Assembly: GCA_964509655.1 (NCBI GenBank) | Contig: CAZDYW010000001.1 | Coordinates: forward strand, 1 to 48,481 | DNA length: 48,481 bases | Origin: an uncultured Anaerolineales bacterium | GTDB taxonomy: Bacteria > Chloroflexota > Anaerolineae > B4-G1 | Direction: 5' to 3' | Shown: one piece after another, positions 1 to 48,481 of the stretch | How the letters are laid out: each line of letters starts with the position of its first letter | How positions within the stretch are numbered: position 1 is the first letter of the stretch | Made by a program: the position numbers and the translations under genes | The notes under the pieces: model-generated | What the model was told of the DNA's origin: nothing | The model's input: the letters and a program-made list of their open reading frames with translations, nothing else | The model's database searches: none

Positions 1-1807
1 CCTCGAAGGAGGCTTTGTAGTACTCGGCCAGGCCCTTGACGTAGTCATTGCCCACGTCGTAGAGTACCGCCGCTTTCTGCGCACCGAGGTCGTTGATGGC
101 GAAGGAGGCGTTTACCTCGCCCTGGAAGGGGTCGAGGAAGCAGGCGCGGAAGATGTACTCCTTGTTGGAGCCGTCCTCGTTGATCGTCACCTGCGGGTTG
201 GTCGAGGTGGGGCTCATCTGTAGCACGCCAGCGGGGTTGGCGATCTCCGAGATGGGGATCGATGCGCTGGAGCAGACGGCGCCGAGGATGTACTTCACCT
301 TGTCCTGGTTGATGACCTTGTTGGCCACGTTGGCGGCTTCTTGAGCGTCACACTTGGTGTCGCCCAGGACGGCCTCGATCTCCCAGCCAGCGGCGCGGGC
401 CTCGTCGAAGGCCAGGTCAACGCCGTTGGAGCTGGATTCGCCGAAGGTCTTGACGTCGCCGCTCATCGGGAAGAGCTTGGCGACCTTGATCGCGAAGTCG
501 GGCGCCTCTGGAACTGTCACGCCGACCTCTTCTTCCTCCGCGGGGGCCTCGGCGGGCGCGCCAGCGGGGGCGACGAATTTCACGAATTCGATCTCGCCGC
601 CGGTGATGTGGCTGATGGCGGCCTTCTTGATGGGATCGCCGCTTTCGTCGAACTTGATGTCACCGGCGACACCCTCGAACTCGATGGCGGCCAGCGCGTC
701 CTTGACCGCGGCGGGGTCGTCCACGCCGGCGTCCTCGATGGCCTGCAGCAGCACGTTGGTGGCGTCGTAGGCAAGCACGGCTACGAAGTCGGGGGTCATG
801 TCGTGCGTGCTTTCGAAGTTCTTAACGAAGTCCTGCACGAGTGGGCGCGGGTCGTAGGGTGAGTAGTGGTTGCTGAAGTAAGCGCCGTCCACGGCTTCCA
901 GATCCAGGTCGGGGGAGTCCCAACCGTCGGCGCCGAGCATTGTGGCCTCGATGCCCTTCTCCTTGGCCTGCTTGGCGATCACGTTGACCTTGTTGTAGTA
1001 GTCAGGCAGGAAAAGCACGTCAACATCGGCTTCGGCCACCTTGGTCAACAGGGCTGAGAAGTCGGTGTCTTCCTTGGTGTAGGCCTCGAAGACTGGCACC
1101 TCTCCGCCCAGTTCCTCGAAGGAAGCCTTGAAGTACTCGGCCAGTCCCTTGACGTAGTCATTGCCCACGTCGTAGAGGATGGCGGCCTTCTGGGCTCCCA
1201 GTTCATCCATAGCGAAGCTTGCGTCCACCTCGCCCTGGAAGGGGTCGAGGAAGCAAGCGCGGAAGATGTACTCCTTGTTGGAGCCATCCTCTTTGATCGT
1301 TACTTGTGGGTTGGTCGATGGGGGGCTGATCTGCACGACACCAGCGGGGTTGGCGATCTCCGAGATGGGGATCGACGCGCTGGAGCAGACGGCACCGACG
1401 ATGTACTTGACCTTGTCCTGGTTGATGACCTTGTTGGCTACGTTGGCGGCCTCTTGAGCGTCGCACTTGGTGTCGCCGATGATGATCTCGACCTGGCGGC
1501 CTAGCACGCCGCCCTTGGCGTTCCATTCTTCGACGGCCATTTCGACGCCGCGCTTGGTGCCTTCGCCGAAGGTCTTCACGTCACCGCTCATCGCGGCCAG
1601 CATAGCGATCTTGAGCGATTCGGCTTCCTCTGCGGGCTCTTCTTCCTCTTCTGCTGGTTCCTCCTCTGGCGCCTCGGTGGGTTCTGCTTCTTCCTCTTCT
1701 GCGGGCGCCTCGGTTGGAACTTCAGTGGGTTGAGGGCCACAGCCTGCCGCGATGCCAAAGAGCAGGGATACGACTACGAGTAGACTTAAGACTCTTAGCT
1801 TCTTCAT
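1..1807 (-). CDS. ABC transporter substrate-binding lipoprotein, LivJ/branched-chain amino acid type, with two tandem type-1 PBP modules in one ORF. It is 3'-truncated by the window edge.
   Basis: The minus-strand ATG at 1807 has a GGAGG 9 nt upstream (1817..1821). The frame stays open to position 2, so it has no stop in the window and is absent from the ORF track. The N-terminus MKKLRVLSLLVVVSLLFGIAAGC is a signal peptide with a lipobox. A Glu/Pro/Ala linker follows, then LivJ-like blocks (KIAMLAAMSGDVKTFGEG, GDTKCDAQEAANVANKVINQDKVKYIVGAVCSSASIPISEIANPAGV). A second PAE-rich linker and a second copy of the same module follow with no intervening stop. Confidence 0.85.
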   Translation of the reverse strand, partial: MKKLRVLSLLVVVSLLFGIAAGCGPQPTEVPTEAPAEEEEAEPTEAPEEEPAEEEEEPAEEAESLKIAMLAAMSGDVKTFGEGTKRGVEMAVEEWNAKGGVLGRQVEIIIGDTKCDAQEAANVANKVINQDKVKYIVGAVCSSASIPISEIANPAGVVQISPPSTNPQVTIKEDGSNKEYIFRACFLDPFQGEVDASFAMDELGAQKAAILYDVGNDYVKGLAEYFKASFEELGGEVPVFEAYTKEDTDFSALLTKVAEADVDVLFLPDYYNKVNVIAKQAKEKGIEATMLGADGWDSPDLDLEAVDGAYFSNHYSPYDPRPLVQDFVKNFESTHDMTPDFVAVLAYDATNVLLQAIEDAGVDDPAAVKDALAAIEFEGVAGDIKFDESGDPIKKAAISHITGGEIEFVKFVAPAGAPAEAPAEEEEVGVTVPEAPDFAIKVAKLFPMSGDVKTFGESSSNGVDLAFDEARAAGWEIEAVLGDTKCDAQEAANVANKVINQDKVKYILGAVCSSASIPISEIANPAGVLQMSPTSTNPQVTINEDGSNKEYIFRACFLDPFQGEVNASFAINDLGAQKAAVLYDVGNDYVKGLAEYYKASFE

Positions 1808-2094
1808 TCTTCAACTCCTCCTTCTTTAATCTCATTATGTGTTTACTGTTAGCGGTCGGGAGTTTCTCCAATCTCCTTGACCAGTATCGTGGGGCTTTGT
1901 ATGTATACCATCACCTCCTTTCGCGTAGGGGTAGATTCGTTCTTGACAGGCTAGGGTCTAACCCGGAAGCAGGCACGCTGGTTGTTTTAGCAGTGCCGTT
2001 CCTGTGGCTTCCGAGAAGATTTTTCGGGCAAGTTCCCCTTTACCTTCAAGGGTGTAGGGGATAGTAGGTAATATTTATGGTGCTTGCAGGGTGG

Positions 2095-2454
2095 TCAGGC
2101 TTTGAAAGCTACTTGGACATTGGGTCTGTCTATCACATACAGGATGGCGCTTGAAAGCGCGATGGATAACAGGCTGGTGAAAATGAATGCCCAGTTGGTG
2201 CTTTCCCCAGGAGATGCATTGGGAAATAGAATCAGAAAGCGGACGATGACGTTAAGGCCCTGAACGAAAATGCACAACGTCAGTGCCCACCTCTTGAGCG
2301 TCAGCATGGCCCACCCCAAAAATACGAAGAGGGCAAGGGGAGCGACATAAAAGATGGGGTTGATAGATAGAAGCATTGCTGGGGGTAAAGTAAGGGCTGG
2401 AATAAATTGTAAGAGTGCTACGAGCGTGACGACGGTGGGACGGGACCTTTCCAT
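2095..2454 (-). CDS. Small hypothetical integral membrane protein (about 119 aa, 3-4 predicted TM helices)
   Basis: The ORF is in the track as 2095..2478. I prefer the ATG at 2454 (MERSRPTVV...) because a GGAGG at 2461..2465 lies 6 nt upstream of it. The GTG at 2478 has no SD. The sequence is strongly hydrophobic. Confidence 0.6.
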   Translation of the reverse strand: MERSRPTVVTLVALLQFIPALTLPPAMLLSINPIFYVAPLALFVFLGWAMLTLKRWALTLCIFVQGLNVIVRFLILFPNASPGESTNWAFIFTSLLSIALSSAILYVIDRPNVQVAFKA

Positions 2455-2670
2455 CAGTGTCCTCCTTTGATCAACCACTGACTACTTTGACATTTCCTAG
2501 AATAGGGATAAGTTCTAAGTCGCTTGGCTTGCCTGAGCTAGCAAGCTTATAGCATAGTTGTAGTGTTTTGTCAAATTCTATGGTTTTTGGCCTTTTTGGC
2601 TGAGTAGGTTGTTGAACAGGTACAAATTAGTACCTTACCGATCAAATCCTTGTACAGCGAGCAAGAAAAT

Positions 2671-2771
2671 TACACAGAGCCCCACAAAGGAGACAAAGAG
2701 ACGCAAAGAGAAGGGGATAAATTGAGTCGTTCTCTGTGTATCTCTGTTCCTCCTCTGTATAACTCTGTGTC
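2671..2771. repeat. Long imperfect inverted repeat (about 43-nt arms, about 15-nt loop) in the ppdK upstream region
   Basis: The left arm is 2671..2713 (tacacagagccccacaaaggagacaaagagacgcaaagagaag). The right arm is 2729..2771 (cgttctctgtgtatctctgttcctcctctgtataactctgtgt). The reverse complement of the right arm aligns with the left arm with several mismatches and one 2-nt indel. Confidence 0.55.
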
Positions 2772-2941
2772 CTGCTTGGCTCTCCTAATCTGAATAGAGC
2801 CGATGTCTTTTGCTACCCAGTGGGCGATTCAAGGATGTGCCCTCATTTGGGGAAGAAAATTGACATACCCTTTCAATTCTACTTAAAACCCTAGCTTTGT
2901 CAAATTCCAATTTCTGGGAGAGATTCACTCATAATTTGTAT

Positions 2942-2969
2942 TTGACTTTACTTTACCAGTAGGTATAAT
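2942..2969 (+). promoter_or_regulatory. Sigma-70-type promoter candidate for ppdK
   Basis: TTGACT (2942..2947), a 16-nt spacer, then TATAAT (2964..2969). This lies about 170 nt upstream of the ppdK GTG. Confidence 0.5.
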
Positions 2970-3138
2970 TGCTATTCTGTGGGCGTATCTAGCACCACAA
3001 TGAGACTTTGTCTCTTTGATGGCTGTGTTTTTACTTACAGAAGCCATTGAGCCGCTCACGGGAGTCGGGGTCTCGTTATGGTACTAGCTGCAAGCGTTTG
3101 TTGACCAAACTTTACGTTAGTTTACAGGAGGAAAAGTT

Positions 3139-5943
3139 GTGACTGAGAAGTGGGTATATTTATCACGTTCGGCCAAGGAAGACCTGTCCAAAACTTTGGG
3201 CCATGAACCCGGTATTCTTGAGATGAAAGAGATACTCGGAGGTAAGGGAGCTGGCTTAGCTGCTATGACTGCATCCGGTGCGCCGGTTCCCCCGGCTTTC
3301 ACAATTACCACCAGAGCTTGCACCGAATATATGGAGAGCGAGGAGTTCTCCGAGGGGGTTTGGGAGCAGACCCTTGAAGCGTTGAAGGATGTTGAGGAGC
3401 AGACCGGGAAGAAGTTCGGAAATACTGAAAATCCGCTTCTGGTCTCGGTACGCTCCGGCGCCCGGGTCTCGATGCCCGGGATGATGGATACGGTTCTCAA
3501 CTTGGGCCTCAATGATGATACTCGTGATTCATTGATTGAACTGACCGACAACGAGTGGTTCGCCTATGATGCTCATCGACGTTTCATTAGCATGTTCTCC
3601 GACATCGTGATGGGCTACAGCCGACTTCACTTCGAGGAGAAGCTGGAAGAATTGAAGGAGGAAGAGGGTGTCGAATTGGACACCGAGGTGAGCCTCGAAG
3701 GCCTGAAGCAGTTGGTCGGTGAATATAAGGAGATGTACAAAGAGCGCTTTGGCGAAGAGTTCCCCACCGATCCTTATAAGCAGTTGGAACTCTCAATCAA
3801 GGCGGTTTTTGATTCTTGGAATGGCGCGCGCGCCGTCGCCTATCGCGAGCACGAGGGCATTCCTCACGATTGGGGTACTGCCGTCAACGTGCAGACGATG
3901 GTCTTCGGCAATATGGGCGAGGACTCCGCGACCGGCGTGGCCTTCACCCGCGACCCCGCCACCGGTGAGCACGAATATCTGTACGGCGAGTTCTTGCCCA
4001 ACGCACAGGGCGAGGATGTCGTGGCCGGCATCCGCACGCCGCACCGCATCAGCCTCCAGGGTTCCCGTGAATGGGCGGAGGATCGGGGTATTCCCGAAGA
4101 GGTACGCGCCGAGAAATACTACAGCTTGGAGGAAGCCATGCCCGCGGTCTACAAAGAATTCGTCGAGATCACGGACATGTTGGAACACTACTACCAGGAT
4201 ATGCAGGACGTGGAGTTCACCATTGAGCAGGGCAAGCTCTGGATGTTGCAGACCCGCACGGGTAAGCGCACCGGTGCCGCTCACGTCAAAATCGCCGTCG
4301 ATCTTTGTGATGAGGGTGTGATCGATGAGCAGACCGCGCTAACTCGCGTGGAACCGATGCATGTGGAGTTGCTTATGCGCCCTAGCTTCGACCCCAAGGC
4401 CGAGAAAGAGTTGATCGCTCACGGGTTGAACGCTTCGCCTGGTGCAGCAGTGGGCGTTGCGGTCTTCACTGCCGAGCGGGCCGTGGAACTTGCTGAAGAG
4501 GGCAAGGACGTCATCCTCGTCCGCCCGGAGACGGTGCCTGACGAGGTGCCCGGTATGTTGGCCTCCCAGGGTGTCCTGACCCAGAAGGGCGGCGCGACAT
4601 CCCACGCCGCTGTGGTCGCCCGTGGCAGCAACCTACCCGCCGTGGTCGGCTGTGAGGAGATCACCGTCCAGGCCGACAAAGGGCAGTTCCTCACTGACGA
4701 CACCGTTGTCAAGGAAGGGGAGGTTATCTCCATCGATGGCTTCAACGGTGAGGTTTATCGGGGCGAAGTGCCCATGATTGAGGCCAAGTATGAGGATCAG
4801 AAAGAGCTGATTGAGCTTTTGAGCTGGGCCGACGAGGTGCGTGAGCTGGGCGTGCGTGCCAATGCTGACCTGGGACACGATGCCAAGCGTGCGGTCGAAT
4901 TCGGCGCCGAGGGTATCGGCCTGGCCCGCACCGAGCACATGTTCTTCGACGATCGGGCCCGTGAGGCCGTCGTCCGTATGATCCTGGCCGACACTGACGA
5001 GGAACGTCAGGCCGCTCTCGACGAGATGCTTCCCATCCAGGAAAAGGACTTCGAGGGGCTCTTCGAGGCAATGGACGGCAAGCCGGTGATTATGCGCCTC
5101 ATCGACCCGCCGATGCACGAATTCCTGCCCTCTCGCGAGCAGTTGATAGAGGACGTCGCCAAGTTGCGCTGCACCGATCCCGATTCCCCCGAACTGGAGG
5201 AGAAAGAGGAAATGCTCCAGGTGGTCAATGGGCTCTGGGAGGTCAACCCGATGATGGGCTTGCGCGGTTGCCGCGCCGGGCTGATGTACAAGGGCCTGAC
5301 GGAGATGCAGACGAGGGCCTATTTCCAGGCCGCTTGCCGCTGCGCCAAGCGCGGCGTCGAGGTGATCCCGGAGGTGATGATCCCCTTGGTCGGTCACGTC
5401 AACGAGCTGGAGCTGGAGCGTGGGAAGCTGGAGAAGGTAGCTCAGGAAGTTATGGAAGAGGAAGGCGTTGAAGTTGAATATATGTTCGGCACGATGATCG
5501 AGGTCCCGCGCGCGGCCCTCACCGCCGCCGAGATTGCCGAGTACGCTGATTTCTTCTCCTTCGGCACTAACGACCTGACCCAGATGACTTTCGGTTACAG
5601 CCGTGATGACGCTGAGGGTAAGTTCTTGATGAAATACGTGGAAGGCTTCGATACCGGCGAGGTGGATCCTGAGGGCGAACCGGTCAAGTTCCCCATCCTG
5701 GAGGCCAATCCCTTCCAGAAGCTGGATCAGACCGGCGTGGGGCGCTTGGTGAAGATCTGCGTGGAGGAAGGCAAGGCTGCGGATCCCGACCTTGAGATCG
5801 GCATTTGCGGTGAGCATGGCGGCGAGCCAAGTTCTATCGCCTTCTGTCATCGTACTGGGCTGGACTACGTGAGCTGTTCTCCCTATCGTGTGCCGGTGGC
5901 GCGATTGGCGGCTGCGCAGGCGGCGATCCAGGATAAAGAATAG
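3139..5943 (+). CDS. ppdK: Pyruvate, phosphate dikinase
   Basis: 934-aa ORF with a GTG start 7 nt after AGGAGG (3126..3131). It has the ATP-grasp N-terminus (GGKGAGLAAM), the phosphohistidine swivel motif GGATSHAAVVARG, and PEP/pyruvate-domain motifs (GIGLARTEHMF, FSFGTNDLTQ, GICGEHGG). Confidence 0.97.
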   Translation: MTEKWVYLSRSAKEDLSKTLGHEPGILEMKEILGGKGAGLAAMTASGAPVPPAFTITTRACTEYMESEEFSEGVWEQTLEALKDVEEQTGKKFGNTENPLLVSVRSGARVSMPGMMDTVLNLGLNDDTRDSLIELTDNEWFAYDAHRRFISMFSDIVMGYSRLHFEEKLEELKEEEGVELDTEVSLEGLKQLVGEYKEMYKERFGEEFPTDPYKQLELSIKAVFDSWNGARAVAYREHEGIPHDWGTAVNVQTMVFGNMGEDSATGVAFTRDPATGEHEYLYGEFLPNAQGEDVVAGIRTPHRISLQGSREWAEDRGIPEEVRAEKYYSLEEAMPAVYKEFVEITDMLEHYYQDMQDVEFTIEQGKLWMLQTRTGKRTGAAHVKIAVDLCDEGVIDEQTALTRVEPMHVELLMRPSFDPKAEKELIAHGLNASPGAAVGVAVFTAERAVELAEEGKDVILVRPETVPDEVPGMLASQGVLTQKGGATSHAAVVARGSNLPAVVGCEEITVQADKGQFLTDDTVVKEGEVISIDGFNGEVYRGEVPMIEAKYEDQKELIELLSWADEVRELGVRANADLGHDAKRAVEFGAEGIGLARTEHMFFDDRAREAVVRMILADTDEERQAALDEMLPIQEKDFEGLFEAMDGKPVIMRLIDPPMHEFLPSREQLIEDVAKLRCTDPDSPELEEKEEMLQVVNGLWEVNPMMGLRGCRAGLMYKGLTEMQTRAYFQAACRCAKRGVEVIPEVMIPLVGHVNELELERGKLEKVAQEVMEEEGVEVEYMFGTMIEVPRAALTAAEIAEYADFFSFGTNDLTQMTFGYSRDDAEGKFLMKYVEGFDTGEVDPEGEPVKFPILEANPFQKLDQTGVGRLVKICVEEGKAADPDLEIGICGEHGGEPSSIAFCHRTGLDYVSCSPYRVPVARLAAAQAAIQDKE

Positions 5944-5970
5944 CACATTGCCTTGTTTGTAGATTTCTAT

Positions 5971-6007
5971 GTGGCAGGTGGCCTGAGAGGCTACCTGCCA
6001 CTTTTTT
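5971..6007 (+). terminator. Rho-independent terminator after ppdK
   Basis: The stem is GTGGCAGGT (5971..5979) paired with ACCTGCCAC (5993..6001), with additional inner GCC/GGC pairing. TTTTTT follows at 6002..6007. Confidence 0.8.
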
Positions 6008-6064
6008 GTTCTGTTCAGCGAGTGAGATCGCAGGCCCTCTAATCTTCAGAAGGGCCTTTCTCAC

Positions 6065-6092
6065 TTGCCCTAAAGTCAAGTACGGGTACAAT
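6065..6092 (+). promoter_or_regulatory. Promoter candidate for dnaG-rpoD
   Basis: TTGCCC (6065..6070), a 16-nt spacer, then TACAAT (6087..6092). Confidence 0.35.
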
Positions 6093-6114
6093 AGAATCAC
6101 GCACACCATTTGTA

Positions 6115-6145
6115 GATTGGTTCAATCTCCAAGATTGAACCAATC
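6115..6145. repeat. Perfect 14-bp inverted repeat with a 3-nt spacer, 24 nt upstream of the dnaG start
   Basis: GATTGGTTCAATCT (6115..6128), CCA, then AGATTGAACCAATC (6132..6145). The two arms are exact reverse complements. Confidence 0.8.
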
Positions 6146-6169
6146 TCTAAGTAGTTTGTCATTTGTCCA

Positions 6170-8158
6170 ATGAGTGTTATTGACGAAGTTAAAGCCAGAA
6201 TCGATATCGTAGACGTCATCTCGGAGTCGGTTGACCTCCGGAAGTCGGGGCGCAACTATAAGGCGCTTTGTCCCTTCCATTCGGAGAAAACGCCCTCTTT
6301 CGTCGTCTTCCCCGATAGCCAGCGCTGGCACTGCTTCGGGGCGTGTAACGAGGGTGGGGACGTTTTCTCCTTCGTGATGAAGCATGAAGGCTGGGACTTC
6401 CGCATGGCCCTAGAGGAGTTGGCCCAGCGGGCGGGAGTCGAGCTCCAGCCGCGCACTCCAGAGCAGGCTCAGGCTGCCGAGGAGGCCGATCGCTTACGGG
6501 ATATTTTGGATACGGTCTCTCAGTATTATCATCATCTCCTGCGCCATGCGCCGGAGGCAGATGTGGCGCGTGCCTATGTCGAGAAGCGTAACTTGAGCGA
6601 GGAAACGGTCGATGAGTTTCAGCTCGGCTACAGCTTGCCGGGCTGGGATAGAACGCGGGCTTATTTGACCGAGCGTGGATACGCCGTCGATGACTTGATC
6701 AAGGCGGGGTTGTTAGTGGAACGTGATGACGGCGGTACGTATGATCGCTTTCGCGGAAGATTGATGATCCCCATCCGGGATCAGCGCGGGCGGGTGATCG
6801 GCTTCGGCGCGAGGACACTCGACCCGGACGGTGTGCCTAAGTATCTCAATTCGCCCCAGACGGCGCTCTTCGATAAGAGCACGGTTCTCTTTGGGCTGGA
6901 TATGGCGCGTCGGGCCATCCGCCGCGAAGATCGCGTCGTCATCGCTGAGGGCTACATGGACGTGATGCAGGCGCACCAAGCCGGTTTCGAGAACATCGTG
7001 GCGCAGATGGGTACCGCGCTCACCGAGCCGCAGCTCAAGCAACTTCAGCGCTACTCCAAGCGGATAGTGCTCTCGCTCGACCCGGACACTGCCGGTGTGC
7101 AAGCCACGCTACACGGCGTCGAGGTGGCGCGTGATACGTTGGAGCAGGAATGGGAGCCGGTCTTCGACCCACACGGCTTGGTGGGATATGAGGGACGCCT
7201 GGGGGCGGAGCTGCGGGTGCTGAGGCTTCCTCCTGGTCAGGATCCGGATGATCTGATACGCCAGGATGCTCAGCGTTGGCTCACCTTGGTCGAGGAGGCT
7301 GTGCCAGTGGTCGATTTCTACCTCCAGATTCTGATGGAGGGGATTGACCTGGAGGATACCAAGGCCAAGGCCCAGGTGGTCGATAAACTGCTGCCCGTTT
7401 TGAAGGCGGTGGCGAATCCTGTGGAGCGCGAGGATTACGTCCAGAAAATAGCGAGAGCCTTACGGGTGGAGGAGCGCGCCGTGCTATCGCGTCTTAGGAG
7501 TAAGAAGGCTCCCATCGAGAGATCAAGGCGCGGGGAGCGCGGAAGGCGACAAGATGGGAAGAATGGACGGGATGGGGAGGCTAGACAGGGCGGTGTGCGC
7601 GATGTGATTATTGAACTGGGGGAGCATTGTCTTTCCTTGTTGCTACAGCGTCCGAGTTTGCTCTCTCAAGTCGATCAAGCTCTCAGGGAAAGGGAGCTGG
7701 AGCCTTTGCGAATAAAGGACTTCCAGGATGCGGGTCATAGGGCGATTTTAGAAGCGTGGAAAGGGCTTCTAGATTCCAGGCCCTCGGTCTCGAGCGATAT
7801 GCTGCGCGAGGTACTGCCCAGTGATCTGGAGGAACAGTTGGAGGCGTTGCTCAATCCGGGGGAGGTCGAGTTTTCGCTCAGTTCCAAGGGGGAGAGTAGG
7901 CGCGGAAGTGAAAAATCTTCGCTCGGCCTTGAAGGATGGGCGGAGGAGCAATTGGTGCGAGATGCTGTCTTGACCCTGCTGCGTTTGCGCGAGCGTCATT
8001 TGAGGCAGTTGGGGCAGGAGTTGAGTTTCTTAACCCGTGAGGCACAAGATGCCGGGGATATGCGGGCTGAGGAATACGCCATGGCATGGCTTTCCCACAC
8101 TGCTACGCTACGTCAGACGCAGCGGGCATTAGCGCAGCCATGGGGACAAGTGGGGTAG
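6170..8158 (+). CDS. dnaG: DNA primase
   Basis: 662-aa ORF. It has the CHC2 zinc finger ([13 protein letters not shown]...WHCFGAC), RNA polymerase core motifs, the TOPRIM motif ([16 protein letters not shown]), and a C-terminal helical domain. Confidence 0.95.
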
Positions 8159-8190
8159 TCAACGGTCGATCTGATGCGTTGAGAGAGATT

Positions 8191-9789
8191 ATGATGACTG
8201 AGAGAGAGAAAGGCTTGAGCGTGTCCGATACATCGAGTAGCATTGAGGATCGGGAGTATGTCTCTGAAAAAGCCGAGGATGAGACATTCGATTCGGTGCT
8301 GGTGGAGATCGCTACTGAACATGAAGAGCCTCTCGCTTGGGATGAGGAGGGCGAGCCCACTTTTGGCGAGTTGGAGAAAATCGAGAGCGAGCTGGATGAG
8401 GATAAGCACGACGCTATCCTTGAGTCGACCGATGATCCGGTGAGGATGTACTTGCTTGAAATCGGGCGCGTGCCTTTGCTGGAACATCACGAAGAGATAT
8501 GGCTATCCATCCAACAAGAGACAGAGGCATACTTAGAAAACATTAGATCGGTCCTGGGCGAACCTGGGAAAATAAAAGAGCGAGATGTTGTACTCGCTAT
8601 GGTGGATGTGCTTCGTGGAGCATGGTCAGAGGTACTTTATTGTTGCGATCAGCTTGGACTACCTTTGCCAAAACCGACCGCGTTGATGGATGAGGCGCAT
8701 GCTCTCCGTTACAGTCTTTTGCCCAACATTCATTCCTACCTCTACGAATTTATGAATCAGATTGGCTGGTCGAGTTCTGGTGATGAGTTACAAAATTCGC
8801 TTGTCGATCATTGTTTTGATGTTTTCGCCATGTTTATTCTGTTGCCTGAGCCTGTGATGAAATACCTTCACGAGGAGTGGGGCGATGATGTGGCTTTTCC
8901 TGATTTGCCAGCACTCGAACAGACGATCCCTGACGAAGAGACCATCGCGGTGAGTTGGTCCAATGTGGAAGCGCGAGTGCATGAAGCGCGGCAGCTTTTG
9001 GCTCAGGCAAACTTGCGGTTGGTGGTTAGTGTGGCCAAGAATTATACTGGGCGGGGCATCTCTTTCCTCGATTTAATCCAAGAGGGGAATATTGGATTGC
9101 TGCGGGCGGTTCGGAAATTTGATCATACTAAGGGCTTTCGCTTCTCGACCTATGCCACTTGGTGGATTCGCCAAGCGATCAGCAGGGCTATCGCCGATCA
9201 AGCGCGTACGATTCGCATTCCCGTGCATATGGTGGAAAAGATCAATCGTCTGATCAAGCTTAAACGACAGATGGTGCAGGAGTTGGGGCGGGAACCTACG
9301 ACTGAGGAGTTGGCGCTGGAGTCGGACATATTGGAGGCCGAGGTGAAAGCCGCGATCCGGATGGAGCAAGAAGAGGATGATACTCTTTCGCCGGTATTGA
9401 AGCGCAAATTGCGTCGCGCCACCGCCGAGGTGCGGCGTATCCTGCGCGTTTCCAAGGAGCCTATGTCGCTAGAGATGCCCGTGGGCTCGGAGGATGATAG
9501 TGTGCTGGGAGAGTTTATTGAGGATGAGAACATGCCCGGGCCGGTCGACGCGACCTCTTATCAGCTGCTCAAGGAGCAGGTCCGCTCATCGCTCGACATA
9601 CTCAGCGAACGAGAACGGGCAGTTCTGGAGATGCGCTTTGGCTTGAAGGATGGAGAGACACGCACCCTGGAGGAAGTGGGGCAAGTGTTCGGTGTGACAC
9701 GTGAGCGGGCGCGACAGATCGAATCGAAAGCTCTGCGCAAGTTACGTTACCCCGGCCGCAGTCACAAGCTGCGCGATTTCCTCAGTTGA
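8191..9789 (+). CDS. rpoD: Primary (group 1) RNA polymerase sigma factor
   Basis: Region 1.2 ([16 protein letters not shown]), region 2 ([31 protein letters not shown]), region 3, and the region 4 HTH ([28 protein letters not shown]) are present. The start is uncertain. The ORF is open from 8086 and overlaps dnaG. I chose the first ATG after the dnaG stop (8191). ATG 8140 is also possible. Confidence 0.92.
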
Positions 9790-9799
9790 TGGGGCTGTT

Positions 9800-10651
9800 T
9801 TAGGGTGTCGATGGCAGTGCCGTGAGCAGGGCGTCATCGAAGTAAACAGCGTGGTAGGTCTGTGCGAACTGCGTCTCCGCGAAGATACAGACGGTCGCTT
9901 GGCCCGATTGTCCCGTCGCGACCTCTGGGGAGAGGAGCATCACTACCCCATCATCTTGGTTGATGGTCTGTTCTTGGCCCCATTGCGCTTCATCACACCC
10001 CGCGTTGCCCTGTGGGTCTATCCCTGCCTTTACGATGTATCCGCCCTCTGTCTCCTTGACGAATCCCCTGGCGTTTACCTGGAACTGTAGGACAGTGTTG
10101 GGCTCTGCCTGCACTATTTGAAATACCCAAGCACGCAATTTCACCCAGGGCGTGGTGTCGATCTTGAGCGTCGAGCCGTTGATCTGGCGTTGAGGATCGG
10201 TGGCAGCTTGGAAGCGGGGAGCGGCGTAGGAAGTCTCAGGGTCGAATCCTTCACCGGGTTCCCAATTGACGAAGCCGCCCGTCTGCCAACCGGGAATGTC
10301 ATTTTTCCTGAGCTGATCGAAAGTAGGATTTTCAAGGGTGATCGGGGCCGGTGTAGGAGGGAGCGTCACAGTCATTCTCTCAAGGGGCGTGGCCCAGGGG
10401 GTGGGTATTTTGGTGGACGTGCTGGTTGGGCTGGGCTTGAGTGTGGCATATGGCGTGGAGCTTGGTGTAGGCGTCCAAGCGGGTGGCTCAGTGATGGTCG
10501 GTGTGAGTGAGATCGTCGGTGTCTCGGTGAGGGTTAGGTTGGGAGATACCTGTTGTGTCAATGAACGATGCACGGCATTCACCATTGCGCCTAGGATAAT
10601 GATATCGGCCAGTGCCAAAACTGCTATGATTATCCATTTTCGCCGGGACAT
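9800..10651 (-). CDS. Hypothetical membrane-anchored extracytoplasmic protein (N-terminal TM anchor, Thr/Pro-rich linker, C-terminal beta-rich domain)
   Basis: ATG at 10651 (MSRRKWIIIAVLALADIIILGAMV) with a GGAGG upstream on the minus strand. The TP-rich linker is TPTISLTPTITEPPAWTPTPSSTP. The C-terminal domain of about 180 aa looks like a carbohydrate-binding/jelly-roll fold, but the family is not identified. It is convergent with rpoD, with only 10 bp between the stops. Confidence 0.7.
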   Translation of the reverse strand: MSRRKWIIIAVLALADIIILGAMVNAVHRSLTQQVSPNLTLTETPTISLTPTITEPPAWTPTPSSTPYATLKPSPTSTSTKIPTPWATPLERMTVTLPPTPAPITLENPTFDQLRKNDIPGWQTGGFVNWEPGEGFDPETSYAAPRFQAATDPQRQINGSTLKIDTTPWVKLRAWVFQIVQAEPNTVLQFQVNARGFVKETEGGYIVKAGIDPQGNAGCDEAQWGQEQTINQDDGVVMLLSPEVATGQSGQATVCIFAETQFAQTYHAVYFDDALLTALPSTP

Positions 10652-10748
10652 GGAAGCCTCCTCTAGGACTATACATCGTAACAAGTTTACTCCATGTTTG
10701 CTATTCCGTCAACCGGACGCGGGAAGCGATCTTTATTCGGCAAGTGAT

Positions 10749-10777
10749 TTGACATCATTGCTGAGATGTGGTACACT
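10749..10777 (+). promoter_or_regulatory. Promoter candidate for the nuo cluster
   Basis: TTGACA (10749..10754), a 17-nt spacer, then TACACT (10772..10777), which is preceded by TGG (extended -10-like). Confidence 0.5.
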
Positions 10778-10844
10778 CTACCCCGTTGTAACCTTCTCGT
10801 CGAAAGCCGATTGAATACCACAGTGATCACCTTGGAGGAGCACA

Positions 10845-11201
10845 TTGCTGAATCAGTTTACTTTCGTCGGTGTTTTTCTTGTTATTGCACTTGCTTTTGG
10901 TGTTGCCCCGATTGCTATTGCCTTCTTCTTACGCCCCAAGAAACCCAATTCTCGTAAAGCATCTACCTATGAGTGCGGCCTAGAGCCCTACGGTGAAGCT
11001 TGGGTTCAGTTTAAGGCACAATACTACATCTTCGGCCTGGCCTTTGTCGTCTTTGACGTCGAGGCCGTTTTGTTGTTGCCATGGGCTGTGGCATATCATG
11101 CGTTGGGGCTTTATGCCGTGATCGAGGCTATGATCTTCATCCTTATTTTGCTTGGCGCTCTGGTTTATGTCTGGCGCAAGGGCGCGCTTGAGTGGATGTA
11201 A
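10845..11201 (+). CDS. nuoA: NADH-quinone oxidoreductase subunit A
   Basis: 118 aa with a TTG start 6 nt after GGAGG. It has three TM helices and the YECGLEP motif typical of NuoA/ND3. Confidence 0.9.
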   Translation: MLNQFTFVGVFLVIALAFGVAPIAIAFFLRPKKPNSRKASTYECGLEPYGEAWVQFKAQYYIFGLAFVVFDVEAVLLLPWAVAYHALGLYAVIEAMIFILILLGALVYVWRKGALEWM

Positions 11202-11277
11202 TTTAGCGCGTGGAGCGTGATGCAACTGAGGATAGGGCGATTCGATTAGCGATCGACGCTGGGATGGAGCTTTTTCT

Positions 11278-12462
11278 ATGGAATTTATCAAGGATTTGAT
11301 CCTCAATATCGGAAGTTGGTTGCAAGGGCTATTGATGGGCACGGGGTTGGCTCCTTCTTGGGTGCAGGTTATTATGCACCTCATCGGTGGAGTGGCGTTA
11401 GCCATTGTTCCGTTGGTAGCGGTGATTTTCCTCATCTGGGCTGCCCGTAAGATTGTAGGGCGAATGCAGGATCGGCTCGGTCCCAATAACTCCGGCCCTT
11501 ACCCCGGTCCTTACGCCATCTTCCAGACCTTTGCTGATGCCGTCAAGATGCTGACGAAAGAGGATGTTGTCCCCACCGCCGCCGATCGTGGGGTTTTCAA
11601 CATCGCTCCAGTGGTGATCTTGGCTTCCGCTGTGTTGGTCTGGGCTGTCATTCCTTTGGGTAAGGGACTCATCGGTGCCGATCTCAACATCGGCATTTTT
11701 TATATTCTCTCCATTGGCTCATTGAGCTTGATCGCGCTGATGATGGCGGGGTTGGGGTCCAATAACAAGTACGCTTTAGTCGGCGCTTTGCGTGCGATAG
11801 CCAATCTGATCAGCTATGAGATACCGCAGGTCATCGCCGTTATGACAGTGGTCATGGTCTCCGGTTCCTTCTCGATGCAACAGATCGTCGAAGCGCAGCA
11901 AGTGCCTTTTATCTTCGTGATGCCCTTGACCGCTTTCCTCTTCTTCGTCGGTTCCCTGGCGGAGGTGGGACGACAGCCCTACGACTTGACAGAGGCGGAT
12001 TCGGAGATTGTGGCCGGCTACTTTGTCGAGTACAGTGGGATGAAGTTTGGGCAGTTCTATCTATCGGAGTTTATGAATAACTTTGCCCTTGCTGTCATCA
12101 CCGCGACGCTTTTCCTCGGCGGGTGGCGTGGGCCATTTGTGGAAAGTGTGCCTGTTCTGGGATCGCTTTGGCTCTTACTCAAGGCATTGCTTGTTTTCTT
12201 CGTTCTCCTGTGGTTGTGGGGTACGATGCCCCGCTTGCGCATTGACCACATGTTGAGTTTCAATTGGAAGTTTTTGGTTCCTGTGGCACTGGCGAACTTG
12301 TGCGTAGTGGCCTTGGTAGGCAAAATAGTGCCGATGAGCGCTCCACCCTTAGTGCGTGCGGGAGCGCTTTTGGGGTCCAATATCCTGTTGGCATTGATTG
12401 TGTTGGCAGTTCTGGCGATTGCCGGTCGCCGAGCTCGGCGGCAGTTAGAGGTTAGTGGCTAG
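11278..12462 (+). CDS. nuoH: NADH-quinone oxidoreductase subunit H
   Basis: 394 aa with NuoH/ND1 blocks (AARKIVGRMQDRLGPN, YALVGALRAIANLISYEIP, PYDLTEADSEIVAGYFVEYSGMKF). It follows nuoA after 76 bp, with no nuoB/C/D between them. Confidence 0.93.
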   Translation: MEFIKDLILNIGSWLQGLLMGTGLAPSWVQVIMHLIGGVALAIVPLVAVIFLIWAARKIVGRMQDRLGPNNSGPYPGPYAIFQTFADAVKMLTKEDVVPTAADRGVFNIAPVVILASAVLVWAVIPLGKGLIGADLNIGIFYILSIGSLSLIALMMAGLGSNNKYALVGALRAIANLISYEIPQVIAVMTVVMVSGSFSMQQIVEAQQVPFIFVMPLTAFLFFVGSLAEVGRQPYDLTEADSEIVAGYFVEYSGMKFGQFYLSEFMNNFALAVITATLFLGGWRGPFVESVPVLGSLWLLLKALLVFFVLLWLWGTMPRLRIDHMLSFNWKFLVPVALANLCVVALVGKIVPMSAPPLVRAGALLGSNILLALIVLAVLAIAGRRARRQLEVSG

Positions 12463-12472
12463 GGATTAGACC

Positions 12473-12976
12473 ATGCAAATTACACTTCAACAAATTTTGT
12501 TCATTATTTTCGGCGCGATCACGTTGGGGGCTGCCTTGATGGTGGTGACGCGCCGCAATGTTTTCCACGCTGCACTCTTTCTCATCTTATCCTTCTTCGG
12601 TGTGGCAGGGCTTTATGTATTGCTGGAGGCCCCTTTTCTCGCCGCCGTACAGCTGTTCATTTACATTGGTGGCATCTCAATCTTGATTATCTTCGCCATC
12701 ATGCTCACACAAAACATGATGGATCCCAACTTGCCGGGAGCCAATCGCCAGTGGTGGGCTGCGGCCTTGGTGTCCGTGGCTATTTGCGGCATTCTGGGGT
12801 GGGTGGTGTTGAACCGTAATTGGGGAACAGCTAGCGCGGAAGTGCCTCAGAACACCATCACGATTTTGGGCACCGCCCTGGTGGACCCAGAAGGATTGTT
12901 GTTGCCTTTTGAAGTTGCCTCGGTCCTTCTCTTAGTAGCCCTCGTCGGTGCTGTGACTATCGCAAGGGAGCAATGA
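12473..12976 (+). CDS. nuoJ: NADH-quinone oxidoreductase subunit J
   Basis: 167 aa with a NuoJ/ND6-like pattern (VVTRRNVFHAALFLILSF..., LFIYIGGISILIIFAIML). It starts 10 bp after nuoH, with no nuoI between them. Confidence 0.9.
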   Translation: MQITLQQILFIIFGAITLGAALMVVTRRNVFHAALFLILSFFGVAGLYVLLEAPFLAAVQLFIYIGGISILIIFAIMLTQNMMDPNLPGANRQWWAAALVSVAICGILGWVVLNRNWGTASAEVPQNTITILGTALVDPEGLLLPFEVASVLLLVALVGAVTIAREQ

Positions 12977-12979
12977 TTT

Positions 12980-13288
12980 ATGGTTCCTTTAGCTTGGTAT
13001 CTTATTCTTGCAGCAGCTTTGTTCTGCATAGGATTGTATGGCGTTCTCTCGCGGCGTAATGCCGTGGCGATTTTGATGGGCGTCGAGCTGATGCTGAACG
13101 CTGTCAACATCAATCTGGTCGCCTTTTGGCGCCACCTGGAACCGGGAGCGGCGACGGGGCAAGCCTTCGCGCTTTTCGTCTACGTCGTCGCAGCCGCCGA
13201 GGCGGGTGTGGGCTTGGCGCTTATAATCGCCGTGTGGCGCACCCGTGACACTGTTGTCCTCGAAGACATCGATTTGCTCAAAGGTTAA
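12980..13288 (+). CDS. nuoK: NADH-quinone oxidoreductase subunit K
   Basis: 102 aa with the NuoK/ND4L signature ([44 protein letters not shown]). Confidence 0.93.
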
Positions 13289-13302
13289 ACACCGAGGTGA
13301 CT

Positions 13303-15711
13303 ATGGAGATTCTCAACCTTGCCTGGCTGATACCCCTCTTCCCATTTCTTGCATTTGTTTCAATAGCGATCTTCGCCCACCGGAGTCGCCGGTTAAGCCA
13401 CCAACTAACTATTGGCGGCATCGCTTTTGCTTTTCTGATCGCGCAGATTGTCTTTTGGCGGGCAGTGACTTTGCCGGTGGGTGGCGGAGAGCATGCCTTC
13501 GAGTCCTCGACTGTCCACTGGCTGGTTGCGGGCGAAGAGCGGCTTACACTCGGCGTCTACGTCGATCCGGCCACGACGGTGATGCTCTTTATGGTGCCCT
13601 TGGTCTGTATGATGATCTTCATCTACAGTGTCGGCTACATGAACTTCGGCACGCCGGAGGTGGATCCCCGTTACAGCCGCTTCTTCTGCTACCTCTCCCT
13701 CTTCGCTACCGGCATGTTGGGAATGGTGGTTTTCAATAATCTGCTGGCCTTCTTCATCTTCTGGGAGATTATGGGGACTTGTTCTTATCTCTTGATCGGT
13801 TTCTGGTATGATAAGAGCTATCCTGATCCGGATAAAATTACTCCCAAGGAGGCCGGGCTGAAGGCCTTCATTGTCACCAAGATCGGTGATTTGTTCTTTA
13901 TGCTCGGTCTGGCGCTGCTCTACGCCGAGGTGGGATCGCTGGCCTACCGGGACATCTTCGCCGCCGAGACTCTGGAGCATCTGGCCCATGCTAACTTCCT
14001 GGGAACTCAATGGTCGCTGGCCTCCGTGATCGCCCTTTTGTTGTTTGGCGGCACTGTCGGCAAGAGCGCACAGTTCCCGCTCCACGTCTGGCTGCCCGAC
14101 GCGATGGAGGGCCCCACACCCGTCTCCGCTCTCATCCACGCCGCAACGATGGTTTCAGCCGGCGTTTTTCTGGTGGTGCGTGCCTTCCCAATTTTCGCAG
14201 CGGTCGAGGGCACCCATATGACAATTGTGGCGACCATTGGGGCATTCACGGCCATCTTCTCGTCCGTCATCGCCGTCGCGCAGGATGACATCAAGGGAGT
14301 GCTGGCCTTCTCCACCATCAGTCAGTTGGGGTATATGGTTGCCGCGTTGGGTATCGGCGCTTATGTGGCTGGAGCCTTCCATCTCATCACTCACGCTTTC
14401 TTCAAGGCGCTCCTGTTCCTCAGTTCCGGCTCGGTGATCCACGGTATGGAACATGGACATCATCACGCCCACGAGCACGCGGAGCACCATGATAATCATG
14501 ATAATCATGAAGTGCATGATGAGCACGGCGAGCATGAGGAAGAGGAGTGGTTCAATCCCAATGATATGAAGAATATGGGCGGTTTGGCAAAACGTATGCC
14601 GCGTACCGCTTTACCATTTCTCGCTGGTGGGTTAGCCCTCTCTGGTTTTCCTCTGTTCACCGCTGGCTTCTGGTCGAAGGATGAGATACTGGCGCAGGCT
14701 TACGAGCTATCCCCCGCCGTCTTCTGGACGCTGGCTGTGGCCGCTGGTCTCACCGCTTTCTACACCGCGCGTCAACTCTGCTTGACCTTCCTGGGGGAGC
14801 CGCGCACCGAGGCTGCCAAGCACGCGCCGGAGAGTGTGCCGTCTATGACGACCCCCCTGGCTATTCTGGCCGTTTTCGCGATTATTTTGGGCTGGGCTGG
14901 TATTCCGGAGCACTTCCCGGTCATCGGCGGGATCATTCCCAACTGGGTCCATCACTTCGTTGGCTCGACAATCGCGGGTGGACATGCTGAGCATGCGGCG
15001 AAAGTGGCTGGACATCTCTCGGAGGCCGCAGAGGCAGGCTTTGTGTGGCAGCCATTGGTGATGAGCATCGTCTTCGCGCTGGGCGGGTTGACATTGGGCT
15101 GGCTGGTTTACGGTCGCAAGCCGATGGTGGCCGGTGAGATGGATCGGGTGGAAGCAGCAATGCGCAAAGTGGGCTTCGGGTGGCTGTACGAAGCTATGCG
15201 CGACCAATTTTACTTTGACGAGATCTACCAGGCGATAGTTGTGCGTCCCTCTATATGGTTGGCGGACGTTTTTGACACATTCGATTATGGTCGTGAAGAG
15301 GGCAAGCACGGTGTGGTAGACGGCGTAGTAGTCTTGGCCGGAAAGATTGGAAGGGCTATGTCCGACATCTCCGGTTGGCTCGACGCCAACATTGTGGACG
15401 GATTGGTCAACCTAGTCGGGCGCTTTGGAAAGGCCCTATCCTTGGTCAGCGGTTGGCTCGACGTCAACATCGTGGATGGGTTGGTCAATCTGGCGGGCAG
15501 CGCTGGAGCCCTGCTATCCAATGGGTTCAACAGCTTCGATCTCACTGTGGTGGACGGCGCCGTCAACGGCGTCGCCGATGTCGTCATGGGCGGTGGGAAG
15601 GCAATCCGCCCTATTCAGACCGGTAAGGTTCAAAACTATCTGCTGCTGGCATCCCTGATGGTGCTGGCATTAATCTTGACATTCTTTATGATATTGTTCT
15701 TGCAAATCTAG
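13303..15711 (+). CDS. nuoL: NADH-quinone oxidoreductase subunit L. This is an unusually long form (802 aa) with a His-rich insert and a repeated lateral-helix region.
   Basis: NuoL/ND5 blocks are present (FFIFWEIMGTCSYLLIGFWY, GKSAQFPLHVWLPDAMEGPTPVSALIHAATMV, ISQLGYM, HAFFKALLFL, MGGL). I prefer the ATG at 13303 (MEILNLAWLIPL), which is preceded by GAGGTG. The track start is the GTG at 13297. Confidence 0.93.
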   Translation: MEILNLAWLIPLFPFLAFVSIAIFAHRSRRLSHQLTIGGIAFAFLIAQIVFWRAVTLPVGGGEHAFESSTVHWLVAGEERLTLGVYVDPATTVMLFMVPLVCMMIFIYSVGYMNFGTPEVDPRYSRFFCYLSLFATGMLGMVVFNNLLAFFIFWEIMGTCSYLLIGFWYDKSYPDPDKITPKEAGLKAFIVTKIGDLFFMLGLALLYAEVGSLAYRDIFAAETLEHLAHANFLGTQWSLASVIALLLFGGTVGKSAQFPLHVWLPDAMEGPTPVSALIHAATMVSAGVFLVVRAFPIFAAVEGTHMTIVATIGAFTAIFSSVIAVAQDDIKGVLAFSTISQLGYMVAALGIGAYVAGAFHLITHAFFKALLFLSSGSVIHGMEHGHHHAHEHAEHHDNHDNHEVHDEHGEHEEEEWFNPNDMKNMGGLAKRMPRTALPFLAGGLALSGFPLFTAGFWSKDEILAQAYELSPAVFWTLAVAAGLTAFYTARQLCLTFLGEPRTEAAKHAPESVPSMTTPLAILAVFAIILGWAGIPEHFPVIGGIIPNWVHHFVGSTIAGGHAEHAAKVAGHLSEAAEAGFVWQPLVMSIVFALGGLTLGWLVYGRKPMVAGEMDRVEAAMRKVGFGWLYEAMRDQFYFDEIYQAIVVRPSIWLADVFDTFDYGREEGKHGVVDGVVVLAGKIGRAMSDISGWLDANIVDGLVNLVGRFGKALSLVSGWLDVNIVDGLVNLAGSAGALLSNGFNSFDLTVVDGAVNGVADVVMGGGKAIRPIQTGKVQNYLLLASLMVLALILTFFMILFLQI

Positions 15712-15759
15712 CAAGTAGGTAAGTGGGCAAGTGGGCTAGTAGGCAAGTGAACAAGTAGC
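15712..15759. repeat. Six tandem 8-nt units (consensus CAAGTRGG) immediately after the nuoL stop
   Basis: The units are caagtagg taagtggg caagtggg ctagtagg caagtgaa caagtagc. Downstream, cacttgc (15772..15778) and two cttgcag copies are complementary to, or related to, the unit. Confidence 0.8.
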
Positions 15760-15821
15760 ATAATAAGTCGGTCACTTGCAGACCTGCAAACTTGCAGACT
15801 CAAAAAGAAGGAGAGCATACT

Positions 15822-17348
15822 ATGTTTCCAATTCTGAGCGTTACCCTGTTTGCCCCGCTGGTGGGCGCCCTACTCATTTTGGTCATCCCGCGTGAGGATG
15901 TTAAAACAATCCGGCGGGTGGGGACCGCGTTTGCTTTCCTGACGCTCATCCTCACAACTATCATCTGGGTGAGTGTGGCGCAGTCAGGGCCCGGCGGTAT
16001 GCAGTTTGAGGAGAACTATCCCTGGATCAAGGCATTCAACGTGCGGTTTCACCTCGGGGTAGATGGTCTCAGTGCGCCTTTGCTCTTCTTGACCGCTCTG
16101 TTGACCACTCTTGTGACGTTCTACTCATCTTACACCATTGACGACCGGGTCAAGGAATACTATTTCTTGTTCTTGTTGCTTGAGATGGGTATGAGCGGTG
16201 TATTCCTTTCCCTGGACCTGGTGCTATTCTACGTCTTCTGGGAGATTGGTCTGGTGCCGATGTTCCTGCTTATCGGTGTGTGGGGCGGAAAGCGCCGTCT
16301 GTACGCGGCCATCAAGTTCTTCCTCTACACGCTCGTGGGCAGCGTGGCGATGTTGCTAGCCATCATCGGCGTTTACTTCCAGACCGGCACCTTCGACATA
16401 CTGGAGGCAGCGGCCGCGCAACCCTTCGCCGGTAACTTCACCTGGGCCAGTATGGCTTTTTGGGCCTTTTTCATCGCCTTTGCCATCAAGGTGCCCGCTT
16501 TCCCCTTCCACACCTGGTTGCCGGATGCTCATACGGAAGCGCCAACCTCGGGCAGTGTCATTCTGGCAGGCGTCTTACTGAAGTTGGGGGCTTACGGTCT
16601 GATGCGCGTCACGTTGCCCTTCTTCCCGGCGCAGTTCAAATACTTCGTCGTCAACGTGCCAATTATCCCCATCATGGCGGTGATGAGCATCGCCTACGGA
16701 GCGATGGTCTGTATGGCGCAGTGGGACCTCAAGCGGCTGGTAGCCTACTCATCGGTGGCTCATATGGGCTACGTTACACTGGGGTTGTGTGCGGCAGCGG
16801 CTGGTATCGGTATGCTGGACGATCCGGCGAACCTCAGCGCGGCGGCCTCTGGCCTCAGCGGCGCGGCATTCCAGATGTTCGCTCATGGCATCATCACGGG
16901 TGGGATGTTTTTCCTGGTCGGTATGATCTACGATCGGGCCCACACGCGAGACTTAAAAGCATTTGGCGGATTGGGTAAGCAAATCCCTTATTATTACGGG
17001 ATCGTGATGGTAACTGGATTTGCGTCCTTGGGGCTTCCTGGCTTGGCGGGCTTCTGGAGTGAGTTCTTCGTCTTCCGGGGCGCAATCCGCTTTATCCCCT
17101 TGGCCGCTTTCATCGGTGTTATCGGAGTAGTCTTCACCGCTGCCTATATCCTGTGGAAAGTTGTACAGCACCTCTTCTTGGGGGATCTGGACAAGGAGAA
17201 GTGGGGCAAGCTGACCGACATGACCTGGTGGGAGAAGGTGACGATGTGGCCTTTGGTGATCATCATGATTTTCCTCGGTCTCTATCCCGCTCCCCTGCTG
17301 GATATGTTCAACGCTGCGCTCACAGGGATTTTGCGGGCGCTGCCGTAA
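15822..17348 (+). CDS. nuoM: NADH-quinone oxidoreductase subunit M
   Basis: NuoM/ND4 blocks are present (FYVFWEIGLVPMFLLIGVWGG, AFAIKVPAFPFHTWLPDAHTEAPTSGSVILAGVLLKLG, LVAYSSVAHMGY). The ATG at 15822 (MFPILSV) follows AAGGAGAG. The track start (TTG 15792) is probably an upstream extension. Confidence 0.93.
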   Translation: MFPILSVTLFAPLVGALLILVIPREDVKTIRRVGTAFAFLTLILTTIIWVSVAQSGPGGMQFEENYPWIKAFNVRFHLGVDGLSAPLLFLTALLTTLVTFYSSYTIDDRVKEYYFLFLLLEMGMSGVFLSLDLVLFYVFWEIGLVPMFLLIGVWGGKRRLYAAIKFFLYTLVGSVAMLLAIIGVYFQTGTFDILEAAAAQPFAGNFTWASMAFWAFFIAFAIKVPAFPFHTWLPDAHTEAPTSGSVILAGVLLKLGAYGLMRVTLPFFPAQFKYFVVNVPIIPIMAVMSIAYGAMVCMAQWDLKRLVAYSSVAHMGYVTLGLCAAAAGIGMLDDPANLSAAASGLSGAAFQMFAHGIITGGMFFLVGMIYDRAHTRDLKAFGGLGKQIPYYYGIVMVTGFASLGLPGLAGFWSEFFVFRGAIRFIPLAAFIGVIGVVFTAAYILWKVVQHLFLGDLDKEKWGKLTDMTWWEKVTMWPLVIIMIFLGLYPAPLLDMFNAALTGILRALP

Positions 17349-17447
17349 AGAAACCAGGTTTTTATCACTAGAAACAAGTGAATTTCTTGCCTTTTGAGGT
17401 ATTCCGTGATGTCGGAAGCGCCTCCCTGAGCAAAAAACCTGGTTTCT
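17349..17447. repeat. Perfect 15-bp inverted repeat that brackets almost the whole nuoM-nuoN intercistronic region
   Basis: AGAAACCAGGTTTTT (17349..17363) and AAAAACCTGGTTTCT (17433..17447) are exact reverse complements, separated by 69 nt. The right arm ends 6 nt before the nuoN SD. Confidence 0.8.
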
Positions 17448-17465
17448 ACGTATAGGAGGACAACG

Positions 17466-18941
17466 TTGTTCGGAGAACCGATACTCACGTTAGGCCAGAC
17501 GCTATGGCTGCTCTCGCCGGAACTGGTGCTTCTCTTGACAGGTTTCCTCATTATGGGGCTGGATGCTATCCACCCGCAAAAAGAGGAAAAGCGCTGGGTG
17601 CCTTATGTTGCCTTGGGAGGGCTAGCCGTTGCCCTGATCGCATCTATCACCCTTTGGGGTTGTAACACCAGGGTGCTCTTCATGTTTTCCTGTGACCCTT
17701 TCTCGTTGGTCGTTAATATGGTGGCTATGTTGGCTGTGGGGCTTGTGATACTCTCATCCGATCCGTACATTCGAGTGCATAGTCGGTATCAGGGTGAGTT
17801 TTACGCTCTTCTGCTCTTCTCAGCTCTAGCCATCTGCCTCTTGGGTGGGGCGACTAACTTGATTATGGTCTTCTTGGCTTTTGATTTCCTGAGCATCACG
17901 TCATATATTCTCACCGGTTACTTGCGTGAGGATCAAAAGTCAACAGAGGCTGCGATCAAGTATTTTCTCTACGGCGCAGCTCTCTCCGCAATGATGCTTT
18001 ATGGAATGTCCTGGTTCTATGGGCTGACCGGCTCCACAGATCTGAACGGTATTGCAATGGTTCTCATGGAAGGGGAGCGTGTGCTGCGTCCAATCATCTT
18101 GCCAGCCTTGATCTTTATCGCCGCTGGCTTCGCCTTCAAAATCGCCGCTGTGCCATTTCACCAATGGGCTCCTGATGCTTATGAAGGTGCCCCGACTCCG
18201 GTAACGGCTTTTCTCTCTGTCGGGCCTAAGATCGGTGGCTTCGCCGTCATTCTACGGGTGCTTTTAACCGCCTTGCCTGGTGATCTGGTGAACCTGGCGA
18301 TGGATTGGCGGGCACTGCTGATGGCGGTCTCTATGCTCACGATGACGGTCGGCAACCTGGTAGCGCTTTGGCAGAAGAACATCAAGCGCCTGCTGGCTTA
18401 CTCCAGCATCGCCCAGGCCGGTTACATCCTTATCGGCGTGGTAGCAGCCTCTCCTCGGGGAGCGACAGCGGTTTTGCTCTACTTGGCGGCTTATGCGCTG
18501 ACCAACTTGGGCGCTTTCGCCGCTATCATCGCTTTCTCCAACCAGACCGGCTCCGATGCCATTGAGGACTACGCTGGGCTGAGCCAGCGAGCACCGGTGA
18601 TGGCCCTGGTGTTGATCATCTGCCTGCTCTCGTTAGGAGGCCTCCCACCGACGGCCGGCTTCGTCGGCAAGCTGTGGCTCTTCTCCGCGGCGATCGAGGA
18701 TGGGTTAATCTGGCTCGCTGTGGTCGGCGTGATCAACAACGTTATCTCTCTATCCTACTACTGGAAGGTCATCCGCGCGATGTACCTCACCCCTGCGCAG
18801 AACGGGGAACCGCTGTCTACCTCGCCCACAGTGACAGTAGCGCTGGGCGCGACGACGGTGGGCGTGCTTATCATTGGCGTCTTCCCAAGCCCGCTCCTGT
18901 CGCTTGTCCAGGCTGCTGCAGTGACCCTTTTCGGTGGGTGA
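17466..18941 (+). CDS. nuoN: NADH-quinone oxidoreductase subunit N
   Basis: 491 aa with a TTG start 6 nt after AGGAGG (17454..17459). NuoN/ND2 blocks are present (AAIKYFLYGA, FKIAAVPFHQWAPDAYEGAPTPVTAFL, LLAYSSIAQAGY). Confidence 0.9.
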   Translation: MFGEPILTLGQTLWLLSPELVLLLTGFLIMGLDAIHPQKEEKRWVPYVALGGLAVALIASITLWGCNTRVLFMFSCDPFSLVVNMVAMLAVGLVILSSDPYIRVHSRYQGEFYALLLFSALAICLLGGATNLIMVFLAFDFLSITSYILTGYLREDQKSTEAAIKYFLYGAALSAMMLYGMSWFYGLTGSTDLNGIAMVLMEGERVLRPIILPALIFIAAGFAFKIAAVPFHQWAPDAYEGAPTPVTAFLSVGPKIGGFAVILRVLLTALPGDLVNLAMDWRALLMAVSMLTMTVGNLVALWQKNIKRLLAYSSIAQAGYILIGVVAASPRGATAVLLYLAAYALTNLGAFAAIIAFSNQTGSDAIEDYAGLSQRAPVMALVLIICLLSLGGLPPTAGFVGKLWLFSAAIEDGLIWLAVVGVINNVISLSYYWKVIRAMYLTPAQNGEPLSTSPTVTVALGATTVGVLIIGVFPSPLLSLVQAAAVTLFGG

Positions 18942-19017
18942 CCCCCCGGCTCAAGGTAGAAAATGAAAGCCCAACCTCTCGCTACGCCATCCTAAACCCA
19001 ATTAAAATGATGCGGGT

Positions 19018-19046
19018 TTGACAAATTAAGGGGCGCGTGCTAGAAT
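19018..19046 (+). promoter_or_regulatory. Promoter candidate for the moaD-like/aor operon
   Basis: TTGACA (19018..19023), a 17-nt spacer, then TAGAAT (19041..19046). The predicted leader to the ATG at 19164 is about 110 nt. Confidence 0.5.
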
Positions 19047-19163
19047 CTTCCGGTCGCGTCTTGATTATGGCGCGTCTGGGACGCGCTTGGCGAGAGGTTG
19101 TTGATTCCCAAGACTGGCGTCTCTGGACTGTGTAGTGAAGTGCGAATTGAAGTGGCGGACTTG

Positions 19164-19454
19164 ATGAGAATCTCTGTTCAGGTGCAGTTGTTTGGACTTC
19201 CCCGTCTGATAGCGGGGGAGAAACAGATAAAGCTAAGACTGGAGCAGGATGCTACCTTCCGAGATGTTGTGCGCGTGTTGGCCAGACTGTACCCGGACAT
19301 GATCGGGGACGTGATCCAAGCTGACGGCGAAACGCTACAGGCGCCCAATATCCTTAACCTTGACGGAAGGCGGATGATCCAAGCTCATCAGATGGATGAG
19401 GGTCTTAGTGCAGGTGACCGAATCATACTAATGTCTATGTCAGCAGGAGGCTGA
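19164..19454 (+). CDS. MoaD/ThiS-family ubiquitin-fold sulfur-carrier-like protein (96 aa) ending in Gly-Gly
   Basis: MRISVQVQLFGLPRLIAGEKQIKL...DRIILMSMSAGG-stop. The size, the beta-grasp-like pattern and the C-terminal GG are typical of MoaD/ThiS. Its stop lies directly before the AOR start. The track start (19098) is an upstream extension, so the start is uncertain. Confidence 0.78.
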   Translation: MRISVQVQLFGLPRLIAGEKQIKLRLEQDATFRDVVRVLARLYPDMIGDVIQADGETLQAPNILNLDGRRMIQAHQMDEGLSAGDRIILMSMSAGG

Positions 19455-19457
19455 TTG

Positions 19458-21347
19458 ATGCAAGGCTACAGTGGAAGAATTTTGCACATTGACTTGACTG
19501 ATCGCAAGACGTGGGTCGAGTCGAAACCGGAGGCGTGGTACAAGACCTATATCGGTGGCGTCTCGATGGCTACCCGACTTTGTTGGGAGAATATTGAACC
19601 GGGCTGTGACCCGCTATCACCGGACAATCCGATCTGCATTGCGAACGGGATCTTCGCGGGGACTCCCGTGCCAGTGGGGGGAAAATACGGTATGGCGTCC
19701 AAGTCGCCATTGACTGGCTTCATCGGCGATAGCCTATCGAGCAGCTGGTTCACAGTCGCGCTCAAACGGGCGCGATGGGACGGAATCGTCATTCACGGAG
19801 CAAGCGAGGACTGGGTCAGGGTCTTCATCGACGATGAAAAGATTGAATTTCGTGACGCTTCTCACCTGAGGGGCCTGACCACCACGGAGACCGAAGATAC
19901 AATTCGGGAAGCGTTCGGCGATGATCAGGTACGGTCAGCCGTTATCGGACCGGCCGGTGAGAACCTGTCACGCATTGCCAACGTGAGCAACGATGGTCGT
20001 AAGGCAGGTCGCACAGGCCACGGCGCGGTGTGGGGCTCGAAGAAGCTTAAGGCGCTTTCCGTGCGTGGCACCAACGGGGTGCAGGTGGCTGATCCTGAGA
20101 AGCTGCTTGAGCTTTCATACGATATTCTCCAAGCGGCGCAGGGGCCGCACACTCAGAAGTATCGAATCCTCGGCACCTCGTCGAACGTGCTGAACATGAA
20201 CGAGCTGGGACTGCTGCCAACTAGAAACTACCAGGAAGGCGTGTTTGAGGAAGCTGAACTGGTCAGTGGCGAGTACCTGCACGAACACTACAAAGCGAAG
20301 ACGATCGCCTGCGCTCAGTGCCCCATCGCCTGCGAGCAGGTCGGACGTCTGAAGGAAGGGCCGTACGCTCCTGCGATGGGACACATCGAGTACGAATCCC
20401 TCTTCGCTCTATCCTCGAACTGCGGCGTTAGCGATATGGAAGCCTCGATCAAGGCCATCGTAAACTGCAACGAGCTGGGTATGGATACCATGAGCACCGG
20501 CGTGACCATCAGCTGGGCGATGGAGTGTTACGAGCGGGGCATCTTCTCGGAGGAAGACTTTGCGGGCGAGCGGTACCCAGAGGGCTTCGAAGCGAACTTC
20601 GGCAATGGTATGGCGATGGTGAGATTGACCGAGATGATCGCTTACCGGGACGGCACCATGGGCAACCTGCTGGCCGAGGGGACGAAGCGCGCGAGCGCGA
20701 CCCTAGACGAGGAGCGGGGCACGGAAAGCTATAAGTGGGCGATGAACATCAAAGGTTTGGAGACCCCCGGCTACGACGCCCGATCGCTCAAGACGTTCTC
20801 TGTCGGGCTCGCGGTGGGAACGCGTGGCGGGTGTCACAACCGGTCGGCGGCGTATGATCCCGACATCAAGGGCCAAGTAGATCGGTTCAGCGTCGACGAG
20901 ACCCGAGGAGAGCTGGCAAAGAGCACGGAGGAATACGCAGCCGTGTATGATACGCTGCCCCTGTGTAAGTTCATTCGTCGCTGCTTCACCGGAAAAGCGG
21001 ATCGCGAGGGAGCCTGGCCAGCTATTGCCAATCTGATCAACGCCACGACGGGCTGGGACTTCGACTACGACGCCGTGGACTTGATTGGCGAGCGGGCCCA
21101 CACGATGAAGAAGGCCTTCAACATCCGCGAGGGCTGGACGAGAGAAGATGATCACCTACCGTATCGGTGGCAGCACGAGCCGATGACGAAGGGAGTCTCG
21201 GCCGGTCACGTGGTGACCGATGAGGAATTGGAGTACCTCAAGGATCTCTACTACGAGGCCAAGGGCTGGACTGAGGACGGTTTGATCCCAAAGGAGAGAT
21301 TAGAGGAATTGGGGATGGAAGACGTCGCAGAAGAGATTGGTGTATAG
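19458..21347 (+). CDS. aor: Aldehyde:ferredoxin oxidoreductase family (tungsto-/molybdopterin enzyme)
   Basis: 629 aa. It has an AOR N-terminal domain (GRILHIDLTDRK..., GGKYGMASKSPLTG), the [4Fe-4S] motif CAQCPIAC plus a distal Cys, and pterin-binding blocks (GLETPGYDARSLK, GGCHNRSAAYD). The ATG at 19458 is 7 nt after GGAGG. Confidence 0.93.
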   Translation: MQGYSGRILHIDLTDRKTWVESKPEAWYKTYIGGVSMATRLCWENIEPGCDPLSPDNPICIANGIFAGTPVPVGGKYGMASKSPLTGFIGDSLSSSWFTVALKRARWDGIVIHGASEDWVRVFIDDEKIEFRDASHLRGLTTTETEDTIREAFGDDQVRSAVIGPAGENLSRIANVSNDGRKAGRTGHGAVWGSKKLKALSVRGTNGVQVADPEKLLELSYDILQAAQGPHTQKYRILGTSSNVLNMNELGLLPTRNYQEGVFEEAELVSGEYLHEHYKAKTIACAQCPIACEQVGRLKEGPYAPAMGHIEYESLFALSSNCGVSDMEASIKAIVNCNELGMDTMSTGVTISWAMECYERGIFSEEDFAGERYPEGFEANFGNGMAMVRLTEMIAYRDGTMGNLLAEGTKRASATLDEERGTESYKWAMNIKGLETPGYDARSLKTFSVGLAVGTRGGCHNRSAAYDPDIKGQVDRFSVDETRGELAKSTEEYAAVYDTLPLCKFIRRCFTGKADREGAWPAIANLINATTGWDFDYDAVDLIGERAHTMKKAFNIREGWTREDDHLPYRWQHEPMTKGVSAGHVVTDEELEYLKDLYYEAKGWTEDGLIPKERLEELGMEDVAEEIGV

Positions 21348-21357
21348 GAGAAACGTA

Positions 21358-21852
21358 ATGGTTCTTCCTTCAACTTCGAAGCACGAGTATATAGCGTGTG
21401 ATGCCGAGAAGTGCGTCGGCTGTCAGATATGCGAGTACGTCTGCTCATACAACAAGACAGGCGAATTCAACACATTTCGCAGCCGGATCCGTACCGTGCG
21501 TGAGCACAAGATTCTAATGACGGCGGTGGCCTGCCGCACGTGCGAGGATGCGCCGTGCGTAATCGCTTGTCCCCGCGATGCTTTGACCCAGGATGCGGAT
21601 ACTGGCGTGATCCGCGTGGACACAGGACGTTGTGACGGGTGCGCGTGGTGTATCGAGGCCTGCGACTTCGGTGCTATCTCCATCAACCCCCGGACCAAGC
21701 TGGCCGAGATGTGTGACCTGTGTGAGGACGAGGAGGATGGCCCCCAGTGCGTCAAGTGGTGTCCGAAGGAGGCGCTCGAGGTCACGATCCCCGATCGGAG
21801 AGCTCAGCGGGCGCGGCGCAAGCGGGCGATCGAGGAAGTCCTCGGGCGGTGA
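21358..21852 (+). CDS. Four-cluster [4Fe-4S] ferredoxin-type electron-transfer subunit (DmsB/HybA/AorA-like)
   Basis: Four Cys groups are present: CVGCQICEYVC, CRTCEDAPCVIACP, CDGCAWCIEAC and CDLCEDEEDGPQCVKWCP. The ATG at 21358 follows AGGAG. The track start 21337 overlaps aor. Confidence 0.88.
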   Translation: MVLPSTSKHEYIACDAEKCVGCQICEYVCSYNKTGEFNTFRSRIRTVREHKILMTAVACRTCEDAPCVIACPRDALTQDADTGVIRVDTGRCDGCAWCIEACDFGAISINPRTKLAEMCDLCEDEEDGPQCVKWCPKEALEVTIPDRRAQRARRKRAIEEVLGR

Positions 21853-21966
21853 GGTCGCGGATGATATAGCCTATCGTCGGGCGCGGTTGTGTCACTGGGA
21901 GCGCGATTACGGGATGTTCCGGTGGCGCGTCCTCGCTTGACACTGTGAGTTCCGAGATGTAGAGAG

Positions 21967-21996
21967 CGGGTCTGAACGTCGACACCCTCAGACCCG
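21967..21996 (+). other. 9-bp stem-loop between the AOR-ferredoxin genes and hdrA (possible terminator, processing site or leader structure)
   Basis: CGGGTCTGA (21967..21975), a 12-nt loop, then TCAGACCCG (21988..21996). The following sequence is pyrimidine-rich (ttcctttatt) but is not a clean U-tract. Confidence 0.35.
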
Positions 21997-22022
21997 ATAC
22001 GTTCCTTTATTGGGAGGACAGT

Positions 22023-24536
22023 ATGGCAGGAGATAACGGAAACGAAGAAGTGCGCACGGGCGTGTACGTGTGTCACTGCGGTTCCAACATCGCCGGGGTT
22101 ATCGATCCCAAAGCCGTGGTCGAGTACGCAGCGACACTTCCCGGCGTGGTCCGGGCGGTTGAGACTCCTTACGCCTGTGCAGACAGCGGTCAGAGTGTCA
22201 TCAGAGAGGACATCGAGAAGTATGACCTGAACCGGGTCGTCGTGTCGGCATGCTCCGTGCGGATGCACGAGCCGACCTTCCGCTCGGTCGTCGCCGAGGC
22301 GGGGCTGAACCCGTTCTTGATGGAGATGGCCAACATCCGCGAGCAGTGCACGTGGGCCCATGGTCACGATGAGGAGGGGGCCCTGGAGAAGGCGAAGAGC
22401 CTGACGGCAGCGGCTGTGGCGAAGGCTCGATTTTTGACACCGTTGGACATGATCAAGGTGCCGGTCACCAAGCGGGCCATGGTCATCGGCGGTGGCGTGG
22501 CAGGCATCAGCGCGGCTCTGGATCTGGGTGATCAGGGCATCGAGACGATCTTGGTGGAAAAGGAGCCTACCATCGGAGGGGTGATGGCGCAGTTGAACAA
22601 GACCTTTCCCACGATGGACTGTAGCATATGAATACTCGCCCCCAAGATGGTTGACGCGTCGCGTCACCCGAAGGTAGATGTAAGAACGTTCACGGAAGTG
22701 GAGCGAGTCGAAGGATTCGTCGGCAATTTCAAGGTCCAGCTACGCGAGAAATCGCGGTACGTTTACGAAGATCGGTGCAACGGCTGCGGCGAATGCGCAG
22801 ACGTGTGTCCAATCGAGGTGCCCAACTACTTCGAGCTGAGCCTGGCCCCCCGCAGAGCAATCGACGTACCGATGAGCCAATCGGTGCCCCTGGTCTACAA
22901 CGTCGACATGGACGCCTGCATCGAATGCTACAAGTGCGTTGAGGCGTGCGGCGAACTGGACGCGATCCACTTCGGCATGGAGGATGATCTCGTCTGGGAG
23001 GACGTCGGTTCAATTGTCGTGGCCACGGGCTTCGACCACTTCGATCCCACGGCGATGTCGGAGTATGGCTACGGACGCTTCCCCAACGTGATCACGTCGA
23101 TCGAGATGGAACGGCTCAATAACTCTGCCGGCCCGACGGGCGGTGAGCTGATGCGGCCCAGCGATGGTGAGGTGCCGGAGCGCCTGGCCATCATCAACTG
23201 CGTAGGCTCGCGCGACAAACGGTTCAACCCGTCGTGCTCCAACTTTTGCTGCATGTACGCGATCAAGAACGCCGTTCTGCTCAAGCAGGCCTATCCTGAT
23301 ATGGACCTCAGCCTCTACTACATCGATATCCGGACGCCGTCCAAAGGATACGAGGAGTTCTACAACCGCGCGCGTGAGATGGGCATCCGTTTCATCCAGG
23401 GTCGCCCCGGACTGATCACCGAGGATCCCGATACCCGCAATCTGTTTGTCGAGTCGGAGGATAGAGACCTGGGCCAGGTCACCGAAAGCGAGTACGACAT
23501 GGTGATGCTGAACCAGGCTGCCGTGCCTCAGCCTGACGTCGACTCTATCAGCTCCGTGCTCAATATCACCCAGAGCCCCGGAGGGTGGTTCATGGAGTAT
23601 CACCCGAAGCTGCGGCCGCTCGACACGCCGACCGATGGCGTGTTCCTGGCCGGCGCGTGTCAGGGGCCGAAGGACATCCCGTCCAGCGTGTCGCAGGGAT
23701 CGGGTGCGGCTGCCCGAGCCGGACGAGTGGTCCACGCCGATGAGTGGGAGATTGAGCCCGTGATCGCCGCCGTGTGGGAGGATCGCTGCATCAGCGCACA
23801 GGGCAAGAAGTGCGGCCTCTGTGTGCGAGCGTGCCCGTACGGCGCGATTGAGTACGAAGAGGGAAAGGCGCCCAACATCATCACCGCCAAGTGTCACGGC
23901 TGCGGCGGGTGCGTGGCAGAGTGTCCCCATAACGCGATGACCCAGTTGCACTTCACGGATGCTCAGATTCTGGCGCAGATGCAGACCCTGCTGGCCGACA
24001 AGCCGGAGGAGAAGATCCTGGCCTTCCGCTGCCATTGGTGTTCCTATGGCGGCGCAGACCTGGCCGGAGTCAGCCACTTCGAATACTCGTCCAACGAGCG
24101 CGGCCTACGCGTCATGTGCTCCGCCCGCATGGACGCTGACTTCATCTATGAGGCGTTCCGCCTCGGGGCGGGCGCGGTTCTCTTCTCCGGCTGCCATCCG
24201 CAGGACTGTCACTACATCACCGGGCAGCGTGTTGGCGCGCGAAGAGCGGAGCGGCTGTTGAGGCGGTTTGAGAGGATGGGTATGACGCCTGGGCGCTTCC
24301 GCGTCGAGTGGATCAGTGCGGCCGAAGGTGACAAGTACGCACGGGTGATCAACGAGATGCAAGAGGTGCTGGATTCCGTGACCAGAGAGGAATTGCTGGA
24401 GGAGATCGAGGAATTGCGGCCGGATATGGCGAAGAGAGCTCGGCGTATGCGCCAGGTGCCGTTGGTCGAGGAGGCCTCGGACTTCGCAGAGGAGATCGCG
24501 GAGGCGCGCAGGGCGGGAGAGCCGGAAGCCGTGTAG
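22023..24536 (+). CDS. hdrA: Heterodisulfide reductase subunit A homologue with a C-terminal MvhD domain. It is a predicted selenoprotein with TGA at 22629..22631 read as Sec (837 residues).
   Basis: Two track ORFs (22023..22631 and 22647..24536) are in the same frame and separated only by TGA. The read-through product is colinear with HdrA. It has the N-terminal VCHCGSNIAG...ACS.RMHEP...REQCTWAH domain, the GGGVAGISAA FAD fold, FPTMDCSI-U-ILAPKM, an inserted ferredoxin (CNGCGECADVCP / CIECYKCVEAC), CSNFCC, GACQGPKDIP, a C-terminal 2x[4Fe-4S] domain (CGLCVRACP / CHGCGGCVAECP), and an MvhD/FlpD domain (LAFRCHWCSYGGAD...SGCHPQDCHY). Confidence 0.88.
22649..22668 (+). other. Candidate bacterial SECIS hairpin downstream of the hdrA UGA
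   Basis: GGU(U)GACGC - GUC - GCGUCACC forms 8 bp with one bulged U and has G and U in the apical loop. The hairpin starts 17 nt after the UGA, and the loop begins 26 nt after it. Confidence 0.5.
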
Positions 24537-24603
24537 GTTCACGGGGACTAGGACCACATGAGAGTCCCTTCTTTTGCAACAGAAGACGGTAGGAGAACGC
24601 CTA

Positions 24604-25563
24604 ATGGCAGATCAAAGGTCTCAAACTCAAACCTTCGCTGACCAGGTCCGTGCGATTCCCGGTGGAGAGCATCTGGAGATGTGTTACTCGTGCGGCACGT
24701 GTGTCAGCAAGTGTATGATTCAACAGAAGGTCGAGCCGGAGTACAACCCACGCCGCCTGCTGCGTATGGTGATCATGGACATGCAAGAGGAGGCATTCAA
24801 GAGCCCAACAACGTGGCTCTGCTCCGCTTGCGACCTATGCTATCCAGCTTGCCCGCAGGAAATTCACATATCGGGTGTCATCGGCGCGGTCAAACAGCTG
24901 GCCGTCGAGGCCGGCTATGAGTCGCCGCTGGAGACCGTCTCGGTGGACGAGTCGCTGTGCTCCGGCTGCGCCATCTGCGTGATGACATGTCCGTACGAAG
25001 CGCCCCACTTGGTGGAGAAGGAAGTCGATGGTGTGATGGACCGTCTCTCCGAGGTGGATGCGAACGCCTGCATGGGATGTGGCATCTGCGTCGCGGCATG
25101 CCCGATGGGTGCTATCTCGCGGCCCGGCGTAGCGAACGAGGAAATCCGGGCACAGCTCGACGTGCCCAGGCGAAACGGTGCGCCACGCATGGTGGCTTTC
25201 GTGTGTGACTGGTGCCTCCGAGCAGATGCAGACGTCACGCTTCTCGAGAGTTACCCTGAGAACGTGCAGGTAGTGCATATACCTTGTACTGGACGCATCG
25301 ATCCAGAGATGGCGCTTATGGCGCTGGGTTCAGACATCGACGGAGTGCTGGTCTGCGGCTGCGCGCCCGATGAGTGCCACTACCAGCGCGGCACGATGGT
25401 CAGCAGCTGCAAGATCGGGCTGTTGAATCGGGCGTTGGAGCAGATGAATATGGGCGACGGCCGGGTGCGCTTCGTACAGATCGGCACACAGGACCGTGGC
25501 CGCATCCGGAGCGAGATAGACCATATGATGGAGCACCTGGTGGCCTGGAAGGGGGCGGTGTAA
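24604..25563 (+). CDS. Three-module iron-sulfur protein: HdrC-like N-terminus, a 2x[4Fe-4S] ferredoxin, and a C-terminal MvhD/FlpD domain
   Basis: The modules are CYSCGTCVSKC...CSACDLCYPACP (HdrC-like), then CSGCAICVMTCP / CMGCGICVAACP, then VAFVCDWCLRADAD...IPCTGRIDPEM...VLVCGCAPDECHY (MvhD). The ATG at 24604 follows AGGAG. The track start (TTG 24574) is an extension. Confidence 0.85.
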   Translation: MADQRSQTQTFADQVRAIPGGEHLEMCYSCGTCVSKCMIQQKVEPEYNPRRLLRMVIMDMQEEAFKSPTTWLCSACDLCYPACPQEIHISGVIGAVKQLAVEAGYESPLETVSVDESLCSGCAICVMTCPYEAPHLVEKEVDGVMDRLSEVDANACMGCGICVAACPMGAISRPGVANEEIRAQLDVPRRNGAPRMVAFVCDWCLRADADVTLLESYPENVQVVHIPCTGRIDPEMALMALGSDIDGVLVCGCAPDECHYQRGTMVSSCKIGLLNRALEQMNMGDGRVRFVQIGTQDRGRIRSEIDHMMEHLVAWKGAV

Positions 25564-26573
25564 TGGCGAAAGCAAAGCCCAAACTCGCATTCTACTGGGC
25601 GGCCAGCTGCGGCGGGTGCGAGATCACGATCACCGAGTTGGGCATGCAGCTCATAGCAACGGGTGAGAAGGTCGACATCGTCTTCTGGCCCTGTTTGATG
25701 GACTTCAAGTACAGCGACGTCGAGGCGCTGGAGGACGGCGAGATCGACGTATGCTTCTTCAACGGGGCGATTCGTTCGAGCGAGAACGAGCACATCGCCC
25801 ACCTGCTCCGCCAGAAGTCGAAGGTCCTCGTGTCCTTCGGGTCATGCTCCCACACCGGAGGGATCCCGGGCCTGGCGAACTTCTACGATGCCGAGTCGAT
25901 CCTGGAGCGGGTCTACGGGTCGACACGCCCCAGTACCGCCTCGTCGCTGGACGACTCGCGTGGGACCCGCCCCACTCCGTCGGTGGAGATGCCAGAGGGC
26001 ACGATCGAGATTCCCACTTTCTACGACCAGGTCTTGACGCTGGATCAGACGGTGGAGGTGGACTACTTTATGCCTGGTTGTCCGCCGGTAGCCGACCAGG
26101 TGTGGAACGTCTTCCAGACGGTCTTGGATGGGGGGCTGCCGGAGCGGCGGGCCACTATCGGTGTCGATGCTAAGACGAACTGCGACGTCTGTCCTCGAGA
26201 GAAGGGAGAGGGCGGATTCCGCGTGAAGGAATGGAAGCGACCGCACGAGGTCGAGCTAGACCAAGAGGTCTGTTTCTTGGCGCAGGGTGTTATCTGCTGT
26301 GGACCGGTCACCCGAGCGGGGTGTGGACTGCCTTGTATCAGCGGCAACATGCCGTGCCGCGGCTGCTACGGTCCGCCGGAGGGGGTCGTCGATCAGGGGG
26401 CGAAGTTGTTCAGCGCGATCGGAGCGTTGATCGATACCGACGAACCAGAAGCCGTGCAGCAGATCATGGATACGGTTGTTGACCCGGCCGGGCTCAGCTA
26501 CCGGTTCGGGTTGGCAAACTCTCTCCTGAATGCGCTGAAGTACGGAAAGAATTCTGAAGAGGATGAAGTATGA
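25563..26573 (+). CDS. mvhG: [NiFe] hydrogenase small subunit, group 3 (MvhG-like)
   Basis: MAKAKPKLAFYWAASCGGCEI, GSCSHTGGIPG, PGCPP, and a C-terminal Cys-rich medial/distal cluster region (CDVCPREK, CCGPVTRAGCGLPCISGNMPCRGCYGP). The start overlaps the upstream stop (TAATG). The track ORF 25374.. is a 5' extension. Confidence 0.9.
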   Translation: MAKAKPKLAFYWAASCGGCEITITELGMQLIATGEKVDIVFWPCLMDFKYSDVEALEDGEIDVCFFNGAIRSSENEHIAHLLRQKSKVLVSFGSCSHTGGIPGLANFYDAESILERVYGSTRPSTASSLDDSRGTRPTPSVEMPEGTIEIPTFYDQVLTLDQTVEVDYFMPGCPPVADQVWNVFQTVLDGGLPERRATIGVDAKTNCDVCPREKGEGGFRVKEWKRPHEVELDQEVCFLAQGVICCGPVTRAGCGLPCISGNMPCRGCYGPPEGVVDQGAKLFSAIGALIDTDEPEAVQQIMDTVVDPAGLSYRFGLANSLLNALKYGKNSEEDEV

Positions 26574-28036
26574 GCCAAAAGATTAGTATAGACCCGATTA
26601 CGCGCCTGGAGGGCCACGGCCGGATCGATCTCTTCCTCAACGAGGATGGAGAGCTGGTCAACGCCTATCTGGTGGTCCCCGAGCTGCGCGGGTTCGAGAA
26701 GTTCTGCGAGGGCCGGCCGGTGGAGGAGATGCCGCGCATCACGCAGCGCATCTGCGGTGTGTGTCCAATCGCCCACCACGTCGCGGCCGCCAAGGCAGGC
26801 GACGCCGTGTACCACGTCGATCCACCGCCAGCGGCCAAGAAGCTGCGCGAGCTGCTGTACGCGTCTTTCTTCGTCGCCGATCACGCTACTCACTTCTACG
26901 CGCTGGCGGCACCCGATTTCGTCGTCGGTCCCGACGCACCGAAGGCCGAGCGCAACCTGCTGGGCGTGGTGCGGAAAGTGGGCCAGGATACGGGGGCACG
27001 TGTCGTTCAACTTCTGCAGGAGAATCACGAGATCGCGAGTATCGTGGCCGGCCGCTACATCCATTCCGCCAGCTGCATCCCGGGCGGGATGAGTAAGCCC
27101 ATCACTGAGGACGAGCGAAAGCGCATTGTTGAGATCGCCGAGCGCTCCATTGAAACGGCGCTGTTCTCCCTCCAGTTGTTCGACGAGGTGGTGTTACAGA
27201 ACCAGGCCTATGTCGACATGATCCTGAGCGATGCGCTTGCCCACGAGACCTACTACATGGGCCTGGTGGACGAGAACAACCAGGTCAACTTCTACGACGG
27301 TCAGGTGCGCGTGGTCGGTCCGGACGGCAAGGAACTCCTTAAGTACAGCGCGCACGAATACCTGGACGTGGTGGCGGAGCACGTCGAGCCGTGGACTTAC
27401 TTGAAGTTCCCATATCTGAAGCAGGTAGGGTGGAAGGGGTTCGTCGATGGCCCCGAGAGCGGCGTCTATCGGGCCTCGCCCTTGAGCCGGCTCAACACGG
27501 CCGACGGCATGGCGACGTCTAAGGCTCAGGCCGAATACGAGCGTTTCTACGACACGCTGGACGGCAAACCGGTACATGCGACGTTGGCTACCCACTGGGC
27601 AAGGCTGATTGAGCTGCTGTACGCCGCCGAGCGAACTCTGGAGCTAGCTGAAGACCCGGAGATCACCAGCGAGGAGATTCGGGCAATCCCGACTGAAACA
27701 CCGGACGAGGGTGTGGGCATCGTTGAAGCCCCGCGGGGCACGCTGACTCATCATTACGTCACCGACGAAAACGGGCTGCTTGAGCAGGTCAATCTGATCG
27801 TCGGCACGACCAACAACTATGCTGCCATCAGCATGTCGATCAAGAAGGCGGCTCAGGATCTGGTGCGCGCCGGACAGCTTGTCGACGACGGTCTACTGAA
27901 CAAGATTGAGATGGCGTTGCGAGCATACGATCCATGCTTTGGCTGTGCAACCCATGCTTTGCCGGGTCAGATGCCGATGATTGTGCGGCTCTACAACGAA
28001 GAGCGGGAATTGGTACAGGAGATCCGTCGGGACTAG
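26570..28036 (+). CDS. mvhA: [NiFe] hydrogenase large subunit, group 3 (MvhA-like)
   Basis: RLEGHGRIDL, the N-terminal Ni-binding motif RICGVCPIAHH, and the C-terminal motif DPCFGCATH followed by a 26-residue extension, which is the expected substrate of the maturation endopeptidase. There is an ATGA overlap with the small subunit gene. Confidence 0.95.
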   Translation: MSQKISIDPITRLEGHGRIDLFLNEDGELVNAYLVVPELRGFEKFCEGRPVEEMPRITQRICGVCPIAHHVAAAKAGDAVYHVDPPPAAKKLRELLYASFFVADHATHFYALAAPDFVVGPDAPKAERNLLGVVRKVGQDTGARVVQLLQENHEIASIVAGRYIHSASCIPGGMSKPITEDERKRIVEIAERSIETALFSLQLFDEVVLQNQAYVDMILSDALAHETYYMGLVDENNQVNFYDGQVRVVGPDGKELLKYSAHEYLDVVAEHVEPWTYLKFPYLKQVGWKGFVDGPESGVYRASPLSRLNTADGMATSKAQAEYERFYDTLDGKPVHATLATHWARLIELLYAAERTLELAEDPEITSEEIRAIPTETPDEGVGIVEAPRGTLTHHYVTDENGLLEQVNLIVGTTNNYAAISMSIKKAAQDLVRAGQLVDDGLLNKIEMALRAYDPCFGCATHALPGQMPMIVRLYNEERELVQEIRRD

Positions 28037-28044
28037 GAGAGGGT

Positions 28045-29019
28045 ATGGCTAGACGAGGAAGAACGAGGAAGCAGACCAGTGAGTGTGCGATCACGCTCAA
28101 ACGCGCCATGGTCACGCGCCAGTATAGGATGGAATGGGACCTGGAGCGGTGCGTGGGTTGTGAGCTGGGGCCTTTGGTCTGCCCCAAGGAAGCCGTCGAG
28201 CACGTGCCGGGGGAAATCGAGGATGGTCGGATGGCGAAGAAGCCGGCTGTGGACATCGACGCGGAGGCGTGTGTGTTCTGCGGCATGTGCGAGGTCATCT
28301 GCCCGAAGGATGCTATCACCCTGACCATCAACGGGGAGCGCGAGAATCCGGTGTTGGTGCACGAGGCGTTCCCGGAGTTGATCGAGTCGACCACTTTCCA
28401 CGAGGATAAGTTTGATTGGAGCAGGAAAGATCTCGTTATCGACAACTGCCCCACCGATGTGATCAGTTACGACGAAGAGGAAGAAACGCTGGTGGTCGAT
28501 GACGAGCACTGCATCCGCTGCCGTCAGTGCGAGGTCGCCAGCGATGGCGCCTTTGAGGTCACGCAGGCCTGGTCAGGCCAGGTAGAGCTGCATCGCGAAC
28601 GATGTGTGGAGGGATGCCTCGCCTGCGCCGACATCTGCCCGACGCGCGCGCTGTCCATCGACGAGGATAGCGGGGAACTGGTCCTAGCTGACTACTACTG
28701 CATCAAGTGCGGTGCTTGCGTACAGGTGTGCCCAATCAAGCCGTCGTATGAAGAGTACGACATAACGGTCGAGTCCCAGGGGGTGAGCAAGACGGTGACC
28801 CATCGGAAGATCACGAACCGCGACGAGCTGCCGATCTGGGTGGAACGGTGGCGCGTGCGGCATCATCCGGTCCAGAGTGGAACGTGGATCGAGGCGCTGA
28901 CCAAGTTGGCCGATGATAGGGCTGGTATGGTCGAGATTGACAGCAAGCGAGCGCTAAAGCGACGCGATCTGCTAAAGGTCCTTGCCGGAGCGAAAACGCT
29001 CTTGGGCCTCGAGGAGTGA
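28045..29019 (+). CDS. Polyferredoxin-like multi-[4Fe-4S] protein (MvhB-like)
   Basis: Multiple cluster motifs are present: CVGCELGPLVCP, CVFCGMCEVICP, CIRCRQCEV, CVEGCLACADICP and CIKCGACVQVCP. The ATG at 28045 is 9 nt after the large-subunit stop and is preceded by GGAGAGGG. The track ORF 27934.. is a 5' extension. Confidence 0.85.
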   Translation: MARRGRTRKQTSECAITLKRAMVTRQYRMEWDLERCVGCELGPLVCPKEAVEHVPGEIEDGRMAKKPAVDIDAEACVFCGMCEVICPKDAITLTINGERENPVLVHEAFPELIESTTFHEDKFDWSRKDLVIDNCPTDVISYDEEEETLVVDDEHCIRCRQCEVASDGAFEVTQAWSGQVELHRERCVEGCLACADICPTRALSIDEDSGELVLADYYCIKCGACVQVCPIKPSYEEYDITVESQGVSKTVTHRKITNRDELPIWVERWRVRHHPVQSGTWIEALTKLADDRAGMVEIDSKRALKRRDLLKVLAGAKTLLGLEE

Positions 29020-29502
29020 TTAGAGCGACGCGTCGTCTGTCCCCTTCTTCACCTCAGCGAGGACTGCGTCCACGGCACGAGGGACCGCCTTCTCAACCGC
29101 CGAAGTACATTCCTCGCCGAAGGTGAAGGGGTCCTCCACCTCGATGGCGATAATGACGAAATTCTCGTCGTCGGGTAGCGTCCATCCCATTGCCCGACCC
29201 AGCGCAAGCGCCCCGGGCAGGGATACGTCGTGCGATGATCCCGCGTGTAGGGAGAGCTTGAGGTCCTGCGGAGTTAAGCGGTAGATATCGCCGGGCTGAC
29301 CGCTACGCGTCTGGATCGCGTCTACCATAACGACTCGTTGGTAGCCCTCAATGACGTCGAGTATGCGGAGGCCCCCCACGCTTGCTTCGCTGAAGTCCAC
29401 ATTCTCTTCCTGGGGACGTTCGGCCGCCTCGCGAACGACGTAAATCCCGATGCCGTCGTCGCGCAGGATCGTGTTCCCCATTCCCAGTACCAACGTCTTC
29501 AA
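29020..29502 (-). CDS. Hydrogenase maturation endopeptidase (HyaD/HycI/FrhD family)
   Basis: MKTLVLGMGNTILRDDGIGIYV, then DAIQ and SSHD. These give the metal-ligand pattern D...D...H of this protease family. The gene is convergent, and its stop abuts the polyferredoxin stop with 0 bp between them. Confidence 0.9.
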   Translation of the reverse strand: MKTLVLGMGNTILRDDGIGIYVVREAAERPQEENVDFSEASVGGLRILDVIEGYQRVVMVDAIQTRSGQPGDIYRLTPQDLKLSLHAGSSHDVSLPGALALGRAMGWTLPDDENFVIIAIEVEDPFTFGEECTSAVEKAVPRAVDAVLAEVKKGTDDASL

Positions 29503-29733
29503 GTCAACGAGTCTCCTATCGCAATTAACGGCGCATCAGTAGAAAGTGTGCGCCCGATTCGAGCCTATGTCATTGTACCATGATTCGCTTGCGGGTCCAA
29601 CTGCGCTCAGACCATATGGCTGACCTCCCCAGCCGGGCAAACAAGATCTTGCCGAGGGCGAGCGAGGGTTCATTCTAATGCTTATCCTCACATACGCAAC
29701 CCTTTCAAAATGTCTGTCTTCGCCAAACGTGAT

Positions 29734-29762
29734 TTGACCTCATTCATAGAGTGTGCTATAAT
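29734..29762 (+). promoter_or_regulatory. Promoter candidate for the atp (F0 plus delta) operon
   Basis: TTGACC (29734..29739), a 17-nt spacer, then TATAAT (29757..29762). The first ATG of the operon lies only 11 nt after the -10 hexamer. Confidence 0.55.
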
Positions 29763-29773
29763 TCTCTTCGGCT

Positions 29774-30271
29774 ATGAAACTTGGAGATCAGCAAGGGAAT
29801 GAACTTCAAATCGTCATCTTCCGCTCTCTAGGGCTAGGTATCCGCATCGCTGGTGTGGTGGTAGTGGCGGTGCTGGGTGGCCTGTTCCTGGGACTGTGGA
29901 TTGACCGTAAGCTGGGGATCAGCCCCTGGGCTACATTGCTCCTGTTGGGACTGGGTATGCTGGTGGCCATGATCGGCTGCTACCGTGCGATGGTTCCGGT
30001 GGTCGCAAACCTGGCAGCCGGTCAGGAGGTCGAGTGGGGAGAACCCCTGCGTTCCCTGGTCTTCGTCGCTCAGATGGGGCTGGTGGTCATCACCCCGCTG
30101 CTGGTCGGCCTCTTCCTGGGTCTGCGGATGGACAGCCGATTGGACACTCGTCCCTGGGTGACCTTGACTCTGACGCTGCTGGGAGCTGTGACGGGATTGG
30201 TGGGCGCATGGCGTCTGTCTTCTGCATTCCTGAAACGAACGACGAAGGGAGATCAAGAGGAGGATTTGTAA
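29774..30271 (+). CDS. atpZ: AtpZ/ATPase_gene1-like small membrane protein, internally duplicated
   Basis: It sits immediately upstream of atpB. There are two copies of the motif block, GLFLGLWIDRKLGISPWATLLLLGLGMLVAMIGCYR and GLFLGLRMDSRLDTRPWVTLTLTLLGAVTGLVGAWR. Confidence 0.72.
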   Translation: MKLGDQQGNELQIVIFRSLGLGIRIAGVVVVAVLGGLFLGLWIDRKLGISPWATLLLLGLGMLVAMIGCYRAMVPVVANLAAGQEVEWGEPLRSLVFVAQMGLVVITPLLVGLFLGLRMDSRLDTRPWVTLTLTLLGAVTGLVGAWRLSSAFLKRTTKGDQEEDL

Positions 30272-31080
30272 TGGAATTCGTGCGTGAGCTACCGCACATC
30301 TCGATGGCAGCTGAGACCCTGTTTCACATCGGGCCCTTGCCCGTCACCAACTCTCTTTTGACCACCTGGATCTGTATGGTGTTTATCATCTTGGTGGCGT
30401 GGCTTGCCACCAGGAGGATGAGCCTTGTGCCAACTGGCTTTCAGAACCTGGTCGAGACAGCCATTGAGATGTTCTATGACGGCGTAGCCCGAGTCAGGGC
30501 CCCCAATAGAGCGGAGCTTTTCCTTCCCCTTAGTGGTACCGTTTTTTTCTTCATCCTCCTCGCCAACTGGATGGGTTTGTTGCCGTTCTTCGGTTCCGTT
30601 GGTCTGCTGATGGAGCACCACGGTGAAAGGGAGTTTGTTCCTTTGTTGCGTCCAGCCAACACCGATCTGAACACAACTGTCGCCCTGGCGATTTTTTCGG
30701 TGGTCGCTACCCAGATCTACGGTGTCAAGGAACGCGGCTTCTTGCCCTACTTCAACCGATTCATCAGAGTGGGTGGAATTGTGGACGCGCTGAAGGGAAG
30801 GCGATCGCGTAACCCCCTCATGCTGATAATCGACCTATTCATCGGGTTCCTGGAGATACTTGATGAGTTGACCAAGCTGCTCTCCTTTTCCTTCCGTCTT
30901 TTCGGTAACATCTTTGCTGGTGAGGTGTTGCTGATTGTGATTTCTATGCTGCTTCCCTACTTCGCTCCTTTGCCGTTCTTGGCACTGGAGCTGTTTGTTG
31001 GTTACATTCAAGCTCTGATCTTTGCGACCTTGTCTCTAGTCTTCGTAAGGCATGCGTGCGCTCACGAGGACCACTGTTAG
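30271..31080 (+). CDS. atpB: F0F1 ATP synthase subunit a
   Basis: 269 aa with a start that overlaps the atpZ stop (TAATG) and is preceded by GAGGAGG. It has the conserved FRLFGNIFAGEVLL block with the essential Arg, and LELFVGYIQALIF. The track ORF 30034.. is a 5' extension. Confidence 0.93.
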   Translation: MEFVRELPHISMAAETLFHIGPLPVTNSLLTTWICMVFIILVAWLATRRMSLVPTGFQNLVETAIEMFYDGVARVRAPNRAELFLPLSGTVFFFILLANWMGLLPFFGSVGLLMEHHGEREFVPLLRPANTDLNTTVALAIFSVVATQIYGVKERGFLPYFNRFIRVGGIVDALKGRRSRNPLMLIIDLFIGFLEILDELTKLLSFSFRLFGNIFAGEVLLIVISMLLPYFAPLPFLALELFVGYIQALIFATLSLVFVRHACAHEDHC

Positions 31081-31107
31081 TATGATCGATCTCAGGGCAA
31101 AGTTGTG

Positions 31108-31207
31108 GATTCGACACCCATTGGACATCATATGAACAAGCAAGGAGGACAAGTATGGACTCGACACCCATTGTACATCACATGAACAAACAAGGAGGAC
31201 AAGTATG
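31108..31207 (+). repeat. Tandem 50-bp direct duplication that includes the atpE Shine-Dalgarno sequence and start codon
   Basis: Unit 1 is 31108..31157 and unit 2 is 31158..31207. They differ at 4 of 50 positions, and both end in caaggaggacaagtATG. Confidence 0.9.
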
Positions 31208-31423
31208 GACAAGAATCTGATAGCAGCGCTGACAATCGTGTTGGGGGCAATAACACCGGCTGCGATGATCGGTCGCTTCTCGACCGAGGCTATGCGATCG
31301 TTGGGGCGCAATCCGGAGGCCGGCGAACCGATCAGCGCCAACCTGATCCTCGCGTTGGCCCTGAGCGAGGCGATCGCTATCTATTCCTTAGTCGTCGCTC
31401 TGGCCATTAAGTTTGTGGAGTAA
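31205..31423 (+). CDS. atpE: F0F1 ATP synthase subunit c
   Basis: A 72-aa hairpin protein with the loop GRNPEAG and the ion-binding Glu in LALALSEAIAIYSLVVALAI. Confidence 0.9.
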   Translation: MDKNLIAALTIVLGAITPAAMIGRFSTEAMRSLGRNPEAGEPISANLILALALSEAIAIYSLVVALAIKFVE

Positions 31424-31455
31424 GAACAGCTAGGAATCAGAAAGGAGGCGATTTC

Positions 31456-31971
31456 TTGGAAGCCCTAGGAATCAACCTGTATGTTCTGATCGCCCAAGTC
31501 GTCAACGTCGTCATCCTGTTCTTTGTGCTCCGTTCCCTGCTCTTCGATCGTTTCCTGGAAATGATGGAGGATCGCAGGCAGAGAATCCAGGAGGGCCTGG
31601 AGGAAGCTGATCGCGCGCAAGAAAAGGCGTGGGAAGCGGAGAGGATCTACCAGGAGCGCATGGAGAAGATTGAGCGAGAGCGAGAAGCTATCATCAGCGA
31701 GGCAAAGGAAGAGGCCGAGCAGCTTCAAGCGGAGATGATAAGCCAGGCGCGTGAGGAGGCAGAGGAAGAGGCGCGCCGCATCGTGGCGGAAAGACAAGCA
31801 GCTTTCGAGGCCGAACGTCGGGAGATTATGGCCGATATGCAAAGCCAGGTCGCCAGCCTGGTGATGGCCGCCACTCGCAAGGTCGTCGACGAAGGGATAG
31901 ACGAGGAGGTGCAACACCGGCTGATTGATCGCTTCCTGAGCGAGACAGATGCGCTGGGTGGAATCCAATGA
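31456..31971 (+). CDS. atpF: F0F1 ATP synthase subunit b
   Basis: TTG start after AGGAGG. It has a single N-terminal TM helix (LIAQVVNVVILFFVLRSLLF) followed by a long charged coiled-coil rich in E/R/A/Q. Confidence 0.88.
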   Translation: MEALGINLYVLIAQVVNVVILFFVLRSLLFDRFLEMMEDRRQRIQEGLEEADRAQEKAWEAERIYQERMEKIEREREAIISEAKEEAEQLQAEMISQAREEAEEEARRIVAERQAAFEAERREIMADMQSQVASLVMAATRKVVDEGIDEEVQHRLIDRFLSETDALGGIQ

Positions 31972-32477
31972 ATGATAACCGCAATCCGGCTAAGCCGTGG
32001 GAAGATGACCTGCAAACAGTCGCTGATCGGCTGCGGCGTCGGAATTTGATATCGCCGGAGCAAGCTGCGACCTTGAAAGCGCTTACCAGTGAGTTTGAGA
32101 GGGTGGCCAAGCATGAGCCGGGTATAGCGATGCCGCTGGTGGCGACGATCTTCTGGGCCGTCGAGTTTGAGCGGTTGTCGCAACAGCAGGCTCAGGCTGC
32201 CGGGATGGTGGCATGGGTTCGCAGTGCAGTTCCGCTCACTGAGGAAGAGCGCAGGCAGCTCAAGCGGCGCCTGCGAGAACGCTTCGGCCAGGAGTTCGTC
32301 CTGCGCGTGGAGGTTGACCCGTCACTCATCGGCGGCTTGGTGGTCAGGGCCAAAGACCAGGTCTTCGACGGCAGCGTGGCTGGCAGGTTGGACGCCCTCC
32401 GCGAGCGGTTGCGGACCGCTGTTGAAGAGCAGAAATCGCCTGCTCTGGAACTCCAAGAGACAGGTGAAAAGGAGTAG
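31968..32477 (+). CDS. atpH: F0F1 ATP synthase subunit delta (OSCP)
   Basis: ATGA overlap with atpF. The C-terminal block VEVDPSLIGGLVVRAKDQVFDGSVAGRLDALRERL is typical of delta. The N-terminal half is divergent. Confidence 0.82.
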   Translation: MNDNRNPAKPWEDDLQTVADRLRRRNLISPEQAATLKALTSEFERVAKHEPGIAMPLVATIFWAVEFERLSQQQAQAAGMVAWVRSAVPLTEEERRQLKRRLRERFGQEFVLRVEVDPSLIGGLVVRAKDQVFDGSVAGRLDALRERLRTAVEEQKSPALELQETGEKE

Positions 32478-32481
32478 TCGT

Positions 32482-32784
32482 ATGCCACAAATTCCTGAAT
32501 TGGCGAACGCCGTCCTCTTTTTCGCTCCCGGCCTTCTGCTCGTCCAGATGCTGTACCTTGAAGGGATTATTGGACGTGGACAGTCAGATTTTCGAAGAGC
32601 ATTCTGGGGTATCGTCGCCAGCGTCCCCATCCGTTGGGGGGCGCAGCTTGTTGATCTGTCCGACCTGGGAATCGAGTCAGGTTTGGAACTTGAGGTGTTT
32701 CTCTTGGGCCTGGCTCTCGTTGTAGGCGTGGTCGCCAGTCTGGCCAAACGTCTATTTGTCTTCGGGGAAGAGGAACAGGCATAG
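32482..32784 (+). CDS. Hypothetical small membrane protein (100 aa)
   Basis: The ATG is 7 nt after AAAAGGAG and 4 nt after the atpH stop. It has two or three hydrophobic segments. No family was recognised. Confidence 0.5.
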   Translation: MPQIPELANAVLFFAPGLLLVQMLYLEGIIGRGQSDFRRAFWGIVASVPIRWGAQLVDLSDLGIESGLELEVFLLGLALVVGVVASLAKRLFVFGEEEQA

Positions 32785-33119
32785 GTAATGACCAATGAGC
32801 CAATGGCAAATGACAGCGGGCTGGTGGTGCGCGTGGGCGAGCGGGTGGTGGGCGGCAGCGTCATAGGACAGCTGGAGAAGCTGCGAGGGTCGTTGGCGTA
32901 AGCAGAAAAGTCATAGGGACAAGCATAGCAAGAGTAGTTCGCACTGATGTGTGGGCTGCTCTTGTCTGTTAATGGGCCAGGCGCGATTCGTCCTGACCGG
33001 GGCACTTCAGCATTTGTCGGGCGGAAGCTCCATAGTCGGGCGGCCTCCGGCAAGGTGCTTCCTCCCGCCTTTCCTGCAAAAACGTCCGGCAGTGGAAAGC
33101 CGAAAAAAGGAGGATCCGT

Positions 33120-33344
33120 ATGACTACTCGCGAGATCATACTGAATATGCCTGAAAGATTATACAGCCAACTCGAAGCAGCGGCGATGGAGATGCAGCGC
33201 GACACCAATGCAGTCATCTTGGATGCCCTTTCTGCCTACGTCCCTTCTGCGGCGCCTGATTTGAACGCTGAGCTGGCGGCATGGGATGCCCTCAGCGACG
33301 AAGCTTTCTGGGACTTTGAACGGGATCTGGAGTCATCAAGCTGA
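33120..33344 (+). CDS. Type II antitoxin (probable ribbon-helix-helix), partner of the MazF-like toxin
   Basis: 74 aa with a strong SD (AAGGAGG) 7 nt upstream. The N-terminal RHH-like pattern is ILNMPERLYSQLEAAAMEMQRDTNAVILDAL, and the C-terminus is acidic. Its stop overlaps the toxin start (TGATG). Confidence 0.7.
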   Translation: MTTREIILNMPERLYSQLEAAAMEMQRDTNAVILDALSAYVPSAAPDLNAELAAWDALSDEAFWDFERDLESSS

Positions 33345-33691
33345 TGCGCCAAGGCGACGTTTATCTCGTGCAATTGCCTATGGCCGAAGGTCGAGAACAG
33401 GCCGGCAGCCGGCCGACCATCGTCATTCAAGATCCTGTGACCGGCGGGCCTCTCCCCACCGTCTTAATCATCCCCCTGACCTCTCAATTGGCGGCCTCCA
33501 GGTTTCCCAGCACCCTGGTCATCGAACCTGACAAACAGAACAGTCTGGTGTCCACATCGGTGGCACTCGTCTTTCAGACACGTGCCATCGACCGGCGGCG
33601 TCTCGGGGCACGCCTGGGTTCCATCAAGCCCCGACAGTTGAAACGCCTTTTTCAACTGCTCGATCAACTCCTCGGCCGAGATCAATCTTGA
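33344..33691 (+). CDS. mazF: MazF/PemK-family endoribonuclease toxin
   Basis: MRQGDVYLVQLP...GSRPTIVIQD...VLIIPLTSQ...SVALVFQTRAIDRRRL matches the PemK/MazF SH3-like fold signature (GDV..V.....G.E..G.RP..V.......V..P.TS). Confidence 0.85.
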   Translation: MRQGDVYLVQLPMAEGREQAGSRPTIVIQDPVTGGPLPTVLIIPLTSQLAASRFPSTLVIEPDKQNSLVSTSVALVFQTRAIDRRRLGARLGSIKPRQLKRLFQLLDQLLGRDQS

Positions 33692-33765
33692 CGTAGCCTT
33701 ACCACTTTCGCGCTGGAGTGCATCCCTCTTCTCAGAGCATCGCCGTGGGCTATTTGACGGGATAG

Positions 33766-35313
33766 GTGAGCGAGAACGAAGAAGTGAAACTGAGCCGCCT
33801 GCTCGAGGCCTTACCCACTGTCCTGAATCGCGTCAGCAGTGAGGCCCAGGTACGAGGCATAGCCGCCGACTCGCGCCAAGTGCAACCTGGCGATCTTTTT
33901 GTCGCCATCCCCGGCCTCACCGTGGACGGTCATCGCTTCATCACTGAAGCTGTGGCGAAGGGCGCGGTTGCCATCGTTGGCACGCGCTGCCCCGACGATC
34001 TGCAGGGCTTCCCTCGTTCCATTCCTTACGTCCGTGTTTCTGATGCGCGGGAAGCTTGGGGTTGGTTGTCTGCTGCTTGGCGCGATTTCCCCTCCCGTAA
34101 AATGATACTCATCGGTGTCACAGGCACGGATGGTAAGACTACCACAGTCAACTTTGTCCACGCTATTCTGCGCACTGCGGGCATCAACGTAGGGATGCTT
34201 AGCACCGTTAGCGCGCGCATCGATGGGGAAGAGGTCGATACTGGACTTCACACAACAACCCCCGATCCCCCTGATGTCCAGCGATATCTAGCCCGTATGT
34301 TAAAGGCTGGCGCCACACACGCTGTGCTGGAGGTTACATCGCATGGGCTGGCTCAACATCGGGTGGCAGGTTGTGATTTCGACGTGGCTGCTTTGACCAA
34401 TATCACCCATGAGCACCTTGATTTTCACCATTCTCTGGATGCCTATCGACGAGCCAAGGCCCGTCTCTTTGAAGGGCTGACTAGCTCTTTTCGTAAGCGA
34501 GGTGTGCCAAAGGTTGCGGTCCTCAATCGAGACGATGATTCCTTCTCTTTCATGAGCGCCATTCCGGTTGATCGACAACTTTTCTATGCCATAGAGAGTG
34601 AGGCCGATGTGACTGCTCGTGAAATCCGCTTCGCTCCTGACCGGACTAGATTTATACTGGTCACCCCTGCAGGCGAGATAGATGTAGAGACACATCTGGT
34701 GGGGGCCTACAATGTGAGCAATGCTCTGGCTGCAGCGACTATCGGTGTGGCTATAGGCCTTTCCTTGGAGGATGTTGCGGAGGGGATCGCCGCTTTGCGC
34801 AGCGTTCCTGGGCGGATGGAGCGTATTGAGGAGGGTCAGAATTTCCTGGCCCTCGTCGATTTCGCGCATACACCCAACGCGCTGGCGCAAGCGCTGCAAA
34901 CAGCACAGGGGATGACGACTGGGCGTGTGATTGTCGTCTTCGGCTGTGCGGGCTTGAGAGATCGGGAGAAGCGCCCTATGATGGGGCGAATTGCTGGACA
35001 GTTGGCCGATGTAGTGATTATCACTGCCGAGGATCCGCGCACCGAAAGCCTGGATGAGATTATCAAGCTCGTCGTCTCTGCTGCTGAGGAAACGGGTAAG
35101 CGTGAGGGAGTGAACCTATTCCGTGTTCCGGATCGGGGAGAAGCACTCCTGAAGGCGTGTAGTATAGCGGAGAATGGTGATGTTGTCATCGCTTGTGGAA
35201 AAGGACATGAACAAAGCATGTGTTTCGGTGCCACTGAATATCCTTGGGACGACCGCAAGGCGATGCGGCTCGCGCTTCAAGGGAAGAAAATGAACACTCT
35301 TCCTAACGGCTGA
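33766..35313 (+). CDS. murE: UDP-N-acetylmuramoyl-L-alanyl-D-glutamate--2,6-diaminopimelate ligase
   Basis: Mur ligase motifs are present: the P-loop GVTGTDGKTTT, ALTNITHEHLDFH, VDFAHTP, and the C-terminal AEDPR plus DRGEAL region, consistent with the DAP-adding type. The start is GTG. Confidence 0.93.
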   Translation: MSENEEVKLSRLLEALPTVLNRVSSEAQVRGIAADSRQVQPGDLFVAIPGLTVDGHRFITEAVAKGAVAIVGTRCPDDLQGFPRSIPYVRVSDAREAWGWLSAAWRDFPSRKMILIGVTGTDGKTTTVNFVHAILRTAGINVGMLSTVSARIDGEEVDTGLHTTTPDPPDVQRYLARMLKAGATHAVLEVTSHGLAQHRVAGCDFDVAALTNITHEHLDFHHSLDAYRRAKARLFEGLTSSFRKRGVPKVAVLNRDDDSFSFMSAIPVDRQLFYAIESEADVTAREIRFAPDRTRFILVTPAGEIDVETHLVGAYNVSNALAAATIGVAIGLSLEDVAEGIAALRSVPGRMERIEEGQNFLALVDFAHTPNALAQALQTAQGMTTGRVIVVFGCAGLRDREKRPMMGRIAGQLADVVIITAEDPRTESLDEIIKLVVSAAEETGKREGVNLFRVPDRGEALLKACSIAENGDVVIACGKGHEQSMCFGATEYPWDDRKAMRLALQGKKMNTLPNG

Positions 35314-35321
35314 TATAGAGG

Positions 35322-36107
35322 ATGGGGAAGGATGATGAAGGCATGCCATATGCGGAAATAGCCGATGGGAACCTTTTCTATAGCCTGAGCCGAGCAGAAA
35401 CAGGCTATCCTGCGTTGGTGCTCGTGCATGGGGCTGGAGGCAATCGCTTGCATTGGCCGCCAGAACTACGTCGTTTACCTGGCGCTACGGTTTACGCGCT
35501 TGATCTGCCAGGTCATGGGCGTTCGGACGGCCTTGGTCGTGATACCATCGCAGGCTACGCGGATGCAGTCTCTGCTTTTCTAAGCACGCTTGATGTCGAG
35601 CGTGCTATCATCGTGGGGCATTCTATGGGCGGAGCCATAGCCCAAAAATTGGCCTTGGAATCACCGGCCCGACTGACCGGGCTAGTGCTGATGGCGACTG
35701 GAGCACGGCTGCGTGTAGCTCCATTCATTCTCCGGGGAATCTGTGATGACTTTGAGGAGACTGTAGGGATTATCACGCGGTTAGCTTGGTCTCCGGAGAC
35801 AGGCCCGGATTTGATTGAACTGGGGCGGCAAGCGCTTTTGGATGCGGGGCCCGCTGTGCTGAAGAAAGATTTTGTGGCATGTGATCGCTTCAACGTGATG
35901 GAGAGGTTGGGGGAGATCAGCGTTCCCACCTTGGTCATCGGCGGTACAGCGGATCAACTCACGTCGGTCAAGTATGCGCACTTTTTAGCCGAGCACATCC
36001 CCAGCGCTCAATGCTTGATCCTTGAAGGCGCTGGGCATATGGTTATGTTGGAGCGGCCCCGACAGGTTTCAACAGCGACAAGTAGATTTCTTAGGGGTCT
36101 CCGTTAG
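35322..36107 (+). CDS. Alpha/beta-fold hydrolase
   Basis: LVLVHGAGGN (oxyanion region), the nucleophile elbow GHSMGG, and a C-terminal GAGHMVMLERP histidine motif. The start is uncertain. The ATGs at 35333, 35336 and 35343 are alternatives. Confidence 0.85.
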   Translation: MGKDDEGMPYAEIADGNLFYSLSRAETGYPALVLVHGAGGNRLHWPPELRRLPGATVYALDLPGHGRSDGLGRDTIAGYADAVSAFLSTLDVERAIIVGHSMGGAIAQKLALESPARLTGLVLMATGARLRVAPFILRGICDDFEETVGIITRLAWSPETGPDLIELGRQALLDAGPAVLKKDFVACDRFNVMERLGEISVPTLVIGGTADQLTSVKYAHFLAEHIPSAQCLILEGAGHMVMLERPRQVSTATSRFLRGLR

Positions 36108-36254
36108 GTTCTGGGGTCAGGCCGCTCACTCGGCTTTCTAGTTTCGAGATCATTGAAAAACTTGCTCCGAGACCCGTTTCGGTCCGCCCGTTGAAGATGG
36201 GCTAGAGCAATTTTTAATGCTCTCTTTCCCTTATTTCACTCCTCTCTCTCTTTT

Positions 36255-37553
36255 TCAAATTTGCACGAACAGGTTGAGGAAATCCTCGTTGCTCTGAGTT
36301 CGTTTGAGGACACTGAGTAACTCTTGCATTGCTTGGCCCCTGCTGTAGCCGGAGCTTTGCGAATCCAAGAAGCGCTGTCGCATCATCCACACCTTCTGCT
36401 GTGTATTCTCATCTAGCAGCAATTCCTCTCGACGTGTGCCCGAACGCTCGATGTCGAAAGCAGGGAAGATACGGCGTTCTTGCAACAAGCGGCTCAAGTG
36501 GAGCTCCATGTTGCCAGTACCCTTGAACTCCTCGTAGATCATATCGTCCATCCTGCTACCTGTGTCTATCAGACATGTGGCAATAATGGTCAGACTGCCT
36601 CCCTCCTCAATGTTGCGGGCTGCACCAAAGAAGTGCTTGGGGGGATAGAGCGCGCCGGGATCAAGCCCGCCAGAGAGGGTACGACCACTAGGCTGCACCA
36701 CCAAGTTGTAAGCTCGTGAGAGTCGGGTGATGCTGTCTAGAAGAATGACGACATCCTCTTGTTTTTCTACCAACCGCTTGGCCCGTGCTAGGGCTGTCTC
36801 CGCCACTTGAGCGTGACTCCTCACTCGCTCATCGAATGTCGAACTTATCACTTCGGCATCCACCGAGCGATCCATATCGGTGACCTCCTCAGGTCGTTCG
36901 CCAATTAGCGCCACCATCAGATAAATTTCCGGGTGATTGGTCGTTATGCCGTTGGCTATGCGCTTGAGCACAGTGGTTTTGCCCGCTTTCGGTGGAGATA
37001 CGATGAGGCCACGTTGTCCCTTCCCGATCGGCGCGATCATGCTCAGCAATCGTGTCGTTAAATCTCCGTCCAGTATGAACGGTTCATCGGGAAATATTGG
37101 CGTCAGCGACTCGAAGTGGGGACGGTGCTTGGCAATTTCTGGATCATCGCTATTGACTGCCTCGACGCGCAGGAGGCTGTAGTACCTCTCATTCTCCTTG
37201 GGCGGCCTTATCTGCCCGATCACCAGATCGCCCGTGCGCAACCCAAAGCGTCTGATCTGGGATTGTGAGACATAGATGTCGTTCGGCCCCGGCTTATACT
37301 TTTCAGGGCGCAAATAACCCTTATTCTCATCGATTATGTCCAGCACGCCGCCACCGAAGATCAACCCCTCTTGTTCTGTCTTAGCCTGTAATAGGCGGAT
37401 GATCAAGTCGTCTTTGTTCAAACGGCTATAACCGGACACGTCCCAATCTCGAGCCAAATCGCGTAGCTCCGTCAGCGTCTTGGCTTGCATATCTGCTATG
37501 TTGATTTCTGAGTTCACGTTCCTTTCTCCTATTTTTTCAAAACTTTCTTCCAT
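36255..37553 (-). CDS. rho: Transcription termination factor Rho
   Basis: It has an N-terminal Rho_N domain ([25 protein letters not shown]), an RNA-binding cold-shock-like domain, Walker A ([16 protein letters not shown]), and the conserved ATPase core. Confidence 0.96.
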
Positions 37554-37599
37554 TGTAACTGCTTGAGTTGGATCTGGTGATTTGAATGTAGCTTAGCAG

Positions 37600-38613
37600 T
37601 TACCCTTTGTCATATTTGGCGATGTACTCTTCTGCTTTTTTAACTAGCTCTTGATTACCGACAAAAAGCGGGGTGCGTTGGTGCAAATCATGTGGCTTTA
37701 CATCGAGGAGGTTCTGATGCCCGTCTGAAGCATATCCGCCAGCTTGTTTGGCGATGAAGGCTAAAGGATTGGCTTCGTAAATCAAGCGCAATTTACCTTC
37801 TGGTCTTCTTGGATCGGCTGGATAATAGAATATCCCTCCTTCTAACAAGTTACGGTGAAAGTCGGCCACCAGTGCGCCAATATACCGACTGGAGAGCATT
37901 TTGCGCTTATTACTTTCGTCGCGTCCTTGTAGCCAATGGGTGTAGCGTCGAACGCCCTCGCTCCAGTATTGCTCGTATGCTTGGTTGGTGCTGTAGTACT
38001 TGGCCTCTTCGGGAATTTTGATGTCGGGGTGAGAGAGCAAAAACTCTCCTAGGCTGGGATCTAGGGTGAAGCCATGTACCCCTTTCCCTGTTGTATAGAC
38101 CATCATAGTGCTAGAGCCGTAGATGATGTAGCCAGCAGCGGTCATTGCTGACCCTTTTTGTAAACAGTCCTCTTCATTCCCTGGTCCACTTGTGCTCACT
38201 CGTTGATAAATGGCGAATATTGTGCCGATGGTAGCGTTGACGTCGATGTTGGATGATCCATCAAGAGGATCGAAGACGAGTACATACTTACCTGTCTTGT
38301 ACTTTTGGGTAATTGGTATGATACCTTCGCGTTCCTCAGAGGCCATTATGGCTAGTCGACCAGTGTAGGAATTCATGCGAATGATGACCTCATTGGCCAA
38401 GACATCAAGTTTCATCTGCTCCTCGCCTTGAACGTTGACTTCCCCGGCTTTGCCTAGAATGTCGACTAGTCCGGCACGGGTAGCTTCGCGGGAAATTATT
38501 TTACCAGTCAGAGCCATGTCGTATAGCAAGCTGGAAAATACCCCGGTCGCTTCTGGATGTTCTCTCTCTTGCTCGATGATGTGTCTTTCAATAGTGATGA
38601 TTTGGTCAACCAT
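37600..38613 (-). CDS. fbp: Fructose-1,6-bisphosphatase, class 1
   Basis: FBPase class 1 blocks are present ([56 protein letters not shown]). The ATG at 38613 ([12 protein letters not shown]) follows AGGAG. The track start 38673 overlaps the CBS gene. Confidence 0.93.
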
Positions 38614-38669
38614 AAGTTTCTCCTGTGTATGTTGCTTGTTTTTCCTGATCTTGTCCGATTTGATTTGTC

Positions 38670-39080
38670 TCAATCAAGATACCATACCCATCGAGCGCCG
38701 CGCATTTCACGAACGATATCAGTCGTCGAAAGAATCCCCAAGGGCTTATCATTTTTATCCACCACTAGCAAGCGGTGAATGTGGCTCTCCAATAACTTTT
38801 GGGCTGCTTCCTCCACTGTGGCGTTCTCCGATATGCTGATGACTTCAGGAGTCATCACATCACGGGCTTGAAAGGCCGTTAAATCCTCGCCATAGTGAGA
38901 GATGGTATCTGTATGGGATACTACTCCCACAGGAGGTGCCCCTTCTCTTTCGGCTACCATGATGGCATGGATCTCTGTATCTGCCATCACTCGAACTACT
39001 TCCTGAAGGGGAGTTTCAGGTTTGCAAAAGATGACTCCTTTGTGGTATATATCGCGCACCAGTCGTTCTCTTTCATTCAT
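38670..39080 (-). CDS. CBS domain pair protein
   Basis: 136 aa with two CBS motifs ([12 protein letters not shown]... and [27 protein letters not shown]). There is a GGAGG SD 6 nt upstream. Confidence 0.85.
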
Positions 39081-39160
39081 CTTGGCCTCCTCTCACTTTA
39101 CTCAAATTTTCACTTTGTTCGTTGAGATCGTTTGCGAGCTTTTCCATAAAGATGGCAGTT

Positions 39161-40087
39161 TCAGATTGTGAACCATAGGACATAGTAATAACCGATTACC
39201 GCTGCCCATAACATGCTATCCACTCGATCTAGAGCACCGCCGTGACCAGGGAACAGGTGACCGCTGTCTTTCGCTCCAACTTGACGCTTGATCATAGAGA
39301 TAGAGAGATCGCCCAGTGGTGTCAATGTAGCGATGAATAAACCTAAAAAGAGGCCATGTTTGCCTCCGATGGGTGTGCTTGGCCCAAAGTGTGCATGCCA
39401 TAGTAAGCTCCATAAGGTGGTTGCTAACGTGCCGACGATTACACCGCCGATGTATCCTTCCCAGGTTTTACCTGAGCTCAGGGTGTGGGATAGCTTATGC
39501 TGTCCCCAAGCCGATCCGACGAAGTAGGCCCCGCTGTCTACGAATGCAGTGGCTGCTATCACTATCAGAGTCCATCCTAGTCCGTCATTCGGCATCTGGC
39601 GTAGGGCAATCAAGTGAGCCCCACACAATCCTAGGTAAAGTCCTCCCGTTATGGTTAGTGTCCAATCTGTAACTTGATAGCGTTGATGGTGGAACACATA
39701 CCACGCTAAGGAACCGAGTAAGATCACGGCTAAGCCGGGTTGTAGCAAGCTTAAAGTTGGGAATTGAGCATCTAGTAGTAGAATCCACGTAAGGCCAATG
39801 CTGAGGGCGGTCGTTGGTCTGAAACCGTTGCGAGCTACTAGACGACAAAACTCAACTACTGCCAGTGTCAGTAGCAGTGTTACCAGAGCTAGTAACAGCC
39901 AATCGCCCATGCAGATACACACAATGGCGATTGGGATTAGAATTACAGCGGTGATAAGACGTGAGTTTAACACGACGCCGAAGCACTTTGATAGTGATCG
40001 TAACGAGCATTCATGGCTGCAACCGGTTGCATATAGACGTGGACAAGCATTCATCTTGAGTGATAGGTGCGGAATGTGAGCTTTCAA
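39161..40087 (-). CDS. cdsA: Phosphatidate cytidylyltransferase (CDP-diglyceride synthase)
   Basis: The signature SMIKRQVGAKDSGHLFPGHGGALDRVDS is present, with multiple TM helices. The first 35-40 residues of the ORF are not CdsA-like, so the true start may lie downstream of 40087. Confidence 0.87.
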   Translation of the reverse strand: MKAHIPHLSLKMNACPRLYATGCSHECSLRSLSKCFGVVLNSRLITAVILIPIAIVCICMGDWLLLALVTLLLTLAVVEFCRLVARNGFRPTTALSIGLTWILLLDAQFPTLSLLQPGLAVILLGSLAWYVFHHQRYQVTDWTLTITGGLYLGLCGAHLIALRQMPNDGLGWTLIVIAATAFVDSGAYFVGSAWGQHKLSHTLSSGKTWEGYIGGVIVGTLATTLWSLLWHAHFGPSTPIGGKHGLFLGLFIATLTPLGDLSISMIKRQVGAKDSGHLFPGHGGALDRVDSMLWAAVIGYYYVLWFTI

Positions 40088-40407
40088 ACAAGTGAGGATC
40101 CTAGATTCTCTAAACTCTTGGACTTTTCAAGATGGCATAGGCAGCTTCTAAACTGTTGCCACGCCGGTATGGTAACTCGGCCCGCTAAAGAAGCCGCAAT
40201 CTAAGCTTGTTCATAGAGCCTGCGCTTCAGGAGTATTAAACGGAGACAACCTGCGAAGCATTCTTTGAACCCATCGCACTGAGAATTGATGTGGGAAGCT
40301 ATTCGCGCTGTTTGATTTTCTAAAGGAGGCCCGAAAAGTATATCGCCCAAGCTTAAATTCCCTTGGGGGGAATCAGTCACTTCGAATGGACGAATCACTG
40401 GAATGGT

Positions 40408-41142
40408 CTAAGGGAGTATCCCAAAACGGCGTTCGCGCTTTTTGTAGTCCTTCAGCGCCTTGTAGAACTCATCTTTGTCAAAATCGGGCCACAGCGTGGG
40501 GGTTGTATAAAACTCTGCGTATGCTCCTTGCCAGATGAGGAAGTTGCTAATCCTCATCTCTCCACTGGTGCGAATGATCATATCGGGGTCGGGTATCCCG
40601 GCTGTGTAAAGATATTGGCTAACAAGTTCTTCATCCACCTGATCAGCCGGGACCTTGTCAGTGATGATGTCCCTTATTGCATCTACAATCTCGGCTCGAC
40701 CGCCATAGTTGAAGGCCACGTTGAGAATTAAGCGTTGGTTATCTTGAGTCAATTCGATGGCGTGTTTGACCTTTTGCTGCAACTCTGGGGAAATCCGCTC
40801 CAGACGACCGATGTGACGCAACTGAACACCTTGCTCATTTAGTCTAGACAGTTCTCGGTCGATCACCTGTTCTAGGATAGACAGCAGGCCCTTAACCTCT
40901 CTCTCTGGTCGCTCCCAATTTTCTGTCGAGAAGGCATAGATGGTGAGGACCGAAACCCCAAATTCGACTGCTGCGCGGAGTACCCTGCGCAAATTTTCAG
41001 TTCCTGCTCGGTGTCCGGCCAGCCGAGGTAACCCACGCCTTCTAGCCCAGCGCCCGTTACCGTCCATAATGATACCGACGTGCTCCGGTACTTTCTCTAG
41101 AGGGGGATAACGCTGATTGTCCTGTGTTTTGCCAGAGGGCAT
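40408..41142 (-). CDS. uppS: Isoprenyl transferase (undecaprenyl diphosphate synthase family)
   Basis: [24 protein letters not shown], and [23 protein letters not shown]. Confidence 0.95.
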
Positions 41143-41276
41143 GATTCGTGGATTGACGGATGTGAGGGAATATCAGGTTAGTGCTAGGGAACCTCCAGAA
41201 TAAAACTGAACTCGCCCAAAAGTGAAGCTTTTCACTAGAAAATTAGTCATTTGGGGAATTTCTTTTCTGGAACGGT

Positions 41277-41840
41277 CTAGCTTTCCATGATCTCCCGTTG
41301 CTTGCGGTCACTGATTTTATCCATCTCTTCAGTGTGGCGATCTGTTATGTCCTGGAGCTTATCTTTGCTGCGATAGAAAGCATCCTCAGAGATCAGCTTC
41401 TCGTTTTCTAATTCGCGTAGATCATCCAGTGCGTCACGTCGGATATTCCTGAGGCTTACCTTTCCTTCCTCTACACGTTGACGTACCTTCTTTGTGAGGT
41501 CCACCCTTCTTTCCTCTGTCAATCTTGGGATGGGAAGGCGGATGATGCGACCATCGTTGGAGGGTGTTAGACCGACGTCAGACTTGAGTATTGCGCGCTC
41601 GATGTCCTCCAGCGATTGAGGGTCGTAGGGGCGGACTGTGAGCAGGCTCGGCTCTGGCGCAGATATGACGGCCAGTTGGTTGAGTGGCGTCGGTGTACCG
41701 TAGTAATCTACCATCACCTGTTCTACTAGAGCCGGCGTGGCCCGTCCGGTGCGAACGGTGCGGAGATCAGACATCAGTATCTCGACCGTTTTGCGCATAC
41801 GATTCTCTGTCTCTTTTAGTAATTCTTTATCCATAGTCAT
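41277..41840 (-). CDS. frr: Ribosome recycling factor
   Basis: 187 aa with typical RRF blocks (LRTVRTGRATPALVEQVMVDYYGTPTPLNQLA, LPIPRLTEERR, IRRDALDDL). Confidence 0.96.
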   Translation of the reverse strand: MTMDKELLKETENRMRKTVEILMSDLRTVRTGRATPALVEQVMVDYYGTPTPLNQLAVISAPEPSLLTVRPYDPQSLEDIERAILKSDVGLTPSNDGRIIRLPIPRLTEERRVDLTKKVRQRVEEGKVSLRNIRRDALDDLRELENEKLISEDAFYRSKDKLQDITDRHTEEMDKISDRKQREIMES

Positions 41841-41845
41841 AGCCG

Positions 41846-42562
41846 TTATCTAGAGATCAATGTGCCAATCGGTTCTCCCAGAATTGCTTGCTCCAAGCTA
41901 TGTGGCTGCCACATATTGAGTACGATGATGGGGAGATCATTTTCCATGCAAAGGGATATTGCTGTAGCATCCATCACGCCCACGCGCATTTCGAGCGCTT
42001 TCATATAGGCGAGATGTCCAAACCGTTCAGCGTCTGGGTTTTCGTGAGGGTCTTCGGCGTAAACCCCATCTACCTTTGTAGCTTTGATCAGCAAATCAGC
42101 GTCAATTTCCATCGCTCTAAGCGCTGCGGCTGTATCTGTGGTAAAGTAAGGATTGCCTGTGCCCCCGCCGATGATTATGATGCGTCCTTTTTCCAGATGG
42201 CGGATCGCTCGCAGCCTTATGTAGGGCTCGGCGATAGCCCTCATTTCAATGGCAGTCTGCACACGAATGGTGCTACCTAATCGTTCCAAAGCATCGGCCA
42301 GGGCTAGGGCATTCATCACCGTCGCCAGCATCCCCATATGGTCCGCTGTGGCCCGATCCATACCGTGTGCAAGTCCATCACGCCCACGCCAAATATTGCC
42401 TGCACCAAGGACGATAGCGATTTCAGCTTCTAGGTTGTGTACGTTCTGGATTTTGGCGGCGACTTCCTCTGCCATGTGAGGGCTGATGCCGAAGCCGTTA
42501 GGCTCTGCTAGCGATTCACCGCCTATTTTGAGTAGAACTCGTCTATATTTTGCAGTGCTCAT
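41846..42562 (-). CDS. pyrH: UMP kinase
   Basis: [42 protein letters not shown], and VDGVY. I prefer the ATG at 42562 (MSTAKYRR). The track start is the GTG at 42589. Confidence 0.95.
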
Positions 42563-42639
42563 AATCTTTTTCTGCCTCAGAAACAGCACGTGGATTCGGA
42601 TTGTCTGTTCGACCTATGTGTCAATTGGGATCTTTGAGG

Positions 42640-43242
42640 CTATTGCGTGTCATCTCCGACTTCGTAACGTGCGAAACGGCTTAGGACAATGTTCTCGCCA
42701 AGCTTTAGGACAGCGTCATTGATCAAATCCTGGACGGTGATGTCATTGTCCTTGACAAATGGCTGTTCCATTAGACAGATCTGTTCGTAGAACTTATCCG
42801 TGCGGCCCTCGACTATACGCTCCACAATATGCTCTGGCTTGCCCTCTTCCAGCGCTTGCCTGTGATAGATGGCTTGTTCAGCTTCGAGAACTTCTTCGGG
42901 TACATCCTCACGAGTGAGGTATCTTGGGGCAGCGAATGCGATATGGAGCGCTAGCTCGTGCGCTAGGTCTTTGAATTCATCGGTACGGGCGACGAAATCG
43001 GTCTCGCAGTTCAGCTCTAGCATCACTCCGATGCGATCACCATGGTGTACGTAGGCTTCAACACACCCTTCAGAGGCTGTGCGGCTGCTTTTCTTGGCCG
43101 CTTCTGCTAACCCCTTTTCGCGCAGGCTAGTGACGGCTTTTTCGTAATCGCCATTTACTGCCTCCAGCGCCTTGCGACAGTCCAACACGCCAGCACCGGT
43201 CGCTTCTCGTAATTCCTTGATCATGGATACAGTAACTTCCAA
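42640..43242 (-). CDS. tsf: Translation elongation factor Ts (short form, 200 aa)
   Basis: [21 protein letters not shown] (UBA-like N-terminal domain) and [13 protein letters not shown]. The TTG start is 8 nt after AAGGAG. Confidence 0.95.
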
Positions 43243-43451
43243 GGTTCATTCTCCTTTTTGTTCGATGTAAACTTGTGATGTCACTCTTGTAAAAAGCGGA
43301 TCTTCAATTTCAGTATCTTACGATCACGCTCTAATGACTAAACTCACTGTGCAAAAATTTGACTAAGCCTGTAACCTGGCAGAGTCAGACCTCAAAAAGA
43401 ACCATCGTTCACCAGGTTTGCTCAATTTACAAGGTTTTCGTCGGTTGGGCC

Positions 43452-44282
43452 CTAACCTGCCTCTTCGTTTTCCTCAGCTTCTTCTTTTCCCTCAAAGGAT
43501 AGCTCCTTGAGGCGGGCCAAGGTAGCAGCGCTGAGGTATTTTTCATCTTCGACGCTCAACTCTTCGATCTCCGGCATAATTTCTTCTTCATATGCCTTTT
43601 GCTGTGCGAGCCCCTCTAGCGCGGCGTCGGCTATAGTTGCTGTGATCAGCCGAATGGCGCGGATGGCATCATCATTGGAGGGTATCACATAGTCTATCAT
43701 ATCGGGATTGCAGTTTGTGTCTACCATCGCGATGATGGGGATACCTAAATTGTCGGCTTCTGCCACCGCTGTCGCTTCGCGCTGAATATCTACGACAAAG
43801 AGCAAGTCTGGGAGTTCACGCATCTCCTTGATGCCTCCCAATCTTGTATTCAACTTCTCGATTTCTCGCTCTTTTTCCAGCGCCTCTTTTTTCGTTAAGA
43901 GATCAAAGTCGCCCCGATCTCGGCGCGCTTCTAGCGTGTGCAAGTAGTCGATGCGCTGTCGAATAGTGCGCCAGTTAGTTAATGTGCCACCTAGCCAGCG
44001 CAAATTGACGTAGGGCATTCTACAGCGTTCTGCTTCGTGGGCGATTGTCGCCTGGGCCTGGCGCTTAGTGCCTACGAAAAGTATTGTCCCGCCGGCGGCA
44101 ACCGTATCTTGGACTAATTCGTAAGTTTCTTCAAGGGCAGCGATGGTCTTTTGTAGATTGATGATGTGCACCCCTTTTCGCTCAGTGAAGATGTAAGGGG
44201 CCATCTTAGGATGCCATCGCCGGGTGCGGTGACCGAAGTGCACTCCTGTTTCCAGGAGCGCTTTCATAGAAACAACAGCCAT
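43452..44282 (-). CDS. rpsB: 30S ribosomal protein S2
   Basis: [29 protein letters not shown], and [10 protein letters not shown], with an acidic C-terminal tail. The ATG at 44282 is 7 nt after GGAGG. The track start 44321 is an extension. Confidence 0.96.
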
Positions 44283-44401
44283 TGGGGAACCTCCTTTACC
44301 GTTTTTTTCCTCCGCCTCCATCTCTCCGCCAAGGGACCAGGCTGGCTGTTCCTGGCACGGCCTCGTCGGTCAGGTGGCGTGTGTTTTACCAAAGCTGATG
44401 A

Positions 44402-44429
44402 ATTGTACCATAAAGTGAGATTTGAGCAA
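44402..44429 (-). promoter_or_regulatory. Promoter candidate for rpsB-tsf (minus strand)
   Basis: On the minus strand: TTGCTC (44429..44424), a 16-nt spacer, then TACAAT (44407..44402), which is preceded by TGG. The predicted leader is about 110 nt. Confidence 0.45.
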
Positions 44430-44660
44430 ATAGTGATGCGAGAGGGAAATCGTAGCAGTTCCAAGGCCCTCCAGAGGCATTCTACGGCGTTGCTCATCAA
44501 CCCCAAGGCGAGTATGGAAAACTCGCCCTACATCTTGTGGCTATGTAGGTCCGCTTTCCATACCCGCCGATTTTTAATCGCTCCGAAGACCCTGAGAACA
44601 GAGCTTCACGCTGTCACAGCCCAAGTTCGGGTCTGTCGCTTGCTGCGAGACTGACTGGGG

Positions 44661-45362
44661 TTACGAAAGTTCTTCCTGCGTGAGGGGGGATTCCTTAGTT
44701 TGGGCCTCTTCGAAGCGATAGCCTACACCGCGAACGGTGTGTAGGTAGGTTGGGGAACTGGTGTCTTTTTCGATGGCCTTGCGCACCCAATGGATGTGGA
44801 CATCTAGGGTTCTGGTGTCATCTGTGTAATCAGTATCCCAAACTTGTCTCATCAGGAAGGTTCGGGCCAGTACTTCGCCGGGATGACGCATGAAGATTTC
44901 TAGTAAGCGTGCTTGTTTAGGGGTGAGGTGGCTTTCGCGATCCCCACGTATGACAGCGTGCCGCTTGACGTTGAAGGTGAAATCATTAGCTTGCAGTATC
45001 TCTCCGTCAGGTACTGGTAGGAGCCAAGCTACGCGGTTGATCAGTTGTTGAGGGGAGAAGGGGTATCGCAAAATAGTCTTTGTGCTTATGTCATGTTCGA
45101 AGTCCTCTTCATTCGCGAGCAGAATCAACAATGGAATGTCTAGTTTGTCATCCTGTAAAGTATCGCAAAAGCGATGGCAGCTAAATCGCAAGGATGGAAC
45201 GTCCAATATAATCACCTCTGGCAGCGTGATTTTCATCTTGGCTAGAGCTTCTCGGCGTGTGCGCACGTGGACGACATGGTATTCACTTTCCAGGAATGGT
45301 GTCAATTGCTCTGAAGCGGATTTTCTGTTTTCAACGAGTAAAATTTTGTGGACCGACGTCAC
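44661..45362 (-). CDS. OmpR/PhoB-family winged-helix response regulator with an atypical receiver domain. No adjacent kinase (orphan).
   Basis: The C-terminal wHTH is LTPKQARLLEIFMRHPGEVLARTFLMRQVW...LDVHIHWVRKAIE...YLHTVRGVGYRF. The receiver domain keeps the Asp in IILDV but deviates at other conserved positions (see findings). The GTG start is 8 nt after AGGGAG. Confidence 0.9.
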   Translation of the reverse strand: MTSVHKILLVENRKSASEQLTPFLESEYHVVHVRTRREALAKMKITLPEVIILDVPSLRFSCHRFCDTLQDDKLDIPLLILLANEEDFEHDISTKTILRYPFSPQQLINRVAWLLPVPDGEILQANDFTFNVKRHAVIRGDRESHLTPKQARLLEIFMRHPGEVLARTFLMRQVWDTDYTDDTRTLDVHIHWVRKAIEKDTSSPTYLHTVRGVGYRFEEAQTKESPLTQEELS

Positions 45363-45415
45363 CTACTGTTCTCCCTCTTGGCTACCCAAAATTTCGCATG
45401 AGTCAGTGGCTTGCA

Positions 45416-45444
45416 TTATACTTTACCCCTCTCCTGGGGGCAAG
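45416..45444 (-). promoter_or_regulatory. Promoter candidate for the response regulator gene (minus strand)
   Basis: On the minus strand: TTGCCC (45444..45439), a 17-nt spacer, then TATAAT (45421..45416). Confidence 0.5.
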
Positions 45445-45480
45445 TCAGCTTCTCGCACAAGGATCGGTGCCGAAAAACGC

Positions 45481-48084
45481 TCACGCATCCGGTGTTTCTG
45501 GGACTTGATAAATCGTCGTTTGACCTTGTGTGAAAACTTGTTCCAGGAGTAGGTCAAACTTGTTCAGTGCTTCTTTAGCGTGACATTGACGTTCGGGGGC
45601 GCGGCAAAGTTCTTGAACATAGCGACGTTCTACAGCCCCTACGATTACATACTCCACGTTCCATTTTTGCAGCAGATCCAATGCTCGGTCGCCATTGTGG
45701 GTGGTGTAGATGGACTCGATGTCTGGTTCGCGCTTCCCTTGCTCAATGTAGTTTCCTCGCCATTGGCTTTCGTGTAGCGCCCAGCCCAAGACTGTCGGGT
45801 AGCCCGTGAAGGCGCTGATACGCCCCTCATAATCGTAGTTCTTCCCTGGTGCTTCTAGAATGGTGGGCGCATCTTGCGCATTGGCCCGCAGCCATTCGAT
45901 AGCGGCCCAATCATCTGGGTGACTCCGGGCGATATTTATCGCGCCGTTCAGATTTGGGTCTCTTTGGAACCCTTGCACTCGACTGTAGCTTGCCATCACG
46001 GGATAGATCATTCCCGCTGCCACCAATATCCCTGTTCCTGCCAGAAATGTTGTTCGGGGGATAACGCTTAACTTGCTCTGGTTGAGTACCCACCACACCC
46101 CATAGGCGCTCACGCAACCCAGCATCACCCACGCTTGATAGTAAAATTTGAATATCGTGTTCATCCGCACGCCGAAATGGTCGCGCAGGTAGATGAATTC
46201 CACGCTGAAGGTGAGGGCAAGTCCTATTAGGATCAGTAATGAAGCGAACACTTTGCTGGTAGAAAAAGACCGTCGAGTATGGCTTTTCGTCGATGCTTGT
46301 ATGATGTTCAAGATTGCCAGCGCGATGAGCAAGGATAAGGTCAAGAACAACCAGGGTTCGCGTATGCGTGCCAGGATAACGGCCTTTAGCGCCGCGATTG
46401 GGCTTGTGCTCCCGACAACTTGTTGTACGTTGGGGTTAGTCAGCACACCTTGCACGAATTGGCGGCCTTTCTCACTTAGTAACGTATAGGTCAATACCGC
46501 ACTGATTAAGGCCATAGGTGTCAGCATCACTATTCCCCACCACTGCGCCGCTAAGCCTAGAAACCGTTTGGGGGATTCTCCTTGCTTCTTGTATCTCCTG
46601 AGCTGGATGGCGAGGAGCCAGGTTATCGTGAAGATGAAAGGCCCGAACATCACCAGATACTGCCGTAGGCGCGTCGGCGGCAATAGATAGGGCAAAATGC
46701 CCCCAGCCTGGGATTGAAAGCTGATGTAGAAAGGTAGGTAGAAGATCACCCCGCTTATCAGAAGGCCGGCTCCTAGCTTAATTATTGAGAATAATATCTT
46801 TTGCACCTTTTCGCCTGTGGCGGAATACCGCCCGATGCCATAAGCGAGCACCGTAAGCCCCAAGTAGATGGGAAAGTCCCACGTATTTAGAAATCCCAGA
46901 GCGCCTAAGATGACGGCATAGGCCAGGAAAAGCGCCCAATCGCCGCCCATTACAAATCCTCTTCCCTTTTCCCCCTGTCTAGTCGTCTGCCGACGCAGCA
47001 AGTTAAGGGCCAGCGCGATACTCATAAGCACGAAAGGCAAGGCCAGCACGTGCGGGTGATTATCTCCCAAGAGGAAGCTGAAGAAGGGGAATTCATCGAT
47101 GGGGCTGATGCCCATAGGCTGGCCCAACAGATTCCGGTCTCGGATTACGCGTGACGCGCGCCACCACCACCATCCGTGCCCCGGATACCACGAGTCGCTC
47201 ACGGAGCTTCCGAGTAGATCGGGTATGTCGATCCAGCGCCAGAAAGCCTGGGGCATAATTCCTTTAGCATACAACGCCTCCAGCAGCCCCTCCAGATTGC
47301 CCATCACAGCGACGAACATTGAGCCCAGTAGGCCGTATTGTAGTGCTGCGCTTTCTTTCGTCTTTCCTTCGTTCGAGCTGCGAATCAGGTTGTAGGTCAC
47401 GCCTAACGCGCCGGTTATAGTCAGGGCGAAAAGCAGCGCGTCATACAGTTCAAATCCGATGCCAGAGGTAACGCCCGAAAGCCGCGTCAGCAGGGCCATC
47501 ATCACATAGCCGAAATAATAGTAGCTGATGGCGAAGCCTGAGAGCCAGGGGTCAAGTGGTGGGAAACTGGGGCTTTTCAGAATAGCGTTGAGAAAGGCGA
47601 TCTCCATAAACTTCTCGCCGCCGCTGCTCATGATCTTGTCCGCCGCGTAGGCGCGCAGCAAGGCCCAAGCGCAGAAGGCTAGGGTGAAGAGTATCTCCAC
47701 TGTCAGCACCAGTCTCTTGTGTTCGCGGAGGAAGCTCAGCAGAGATGGGGTTTCATCTTTCCCGCATCGGAGGTAAACCGATAGGCATAACCCTGTCACC
47801 AATGCCAGGGCGACGAGAATGCCCCCGGATGTGTTTCGCAGAAAGCCAAGCGAGGCTCCGATCCACAACGTGTAGCTTGTCAGGAGCAAGCCCAGTGGTT
47901 TGGCGAACGCATAGCCCCGGTCGGGCAGCCATCTGAACAGCCGGTAGGCCAGGGGCAGTGCTGCCCACCCCAAGATTTGTATCAGCATCCACCAGGTGAA
48001 AACGTGCAACAGGTTTGCCTCCCTTTCTCTTCCTCTCAATGCAGCGTGTGAAGGAATTTTACCACGTCTCACCTTCTTTGTCAT
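45481..48084 (-). CDS. Large polytopic membrane protein, DUF2298 / Chlor_Arch_YYY family (GT-C-like putative glycosyltransferase)
   Basis: 867 aa with many TM helices. It has the characteristic ISYYYFGYVMM motif and a large C-terminal soluble domain. The family is described as restricted mainly to Chloroflexi and Archaea. Confidence 0.85.
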   Translation of the reverse strand: MTKKVRRGKIPSHAALRGREREANLLHVFTWWMLIQILGWAALPLAYRLFRWLPDRGYAFAKPLGLLLTSYTLWIGASLGFLRNTSGGILVALALVTGLCLSVYLRCGKDETPSLLSFLREHKRLVLTVEILFTLAFCAWALLRAYAADKIMSSGGEKFMEIAFLNAILKSPSFPPLDPWLSGFAISYYYFGYVMMALLTRLSGVTSGIGFELYDALLFALTITGALGVTYNLIRSSNEGKTKESAALQYGLLGSMFVAVMGNLEGLLEALYAKGIMPQAFWRWIDIPDLLGSSVSDSWYPGHGWWWWRASRVIRDRNLLGQPMGISPIDEFPFFSFLLGDNHPHVLALPFVLMSIALALNLLRRQTTRQGEKGRGFVMGGDWALFLAYAVILGALGFLNTWDFPIYLGLTVLAYGIGRYSATGEKVQKILFSIIKLGAGLLISGVIFYLPFYISFQSQAGGILPYLLPPTRLRQYLVMFGPFIFTITWLLAIQLRRYKKQGESPKRFLGLAAQWWGIVMLTPMALISAVLTYTLLSEKGRQFVQGVLTNPNVQQVVGSTSPIAALKAVILARIREPWLFLTLSLLIALAILNIIQASTKSHTRRSFSTSKVFASLLILIGLALTFSVEFIYLRDHFGVRMNTIFKFYYQAWVMLGCVSAYGVWWVLNQSKLSVIPRTTFLAGTGILVAAGMIYPVMASYSRVQGFQRDPNLNGAINIARSHPDDWAAIEWLRANAQDAPTILEAPGKNYDYEGRISAFTGYPTVLGWALHESQWRGNYIEQGKREPDIESIYTTHNGDRALDLLQKWNVEYVIVGAVERRYVQELCRAPERQCHAKEALNKFDLLLEQVFTQGQTTIYQVPETPDA

Positions 48085-48195
48085 CTGCCTATTCTGGCAT
48101 TAGTTTTTACAATCAAATTATGCTATAATATCCCTCACTCTTGAAGGTAGCTTTTTGGAATGCGTGGATCAGGAATAGGTTTGGAGGGAATAAAA

Positions 48196-48481
48196 ATGGA
48201 AAAGTCTAATTTTCTCATCGTGTTGGGCATACTGGCTATCTTTTTGATTCTGGCCTGTTGTTGTTGCGCTGGACTTGGAGGTGTTGGATTTTGGAAGATG
48301 CAAGAGAGTGAGTTTGAGTTCTCCTCGACTATTGAGGTCACGATGGAGGTGCCCTTTGACTATGATGACGCGACTCCTGTGCCCACCCCCGTTCTCACTC
48401 GCGAGCCTGCGGGCGACGCTGGCGCTGAGACGGAGGAGTTGTTAGAGACTGCGGTGGTCCCCGTGCGCGATCTTCACGACT
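48196..48481 (+). CDS. Hypothetical membrane-anchored protein, 5' part only (runs off the window)
   Basis: The ATG at 48196 is 7 nt after GGAGGG. The N-terminal TM anchor is MEKSNFLIVLGILAIFLILACCCCAGLGGVGFW, followed by an acidic/Pro-rich segment. The frame is open to the end of the window. It is absent from the ORF track because it has no stop in the window. Confidence 0.6.
   Translation, partial: MEKSNFLIVLGILAIFLILACCCCAGLGGVGFWKMQESEFEFSSTIEVTMEVPFDYDDATPVPTPVLTREPAGDAGAETEELLETAVVPVRDLHD

Follow-up and report, generated by a model that had tools for sequence, protein, structure and literature searches.

The window (the whole 48,481-nt stretch of DNA analysed, from a metagenome-assembled genome, or MAG, of an uncultured Anaerolineales bacterium) contains a complex I gene cluster with the order nuoA-H-J-K-L-M-N, spanning positions 10845-18941 and lying entirely on the forward strand (Table 1). 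The ORF listing and scans with Pfam and NCBIfam models agree on this content, and a whole-genome tblastn search gave no match to NuoB, NuoCD or NuoI inside the window, confirming the original prediction of a membrane-arm cluster devoid of peripheral-arm genes. The distances of 76 bp between nuoA and nuoH and 10 bp between nuoH and nuoJ given there are exact, and the remaining gaps up to nuoN measure 3, 8, 80 and 117 bp. The only PF01058 match in the window, at 25608-26117, is a hydrogenase small subunit.

All seven membrane subunits are recognised at the family level, with NuoH, NuoK, NuoL, NuoM and NuoN scoring above NCBIfam or TIGRFAM cut-offs and NuoA and NuoJ above those of Pfam. The product of nuoA, which is the sole nuoA of the genome, has both the ECGLEP and the FDVE motif. 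The loops of NuoH that line the Q-cavity and face the Q-module (QDRLGPN, ADAVKMLTKED and RQPYDLTEADSEIVAGYFVEYSGMKFG), whose conservation the original prediction had regarded as informative, are conserved in an alignment with E. coli NuoH. A residue-level check of the proton channels covered NuoL and NuoK. The features sought in NuoL were the TM5 Glu, the TM7 Lys, the HxxxHxxxK motif and the TM12 Lys-Asp pair; all are present (WE157, K256, H362/H366/K370 and K461/D462) and invariant in a 52-sequence alignment, and NuoK has both of its membrane glutamates, E36 and E74.

The promoter-like site upstream of nuoA that was originally put forward as the promoter of the cluster does exist as a consensus match and is kept in the sister species L012, but the 9 sites that the promoter scan gave overall do not exceed chance expectation (5.7 +/- 2.3 in shuffled sequences). 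A stronger site precedes the next unit, MoaD-AOR-Hdr-Mvh, and, from its consensus match, is predicted to delimit the nuo unit on its 3' side; synteny with the sister species stops at 18942/18943.

Table 1. Features of the nuo membrane-arm locus in the window and of the Q-module locus on contig C213
Feature	Position	Strand	Description
Promoter-like site 5' of nuoA	10749..10777	+	TTGACA-17-TACACT, extended -10 TG; consensus match only
nuoA	10845..11201	+	118 aa; PF00507, 124 bits
nuoH	11278..12462	+	394 aa; PF00146, 357 bits; sole nuoH of the genome
nuoJ	12473..12976	+	167 aa; PF00499, 131 bits
nuoK	12980..13288	+	102 aa; PF00420; NF004322, 133 bits (cut-off 128)
nuoL	13297..15711	+	804 aa; NF005141, 596 bits, above cut-off
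NuoL lateral helix HL	15313..15624	+	four phased 26-aa (78-nt) units; sequence comparison
Stem-loop, nuoL-nuoM spacer	15711..15800	+	complementary 8-mer repeats; -31.1 kcal/mol, z = -2.6
nuoM	15792..17348	+	518 aa; TIGR01972, 562 bits; single copy
nuoN	17466..18941	+	491 aa; TIGR01770, 419 bits
Promoter-like site of MoaD-AOR-Hdr-Mvh unit	19018..19046	+	TTGACA-17-TAGAAT, 11/12 positions
nuoB	C213 ~156-803		genome search
Fused nuoCD	C213 807-2594		genome search
nuoI	C213 2594-3136		genome search

The Q-module genes and the two-locus layout

The same MAG contains nuoB, a fused nuoCD and nuoI, each once, and together they form a three-gene unit on a separate contig, C213. The cluster N2 ligands of NuoB (CC, GACA and GCPP) are all intact, the CxxCxxCxxxCP motif occurs twice in NuoI, and NuoCD, whose closest match is Thermus Nqo4, has GPQHPSTHG and DRLDY, which supply the equivalents of the quinone-site residues His38 and Tyr87 of Thermus thermophilus Nqo4. 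The genes nuoA, nuoH and complex-I-type nuoB and nuoD are each present in single copy, and genome-wide tblastn gave a single locus for each of nuoJ, K, L, M, N and I; these counts refer to a MAG that is 88% complete and in 628 contigs, so that a second nuo locus or canonical nuoEFG genes could lie in the unassembled part. Contig C213 is 5.1 kb long, with nuoB close to its end, and aligns collinearly with the sister genome (93.6% nucleotide identity). The corresponding value for the window is 91.7%, and this shared level of divergence rules out C213 as bin contamination. The first of two possibilities originally raised, that the partner genes lie elsewhere, is thus borne out. When the regions upstream of nuoA and nuoB were compared, promoter-like hexamers were seen at both, with no obvious shared operator.

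The arrangement was then surveyed in 41 genomes, the organism's own and 40 relatives. In all 22 that have nuoA it lies immediately 5' of nuoH, and wherever nuoA and fused nuoCD are both present (20 of 20 genomes) they are on different contigs. The nuoA-type nuoH and nuoCD occur together in 21 of the 41 genomes and are both missing from 17, leaving 3 with only one of the two. Hydrogenase-type nuoD-nuoH pairs in the relatives are separate from these, score ~250 bits and lack nuoA. Eight relatives have a stand-alone nuoB-CD-I unit, and all 80 of the 80 named Anaerolineae loci read A-H-J-K-L-M(-M)-N, a 10-kb surrounding region being free of B, CD and I in each. Among the matches listed, the closed genome G138 has its membrane-arm and nuoB-CD-I units ~558 kb apart, and G084 has nuoD followed by nuoH in a single contiguous operon.

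The split is therefore common to the class Anaerolineae, and the novelty implied for it by the original prediction does not stand, since it is already in the literature. As relayed in PMC7117926 and PMC9040806, Chadwick et al. (2018, ISME J) described a "2M" complex I of Chloroflexi with nuoBCDI encoded apart from the membrane subunits, a fusion of nuoC with nuoD, and 26-aa insertion(s) in the lateral helix of NuoL. The class-wide split, the co-occurrence of the two loci, the intact residues and the single-copy genes together indicate that the two-locus layout is very probably the ordinary arrangement of complex I genes in Anaerolineae, as already published. Because nuoB-CD-I was found elsewhere, we regard the locus as an ordinary split operon, an explanation that had itself been named in advance. 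Membrane-arm-only nuo clusters in Anaerolineae should not be taken for a degenerate or re-purposed complex I, and annotation pipelines that need one contiguous operon will miscount the complex in this abundant class.

The proposed enzyme and its electron input

We propose that nuoA-H-J-K-L-M-N is the membrane-domain operon of the organism's only complex I, with the quinone-reducing module supplied by the second operon, elsewhere in the chromosome. The products of both loci would assemble into one complex, in which electrons would enter via the NuoI/NuoB iron-sulfur chain and reduce a membrane quinone, presumably menaquinone, at the NuoCD/NuoB/NuoH site, and this reduction would drive proton translocation by NuoL, NuoM and NuoN. 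The 11 core subunits come without an N-module, and the absence of NiFe ligands and the presence of nuoA distinguish the set from group-4 hydrogenases.

The statement that the window holds no nuoE, F or G is true and, as regards a canonical N-module, extends to the genome. No NuoG-type PF10588 domain was found in a domain scan of the 88% complete MAG, and a genome-wide search of the same assembly did not recover the NuoE, NuoF and NuoG set of a 14-subunit NADH:quinone oxidoreductase. Genes for NuoE-like (PF01257) and NuoF-like (PF01512) proteins occur only on contig C47, within a CODH cluster with the order cooF, cooS, NuoE-like, NuoF-like and a 324-aa iron-sulfur protein. The NuoE-like protein matches PF01257 with 136 bits, the NuoF-like protein combines PF01512 with NADH_4Fe-4S, and the 324-aa protein carries 2Fe-2S (Fer2_4) and 4Fe-4S domains and matches Fer4_Nqo3 weakly. 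Since there is no NuoG-type domain and the NuoE/F-like genes are confined to the CODH cluster, we consider the enzyme to be an 11-subunit complex I. With CODH, AOR and Hdr/Mvh all encoded and a NuoG-type subunit lacking, reduced ferredoxin is the favoured candidate for the electron donor, at about even odds.

It is improbable that the complex is instead NADH-dependent, with the C47 NuoE/F-like proteins and the Fer2_4/Fer4 protein docking on NuoI/NuoCD as a non-canonical N-module. A NuoE-like/NuoF-like pair beside an iron-sulfur protein could in principle act in this way, and Spero et al. reported many Chloroflexi with 13 of the 14 subunits, NuoG alone being missing. However, the C47 NuoF-like protein is extended at length at its N-terminus and ends in two ferredoxin domains, as in soluble HydB/HndC/HylB-type subunits and unlike respiratory NuoF; moreover, the genome is without any NuoG-type N5 domain (PF10588), and the C47 genes are inside a CODH operon that adjoins neither nuo locus.

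The second possibility originally raised was that electrons reach the membrane arm through a different input module, for example the adjacent AOR/Hdr/Mvh proteins, in which case NuoB, NuoCD and NuoI would not be its partners. We consider this very unlikely, even though two sub-lineages have a MoaD-AOR-Fer4-HdrA-MvhD block beside this operon, 3' of nuoN in the window and 5' of nuoA in L025, L028, L029, L059 and L075. The 10.8-kb block is absent from the nuo site of the sister species, most other loci show no homolog of it in their sequenced flanks, and in the window it is preceded by its own promoter-like site. The interface loops of NuoH are canonical, and nuoB-CD-I is intact, single-copy and phyletically co-occurring with the nuoA-H type of locus. 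The idea thus finds no support, and docking explains the neighbourhood less well than does a link at the pathway level, in which some enzymes produce ferredoxin and another consumes it. That the split is an artefact, with C213 foreign or a contiguous operon broken in assembly, is hardly credible despite the many contigs of the MAG and the position of nuoB on a short one, as B, C and D would not fit into the 76-bp nuoA-nuoH gap, long contigs and a closed genome show the same split, and C213 and the window are equally diverged from the sister genome.

[quoted passage not shown] The present gene content confirms that these anaerobes, which bear Wood-Ljungdahl, CODH and AOR genes, depend on a NuoEFG-less enzyme to which this question applies.

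The lateral helix of NuoL and the number of nuoM genes

NuoL exceeds its E. coli counterpart by ~190 aa. The DNA identity of the four units of its lateral helix (HL) is 36-64% over all pairs and 45-64% among units 1-3, and Tandem Repeats Finder did not detect their 78-nt periodicity because the units are too diverged. The distance from the proline to the QTG motif is 123 aa in the window, compared with 65-67 aa in 39 2M relatives. AlphaFold2, run with the 52-sequence alignment, places helices at residues 637-664, 673-695 and 700-770, largely within a region of low pLDDT (just 44-65 over residues 660-790).

There is no second nuoM between nuoL and nuoN, and nuoL, nuoM and nuoN are the only antiporter-like genes in the genome. 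A weak PF00361 match on contig C154 (24 bits) was considered as a fourth antiporter-like subunit and rejected after an ORF scan without a Pfam match. In our tree, the window nuoM is orthologous to Ma, the L-proximal paralog of 2M clusters, and the topology shows a secondary loss of Mb, the N-proximal paralog, in the window's lineage. Beyond the window's own family, HL consists of 2.0 units in every 2M locus (39 of 39); within the family, after loss of the second nuoM, there are 2, 3, 4 or 5 units, in steps of ~26 aa, and the window itself combines four units with a single nuoM.

In the published model, every added 26-aa HL unit of NuoL makes room for one added antiporter-like subunit. The window's family departs from this one-unit-per-subunit rule, and the mismatch between the numbers of HL units and nuoM genes goes beyond the published 2M picture. 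HL might still be a length ruler, with NuoM from a single gene filling several adjacent positions. This is a long shot; if true, it would mean a complex I with >4 pumping subunits from three antiporter-like genes, and a subunit stoichiometry that evolves through HL unit number. Less remarkable explanations are a folding back of the extra units or their binding to something else. Followed up structurally, the decoupling of HL unit count from nuoM count in one family would offer a natural test of whether HL determines how many pumping modules there are.

Comparison with known systems

The canonical 14-gene nuoA-N systems of E. coli and T. thermophilus share with the present genes the 11 homologous core subunits and the same catalytic residues; they have NuoEFG, one operon, a one-unit HL and three antiporter-like subunits. 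The NuoEFG-less 11-subunit enzymes are also without these three subunits, have conserved Q- and P-modules and presumably a ferredoxin donor, but their genes form a single contiguous operon with nuoH next after nuoD, whereas the present genes fall into two sets, A-HJKLMN and B-CD-I. In cyanobacteria, the NDH-1 genes are divided into ndhAIGE, ndhCKJ, ndhH, ndhB and ndhD/F, unlike the present two-locus layout, and NDH-1 carries accessory subunits such as NdhS, NdhV and NdhO. The resemblance to the cyanobacterial and chloroplast enzymes (PDB 6hum and others) lies in 11 core subunits without an N-module, a ferredoxin donor (presumed here) and genes spread over several loci; the best PDB match of the window NuoL is cyanobacterial NdhF1 (6hum_F), and that of the C213 NuoB is NdhK. 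With the Chloroflexi 2M complex I the locus shares nuoBCDI apart from the membrane operon, fused nuoCD, the 26-aa HL insertion(s) in NuoL and membership of the class Anaerolineae. It differs in having one nuoM, Mb having been secondarily lost, and an HL of four units, whereas the 2M loci outside its family have two.

A membrane arm and its separately encoded Q-module

The seven nuo genes of the window are co-directional, with gaps of, in order, 76, 10, 3, 8, 80 and 117 bp, and searches of the window found neither the Q-module genes (nuoB, C, D and I) nor those of the N-module (nuoE, F and G). The original prediction had reported this absence, and its figures for the first two gaps agree exactly with the ORF coordinates; the promoter candidate that it named exists as a consensus match and is accompanied by a second, stronger site. 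Conserved charged residues are kept in NuoL, NuoK and NuoA, as are the NuoH loops at the lining of the quinone cavity and at the contacts with NuoB and NuoD.

Two readings had been offered, that the partner genes lie elsewhere or that the membrane arm uses a different electron-input module, and only the first has stood. Whole-genome searches of the MAG that contains the window as its contig C1 (3.40 Mb, 628 contigs, 87.8% complete) recovered a single copy each of nuoH, nuoA and complex-I-type nuoD. The nuoD lies on a 5.1-kb contig (C213) that carries the single nuoB-nuoCD-nuoI set; next after this set come genes for a RicT-like protein and an acsE-like methyltransferase. The NuoCD protein bears GPQHPSTHG and DRLDY, corresponding to T. 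thermophilus Nqo4 His38 and Tyr87 (counted on the alignment), the cluster N2 ligands are present in NuoB (tandem CC, GACA and GCPP), and NuoI has both CxxCxxCxxxCP motifs. Judged from these motifs, the Q-module encoded on C213 is intact. Bin contamination can be ruled out because C213 is collinear with one contig of the sister species and matches it at 93.6% nucleotide identity, against 91.7% for the window.

Coordinates of the complex I genes and associated features (window positions unless a contig or locus is named)
Feature	Location	Strand	Remark
Promoter-like site, TTGACA-17-TACACT	10749-10777		consensus match only; 5' of nuoA
nuoA	10845-11201	+	Pfam/NCBIfam
nuoH	11278-12462	+	Pfam/NCBIfam
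nuoJ	12473-12976	+	Pfam/NCBIfam
nuoK	12980-13288	+	Pfam/NCBIfam
nuoL	13297-15711	+	Pfam/NCBIfam
Four phased 26-aa units of the NuoL lateral helix	15313-15624		NuoL aa 673-776
nuoM	15792-17348	+	Pfam/NCBIfam
nuoN	17466-18941	+	Pfam/NCBIfam
Second promoter-like site	19018-19046		consensus match only; stronger than 10749-10777; 5' of next unit
nuoB	C213, start ~nt 156		start judged from sister genome
Fused nuoCD, 595 aa	C213 807-2594		
nuoI	C213 2594-3136		
cooF, cooS, NuoE-like, NuoF-like, 324-aa 2Fe-2S/4Fe-4S protein	contig C47 (L011:244-6050)	minus	

Several further features of the cluster were observed. The nuoL-nuoM spacer (15711-15800) contains (GCAAGTRG)n repeats opposite (ACTTGCAG)n repeats, which form a long imperfect stem-loop (-31 kcal/mol, z = -2.6) directly 5' of the nuoM ribosome-binding site. 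Between two TM helices of NuoL lies a His/Asp/Glu-rich loop insertion of ~34 aa (HGHHHAHEHAEHHDNHDNHEVHDEHGEHEEEE; aa 386-421, window 14452-14559), variable in length among Anaerolineae and modeled with pLDDT ~50, which may bind metal. Divergent from nuoA on the minus strand is a 294-aa ORF (9800-10684) that the sister species conserves (88.5% aa identity) and that has no match in Pfam and NCBIfam scans.

The split layout across Anaerolineae

The lineage belongs to Anaerolineae, order Anaerolineales, as judged from its named relatives, and the same separation is the rule in this class, as the synteny comparison called for by the original prediction makes clear. Among 41 genomes searched (the MAG itself and 40 relatives at genus, family and order level), 22/22 that have nuoA carry it immediately 5' of nuoH on one contig, and fused nuoCD is on a different contig in all 20 genomes with both, including those with contigs longer than 100 kb. 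The nuoA-nuoH locus and nuoCD co-occur, with both in 21 genomes, one in 3 and neither in 17. The order A-H-J-K-L-M(-M)-N was found in 80/80 named loci fetched with NuoH, which cover Anaerolineales, Thermoflexales, Ardenticatenaceae, Promineifilaceae, Aggregatilineaceae and others; B, CD and I were not detectable in their flanks, with 9 kb or more of sequence 5' of nuoH present in 45 of the 80. Eight relatives have a stand-alone three-gene nuoB-nuoCD-nuoI unit, with none of E, F or G beside it, and in G138, a genome of the class closed as a single contig, ~558 kb separate nuoA and nuoH from nuoCD. A genome from another class of the phylum (G084) has an unfused nuoD with nuoH immediately after it, the order seen in contiguous 11-gene operons, unlike the split of Anaerolineae. 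The split layout is described in a passage of McGonigle et al. 2020 (PMC7117926) that cites Chadwick et al., and the membrane-arm-only arrangement of the window has therefore already been published. The cluster is an ordinary, class-wide, published split operon of an 11-subunit complex I.

About a quarter of the related genomes (G003-G006, G009, G011-G013, G017, G022 and G029) also have a second type of adjacent nuoD-nuoH pair (~250 bits) that lacks nuoA, is absent from the window's own genome and resembles a complex of the group-4 membrane-bound hydrogenase or Mbx type. In two family members (L013:9012-11096; also L014), the membrane-arm operon is interrupted between nuoJ and nuoK by a gene for a 694-aa membrane H+-pyrophosphatase (PF03030, 731 bits).

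Electron input

For the reading that gained no support, the adjoining 10.8-kb block (18943-29748; MoaD-AOR-ferredoxin-HdrA-MvhD-MvhG-MvhA) was considered as a candidate input module. The whole block is an indel relative to the sister-species locus (L012), which runs straight on to the homolog of window 29749 onward, and in another sub-lineage (L025, L028, L029, L059 and L075) it lies upstream of nuoA; these placements suggest, at most, a pathway-level association with the nuo operon, and they do not point to the block as a replacement for the usual input module. HdrA itself occupies two adjacent frames (22023-22631 and 22647-24536), which could reflect an in-frame TGA (candidate selenocysteine).

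The sole NuoE-like and NuoF-like genes of the genome are on C47, directly downstream of cooF-cooS; the former partly reads as N in the genome sequence. The NuoF-like protein (671-aa frame) is extended at its N-terminus and carries two ferredoxin (4Fe-4S) domains at its C-terminus, an architecture like that of soluble HydB/HndC-type subunits, and the cluster probably encodes a soluble NAD(P)H/ferredoxin module linked to CODH. Since these are the only NuoE/F-like genes, and a genome-wide search found no NuoG-type PF10588 domain, we interpret the enzyme as an 11-subunit complex I. From gene content (CODH, AOR and Hdr/Mvh are encoded), we infer ferredoxin as the electron donor; complex I-like enzymes that lack NuoEFG occur widely, and the literature has not settled what donates electrons to them directly (PMC11238625, PMC5736913).

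nuoM copy number and the NuoL lateral helix

Two nuoM genes are present in 40/53 complete Anaerolineae clusters; the window and 11 further loci have one. Rooted on NuoN, a NuoM tree resolves two paralog clades, Ma (adjoining nuoL) and Mb (adjoining nuoN), and all single-nuoM loci fall inside Ma, sister to the Ma of two relatives with both genes, so that the single-nuoM state is a secondary loss of Mb. Whole-genome searches of six single-nuoM genomes (the MAG, G041, G042, G044, G046 and G048) found no further antiporter-like gene, and tblastn of the MAG agrees.

Lateral-helix units were counted from the distance that separates P651 and Q774 of the window's NuoL, both of them near-invariant positions in the alignment. 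In 39/39 two-nuoM loci outside the window's family this distance is 65-67 residues, or 2.0 units (total NuoL 688-897 aa); each of the two such loci that belong to the family has 3 units, and single-nuoM loci have 2, 3, 3, 4 (six loci) and 5. Within the family, once the second nuoM had been lost, unit number ranges from 2 to 5 in steps of ~26 aa. AlphaFold2 confidence for this region is low, and the surplus units may extend, fold back or serve as a template for additional NuoM copies. On the alignment, about one unit is counted for canonical NdhF1. In the published model, one 26-aa insertion makes room for one extra pumping subunit; Yu et al. 2022 report NuoLs with the insertion but no extra NuoM in the cluster. 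The window combines four units with one nuoM, whereas two-nuoM relatives outside the family have exactly two units, and lateral-helix length is decoupled from nuoM number beyond the published picture.

Follow-up and report, generated by a model that had tools for sequence, protein, structure and literature searches.

The window analyzed here, a 48,481-nt stretch of DNA from an uncultured Anaerolineales bacterium, carries a complex I operon arranged in the order nuoA-H-J-K-L-M-N (10845-18941; Table 1). The lateral helix (HL) of NuoL, an amphipathic helix that connects TM15 with TM16 and runs over the antiporter-like subunits on their cytoplasmic side, is lengthened in this organism by tandem units.

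The nuo operon and the NuoL tail

The mechanical nuoL reading frame opens at GTG 13297 and encodes 804 aa. Translation most likely starts at ATG 13303, and the resulting 802-aa protein is identical to a database entry (P0001). Domains, fold, solved relatives and operon context all identify the protein as NuoL. Pfam detects Proton_antipo_N (E 2.4e-12) and Proton_antipo_M (E 2.6e-71); phmmer against solved structures retrieves NdhF (6hum_F) as best match (E 6e-114), along with 3rko_L (2e-81), 8qby_L and 4he8_L; Foldseek superposes the AF2 model on NuoL/NdhF chains at TM 0.83-0.86. The proton-path motifs FIFWEIMG, GKSAQFPLH, LIHAATM, HAFFKALLF and GFWSKDEIL are kept, and are nearly invariant in the alignment of relatives. 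The E in FWEIMG, the K in GKSAQ and the KD in FWSKDEIL presumably correspond to E. coli E144, K229 and K399/D400. The TM5 Glu, TM7 Lys, TM8 His and TM12 Lys/Asp of NuoL/ND5/Nqo12 proteins are thus in place, and TM15, lateral helix and TM16 are all present at the C-terminus, both as AF2 helices and in the alignment of the tail to solved structures.

Other identities were discarded. The protein is not MrpA, nor the MrpD-like subunit of "green" complex I, as it ends 28 residues after the QTG motif and matches 6z16_A at 2e-43, against 6e-114 for NdhF. Cyanobacterial or plastid NdhF is the best solved relative, but the operon is nuoAHJKLMN and resides in Anaerolineales MAGs; NDH-1-specific genes were not seen in the window. 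As the earlier note had stated, the cluster hosts one nuoM and one nuoN, and Pfam and BLAST classification of the ORFs found no further antiporter-like (PF00361) gene beyond L, M and N in the 48-kb window. A small conserved ORF after nuoN was considered as a complex I accessory gene and rejected, being MoaD/ThiS-like, ending in GG, and going with the downstream AFOR genes.

Table 1. Coordinates of the nuo genes and of the elements of the NuoL tail (AF2 residues in 802-aa numbering)
Feature	Positions	Strand	Remarks
nuoA	10845-11201	+	Pfam Oxidored_q4
nuoH	11278-12462	+	Pfam NADHdh
nuoJ	12473-12976	+	Pfam Oxidored_q3
nuoK	12980-13288	+	Pfam Oxidored_q2
nuoL	13303-15711	+	802 aa from ATG 13303; mechanical ORF 13297-15711
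TM15	15043-15114	+	last helix ahead of the lateral helix region; AF2 helix 582-604
Module 0	15214-15285	+	canonical N-terminal half of HL; FDEIYQAIVVRPSIWLADVFDTFD; aligns to FDELYEAVFIKGCRRLARQVLEVD of T. elongatus NdhF; AF2 helix 635-661
Loop YGREEGKHG	15286-15312	+	lineage-specific, joins module 0 to unit 1; AF2 coil 662-670
Extra HL unit 1	15313-15390	+	VVDGVVVLAGKIGRAMSDISGWLDAN; orthologous to unit 1 of the 4-module relative L001
Extra HL unit 2	15391-15468	+	IVDGLVNLVGRFGKALSLVSGWLDVN; start matches unit 3, end matches unit 1
Extra HL unit 3	15469-15546	+	IVDGLVNLAGSAGALLSNGFNSFDLT; orthologous to unit 2 of L001
Unit 4	15547-15624	+	canonical C-terminal half of HL; VVDGAVNGVADVVMGGGKAIRPIQTG; aligns to VVDGVVNLTGFVTMVTGEGLKYLQNG of 6hum_F
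Most recent DNA duplication, first copy	15368-15419	+	spans the unit 1/unit 2 junction
Most recent DNA duplication, second copy	15446-15497	+	spans the unit 2/unit 3 junction
TM16	15625-15708	+	C-terminal membrane anchor of HL; AF2 helix 776-801; aligns to TM16 of solved NuoL/NdhF
nuoM	15792-17348	+	Pfam Proton_antipo_M; sole nuoM in the window; BLAST classification of all ORFs
nuoN	17466-18941	+	sole nuoN in the window; Pfam and BLAST classification of ORFs

Translation and repeat search confirmed the four in-phase 26-residue units, repeated every 78 nt, that had been read from the sequence at the outset (starts at aa 673, 699, 725 and 751 in the 804-aa numbering). Units 1 and 2 are identical at 15/26 positions, 2 and 3 at 13/26, 1 and 3 at 10/26; unit 4 matches the others at only 5-6/26. 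The mean BLOSUM62 autocorrelation peaks at lag 26 (1.85), the runner-up being lag 52; in shuffled sequences the maximum over lags 5-59 was -0.11 +/- 0.16, and none of 5000 equaled the observed lag-26 value. At the DNA level a three-copy family spaced 78/78 nt was found. Tandem Repeats Finder missed the array down to a score of 30, the copies having diverged too far. The DNA repeat quoted in the earlier note is real, and is 81% identical across 52 nt at lag 78, but straddles the junctions between units 1/2 and 2/3 rather than matching the whole of unit 2 to unit 3. Unit 2 is the youngest copy. The four-unit array recurs in independent assemblies (P0225/L002, 96% identity; P0226; P0002, 91%), and therefore is not an assembly artefact.

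Full-length alignment to solved NdhF/NuoL proteins leaves aa ~652-746 unaligned. The insertion is made by units 1-3 and the 9-residue loop, 87 residues in all. Once these are removed, the tail aligns to residues 572-651 of cyanobacterial NdhF (6hum_F) with no gaps, and to 8qby_L, 4he8_L and 8e9g_L with 1-3 gap positions. Module 0 has also been aligned with the equivalent segment of Paracoccus, Thermus and Mycobacterium NuoL, and unit 4 with its equivalents in 8qby_L, 4he8_L and 8e9g_L. The extra units lie precisely where the two canonical halves of HL meet. It thus holds true, as initially proposed, that canonical NuoL has a single VDG..VN...QTG segment, that the last unit is the canonical one, and that the three others are additions inside the lateral helix region.

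When 26-mers are chopped back from QTG, the FDELY motif opens a module not only in the window protein but also in the relatives and T. elongatus NdhF. When the preceding FDEIY...FD segment is included in the count, the canonical HL has 2 modules, the window NuoL 5; the FDE-to-QTG distance is about 52 residues in the former, and 137 (5 modules plus the loop) in the latter. The loop puts 7 residues into the register; in relatives the excess at this place amounts to 0, 6-7 or 18-19 residues. In all other respects the protein has the fold and the TM15-HL-TM16 layout of canonical NuoL/Nqo12/ND5/NdhF (6HUM_F, 8QBY_L, 4HE8_L, 3RKO_L, 8E9G_L), and shares with them the FDE..Y start and the VDG.VN...QTG end of HL.

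Known insertions and the origin of the modules

An HL insertion of about 26 residues had been mentioned in the earlier note for complexes with a second NuoM, and correctly so. The 2M complex I (Chadwick et al. 2018) is described as carrying a 26-residue NuoL HL insertion and a second NuoM (PMC9040806, PMC6606698, PMC7117926). The 2M type also occurs in Chloroflexi, as in the Anaerolinea thermophila type, with genes ordered nuoL-M-M-N and nuoBCDI encoded elsewhere (PMC9040806, PMC6606698, PMC7117926). The window NuoL has in common with the 2M type the lengthened chain and the 26-residue insertion, which is present three times in tandem. However, one extra module is accompanied in the 2M type by a second nuoM next to nuoL, whereas three extra modules occur here with a single nuoM; a second nuoM adjoining nuoL or nuoM is absent both from the operon and from the 48-kb window. 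The insertion has been found even without a second NuoM in "Ca. Manganitrophaceae", in NuoL of Complex_I_1 and Complex_I_2 and in MrpD2 of Complex_I_3 (PMC9040806). In these Nitrospirota the insertion is single, in contrast to the multi-copy array of the window, and neither an array nor copy-number variation is reported (PMC9040806). The HL of MrpA, also amphipathic and stretching from TMH15 to TMH16, braces the cytoplasmic side of neighboring antiporter-like subunits and links their TMH7s (PMC7419157). MrpA runs past TM16 into a MrpB-like domain and has an HL that extends over two subunits, whereas the window NuoL ends at TM16.

The four units are best explained as tandem repeats of the 26-residue block from which the NuoL HL is built. 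Internal and last units align by hhalign over all 26 columns (P 6e-6). The consensus is VVDGlVNlvGr.gR.lS.lsgwfD for the internal units, vVDGlVNgVG.. for the last, ..lLA..faWFD for module 0. Internal modules thus look like hybrids, with a front half resembling the canonical last module and a back half resembling module 0, as a 78-nt tandem duplication across the module junction would leave them. HL was most likely lengthened by duplications of this kind, and whole modules were later gained or lost by unequal recombination among the copies. On this view, the array is the 2M-type insertion, here iterated. The notion that module 0 is an ancient copy of the same unit was rejected, since the hhalign match reached no better than P 0.0024 and was shifted by one residue. 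We make no claim that the two canonical halves are homologous, because the hybrid units are accounted for without it.

Module number and operon content among relatives

The number of modules was compared with that of nuoM and nuoN genes for the window and the 75 of 80 genome loci in which HL could be measured (76 rows), and in 5 further contigs, by monitoring genes within ~10 kb of nuoL. Three modules are found at 55 loci (45 with one nuoM, 3 with two, 7 cut by a contig end) and four at 16 (14 with one nuoM, 1 with two, 1 cut by a contig end); the 4 loci with five modules, and the one locus of the 76 with six, all have one nuoM. Two atypical clusters with 7-8 modules add to this range, and nearly all the surveyed loci feature the nuoA-H-J-K-L-M-N operon with one nuoM and one nuoN. 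The 2M-type relatives (L018, L023, L078, L080, L085) have 3, 4 or 6 modules, the L-M-M-N order being found in L018 (4 modules) and L085/P0087 (6 modules, three of them near-identical copies).

The survey had been named beforehand as a possible refutation of the earlier prediction that extra antiporter-like subunits are encoded somewhere in the genome, and for operon-encoded genes it came out against it. In Anaerolineales and Caldilineaceae relatives 3 to 6 modules coexist with a nearly constant single nuoM/nuoN operon, and the few 2M operons have 3, 4 or 6 modules. The prediction is left unsupported, and therefore an HL architecture unlike the known one, the other option raised at the outset, remains as the alternative. 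HL length and the number of operon-encoded pumps are uncoupled in this bacterial lineage; because module number does not track that of nuoM and nuoN, HL does not count operon-encoded pump subunits. Hidden antiporter-like genes were searched for in operon gaps. None was found in the nuoJ-nuoK gap of L001, L003 and L086, which is occupied by a H+-pyrophosphatase gene, nor in the nuoL-nuoM gaps of L027, L030 and L049, which host unrelated or mobile genes.

Among close relatives module number has changed several times independently, judging from the sequences of the units. Proteins at least 70% identical to the window NuoL include one with 3 modules, nineteen with 4 and nine with 5, and different lineages duplicated different units. 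P0046 and P0087 carry near-identical triplicated units. The window and L086 share the dnaG-sigma70-nuoAHJ(-PPase)-KLMN-moaD-like-AFOR synteny and both have 5 modules, reached by separate duplications; L001, with 4 modules, shares the nuoAHJ-PPase-KLMN part of this synteny. The last unit and TM16 of P0015, a 3-module protein, are identical to those of the window NuoL at 51 of 54 positions, and terminal module and TM16 are thus almost constant while module number changes. The state with 3 modules and one nuoM is long-standing and stable in Caldilineaceae.

When units 1-3 were searched against 1.84 billion representative proteins, only 105 clusters came up, nearly all corresponding to NuoL tails or tail fragments; hence the multi-module state is rare and phylogenetically concentrated. 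The non-NuoL matches P0196, P0201 and P0203 were set aside as unrelated repeat proteins matching by composition. P0201 (1386 aa) resembles a tape-measure protein and has a repeat of ~40 residues.

Geometry and role of the elongated helix

AF2 was run on NuoL alone, and its output was read as secondary structure and pLDDT. The mean pLDDT is 84.8. The HL region (635-771) is helical with two breaks: a helix covers units 1-2 and the first half of unit 3 (671-735), and is followed by a second helix (742-771) and by TM16. The pLDDT drops from ~80 to below 50 through the extra units, residues 724-744 in unit 3 being below 50. The earlier note had contemplated that the repeats may fold back as a helical bundle; AF2 draws them as helix, with low confidence in unit 3. 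Each unit is amphipathic (muH 0.32-0.46), only 2 of 2000 shuffles attain the moment observed for units 1-3 jointly, and the faces of the units are in phase at 96.9 degrees per residue. The small residues G10, G13 and S17, and the polar residues D3, N7 and D24, are conserved in every unit. In comparisons between orthologues, pairwise identity averages 0.49-0.68 over the extra units and 0.54-0.76 over the canonical ones. The extra modules are therefore amphipathic, with a conservation close to that of the canonical modules.

The reading we favor, with a probability of about 0.65 for the explanation as a whole, is that the elongated HL is an extended strap on the membrane surface, and not a ruler counting pump subunits. 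The enzyme would keep its usual L-M-N pumps. As to how the strap is laid out, we give about even odds to TM16 staying at its unchanged docking site, with the additional ~85 residues forming a further helical excursion on the surface. The AF2 model, computed for NuoL alone and with falling pLDDT in the extra units, speaks against this geometry, as it has one uninterrupted 65-residue helix and no turn back to the canonical docking site. Also against the favored reading, the conserved G10/G13/S17 and D3/N7/D24 positions look like a protein-packing rather than a lipid-facing face, and would fit docking on further subunits; the stable Caldilineaceae state suggests that the third module has a defined partner.

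HL could otherwise be a modular, evolvable spacer setting the architecture of the arm, either by clamping NuoL to NuoH with TM16 relocated, or by recruiting up to three further subunits encoded elsewhere. We regard this as rather doubtful. If the spacer reading were true, complex I could have up to six pump modules, against a known maximum of five, and Anaerolineales with 3, 4, 5 and 6 modules would be a natural series differing in H+/e- stoichiometry or in bracing.

A straight course of the strap is, on balance, unlikely. The five modules would form one ~200 Å helix extending past NuoM, over NuoN and NuoK/J/A/H; TM16 would be anchored near the heel of the membrane arm, and the whole arm clamped rather than L-M(-N). 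Five modules of 26 residues at 1.5 Å per residue make about 195 Å, close to the length of the bacterial membrane arm. The AF2 helix unbroken up to the middle of unit 3 and the amphipathic pattern, which is the same in every unit, as if one slightly underwound helix rested on one surface, are in line with this layout. The Gly/Ser/Asp face suggests protein contacts, and the 45 loci with 3 modules and one nuoM could mean one module each on L, M and N. Yet, close relatives with the same operon differ by one to three modules, and the near-identity of last unit and TM16 in 3- and 5-module proteins is hard to square with different TM16 neighbors. Moreover, the 6-8 modules of some relatives would reach beyond the end of the arm, and the K/J/A/H surfaces are not homologous to those of L/M/N.

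We consider it distinctly improbable that HL is a molecular ruler, each extra module making room for a further antiporter-like subunit from elsewhere in the genome, with as many as six pump modules in the complex. The quantum of 26 residues is the same as in the 2M type, in which it is taken to bridge the second NuoM (PMC9040806, PMC6606698), and 26 residues at 1.5 Å make about 39 Å, roughly the width of one subunit. nuoM/nuoN may also lie apart from nuoL: in L083/L084 the place after nuoL is taken by an integrase and an ATPase operon, in L030 nuoM is 5 kb from nuoL, and Nitrospira has non-operonal nuoM/nuoL copies (PMC6606698). Against the ruler, an extra PF00361 gene is absent from the 48-kb window and from the 10 kb around nuoL in relatives with 4-6 modules, and the 2M operons do not keep to one module number. 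Each duplication would in addition need a new subunit immediately, which the several independent recent gains (including those in P0046 and P0087) make implausible.

That the array is a mis-assembly, or a functionless slippage product, neutral or mildly harmful, in a decaying gene is hardly credible: copy number is labile, and the 7- and 8-module proteins P0111 and P0098 come from J-K-L-M clusters with no nuoN following, P0098 having degenerate core motifs (LIQSAT instead of LIHAAT), but the window NuoL has an intact frame and retains its E, K, H and KD proton-path residues, conservation between orthologues is alike in extra and canonical units, and copies diverged to 58% (protein) and 64% (DNA) identity, found also in independent assemblies, are no assembler duplicates.

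HL was first proposed to act as a piston, and is now mostly seen as a stabilizing strap. The 26-residue insertion of the 2M type is the main comparative argument for a match between HL length and pump number. In the window and its relatives this module recurs up to 3-4 extra times (6 in two atypical clusters), is repeatedly gained or lost among close relatives, and is conserved, while operon composition and the TM16 anchor are unchanged. For metagenomic annotation this calls for caution, as a lengthened NuoL is no basis for inferring extra pumps or higher H+/e- ratios. The near-identical enzymes with 3-6 modules provide a natural series in which the part played by HL length in assembly, stability, stoichiometry and supercomplex contacts can be tested.

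The 26-residue array in the lateral helix

The nuoL gene likely starts at ATG 13303, preceded by a GAGGTG Shine-Dalgarno-like site, and encodes the 802-aa protein P0001, whose numbering is used for AlphaFold2 (AF2) positions; unit positions are counted from the GTG at 13297 (804 aa). Proton_antipo_N and Proton_antipo_M domains are recognized by Pfam. Among solved structures the protein is closest to cyanobacterial NdhF (6hum_F, E 6e-114), Paracoccus NuoL, Thermus Nqo12 and E. coli NuoL, and the AF2 model (94 homologues in the alignment; pLDDT 84.8, pTM 0.81) superposes on solved NuoL/NdhF chains with TM 0.83-0.86. A His/Asp/Glu-rich core-loop insert of 37 residues, HGMEHGHHHAHEHAEHHDNHDNHEVHDEHGEHEEEEW, has no counterpart in the aligned solved NuoL/NdhF chains, is modelled with pLDDT <50, and may be a metal-binding loop. 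Its HGMEHGHH start is kept in many Anaerolineae relatives, and was itself used as search pattern in the genome scan for relatives.

Four 26-residue units start at nt 15313, 15391, 15469 and 15547, and their translation is identical to that of the earlier note. Identity is 15/26 between units 1 and 2, 13/26 between 2 and 3, and 10/26 between 1 and 3; unit 4 matches the others at 5-6/26 positions, the common part being the VVDG.VN start alone. BLOSUM autocorrelation is highest at lag 26 (1.85), followed by lag 52; the maximum over all lags in shuffled sequences is -0.11 +/- 0.16, and the observed value was reached in 0/5000 shuffles. In a DNA repeat search copies are spaced 78/78 nt. The nucleotide similarity noted earlier between units 2 and 3 is real, being the best lag-78 match (15368-15419 versus 15446-15497, 81% over 52 nt), but straddles the unit junctions. 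The same array has been found in independent assemblies at 91-96% identity. Among orthologues of the same architecture, mean pairwise identity is 0.49-0.68 for the extra units (1-3) versus 0.54-0.76 for the canonical ones, and this near-canonical conservation points to purifying selection on the former.

Full-length alignments to solved chains cover the core and the FYFDEIY segment, then jump to FDLTVVDGAVNGV...QTG...TM16, leaving aa ~652-746 unaligned to solved structures. A 119-residue tail, obtained by deleting in silico the loop and units 1-3, aligned to residues 572-651 of 6hum_F with zero gaps, and to 8qby_L, 4he8_L and 8e9g_L with 1-3 gap positions. These alignments set the insertion at aa 664-750. 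It consists of a 9-residue loop and three units, and separates the two halves of the canonical lateral helix (HL), the region to which the earlier note had assigned the repeats. In tails chopped back from QTG, the canonical HL of T. elongatus consists of exactly two 26-mer blocks (FDELY...VDYN and VVDG...LQNG), and the FDEIY...FD segment of the window NuoL (module 0) is the first block. Modules are therefore counted as totals, 2 in the canonical HL and 5 in the window, where 137 residues (5 x 26 + 7) separate FDE from QTG. AF2 modelling of NuoL alone predicts the repeats to be helical, rather than folded back in the compact bundle considered earlier. In many relatives (tails of P0016, P0018, P0020, P0024, P0027-P0033, P0044, P0055) an 18-19-residue insert (e.g. 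YGQPVQKEVDGKVVVMRKHG) occupies the site of the short YGREEGKHG loop of the window protein; this insert, located where module 0 meets unit 1, makes a second element that varies.

Every unit is amphipathic (muH 0.32-0.46 near 100 degrees), and the hydrophobic moment of units 1-3 combined was reached in 2/2000 shuffles. At the ideal 100 degrees/residue the hydrophobic face turns ~85 degrees per unit. Unit faces coincide (6, 22, 12, 15 degrees) only at 360 x 7/26 = 96.9 degrees/residue, thus the helix should be slightly underwound, or reset at each junction. The canonical HL exhibits the same face-phase behaviour.

Origin and number of modules among relatives

Internal units (n=122; consensus VVDGlVNlvGr.gR.lS.lsgwfD..) match last units across all 26 columns (hhalign P 6e-6), and in their C-terminal half (..S....WFD..) they are similar to the end of module 0. 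A 26-codon tandem duplication across the junction of module 0 and the last module generates exactly such hybrid units; with two copies present, unequal recombination alone accounts for changes in whole 26-residue quanta. Window units 1 and 3 have their orthologues in the 4-module locus L001; window unit 2 starts like unit 3 (IVDGLVNL.G) and ends like unit 1 (SGWLD.N). By this composition, and by the best DNA match, which straddles the junctions, the latest duplication in the window lineage shows the hybrid signature as well. The duplicated copy is of unit-3 type in the NuoL proteins P0005 and P0006, the VVDRLVDLTGLGTRALSDLS type is carried by P0008, P0011 and P0021, and three near-identical unit copies are found in P0046 and P0087. 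Since different lineages duplicated different units, gains have been recurrent and independent.

The best 120 database matches come from Anaerolineae/Chloroflexi MAGs and measure 700-850 aa. When units 1-3 were searched exhaustively with phmmer against 1.84 billion representatives, no more than 105 clusters were returned at E <= 1e-3, and almost all were NuoL tails or tail fragments. In this search the HL unit also weakly matched a ~40-residue repeat (…FGDVGGWVNSNVIQPVLNFFTALPGQVG…) of the tape-measure-like protein P0201 (1386 aa), a similarity probably due to convergent amphipathic-helix composition.

A scan covering one genome for each species yielded 80 loci, from Anaerolineales and Caldilineaceae, in which ORFs were classed by BLAST against the window Nuo proteins and the FDE-to-QTG length was measured. 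HL was measurable in 75/80 loci. In tallies including the window, 3 modules occur in 55 loci (one nuoM in 45, two in 3, 7 cut by contig end), 4 modules in 16 (14, 1 and 1, respectively), 5 modules in 4 and 6 modules in 1, these last all with one nuoM, none with two and none cut. Gene order is nuoA-H-J-K-L-M-N in nearly all loci. Proteins at least 70% identical to the window NuoL have 3 (n=1), 4 (n=19) or 5 modules (n=9). Contigs inspected individually bear this out: the locus of P0005, which reached 5 modules by another duplication, is syntenic with the window and has one nuoM and one nuoN; P0083 (6 modules) resides in a J-K-L-M-N cluster, and P0087 (6 modules, recent triplication) in J-K-L-M-M-N, a gene content shared with the 4-module locus L018. 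The last unit and TM16 are identical at 51/54 positions in P0015 (3 modules) and the window protein. Within the operon, the count of modules does not follow that of pump genes. The extra antiporter-like subunits that the earlier note had named as one of two predictions are thus not borne out for operon-encoded genes, among which the same repeat number accompanies a standard L-M-N set.

Gene neighbourhoods

Features of the window, of the NuoL model and of related loci
Source	Feature	Position	Strand	Remarks
Window	Membrane-subunit-only operon nuoA-H-J-K-L-M-N	10845-18941	+
Window	nuoL ORF, 2.4 kb	13297-15711	+	repeat region at 3' end
Window	Core-loop insert	14440-14550		NuoL aa 382-418
Window	nuoL-nuoM intergenic repeats	15711-15800
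Window	Stretch with no recognisable gene, ~1 kb	9790-10845		sigma-70 gene to nuoA
Window	Linked redox genes	19098-28036
L086	Linked redox genes	15815-22433
L088	Linked redox genes	49-7613
L085	Linked redox genes	8717-9121		locus of P0087
AF2 model	Helix	635-661		module 0
AF2 model	Coil	662-670		after module 0
AF2 model	Continuous helix	671-735		units 1, 2 and half of unit 3; pLDDT ~80 down to <50
AF2 model	Break	736-741
AF2 model	Helix	742-771		end of unit 3 and unit 4
AF2 model	TM16	776-801
L001	Pyrophosphatase gene	7527-9623
L003	Pyrophosphatase gene	7415-9613
L086	Pyrophosphatase gene	7534-9618
L083	HEPN/nucleotidyltransferase gene	8960-9682		L084 likewise
L083	Integrase and ATPase operon	12792-19358		L084 likewise
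L081	P0098 cluster	9057-14009
L087	P0111 cluster	113-4495		K-L-M, contig start just upstream
L041	Second nuoA, nuoB, nuoCD, nuoEF	1226-6166	-

The window operon agrees with the arrangement reported in Chloroflexi, where nuoBCDI are sited elsewhere (PMC7117926). PPDK, dnaG and a sigma-70 gene lie upstream; the stretch preceding nuoA is gene-free as far as recognisable, with no Pfam match for ORFs on either strand. Downstream are found a MoaD/ThiS-like ORF, aldehyde:ferredoxin oxidoreductase, ferredoxin-like and HdrA/MvhD-like genes, [NiFe]-hydrogenase small and large subunit genes, and further on genes for ATP synthase a-subunit, Mur ligase, rho, FBPase, a cytidylyltransferase-family member (PF01148) and a DUF2298 protein. 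No antiporter-like gene besides the nuoL/M/N operon members occurs within the 48-kb window. The linkage of the nuo membrane operon to the MoaD/ThiS-like ORF (ending in SAGG), the oxidoreductase, ferredoxin and HdrA/MvhD-like genes is recurrent; gene order varies by lineage, the hydrogenase subunits being added in the window, and the linkage hints at ferredoxin- or hydrogen-linked electron input.

Between nuoL and nuoM an 8-nt repeat, GCAAGTGG/GCAAGTAG, occurs five times, followed by three copies of the complement ACTTGCAG. As RNA these repeats form a long imperfect hairpin (-31.1 kcal/mol, z = -2.6 vs shuffles), which could be a candidate mRNA processing or stability element.

In close relatives a H+-translocating pyrophosphatase gene (PF03030, E 2.5e-219), missing in the window, separates nuoJ from nuoK. 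The same site hosts a HEPN/nucleotidyltransferase gene in the loci of P0046 (6 modules), L083 and L084, where an integrase and an ATPase operon with ATPase_gene1 replace nuoM/nuoN 3' of nuoL; in that genome the pump genes must consequently lie at another site. The NuoL paralogues P0098 (8 HL modules) and P0111 (7) reside in nuoJ-K-L-M clusters with no nuoN downstream. That of P0098 lacks nuoA/H upstream, and the core motif of the protein is degenerate (LIQSAT for LIHAAT); either these clusters are decaying, or they encode a different kind of complex. In L041 and most Caldilineaceae loci a cluster of a divergently transcribed second nuoA, nuoB, fused nuoCD and fused nuoEF lies directly upstream of nuoA-H-J-K-L-M-N, thus these genomes have two nuoA genes.

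The lateral helix as a proposed strap of variable length

There is precedent for NuoL, for its lateral helix and for a single insertion of 26 residues. As relayed in PMC9040806, PMC6606698 and PMC7117926, such an insertion occurs in 2M complex I (Chadwick et al. 2018), in agreement with the earlier note, and is considered to span the additional NuoM; in Manganitrophaceae it is found also without a second NuoM (PMC9040806). The window has the same module, but iterated, and copy number is labile in the lineage. In the literature searched, the primary 2018 paper aside, we found no description of three extra modules arrayed in tandem, of close relatives forming a 3-to-6 (8) module series, of the junction-straddling duplication mechanism, or of decoupling from nuoM number.

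Being module number uncoupled from operon pump genes, we favour the notion that HL is an extended strap rather than a subunit counter. The anchor is nearly constant while helix length varies by 78 Å, and one-step duplications have evidently been repeatedly tolerated. This suggests that the TM16 docking site is retained, and that extra modules would be absorbed as an added, surface-lying helical excursion, a reading to which we assign a probability of about 0.5. A straight helix extending over NuoN and NuoK/J/A/H would fit the continuous AF2 helix, the amphipathic pattern in phase across units, the conserved Gly/Ser/Asp face and the stability of the 3-module, one-nuoM state, and is nonetheless rather unlikely. 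Additional subunits encoded at other genomic sites, a view in line with the displacement of nuoM/nuoN from nuoL in some relatives, are quite improbable. The window nuoL can hardly be an artefact or a decaying gene, since its motifs are intact and the extra units are conserved between orthologues. With its several lengths HL offers a natural series in which a structural element of long-debated role differs in length, and a long NuoL is no safe ground for inferring extra pumps.

Follow-up and report, generated by a model that had tools for sequence, protein, structure and literature searches.

The analysed stretch of DNA (the window) covers 48,481 nt from an uncultured Anaerolineales bacterium. 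Between positions 19018 and 29502 it encodes an aldehyde:ferredoxin oxidoreductase (AOR) module, a selenoprotein fusion of HdrA and MvhD, a three-module iron-sulfur protein (CFD), a [NiFe] hydrogenase and a polyferredoxin, all on the forward strand, and a convergent maturation endopeptidase. Every gene listed in a first-pass annotation, made from the sequence alone, was found at its reported coordinates. Of the overlaps described there, ATGA does mark the junction of the small- and large-subunit genes, whereas TAATG joins the CFD gene to the small-subunit gene rather than the two hydrogenase genes to each other. A promoter-like site on the forward strand (TTGACA-17-TAGAAT with an extended -10 TG, 11/12 matches; 19018-19046) precedes the series and is the only strong site of its kind on that strand before position 29734.

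The AOR module begins with WorX (19164-19454; 96 aa), a MoaD/SAMP-like protein with a C-terminal Gly-Gly, whose matches to the NCBIfam models SAMP1 and moaD_arch are weak. Its gene call was taken from locus L001, its role was assigned after published work (PMC13328260), and it stands 5' of the AOR gene in 41 loci. The tungsten/molybdenum AOR itself, WorL (19458-21347; 629 aa), matched Pfam AFOR_N (E-value 4e-69) and AFOR_C (9e-118), and its best PDB match was the P. furiosus enzyme (1aor, 393 bits), BamB reaching only 180 bits. The P. furiosus residues T243, E313, Y427, H448 and Cys288/291/295/494 are conserved; judged by these features, WorL is a canonical AOR of the aldehyde-oxidising clade that keeps the active-site residues for aldehyde oxidation. 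WorS (21358-21852; 164 aa; Pfam Fer4_11) is the predicted electron-transfer subunit and holds four [4Fe-4S] clusters, judged by the 16 Cys that all 41 orthologs share. Its best PDB matches were 9mqx_E and AorA (8c0z_C), each the Fe-S small subunit of a multisubunit AOR from bacteria, and 9mqx_D and 9mqx_E were among the best for the WorL/WorS pair. Scanning the WorS-HdrA spacer revealed no strong promoter-like site. Folding placed a hairpin followed by a U-rich tract there (21967-21996, forward strand), just 5' of the HdrA ribosome-binding site. A hairpin with a differing stem occupies the same position in loci L003-L012 and L062, and the element may be an attenuator or a processing site.

The HdrA-MvhD fusion (22023-24536; 837 aa) contains an in-frame TGA (22629-22631) in the motif DCSI-U-ILAPK, kept in 71 of 71 orthologs; the resulting CxxU is the equivalent of Sec197. 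A SECIS-like hairpin, GGUUGACGC-GUC-GCGUCACCC (22649-22669, forward strand), lies 20 nt 3' of the UGA and is under synonymous-site constraint, the entropy of third codon positions being 0-0.4 bit at codons +7 to +11 and about 1-1.9 bits in the flanks. A paralogous HdrA group has another stem in this position after the UGA, with GGUC as its loop; RNAalifold found no common structure in this region. The first-pass assignment to the bifurcating type agreed with the hallmarks recovered: the protein matched M. wolfeii HdrA (5odc_A) at 818 bits over the full HdrA length (residues 8-659) and keeps K409, all Fe-S Cys and the six cluster motifs as well as the CxxU. The fused FlpD/MvhD domain (residues 662-796) scored 107-112 bits against MvhD chains and retains all five Cys. 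For the whole fusion, NCBIfam HdrA2 was the best model at 1032 bits, short of the family cut-off of 1100.

CFD (24604-25563; 319 aa) combines a stretch matching residues 17-115 of HdrC (residues 9-110), an HdrA-C-terminal-like 2x[4Fe-4S] ferredoxin domain matching HdrA 576-636 (residues 111-175) and a [2Fe-2S] MvhD domain (residues 195-310). The HdrC-like part carries 2x[4Fe-4S] and lacks the C-terminal part of HdrC. The locus thus has two MvhD modules, as first described, one fused to HdrA and one in CFD. Across 79 orthologs 20 Cys are invariant, but 42 of these proteins have Ser for the second Cys of the MvhD CxxC; with only four Cys strictly kept, this domain would fit a plain relay. AF2 modelling of CFD reached a pLDDT of 55.6, too low for use. 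Pfam scans of the window's long non-nested ORFs detected no CCG domain, and the regular expression C-X31-39-CC-X35-36-C-X2-C, run without a positive control, had zero matches in the window and 82 related loci, in agreement with the earlier remark that no CCG subunit lies nearby.

The hydrogenase small subunit (25563-26573; 336 aa; Pfam Oxidored_q6) is of the MvhG type: NCBIfam VhuG scored best (185 bits; 3b-type model, 71), and three clusters are predicted from its 12 invariant Cys. For the large subunit (26570-28036; 488 aa), VhuA was the best NCBIfam model (378 bits), and among PDB chains MvhA (5odc_F/9sw2_F, 385-386 bits) ranked above A. mobile HydL (374) and the 3d enzyme HoxH (332), which bears out the expected Mvh-type, group 3c-like class. 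The motifs RICGVC and DPCFGC are present, all four Ni-Fe Cys are invariant, and a C-terminal extension for proteolytic maturation follows. The polyferredoxin (28045-29019; 324 aa) has 19 invariant Cys, enough for about five clusters, and ends in some 90 residues without Cys. It resembled FwdF (109 bits) more than VhuB (51) among NCBIfam models, and 9sfi_T (97), FmdF 7bkb_K (92) and FwdF (86) more than MvhB (53) in the PDB. It accompanies every fused-type HdrA and is missing from FDH-type clusters. The endopeptidase gene (29020-29502, reverse strand; 160 aa; Pfam HycI, TIGR00072) varies in position among related loci.

Comparing 57 informative Chloroflexota loci, mostly from Anaerolineae MAGs, revealed that the AOR and Hdr/Mvh genes form one conserved block. 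The series (WorX)-AOR-WorS-HdrA-CFD-small-large-polyferredoxin was found in unchanged order and on one strand in 50 of the 57 loci with sufficient upstream DNA, and the small-large-polyferredoxin part was present in 58 of 70 with sufficient downstream DNA. The block proteins share 60-95% identity across loci, and genes outside the block showed no conservation among related loci. The order is above chance, because it recurs in dozens of species-level genomes. The first-pass picture of an adjacent AOR operon tied to the hydrogenase by free ferredoxin gives way to a single block, given this conservation, a WorS-HdrA spacer with a median of 70 nt (23-30 nt in many genomes) and the promoter-like site at 19018. 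Within the block, modules are exchanged. Locus L079 has an FeS subunit and Sec-FdhA in place of the hydrogenase subunits, exactly between CFD and the polyferredoxin; in L048-type clusters HdrA is accompanied by both MvhD-FeS-FdhA and CFD-small-large; and a paralogous cluster has FDH genes where the AOR would stand. This swap of hydrogenase and formate dehydrogenase (FDH) parallels the way Mvh and Fdh replace each other on methanogen MvhD. L081 keeps HdrA, CFD, hydrogenase and polyferredoxin and lacks the AOR; L024 lacks the hydrogenase.

Tentatively, and by analogy with characterised systems, we infer that 19018-29019 forms one operon whose product would be a soluble seven-protein bifurcating complex of tungsten AOR, HdrA and hydrogenase, with ferredoxin as the third couple. 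The Sec-containing, methanogen-like HdrA-MvhD flavoprotein would be the hub for flavin-based electron bifurcation or confurcation. Hard-wiring to HdrA is most likely for both the WorL/WorS pair and the FmdF-like polyferredoxin; they would occupy the low-potential (ferredoxin-domain) arm of HdrA, where Fmd sits in Hdr-Fmd supercomplexes and BamBC in class II benzoyl-CoA reductase. The hydrogenase, or FDH in some relatives, would be joined via CFD, the MvhD domain docking the small subunit and the HdrC-like domain docking HdrA, and the CCG/thiol site would be unused. The reaction would be carboxylic acid + 2 Fd(red, 2 e-) + protons <-> aldehyde + H2 + 2 Fd(ox) + H2O, and could run either way in vivo, depending on H2 and aldehyde levels. 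It would couple acid/aldehyde (about -580 mV), H+/H2 (-414 mV) and ferredoxin (about -500 mV). At standard potentials, (-580 + -414)/2 is -497 mV, near the physiological ferredoxin potential, and ferredoxin may therefore be the third redox partner. These three couples are a thermodynamically closed set, so the high-potential acceptor assumed in the first-pass annotation would not be required, although it stays part of a serious rival reading. The FDH-type cluster (formate, H2 and ferredoxin) fits this scheme poorly in thermodynamic terms, and L081 and L024 also speak against a fixed complex. The literature searched, including the 2026 tungsten-oxidoreductase classification, contained no characterised system combining AOR, Sec-HdrA and [NiFe] hydrogenase, and that classification has no class matching it. 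The new element is the union of AOR and Hdr/Mvh genes in one conserved block, which suggests direct coupling of hydrogen, aldehyde/acid and ferredoxin chemistry in Anaerolineae, which are abundant fermenters.

Among methanogen systems, MvhADG-HdrABC (5ODC), the H2:CoM-S-S-CoB/ferredoxin bifurcating complex of hydrogenotrophs, shares the group 3c-type subunits, the MvhD adaptor, HdrA with its FAD, six [4Fe-4S] motifs, K409 and CxxC/U pair, and the polyferredoxin gene 3' of the large-subunit gene (as in mvhDGAB); against its chains our HdrA and large subunit scored 818 and 385 bits. The bacterial locus differs in lacking HdrB/CCG, in an HdrC of which only the N-domain is left, joined to a ferredoxin domain and a second MvhD, in the MvhD fused to HdrA, and in a tungsten AOR that is encoded in the operon along with an Fe-S subunit of its own. 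The Hdr-Fmd supercomplexes of M. marburgensis ((Mvh-Hdr)2-Fmd4), M. hungatei (Fdh-Hdr-Fmd, 7BKB) and M. maripaludis (Hdr-Vhu-Fwd) (PMC13580544, PMC13518236) offer the same principle, a low-potential HdrA arm feeding very low-potential reduction in a W/Mo-pterin enzyme through a polyferredoxin (MvhB/FmdF), along with Sec197 and exchangeable hydrogenase/FDH inputs. Our polyferredoxin is most like their FmdF/FwdF-type wires between HdrA and the W/Mo enzyme, a resemblance that favours hard-wiring, but it has only about five clusters, the tungsten enzyme is an AOR-family aldehyde oxidoreductase rather than formylmethanofuran dehydrogenase, HdrBC is absent, and our complex is a predicted one. M. acetivorans HdrA2B2C2 has the same HdrA-MvhD fusion, as the NCBIfam HdrA2 match reflects, with Cys instead of Sec, HdrB2C2 partners missing here and a different gene context.

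Bacterial AOR-family enzymes provide further parallels. The class II benzoyl-CoA reductase BamBCDEFGHI of Geobacter metallireducens (bioRxiv 10.64898/2026.04.10.717634) also has a modular electron-input unit, an MvhD-like adaptor, selenocysteine in its Hdr module and an AOR-family tungsten enzyme with an Fe-S subunit fed low-potential electrons by an HdrA-type flavoprotein. In the window, however, the AOR sits in the clade of aldehyde oxidisers (PfAOR 393 bits, BamB 180), WorS carries one cluster more (four against three), a [NiFe] hydrogenase replaces BamGHI as the input, HdrA is a single unit and not a fused dimer, and the BamD (CCG) output is absent. Class IV (electron-bifurcating) tungsten oxidoreductases such as Acetomicrobium mobile WOR1 (WorLS + WorABC; PMC12318220, PMC13328260) combine WorX-WorL-WorS genes and a bifurcating module in one operon, with the same type of WorS, reported there as an Fe-S nanowire. 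That module is of the Bfu/NuoEF type and its partner couple is NAD+, whereas ours is HdrA-type and would use H+/H2 (or formate); AmWOR1 may nonetheless serve as a precedent for an AOR-type enzyme with a bifurcating module. AorABC of Aromatoleum aromaticum (8C0Z) shares the AorB/AorA-like WorL/WorS (316 and 84 bits) and a MoaD-like accessory gene, but Hdr/hydrogenase genes take the place of its FAD/NAD-binding AorC.

The strongest rival, which we consider somewhat less likely than the reading above, retains the canonical polarity: electrons from H2 (or formate) would reach the HdrA flavin by way of CFD and the fused MvhD, the one of low potential would pass through the polyferredoxin and WorS to the AOR, reducing carboxylic acids to aldehydes, and the one of high potential would leave the HdrC site for an acceptor encoded elsewhere, such as an HdrB/HdrD-like CCG protein, ETF or a thiol/disulfide at the CxxU pair. 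HdrA has an architecture near-identical to that of methanogen HdrA, and its flavin may be tuned to an H2/formate donor and a much higher-potential acceptor; exchange of hydrogenase and FDH at the MvhD adaptor is donor behaviour in methanogens; and the order of MvhD gene before partner equally fits CFD as a lengthening of the input wire. To reduce acids at -580 mV, bifurcation-level reducing power is required, as with Fmd and BamB. Some Chloroflexi have hdrABC and ETF genes adjoining group 3c hydrogenases, hdrB-like genes of some Anaerolineae could act in trans, and the ETF acceptor of class II benzoyl-CoA reductase is likewise encoded elsewhere. Against this, the block and its surroundings, compared across about 80 genomes, contain no conserved gene for such an acceptor or for a CCG/BamD-like adaptor, and the HdrC-like domain and input MvhD lie on one chain, risking a short circuit if the five clusters are one wire. 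Moreover, CFD lacks the C-terminal part of HdrC, which in the published Mvh-Hdr structure reportedly clasps HdrB.

It is improbable, in our estimate, that the system runs as in WOR1, with FAD reduced by aldehyde through WorL, WorS and the fused MvhD, and electrons splitting to H+ via CFD/hydrogenase (or CO2 via FDH) and to ferredoxin via the HdrA ferredoxin domain/polyferredoxin, by which a fermenter could remove aldehyde at very low concentrations. AmWOR1 does reduce NAD+ and ferredoxin together from aldehydes, with low aldehyde levels as the published rationale, the HdrC-like fusion would put the hydrogenase on the higher-potential arm, and Anaerolineae make H2 by fermentation, their AORs being proposed to act on aldehydes that come from amino acids. 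Yet at standard potentials aldehyde lies below both acceptors, and coupling is therefore unnecessary; the polyferredoxin, moreover, resembles wires to W/Mo enzymes rather than ferredoxin-docking modules.

Least probable is a system without bifurcation, either with HdrA as a mere relay in an aldehyde:H+ oxidoreductase like formate hydrogenlyase or with separate AOR and Hdr/Mvh parts, co-regulated and linked by free ferredoxin as first assumed: uncoupled aldehyde oxidation to H2 is exergonic, the worS-hdrA hairpin and U-tract conserved in a sub-clade may partially uncouple expression, and L081 and L024 show the parts occurring apart, but strict conservation of K409, CxxU (Sec in 71/71) and six clusters would be costly for a relay, gene order is conserved where the flanks are not, and the 23-30 nt spacers of many genomes imply co-translation as a unit.

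All of the genes named in the first-pass annotation were recovered by ORF listing, translation, and Pfam and NCBIfam searches. In operon order, they encode WorX, a MoaD-like protein ending in Gly-Gly (19164-19454); WorL, a tungsten aldehyde oxidoreductase (AOR; 19458-21347); WorS, a four-cluster ferredoxin (21358-21852); HdrA, which contains an in-frame TGA and is fused to an MvhD (FlpD) domain (22023-24536); CFD, a 319-aa protein of three modules (24604-25563); the [NiFe] small (25563-26573) and large (26570-28036) subunits; and a polyferredoxin (28045-29019). A maturation endopeptidase gene (29502-29020) is convergent to the operon. The two gene overlaps reported earlier both exist: the ATGA overlap does join the small- and large-subunit genes, but the TAATG overlap, assigned to the same pair, lies between the CFD and small-subunit genes. 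The only strong promoter-like site in the window, TTGACA-17-TAGAAT, is at 19018-19046, and none was found directly before hdrA. The remaining window genes are of the housekeeping type (ppdK, dnaG, rpoD, nuoA/H/J/K/L/M/N, atpI/B/E/F/H, mazF, murE, rho, fbp, cdsA, uppS, frr, pyrH, tsf, rpsB). The DNA is Chloroflexota-like over its ~48 kb, and its GC content, taken in 2-kb steps, ranges from 48 to 62%. A Logan assembly and an NCBI MAG contig (GCA_054920275.1) carry proteins identical to those of the window.

Among GTDB species, each represented by one genome, a scan yielded 149 loci that encode CFD. The 80 that were retained all belong to Chloroflexota, most of them labelled as Anaerolineae lineages, and include Anaerolineales, Anaerolineaceae, Pelolinea, Brevefilum, and Thermoflexales. 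Complete genomes with the cluster include OY969431.1 and CAUVYA020000002.1. In tblastn searches with the window proteins, almost all loci of sufficient length had the order (WorX)-AOR-WorS-HdrA-CFD-small-large-polyferredoxin on a single strand. This bears out the gene-order conservation that the first-pass annotation had proposed to check: AOR, WorS, and HdrA occur together in 50 of the 57 loci with sufficient upstream DNA, and the small subunit, large subunit, and polyferredoxin in 58 of the 70 with sufficient downstream DNA. Median gaps along the block are -8, 70, -5, 2, -4, and 12 nt. All-vs-all clustering of flank ORFs, in which adh, hdrB, etf, hyp, and tup were looked for, revealed no conserved neighbour beyond WorX to polyferredoxin. 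Because the gene order recurs and no other neighbour is conserved, the block is kept while its surroundings change. The AOR had been described as lying in a separate operon, a natural ferredoxin-linked partner of the Hdr/Mvh genes; by gene order, it is an integral part of the conserved block.

The worS-hdrA spacer measures 170 nt in the window and holds a GC-rich hairpin (21967-21996) with a U-rich tract directly before the hdrA ribosome-binding site. The hairpin keeps its position, with different stem sequences, in the loci of close relatives (L003-L012 and L062), while in other genera the spacers are 23-70 nt long and have no hairpin. It may set the ratio of AOR to Hdr-Mvh expression, either as an attenuator or by acting on transcript processing or stability.

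Residues 8-659 of HdrA align full-length with M. wolfeii HdrA (5odc_A, 818 bits), and residues 662-796 match MvhD. The protein retains the FAD-type architecture, six [4Fe-4S] motifs, the N-terminal motif of four cysteines, both ferredoxin domains (the inserted one and the C-terminal one), the CSNFCC cluster motif, K409 in the CCMYA(xK) motif, and the CxxC/U pair; its cysteines are all invariant among 58-60 orthologs, and the fused MvhD keeps all five of its own (58/58). The TGA, present in 71/71 recovered orthologs, falls at the CxxU position of the motif DCSI-U-ILAPK, the same site as Sec197 of M. maripaludis HdrA. A hairpin at 22649-22669 begins 20 nt 3' of the UGA. Third-codon-position entropy at HdrA codons +7 to +11 is 0-0.4 bit, compared with 1-1.9 bits in the flanks, and the paralogous HdrA group carries another stem, with a GGUC loop, in the same place after the UGA. 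Given this synonymous-site constraint and the recurrence of a different stem at the same place, comparison of the sequences provides good evidence for the hairpin as a candidate SECIS. The gene thus combines the features expected of a bacterial selenoprotein, namely a UGA at the Cys/Sec position of its homologs and a downstream hairpin. An Rfam scan of the window gave no matches, so the window holds no annotated SECIS or riboswitch, and no selABCD genes lie within it. RNAalifold returned no consensus structure downstream of the UGA because the two HdrA groups carry hairpins in different registers; the synonymous-site entropy analysis was used in its place.

Of the three modules of CFD, the first corresponds to HdrC residues 17-115, a two-cluster domain that lacks the C-terminal part of HdrC, the second to the ferredoxin domain at the C terminus of HdrA, and the third to MvhD. 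Across 79 orthologs, 16 [4Fe-4S] cysteines and four MvhD cysteines are invariant. The second cysteine of the MvhD CxxC (residues 201-204, 25204-25215) is Cys in 34/79 and Ser in 42/79; since the MvhD fused to HdrA has Cys in 58/58, the two MvhD modules are not equivalent. More than 1,100 relatives of CFD exist in the database, and among the best 120, which are ≥75% identical, each one with a source name is annotated as Anaerolineae or Chloroflexi. A profile search of 1.84 billion representatives limited the full three-module architecture to a handful of 50% clusters, most matches being other ferredoxin+MvhD fusions. In a Desulfobacterales MAG (JAGMBW010000140.1; L083, 1-4073), genes for a CFD-like protein of three modules and for a 206-aa ferredoxin come after the HdrA gene, and no hydrogenase lies nearby; the HdrA+CFD pair therefore occurs beyond Chloroflexota.

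The best NCBIfam model for the hydrogenase large subunit is VhuA (378 bits; the next model scores 173), and against PDB it scores 385-386 bits with MvhA (5odc_F/9sw2_F), 374 with A. mobile HydL, and 332 with the group 3d HoxH. The four cysteines of its N- and C-terminal CxxC Ni-Fe ligands are invariant. The small subunit matches VhuG best and has 12 invariant cysteines, enough for three clusters, which presumably speaks against a HoxY-type 3d small subunit. These best matches and cysteine patterns are those of an Mvh-type large and a three-cluster small subunit, in line with the group 3c assignment expected in the first-pass annotation. Because of the VhuA/MvhA matches and the VhuG-type, three-cluster small subunit, we classify the hydrogenase by sequence as "group 3c-like", a label to be read with the nearly equal score of A. 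mobile HydL (374 vs 386 bits). A survey of Chloroflexi hydrogenases described a novel group 3c clade adjoining hdr genes.

WorL has AFOR_N/AFOR_C domains and scores 393 bits with PfAOR, compared with 180 for BamB. The PfAOR residues T243, E313, Y427, H448, and Cys288/291/295/494 are conserved, so that WorL, as far as its residues tell, is a canonical aldehyde-oxidising tungsten oxidoreductase. A BamB-like dearomatising reductase was rejected: the enzyme is far nearer to PfAOR, AorB, and the WorL of 9mqx, and its aldehyde-site residues are kept. The best PDB matches of WorS are 9mqx_E and 8c0z_C, each the Fe-S small subunit of a bacterial AOR with several subunits. The operon thus has the features of the multisubunit WOR/AOR family, with the WorL domains, pterin/[4Fe-4S] ligands, and aldehyde-site residues accompanied by a four-cluster WorS and by WorX. 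The polyferredoxin, whose 19 invariant cysteines correspond to about five clusters, best matches FmdF/FwdF-type proteins (9sfi_T, 97 bits; 7bkb_K, FmdF, 92; 5t5i_F, 86), while MvhB scores 53. Regarding a bridge of the Hdr-Fmd type, between the ferredoxin domain of HdrA and a W/Mo enzyme, this likeness to 9sfi_T, FmdF, and FwdF is one of sequence, and the AF2 model of CFD has low confidence (mean pLDDT 55.6, from an alignment of 14 sequences at ≥74% identity).

Several loci carry variants of the block. In L079 (79-9562), a formate dehydrogenase, composed of a 263-aa FeS subunit and a Sec-FdhA, takes the hydrogenase's exact place between CFD and polyferredoxin, giving AOR-WorS-HdrA-CFD-[FeS subunit + Sec-FdhA]-polyferredoxin. 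The polyferredoxin directly follows CFD in L024, and L081 has HdrA-CFD-small-large-polyferredoxin without the AOR. A paralogous cluster in L043, L044, L047, L048, L050, and L051 reads FdhA(Sec)-x-HdrA(Sec)-MvhD-FeS-FdhA(Sec)-CFD-small-large and has no AOR and no polyferredoxin. In its L048 example (785-13422), the first Sec-FdhA is NuoG-like, x is a 238-aa protein of no assigned family, HdrA is not fused, and the FeS protein has 271 aa; a single cluster of this type holds three in-frame TGA codons. Overall, the polyferredoxin goes with the fused-type HdrA, and the third module is in most cases the AOR pair. The cluster thus appears modular, and the MvhD-bearing gene that precedes the H2- or formate-converting unit is presumably its docking partner.

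Both cluster types occur in the same MAG in two cases (L007+L050 and L024+L044). The window small and large subunits are 91/94% identical to those of the FDH-type L050 and 82/89% to those of the AOR-type L007 from the same MAG. CFD follows the opposite pattern (77% vs 86%). Because the subunits are nearer to L050 while CFD is nearer to L007, this suggests recombination between the paralogous clusters near the CFD/small-subunit junction.

Pfam scans of the plausible window genes revealed no CCG protein, as the first-pass annotation had claimed, and a regular expression with the published spacing, run without a positive control, found no CCG motif in the window or the 82 related loci. An HdrB with two CCG domains and a full-length HdrC are thus both missing from the window; only HdrC residues 17-115 have a counterpart. 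Hence, with no HdrB and a truncated HdrC, the system differs from MvhADG-HdrABC. It likewise differs from the class IV WOR in lacking WorABC (NuoE/F/G-like, with an NAD(P)-binding flavoprotein): neither the operon nor the rest of the window encodes NuoE/F/G-like domains, and the nuo genes of the window are all for membrane subunits. Unlike class II benzoyl-CoA reductase, it has an AOR outside the BamB clade and no BamD or BamGHI. Nevertheless, it has parts in common with all three and, judging from these parts, probably the same working principle.

In methanogens, the low-potential arm of HdrA runs through a polyferredoxin, MvhB or FmdF, directly to the W/Mo enzyme Fmd (PMC13580544, PMC13518236). 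Hydrogenase and formate dehydrogenase are there interchangeable inputs on MvhD. In class II benzoyl-CoA reductase, low-potential electrons from an HdrA-like subunit reach BamB, a W enzyme of the AOR family, by way of BamC, and high-potential electrons pass through the CCG protein BamD to ETF (bioRxiv 10.64898/2026.04.10.717634). AOR-type enzymes can also bear a Bfu-type bifurcating "plug", as in Acetomicrobium mobile WOR1 (AmWOR1; PMC12318220, PMC13328260). By analogy with these systems, the AOR, HdrA, and hydrogenase would form a hard-wired complex whose low-potential arm carries the AOR. Two features favour placing the hydrogenase on the HdrC-site arm: CFD joins its HdrC-like domain to the MvhD on the hydrogenase side, and the MvhD fused to HdrA, the only one of the two to keep the fifth cysteine, would already occupy the canonical MvhD site. 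The established potentials are -580 mV for acid/aldehyde and -414 mV for H+/H2, and their mean, -497 mV, is essentially the ferredoxin potential. Since neither a CCG protein nor any other adaptor accompanies the block across genomes, and given this mean, ferredoxin would be the simplest third partner to close the three-couple set. The first-pass annotation had left the high-potential acceptor unnamed; indeed no candidate adaptor is conserved, but such an acceptor may not exist if ferredoxin closes the set.

We offer, tentatively, a self-contained HdrA-type bifurcase without a thiol/CCG site, in which H+/H2 (or CO2/formate) would be the higher-potential couple, entering at the HdrC site through the three-module wire, with the W AOR as low-potential terminal and ferredoxin as mid-potential partner. 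Also possible, and equally compatible with the layout, is that CFD is an extension cord on the input path, with H2 the canonical donor and the high-potential acceptor missing from the set. A WOR1-like scheme with aldehyde as donor has a precedent in AmWOR1; we consider it unlikely. Least probable is a non-bifurcating system, or one whose AOR and Hdr/Mvh parts, conserved side by side as they are, would be merely co-regulated.

For years, HdrA/Mvh clusters that lack HdrBC have been noted in bacterial genomes with no function assigned. Anaerolineae rank with the most abundant fermenters of anaerobic digesters and sediments. A June 2026 classification of >4,000 tungsten oxidoreductases into five classes names Hdr-like subunits only for benzoyl-CoA reductase and contains no hydrogenase-linked class. 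The Chloroflexi hydrogenase survey reports hdrABC and ETF adjoining group 3c hydrogenases and mentions no AOR. The paper on the Brevefilum genome, in which AORs were annotated, reports "no definitive hydrogenase" (PMC5481317), a lack explained by the cluster that Brevefilum MAGs carry. No account of an AOR-HdrA-Mvh cluster turned up in targeted full-text searches, nor, in keeping with the earlier reading, did any characterised system of the same architecture in the literature searched. The earlier observation is confirmed; its interpretation holds in part and is made more precise. Here, the operon itself encodes the partner, a tungsten aldehyde oxidoreductase kept across dozens of Anaerolineae, and HdrA bifurcation without a heterodisulfide becomes directly testable with H2, aldehyde/acid, and ferredoxin. 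Were the proposed bifurcase correct, H2 evolution would drive carboxylate reduction to aldehydes in Anaerolineae, or aldehyde and H2 would yield reduced ferredoxin. It would also add a previously unrecognised class to the tungsten oxidoreductase scheme, reveal a previously unrecognised HdrA polarity, and carry the principle of a polyferredoxin-wired low-potential arm, known from methanogens and benzoyl-CoA reductase, over to aldehyde/acid chemistry. As a catalyst, it would be a candidate for reducing carboxylic acids with H2.

The operon is flanked by two others. The nuo operon (10845-18941) contains membrane-arm genes only, with no nuoB, C, D, or I between or beside them, and ends just 5' of the WOR/Hdr/Mvh promoter-like site. 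A link to this membrane arm without a Q-module, with quinone as acceptor, was rejected: the adjacency occurs only in loci L001, L006, and L014 and is missing even in other close relatives. The downstream atp genes fail as a general partner in the same way. Their operon, within 29774-33691, comprises atpI-like, atpB, atpE, atpF, and atpH and then ends, with no atpA/G/D/C after atpH. ORFs of 116-294 aa without a Pfam match lie at 9800-10684 (-), 10118-10510 (+), 10338-10814 (+), 1714-2064 (+), and 2095-2478 (-), and a lower-GC stretch (0.49) spans 2001-4000. A MazF/PemK-type toxin gene (33344-33691) lies before murE.

Follow-up and report, generated by a model that had tools for sequence, protein, structure and literature searches.

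Residue 197 of HdrA from Methanococcus maripaludis is a selenocysteine, named Sec197 or U197 in the paper behind the structure 9SFI (PMC13518236). Two descriptions of this position are available. In one, residue 197 is a ligand of the N-terminal [4Fe-4S] cluster of the partner protomer (PMC9012536); in the other, which describes a Cys-Sec197 pair in M. maripaludis HdrA, the pair lies between cluster A3 and FAD (PMC13518236). The role of the residue in HdrA-type bifurcation is explicitly left unresolved (PMC13518236).

Bacterial Sec-HdrA proteins were catalogued in 2006 in Deltaproteobacteria and Clostridia, including Syntrophobacter fumaroxidans, Syntrophus, Moorella, Carboxydothermus and others (PMC1794560). 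Both tRNA-Sec and the trait of Sec decoding have been reported for Chloroflexi (PMC5322559, PMC5389517), an 8/4-type tRNA-Sec has been reported for the phylum as well, and Sec-containing formate dehydrogenases were reported in Anaerolineae-related single-cell genomes (PMC5736913). No published description of Sec-HdrA in Anaerolineae was found in the literature. HdrAu from archaea uses the archaeal Sec machinery, and HdrA2 of Methanosarcina, an HdrA-MvhD fusion, is a Cys protein which works with HdrB2C2.

The window (the whole stretch of DNA analysed, 48,481 nt) contains two ORFs, 22023..22631 (202 aa) and 22647..24536 (629 aa), which lie in the same frame and are interrupted by nothing but a TGA. 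Across this TGA the sequence reads D C S I * I L A P K M V, and the read-through product ends at the stop codon 24534-24536 (Table 1). The first-pass annotation had noticed an in-frame TGA between two same-frame ORFs, which the ORF coordinates and the local translation bear out, and had read through it to a colinear 837-residue HdrA with a fused MvhD, which agrees with the match to the solved HdrA 5odc_A (query 8-659 against chain 2-652, E 9e-245).

Table 1. Positions of the features discussed in the text, in window coordinates.
Feature	Position	Strand	Description and basis
Predicted hdrA-mvhD fusion, single gene	22023..24536	+	837 codons + stop; Sec = codon 203; read-through translation, structure and profile matches
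Shine-Dalgarno GGGAGGA	22012..22018	+	Precedes the true start codon 22023; sequence inspection
Predicted SECIS hairpin	22648..22670	+	Lower stem 22648-22650/22668-22670; upper stem 22652-22657/22661-22666; apical loop G(U/G)C 22658-22660; RNAfold and RNAalifold
Predicted UGA Sec codon, residue 203	22629..22631	+	TGA here and in all 80 related loci; Cys/Sec column 197 of solved HdrA
Predicted C-x-x-U redox motif Cys200-Ser-Ile-Sec203	22620..22631	+	TrxR-like domain; aligns to C194-x-x-C197 of 5odc_A and C-x-x-X197 of 9sfi_A
Fused MvhD (FlpD) domain, residues 662-782	24006..24368	+	Pfam PF02662, 2e-38; matches MvhD/VhuD chains 9sw2_D and 5odc_D
ILAPK codons, untranslated under a split-gene model	22632..22646	+	ILAPK in 81/81 sequences; third positions free

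The chains 8rvu, 7bkb and 9sfi give similar colinear matches to the read-through protein, and residues 662-796 match MvhD chains. The full-length colinearity by which the HdrA family is recognised extends across the N-terminal Cys-rich domain, the TrxR-like FAD domain, the inserted ferredoxin and the C-terminal 2x[4Fe-4S] domain; Pfam detects FAD and Fer4 domains in each of the two ORF halves. The top NCBIfam model is the HdrA2 fusion type NF040770, whose profile is covered end to end (positions 1-774 of 777) when Cys is put in for Sec. The score of 1031.7 bits lies below the curated cut-off of 1100 bits and the protein is not an equivalog, though the architecture matches.

Among the window ORFs scanned with Pfam, no HdrB (CCG-domain protein) was found, and in the next gene the similarity to HdrC is confined to the N-terminus, alongside Fer4 and MvhD. 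True heterodisulfide reductase activity needs HdrB/HdrC subunits with CCG domains. Since there is no CCG-domain partner among these ORFs, the protein is best described as HdrA-like, and its sequence context lends no support to assigning it to a CoM-S-S-CoB reductase.

In the TGA column, the solved HdrA of Methanothermococcus (5odc_A) has Cys197, the 8rvu, 8rvv and 7bkb chains have Cys as well, and M. maripaludis HdrA (PDB 9SFI, 9sfi_A) has the non-standard residue X197. These alignments, together with the naming of residue 197 (PMC13518236), support an initial proposal that the TGA falls on a conserved Cys column which is Sec in Methanococcales. The accompanying statement that the residue is "near the flavin" is only approximate, as the literature places residue 197 either at the N-terminal cluster or between cluster A3 and FAD.

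The same codon is TGA in 80 of 80 related genomes, hence in 81 of 81 sequences when the window is counted. The related genomes are species representatives, mostly Anaerolineae, with 75-94% protein identity, and they include that of the cultured Ornatilinea apprima. Near-complete genomes with this locus include OY771913.1, the 2.6-Mb contig CAUVYA020000002.1, JAXGKP010000001.1 and O. apprima P3M-1 (NZ_LGCL01). The codons adjoining the TGA vary synonymously among these loci. TGC is found at this position in a full-length Cys-type relative (L081) and in the paralogues L021, L026 and L025.

TGA is the ordinary terminator of 12 of the 33 Pfam-supported genes of the window, which rules out a global reassignment of TGA (genetic codes 4 or 25). 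A scan of the window gave no other convincing gene-internal in-frame TGA, and hdrA is the sole gene of its cluster with an in-frame TGA.

RNAfold predicts a hairpin just downstream of the TGA. The initial description, a hairpin with a bulged U and a loop 26 nt past the UGA, holds for the hairpin and for the spacing (the window loop is GUC), but the bulged U can equally be drawn as a U.C mismatch: RNAfold and RNAalifold give a 1x1 mismatch at 22651/22667 instead, a position which is U-A or U-G in some relatives. The published bSECIS criteria are a loop of 3-9 nt, an upper stem of 4-16 bp, a G in the first two loop positions, a spacing of 16-37 nt and an MFE of at most -7.5 kcal/mol (PMC13188914). 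The hairpin agrees with every one of them, as the first-pass annotation had supposed when it judged the hairpin compatible with bacterial SECIS geometry. It is predicted in 81 of 81 sequences with an MFE of -9.2 to -14.3 kcal/mol; the apical loop is GGC in 72 of them and GUC in 9, within a near-invariant core GACGCG(G/U)CGCGUC whose stem is an almost perfect GC-rich palindrome. The Cys-type relative L081 and the paralogues L021 and L026 have no such hairpin.

The folding of a single sequence is less telling. The fold, that of the 62-nt stretch included, is not significantly more stable than shuffles (z -0.13 and +0.61), and about 2% of window positions have an equally good hairpin at SECIS spacing. 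The single-sequence hairpin is only modestly unusual, whereas the comparative evidence is far beyond chance. There is no compensatory double change in the stem, because the stem hardly varies; 85% of the cells are paired, against 27-45% when the partner is slid. The structural support is therefore conservation, not covariation.

The synonymous sites provide a separate view of this region. Over the whole gene, the mean normalised synonymous entropy is 0.82 (675 degenerate codon columns). Entropies below 0.08 occur in just four of these columns, the consecutive codons 22650-22661, which make up the 5' arm of the hairpin, its loop and the first base of its 3' arm. The 5-codon windows with the lowest entropy are those from 22647 and 22650 onward (0.012 and 0.036), and the lowest non-overlapping window is at 0.485. 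This profile points to selection on the hairpin at the RNA level, beyond the constraint on the protein.

No Rfam SECIS match was obtained, either in the whole window at the gathering score or in 22400-22900 at E values up to 10. The Rfam scans returned two chance CRISPR-DR hits and nothing else. A search of all loci with the hairpin core gave no second selenoprotein gene with the same SECIS nearby: it gave the reverse-strand reading of the same palindrome and four chance hits.

ARAGORN found no tRNA-Sec in the 48-kb window or in 80 related loci, and Pfam scans found no selA, selB or selD among the window ORFs. A six-frame scan of 1.5 Mb of flanks of related loci for SelA, SelD and SelB signatures gave nothing credible; this motif scan is a weak test. 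The sel genes need not be linked to selenoprotein genes.

The stretch 22023..24536 is thus very probably one gene for a Sec-containing HdrA fused to MvhD, equipped with a hairpin signal, in a bacterium of the Anaerolineae (Chloroflexota). The ribosome would arrive at the UGA, and the mRNA hairpin, with its G(G/U)C loop starting 26 nt past the UGA, would recruit SelB with GTP and Sec-tRNA(Sec). Sec would be inserted as residue 203 and translation would run on to the downstream stop codon. Sec203 would replace Cys197 of archaeal HdrA, the second residue of the C-x-x-C/U motif of the TrxR-like domain. It is expected to take part in the transfer of electrons in the vicinity of the bifurcating FAD and the N-terminal [4Fe-4S] cluster, and may be either a cluster ligand or a redox-active selenenylsulfide partner. 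We infer that SelA, SelB, SelD and tRNA-Sec are present in the genome, that selenium is incorporated and that the residue has a catalytic role.

A different outcome of recoding would be the insertion of Cys or another residue, by a SelB-like factor with a tRNA-Sec-like tRNA-Cys(UCA) (selC*) or by a suppressor tRNA. In some anaerobes, selC* tRNA-Cys with an opal anticodon is accompanied by a further copy of selB and is able to read a Sec-UGA as Cys (PMC5389517), and Sec and Cys at a UGA are indistinguishable from the computed data. However, that study located selC* in Firmicutes, Thermodesulfobacteria, Nitrospirae and Proteobacteria but not in Chloroflexi, and a complete Sec system accompanied it in every case (PMC5389517). 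The same HdrA column is experimentally Sec in M. maripaludis (PMC13518236), and with plain Cys as the product there would be little reason for 81 genomes to prefer UGA over UGC or UGU, one step away. This outcome appears very unlikely. A split HdrA is slightly less likely still: here the hairpin and the TGA would be a regulatory device for termination, pausing or reinitiation, and two polypeptides, the second one restarted at ATG 22647, would assemble. This ATG lies 15 nt past the stop, split and fused variants of HdrA are known in nature (PMC9012536, PMC1794560), and gene callers yield exactly the 202-aa and 629-aa products. But the five codons that separate the TGA from the ATG are under strict purifying selection as protein: they spell ILAPK in all 81 genomes and vary only synonymously (normalised entropy about 0.46-0.89). 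The ATG itself codes for the conserved Met of ILAPKMVD, a motif also found in archaeal HdrA, and sequence inspection showed no upstream Shine-Dalgarno-like motif comparable to that of the start codon. A split would also break the FAD-binding fold apart at a residue conserved in the cofactor site. A genuine two-gene arrangement in relatives, which had been named at the outset as an argument against read-through, is found in none of them, given the TGA in 80 of 80, the constrained ILAPK and the ATG without a Shine-Dalgarno.

There is a negligible chance that the gene is a pseudogene, or that faulty assembly or sequencing turned a TGC or TGT into TGA. TGA is one base change away from either codon, and the current RefSeq product call of O. 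apprima is apparently cut to a 189-aa fragment. The same TGA is nevertheless present in 80 independently assembled genomes with 75-94% protein identity, so a sequencing error, which the first-pass annotation had listed as a point to check, is excluded; both halves are under strong purifying selection, with no other disruption.

Read as a Sec-HdrA/MvhD fusion, the gene stands downstream of genes for an AOR-type tungsten enzyme and its Fe-S subunit. The tungsten enzyme was also considered as BamB of benzoyl-CoA reductase, which is ruled out, since the BamB chain 4z3w is a far poorer match than 1aor and the AorB chain 8c0z. It is possible, though we consider it rather unlikely, that Sec-HdrA/MvhD is the bifurcating core of an undescribed Anaerolineae complex wired to a true tungsten aldehyde:ferredoxin oxidoreductase (AorB-like, with an AorA-like Fe-S subunit), with an exchangeable electron input and with Sec tuning the low-potential branch. 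The input module would then be an Mvh-type [NiFe] hydrogenase in some species and an FrhB-like/NAD(P)H module in others. In such a complex, H2 or NAD(P)H could be coupled to acid/aldehyde chemistry at very low potential, and the tuning of the low-potential branch would be the reason why Sec is conserved. Its architecture would be analogous to that of class II benzoyl-CoA reductase (BamBC + BamDEF + input module), but built on a true AOR.

The first-pass annotation had also expected gene callers to split the gene, and this is what databases contain. NCBI lists exactly these fragments of 629 aa and 202 aa, and close homologues in the protein collection are almost all fragments of 620-637 aa. The public calls consist of a 202-aa fragment and a protein of about 629 aa named "heterodisulfide reductase subunit A" or "hydrogenase iron-sulfur subunit". 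The HdrA-MvhD bifurcation subunit would thus be mis-called in at least 80 species-level genomes, many of them from Anaerolineae, including the cultured O. apprima. Metabolic reconstructions of abundant anaerobic-digester and sediment bacteria would therefore contain truncated models, and a selenium requirement would be missed.

Because bacterial Sec-HdrA has been on record since 2006 (PMC1794560), the present case is mainly an annotation correction, which leaves the genetic code and the knowledge of the HdrA family unchanged. The hairpin, a clean and deeply conserved bacterial SECIS, may be used for studies of SelB-SECIS recognition in Chloroflexota and for training selenoprotein finders. A lineage with a fixed Sec in HdrA but Cys in the neighbouring hydrogenase and MvhD would also be a natural comparison for the role of residue 197.

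Compared with the consensus bSECIS (bSECISearch; PMC13188914), the hairpin has a 3-nt loop G[G/U]C, a 6-bp upper stem, a 26-nt spacing and an MFE of about -11 kcal/mol, all within the limits; its loop is of the minimum allowed size, its stem is palindromic and it matches no Rfam SECIS family. The fused domain architecture is shared with HdrA2 of Methanosarcina (NF040770), but residue 203 is predicted to be Sec here and no HdrB (CCG domain) is found among the scanned ORFs.

The protein shares the HdrA family with the Sec-HdrA of Methanococcales (HdrAu, M. maripaludis, 9SFI), and the two align colinearly across about 650 residues, with the recoded residue in the same column and the same C-x-x-U motif; both are associated with MvhD/VhuD and an Mvh/Vhu-type [NiFe] hydrogenase. 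However, the archaeal SECIS is in the 3' UTR (PMC13188914), whereas the hairpin here is in the coding region right after the UGA, in the bacterial mode. A further difference is the fusion of MvhD to HdrA; the scanned window ORFs include no HdrB, and the hydrogenase large subunit is of the Cys type (motif DPCFGC).

Like the Sec-HdrA of Deltaproteobacteria and Clostridia (PMC1794560), the present protein would be a bacterial HdrA selenoprotein clustered with mvhD/"frhD" and hydrogenase genes, and its SECIS would lie within the coding region, as in the general bacterial model (PMC13188914). The phylum is different (Chloroflexota, class Anaerolineae). In the Deltaproteobacteria and Clostridia with Sec-HdrA, selenocysteine often occurs in MvhD, hydrogenase and GlpC as well, whereas HdrA would be the only selenoprotein of the present cluster. 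The neighbourhood also differs, with the AOR-type tungsten enzyme and its Fe-S subunit upstream of hdrA-mvhD.

The open reading frames (ORFs) at 22023..22631 (202 aa) and 22647..24536 (629 aa) share a common frame, and the TGA at 22629-22631, codon 203 of hdrA-mvhD, is the sole interruption between them (gac tgt agc ata TGA ata ctc gcc ccc aag atg gtt). Translation of 22023-24536 gives 837 residues and is otherwise free of stops up to the terminal stop at 24534-24536. Inspection of the sequence upstream of ATG 22647 revealed no motif comparable to the GGGAGGA that precedes ATG 22023. With Cys placed at the TGA, residues 8-659 of the read-through product are colinear with HdrA proteins of solved structure (PDB chains 5odc_A, E 9e-245; 8rvu_a, 2e-230; 7bkb_A; 9sfi_A), and residues 662-796 match MvhD/VhuD chains. 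The best NCBIfam model, the HdrA2 fusion type, aligns end-to-end with 1031.7 bits, just under its cut-off of 1100. The C-terminal end of the upstream fragment matches only the first ~40 residues of the Pfam FAD/NAD Rossmann fold, so the TGA splits one domain; the downstream fragment carries ferredoxin and FlpD (MvhD) domains.

Ungapped alignments place residue 203 at Cys197 of Methanothermococcus HdrA (5odc_A), at a Cys of the 8rvu, 8rvv and 7bkb chains, and at the non-standard residue X in position 197 of 9sfi_A (tfptddcamXilapk). 9SFI is the Hdr-Vhu-Fwd structure of Methanococcus maripaludis, in which Sec197 (U197) is half of a Cys-Sec pair between cluster A3 and FAD, its precise role being given as unresolved (PMC13518236). 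In an earlier comparative paper, the N-terminal [4Fe-4S] cluster of each HdrA protomer is described as receiving Cys197 of the partner protomer as a ligand (PMC9012536). On either published description, residue 203 is the known Sec/Cys site of the HdrA family, and the C-x-x-C/U motif of the window protein reads C200-S-I-U203. Two proposals of the first-pass annotation, a same-frame pair of ORFs split by a TGA alone and a TGA in the Cys/Sec column, are thus borne out, and the TGA is very probably a selenocysteine (Sec) codon.

A scan for relatives, with one genome per species, returned 291, and the comparison used the best 80. Almost all of these come from Anaerolineae or Anaerolineales MAGs; among the 80 are Pelolinea, Brevefilum and Mesolinea bins as well as Ornatilinea apprima P3M-1, which is cultured. 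Their proteins are 75 to 94% identical to that of the window. The TGA is present in all 80, within FPTMDCSI*ILAPK, while the flanking codons differ synonymously (GAC/GAT, TGT/TGC, AGC/AGT/TCG/TCC, ATA/ATC/ATT), which rules out both a sequencing error and a pseudogene. The ILAPK stretch, five codons from the TGA to the next ATG, is invariant in 81/81 sequences (the relatives and the window), and its third positions vary freely (GCC 31, GCA 47, GCG 2, GCT 1; CCC 44, CCA 19, CCT 14, CCG 4). Selection therefore acts at the protein level on what a two-gene model would treat as an untranslated gap. One of these Sec-hdrA loci, L073 (JASFER010000059.1), is of the Anaerolineae type (77% identity) and shares both the TGA and the hairpin, yet its contig is binned as Desulfobacteraceae, which may reflect mis-binning or lateral transfer.

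RNAfold predicts a hairpin downstream of the TGA, and RNAalifold independently predicts the same helix from the 81 sequences. By itself, the window hairpin is only mildly unusual: its folding z-score is non-significant, and about 2% of window positions have a hairpin of at least 6 bp with a G-initiated loop at SECIS spacing. In contrast to this weak single-sequence signal, the comparative signal is decisive. In the codon alignment of the 81 genes, the mean normalised synonymous entropy is 0.82 over 675 usable columns and falls below 0.08 in only four, which are the consecutive codons 22650-22661 (GTT 79/80, GAC 81/81, GCG 81/81, and GCG 72/72 with TCG in the other nine). The lowest five-codon windows of the entire gene start at 22647 (0.012) and 22650 (0.036); the next-lowest that does not overlap the frozen stretch has 0.485. 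Third positions are thus frozen beyond the reach of protein constraint, which selection on the RNA can explain. No covariation was found in the stem among the 81 sequences, because the stem hardly varies; in some lineages C22667 is replaced by A or G, so that a U-A or U-G pair forms in place of the mismatch.

The bacterial SECIS consensus has an apical loop of 3-9 nt with a G among its first two positions (usually G[G|U]), an upper stem of 4-16 bp, a UGA-to-loop distance of 16-37 nt and an MFE of at most -7.5 kcal/mol (PMC13188914). The SECIS-like geometry noticed at first pass lies within all of these limits: the spacing is 26 nt, the upper stem 6 bp, the loop GGC (72/81) or GUC (9/81), and the MFE -9.2 to -14.3 kcal/mol in 81/81 sequences.

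Features of the hdrA-mvhD locus (window positions)
Feature	Position	Remarks
AOR-type tungsten enzyme	19455-21347	first in cluster 19455-29502
AorA-like Fe-S protein	21337-21852	after AOR
Shine-Dalgarno GGGAGGA	22012-22018	upstream of ATG 22023; strong
hdrA-mvhD	22023-24536 (+)	after AorA-like gene
Predicted hairpin (RNAfold)	22648-22650/22668-22670 and 22652-22657/22661-22666	loop GUC 22658-22660; U.C mismatch 22651/22667
HdrC-like/Fer4/MvhD protein	24574-25563	after hdrA-mvhD; single ORF in window
MvhG-like and MvhA-like (Mvh-type [NiFe] hydrogenase small and large subunits), then polyferredoxin		3' of 24574-25563 gene
HycI-type maturation protease		within cluster 19455-29502; opposite strand

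The Cys-type homologues that were folded lack the hairpin. Of the full-length relatives in the protein collection, the closest (P0009, 819 aa, 65% identity) has TGC at the site, followed by a different, weakly folding sequence (-4.7 kcal/mol). Similarly, in some relatives a second hdrA paralogue lies a few kb downstream of Sec-hdrA (L021, ~5172; L025, ~7093; L026, ~11698) and has TGC within FPTNDC[AS]MCILSPK; no SECIS-like hairpin was found on folding those of L021 and L026. Thus, the TGA and the hairpin go together. No second, Cys-type hdrA was found in the window. A global reassignment of TGA is ruled out, since it serves as the stop of 12 of 33 Pfam-supported window genes (TAG 14, TAA 7), and a search of the window for further in-frame TGA codons inside genes gave no convincing case. 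At 27701-28036, the C-terminus of the [NiFe] hydrogenase large subunit matches the selenoprotein subunit VhuU (NCBIfam) despite ending in the Cys form (DPCFGC), as DPCFGCATH; HdrA is therefore the sole selenoprotein gene of the cluster.

Genes for tRNA-Sec, selA, selB and selD were not found in the window or in a total of 1.5 Mb flanking the related loci; Sec machinery can be encoded far from the selenoproteins that it serves. For Chloroflexi, published work reports the ability to decode Sec and an unusual 8/4 tRNA-Sec (PMC5322559, PMC5389517), and single-cell genomes related to Anaerolineae are reported to encode formate dehydrogenases with Sec (PMC5736913). Insertion of Cys at the UGA by a system of the tRNA-Cys(UCA)/SelB* type (PMC5389517) is an unlikely alternative; no such system has been reported for the phylum Chloroflexota.

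Among solved structures, P. furiosus AOR (1aor) and AorB (chain 8c0z) match the AOR far better than BamB does, so that a BamB identity is rejected. Synteny of the AOR and Fe-S subunit genes holds in 70-74 of the 80 loci, and hydrogenase genes were detected in 36-38, some loci being clipped at contig ends. In O. apprima (L042, 13541-16368), FrhB/FdhB-like, Fer4_22 and NAD-binding/DHODB-type Fe-S proteins occupy the hydrogenase position; window-type hydrogenase genes were also not detected in L053, L060 and L076, as in about half of the loci. The electron-input module beside Sec-HdrA thus seems exchangeable between species. No HdrB (CCG domain) was found among the window ORFs scanned with Pfam. 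The layout resembles the wiring of class II benzoyl-CoA reductase but differs by its true AOR, and the gene content suggests an HdrA-type bifurcating module that would serve a tungsten AOR with exchangeable electron inputs.

Some gene boundaries deserve mention. The Fer4+MvhD gene of O. apprima (L042, 12511-13544) appears as a pair of ORFs, 12511-13104 and 13065-13544, that overlap and differ in frame; a frameshift, a misassembly or a real division of the gene could each account for this. In the window, ORFs overlap by 100-190 nt (24574-25563/25374-26573; 26570-28036/27934-29019). Family matches of the hydrogenase small subunit start only at residues 64-79 of its ORF, so its true start lies downstream of the listed one, as is probably the case for the polyferredoxin. 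The contig start has direct repeats of ~300 nt (87% identity; 1-300/1114-1413) and 91 nt (75%; 402-492/1527-1617), spaced by ~1.1 kb, as if a gene with low-complexity sequence had been duplicated in tandem; Pfam gave no match to the ORFs of this region.

The expectation that such a gene would be mis-annotated as fragments proved correct, and holds clade-wide. An NCBI contig record carries the exact 629-aa and 202-aa fragments of the window, and JGI names many 629-aa fragments "heterodisulfide reductase subunit A". For O. apprima, RefSeq has WP_075061754.1 (629 aa) and WP_407944713.1 (189 aa), both "hydrogenase iron-sulfur subunit" and in one 90%-identity cluster; instead of being recognised as a Sec protein, this gene seems to have been shortened further on re-annotation. 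Among the best 120 database homologues, 119 are fragments of 620-637 aa, the exception being P0009. Sec-hdrA is a sound and useful annotation correction, with exceptionally good SECIS support. Our literature search found no paper on Sec-HdrA in Anaerolineae. Selenoproteins of the HdrA family have long been known from Methanococcales and Methanopyrus and, since 2006, from Deltaproteobacteria and Clostridia, their genes often clustering with mvhD/"frhD" and hydrogenase genes (PMC1794560, PMC13188914). The Anaerolineae gene joins this already known selenoprotein type and involves no new mechanism.
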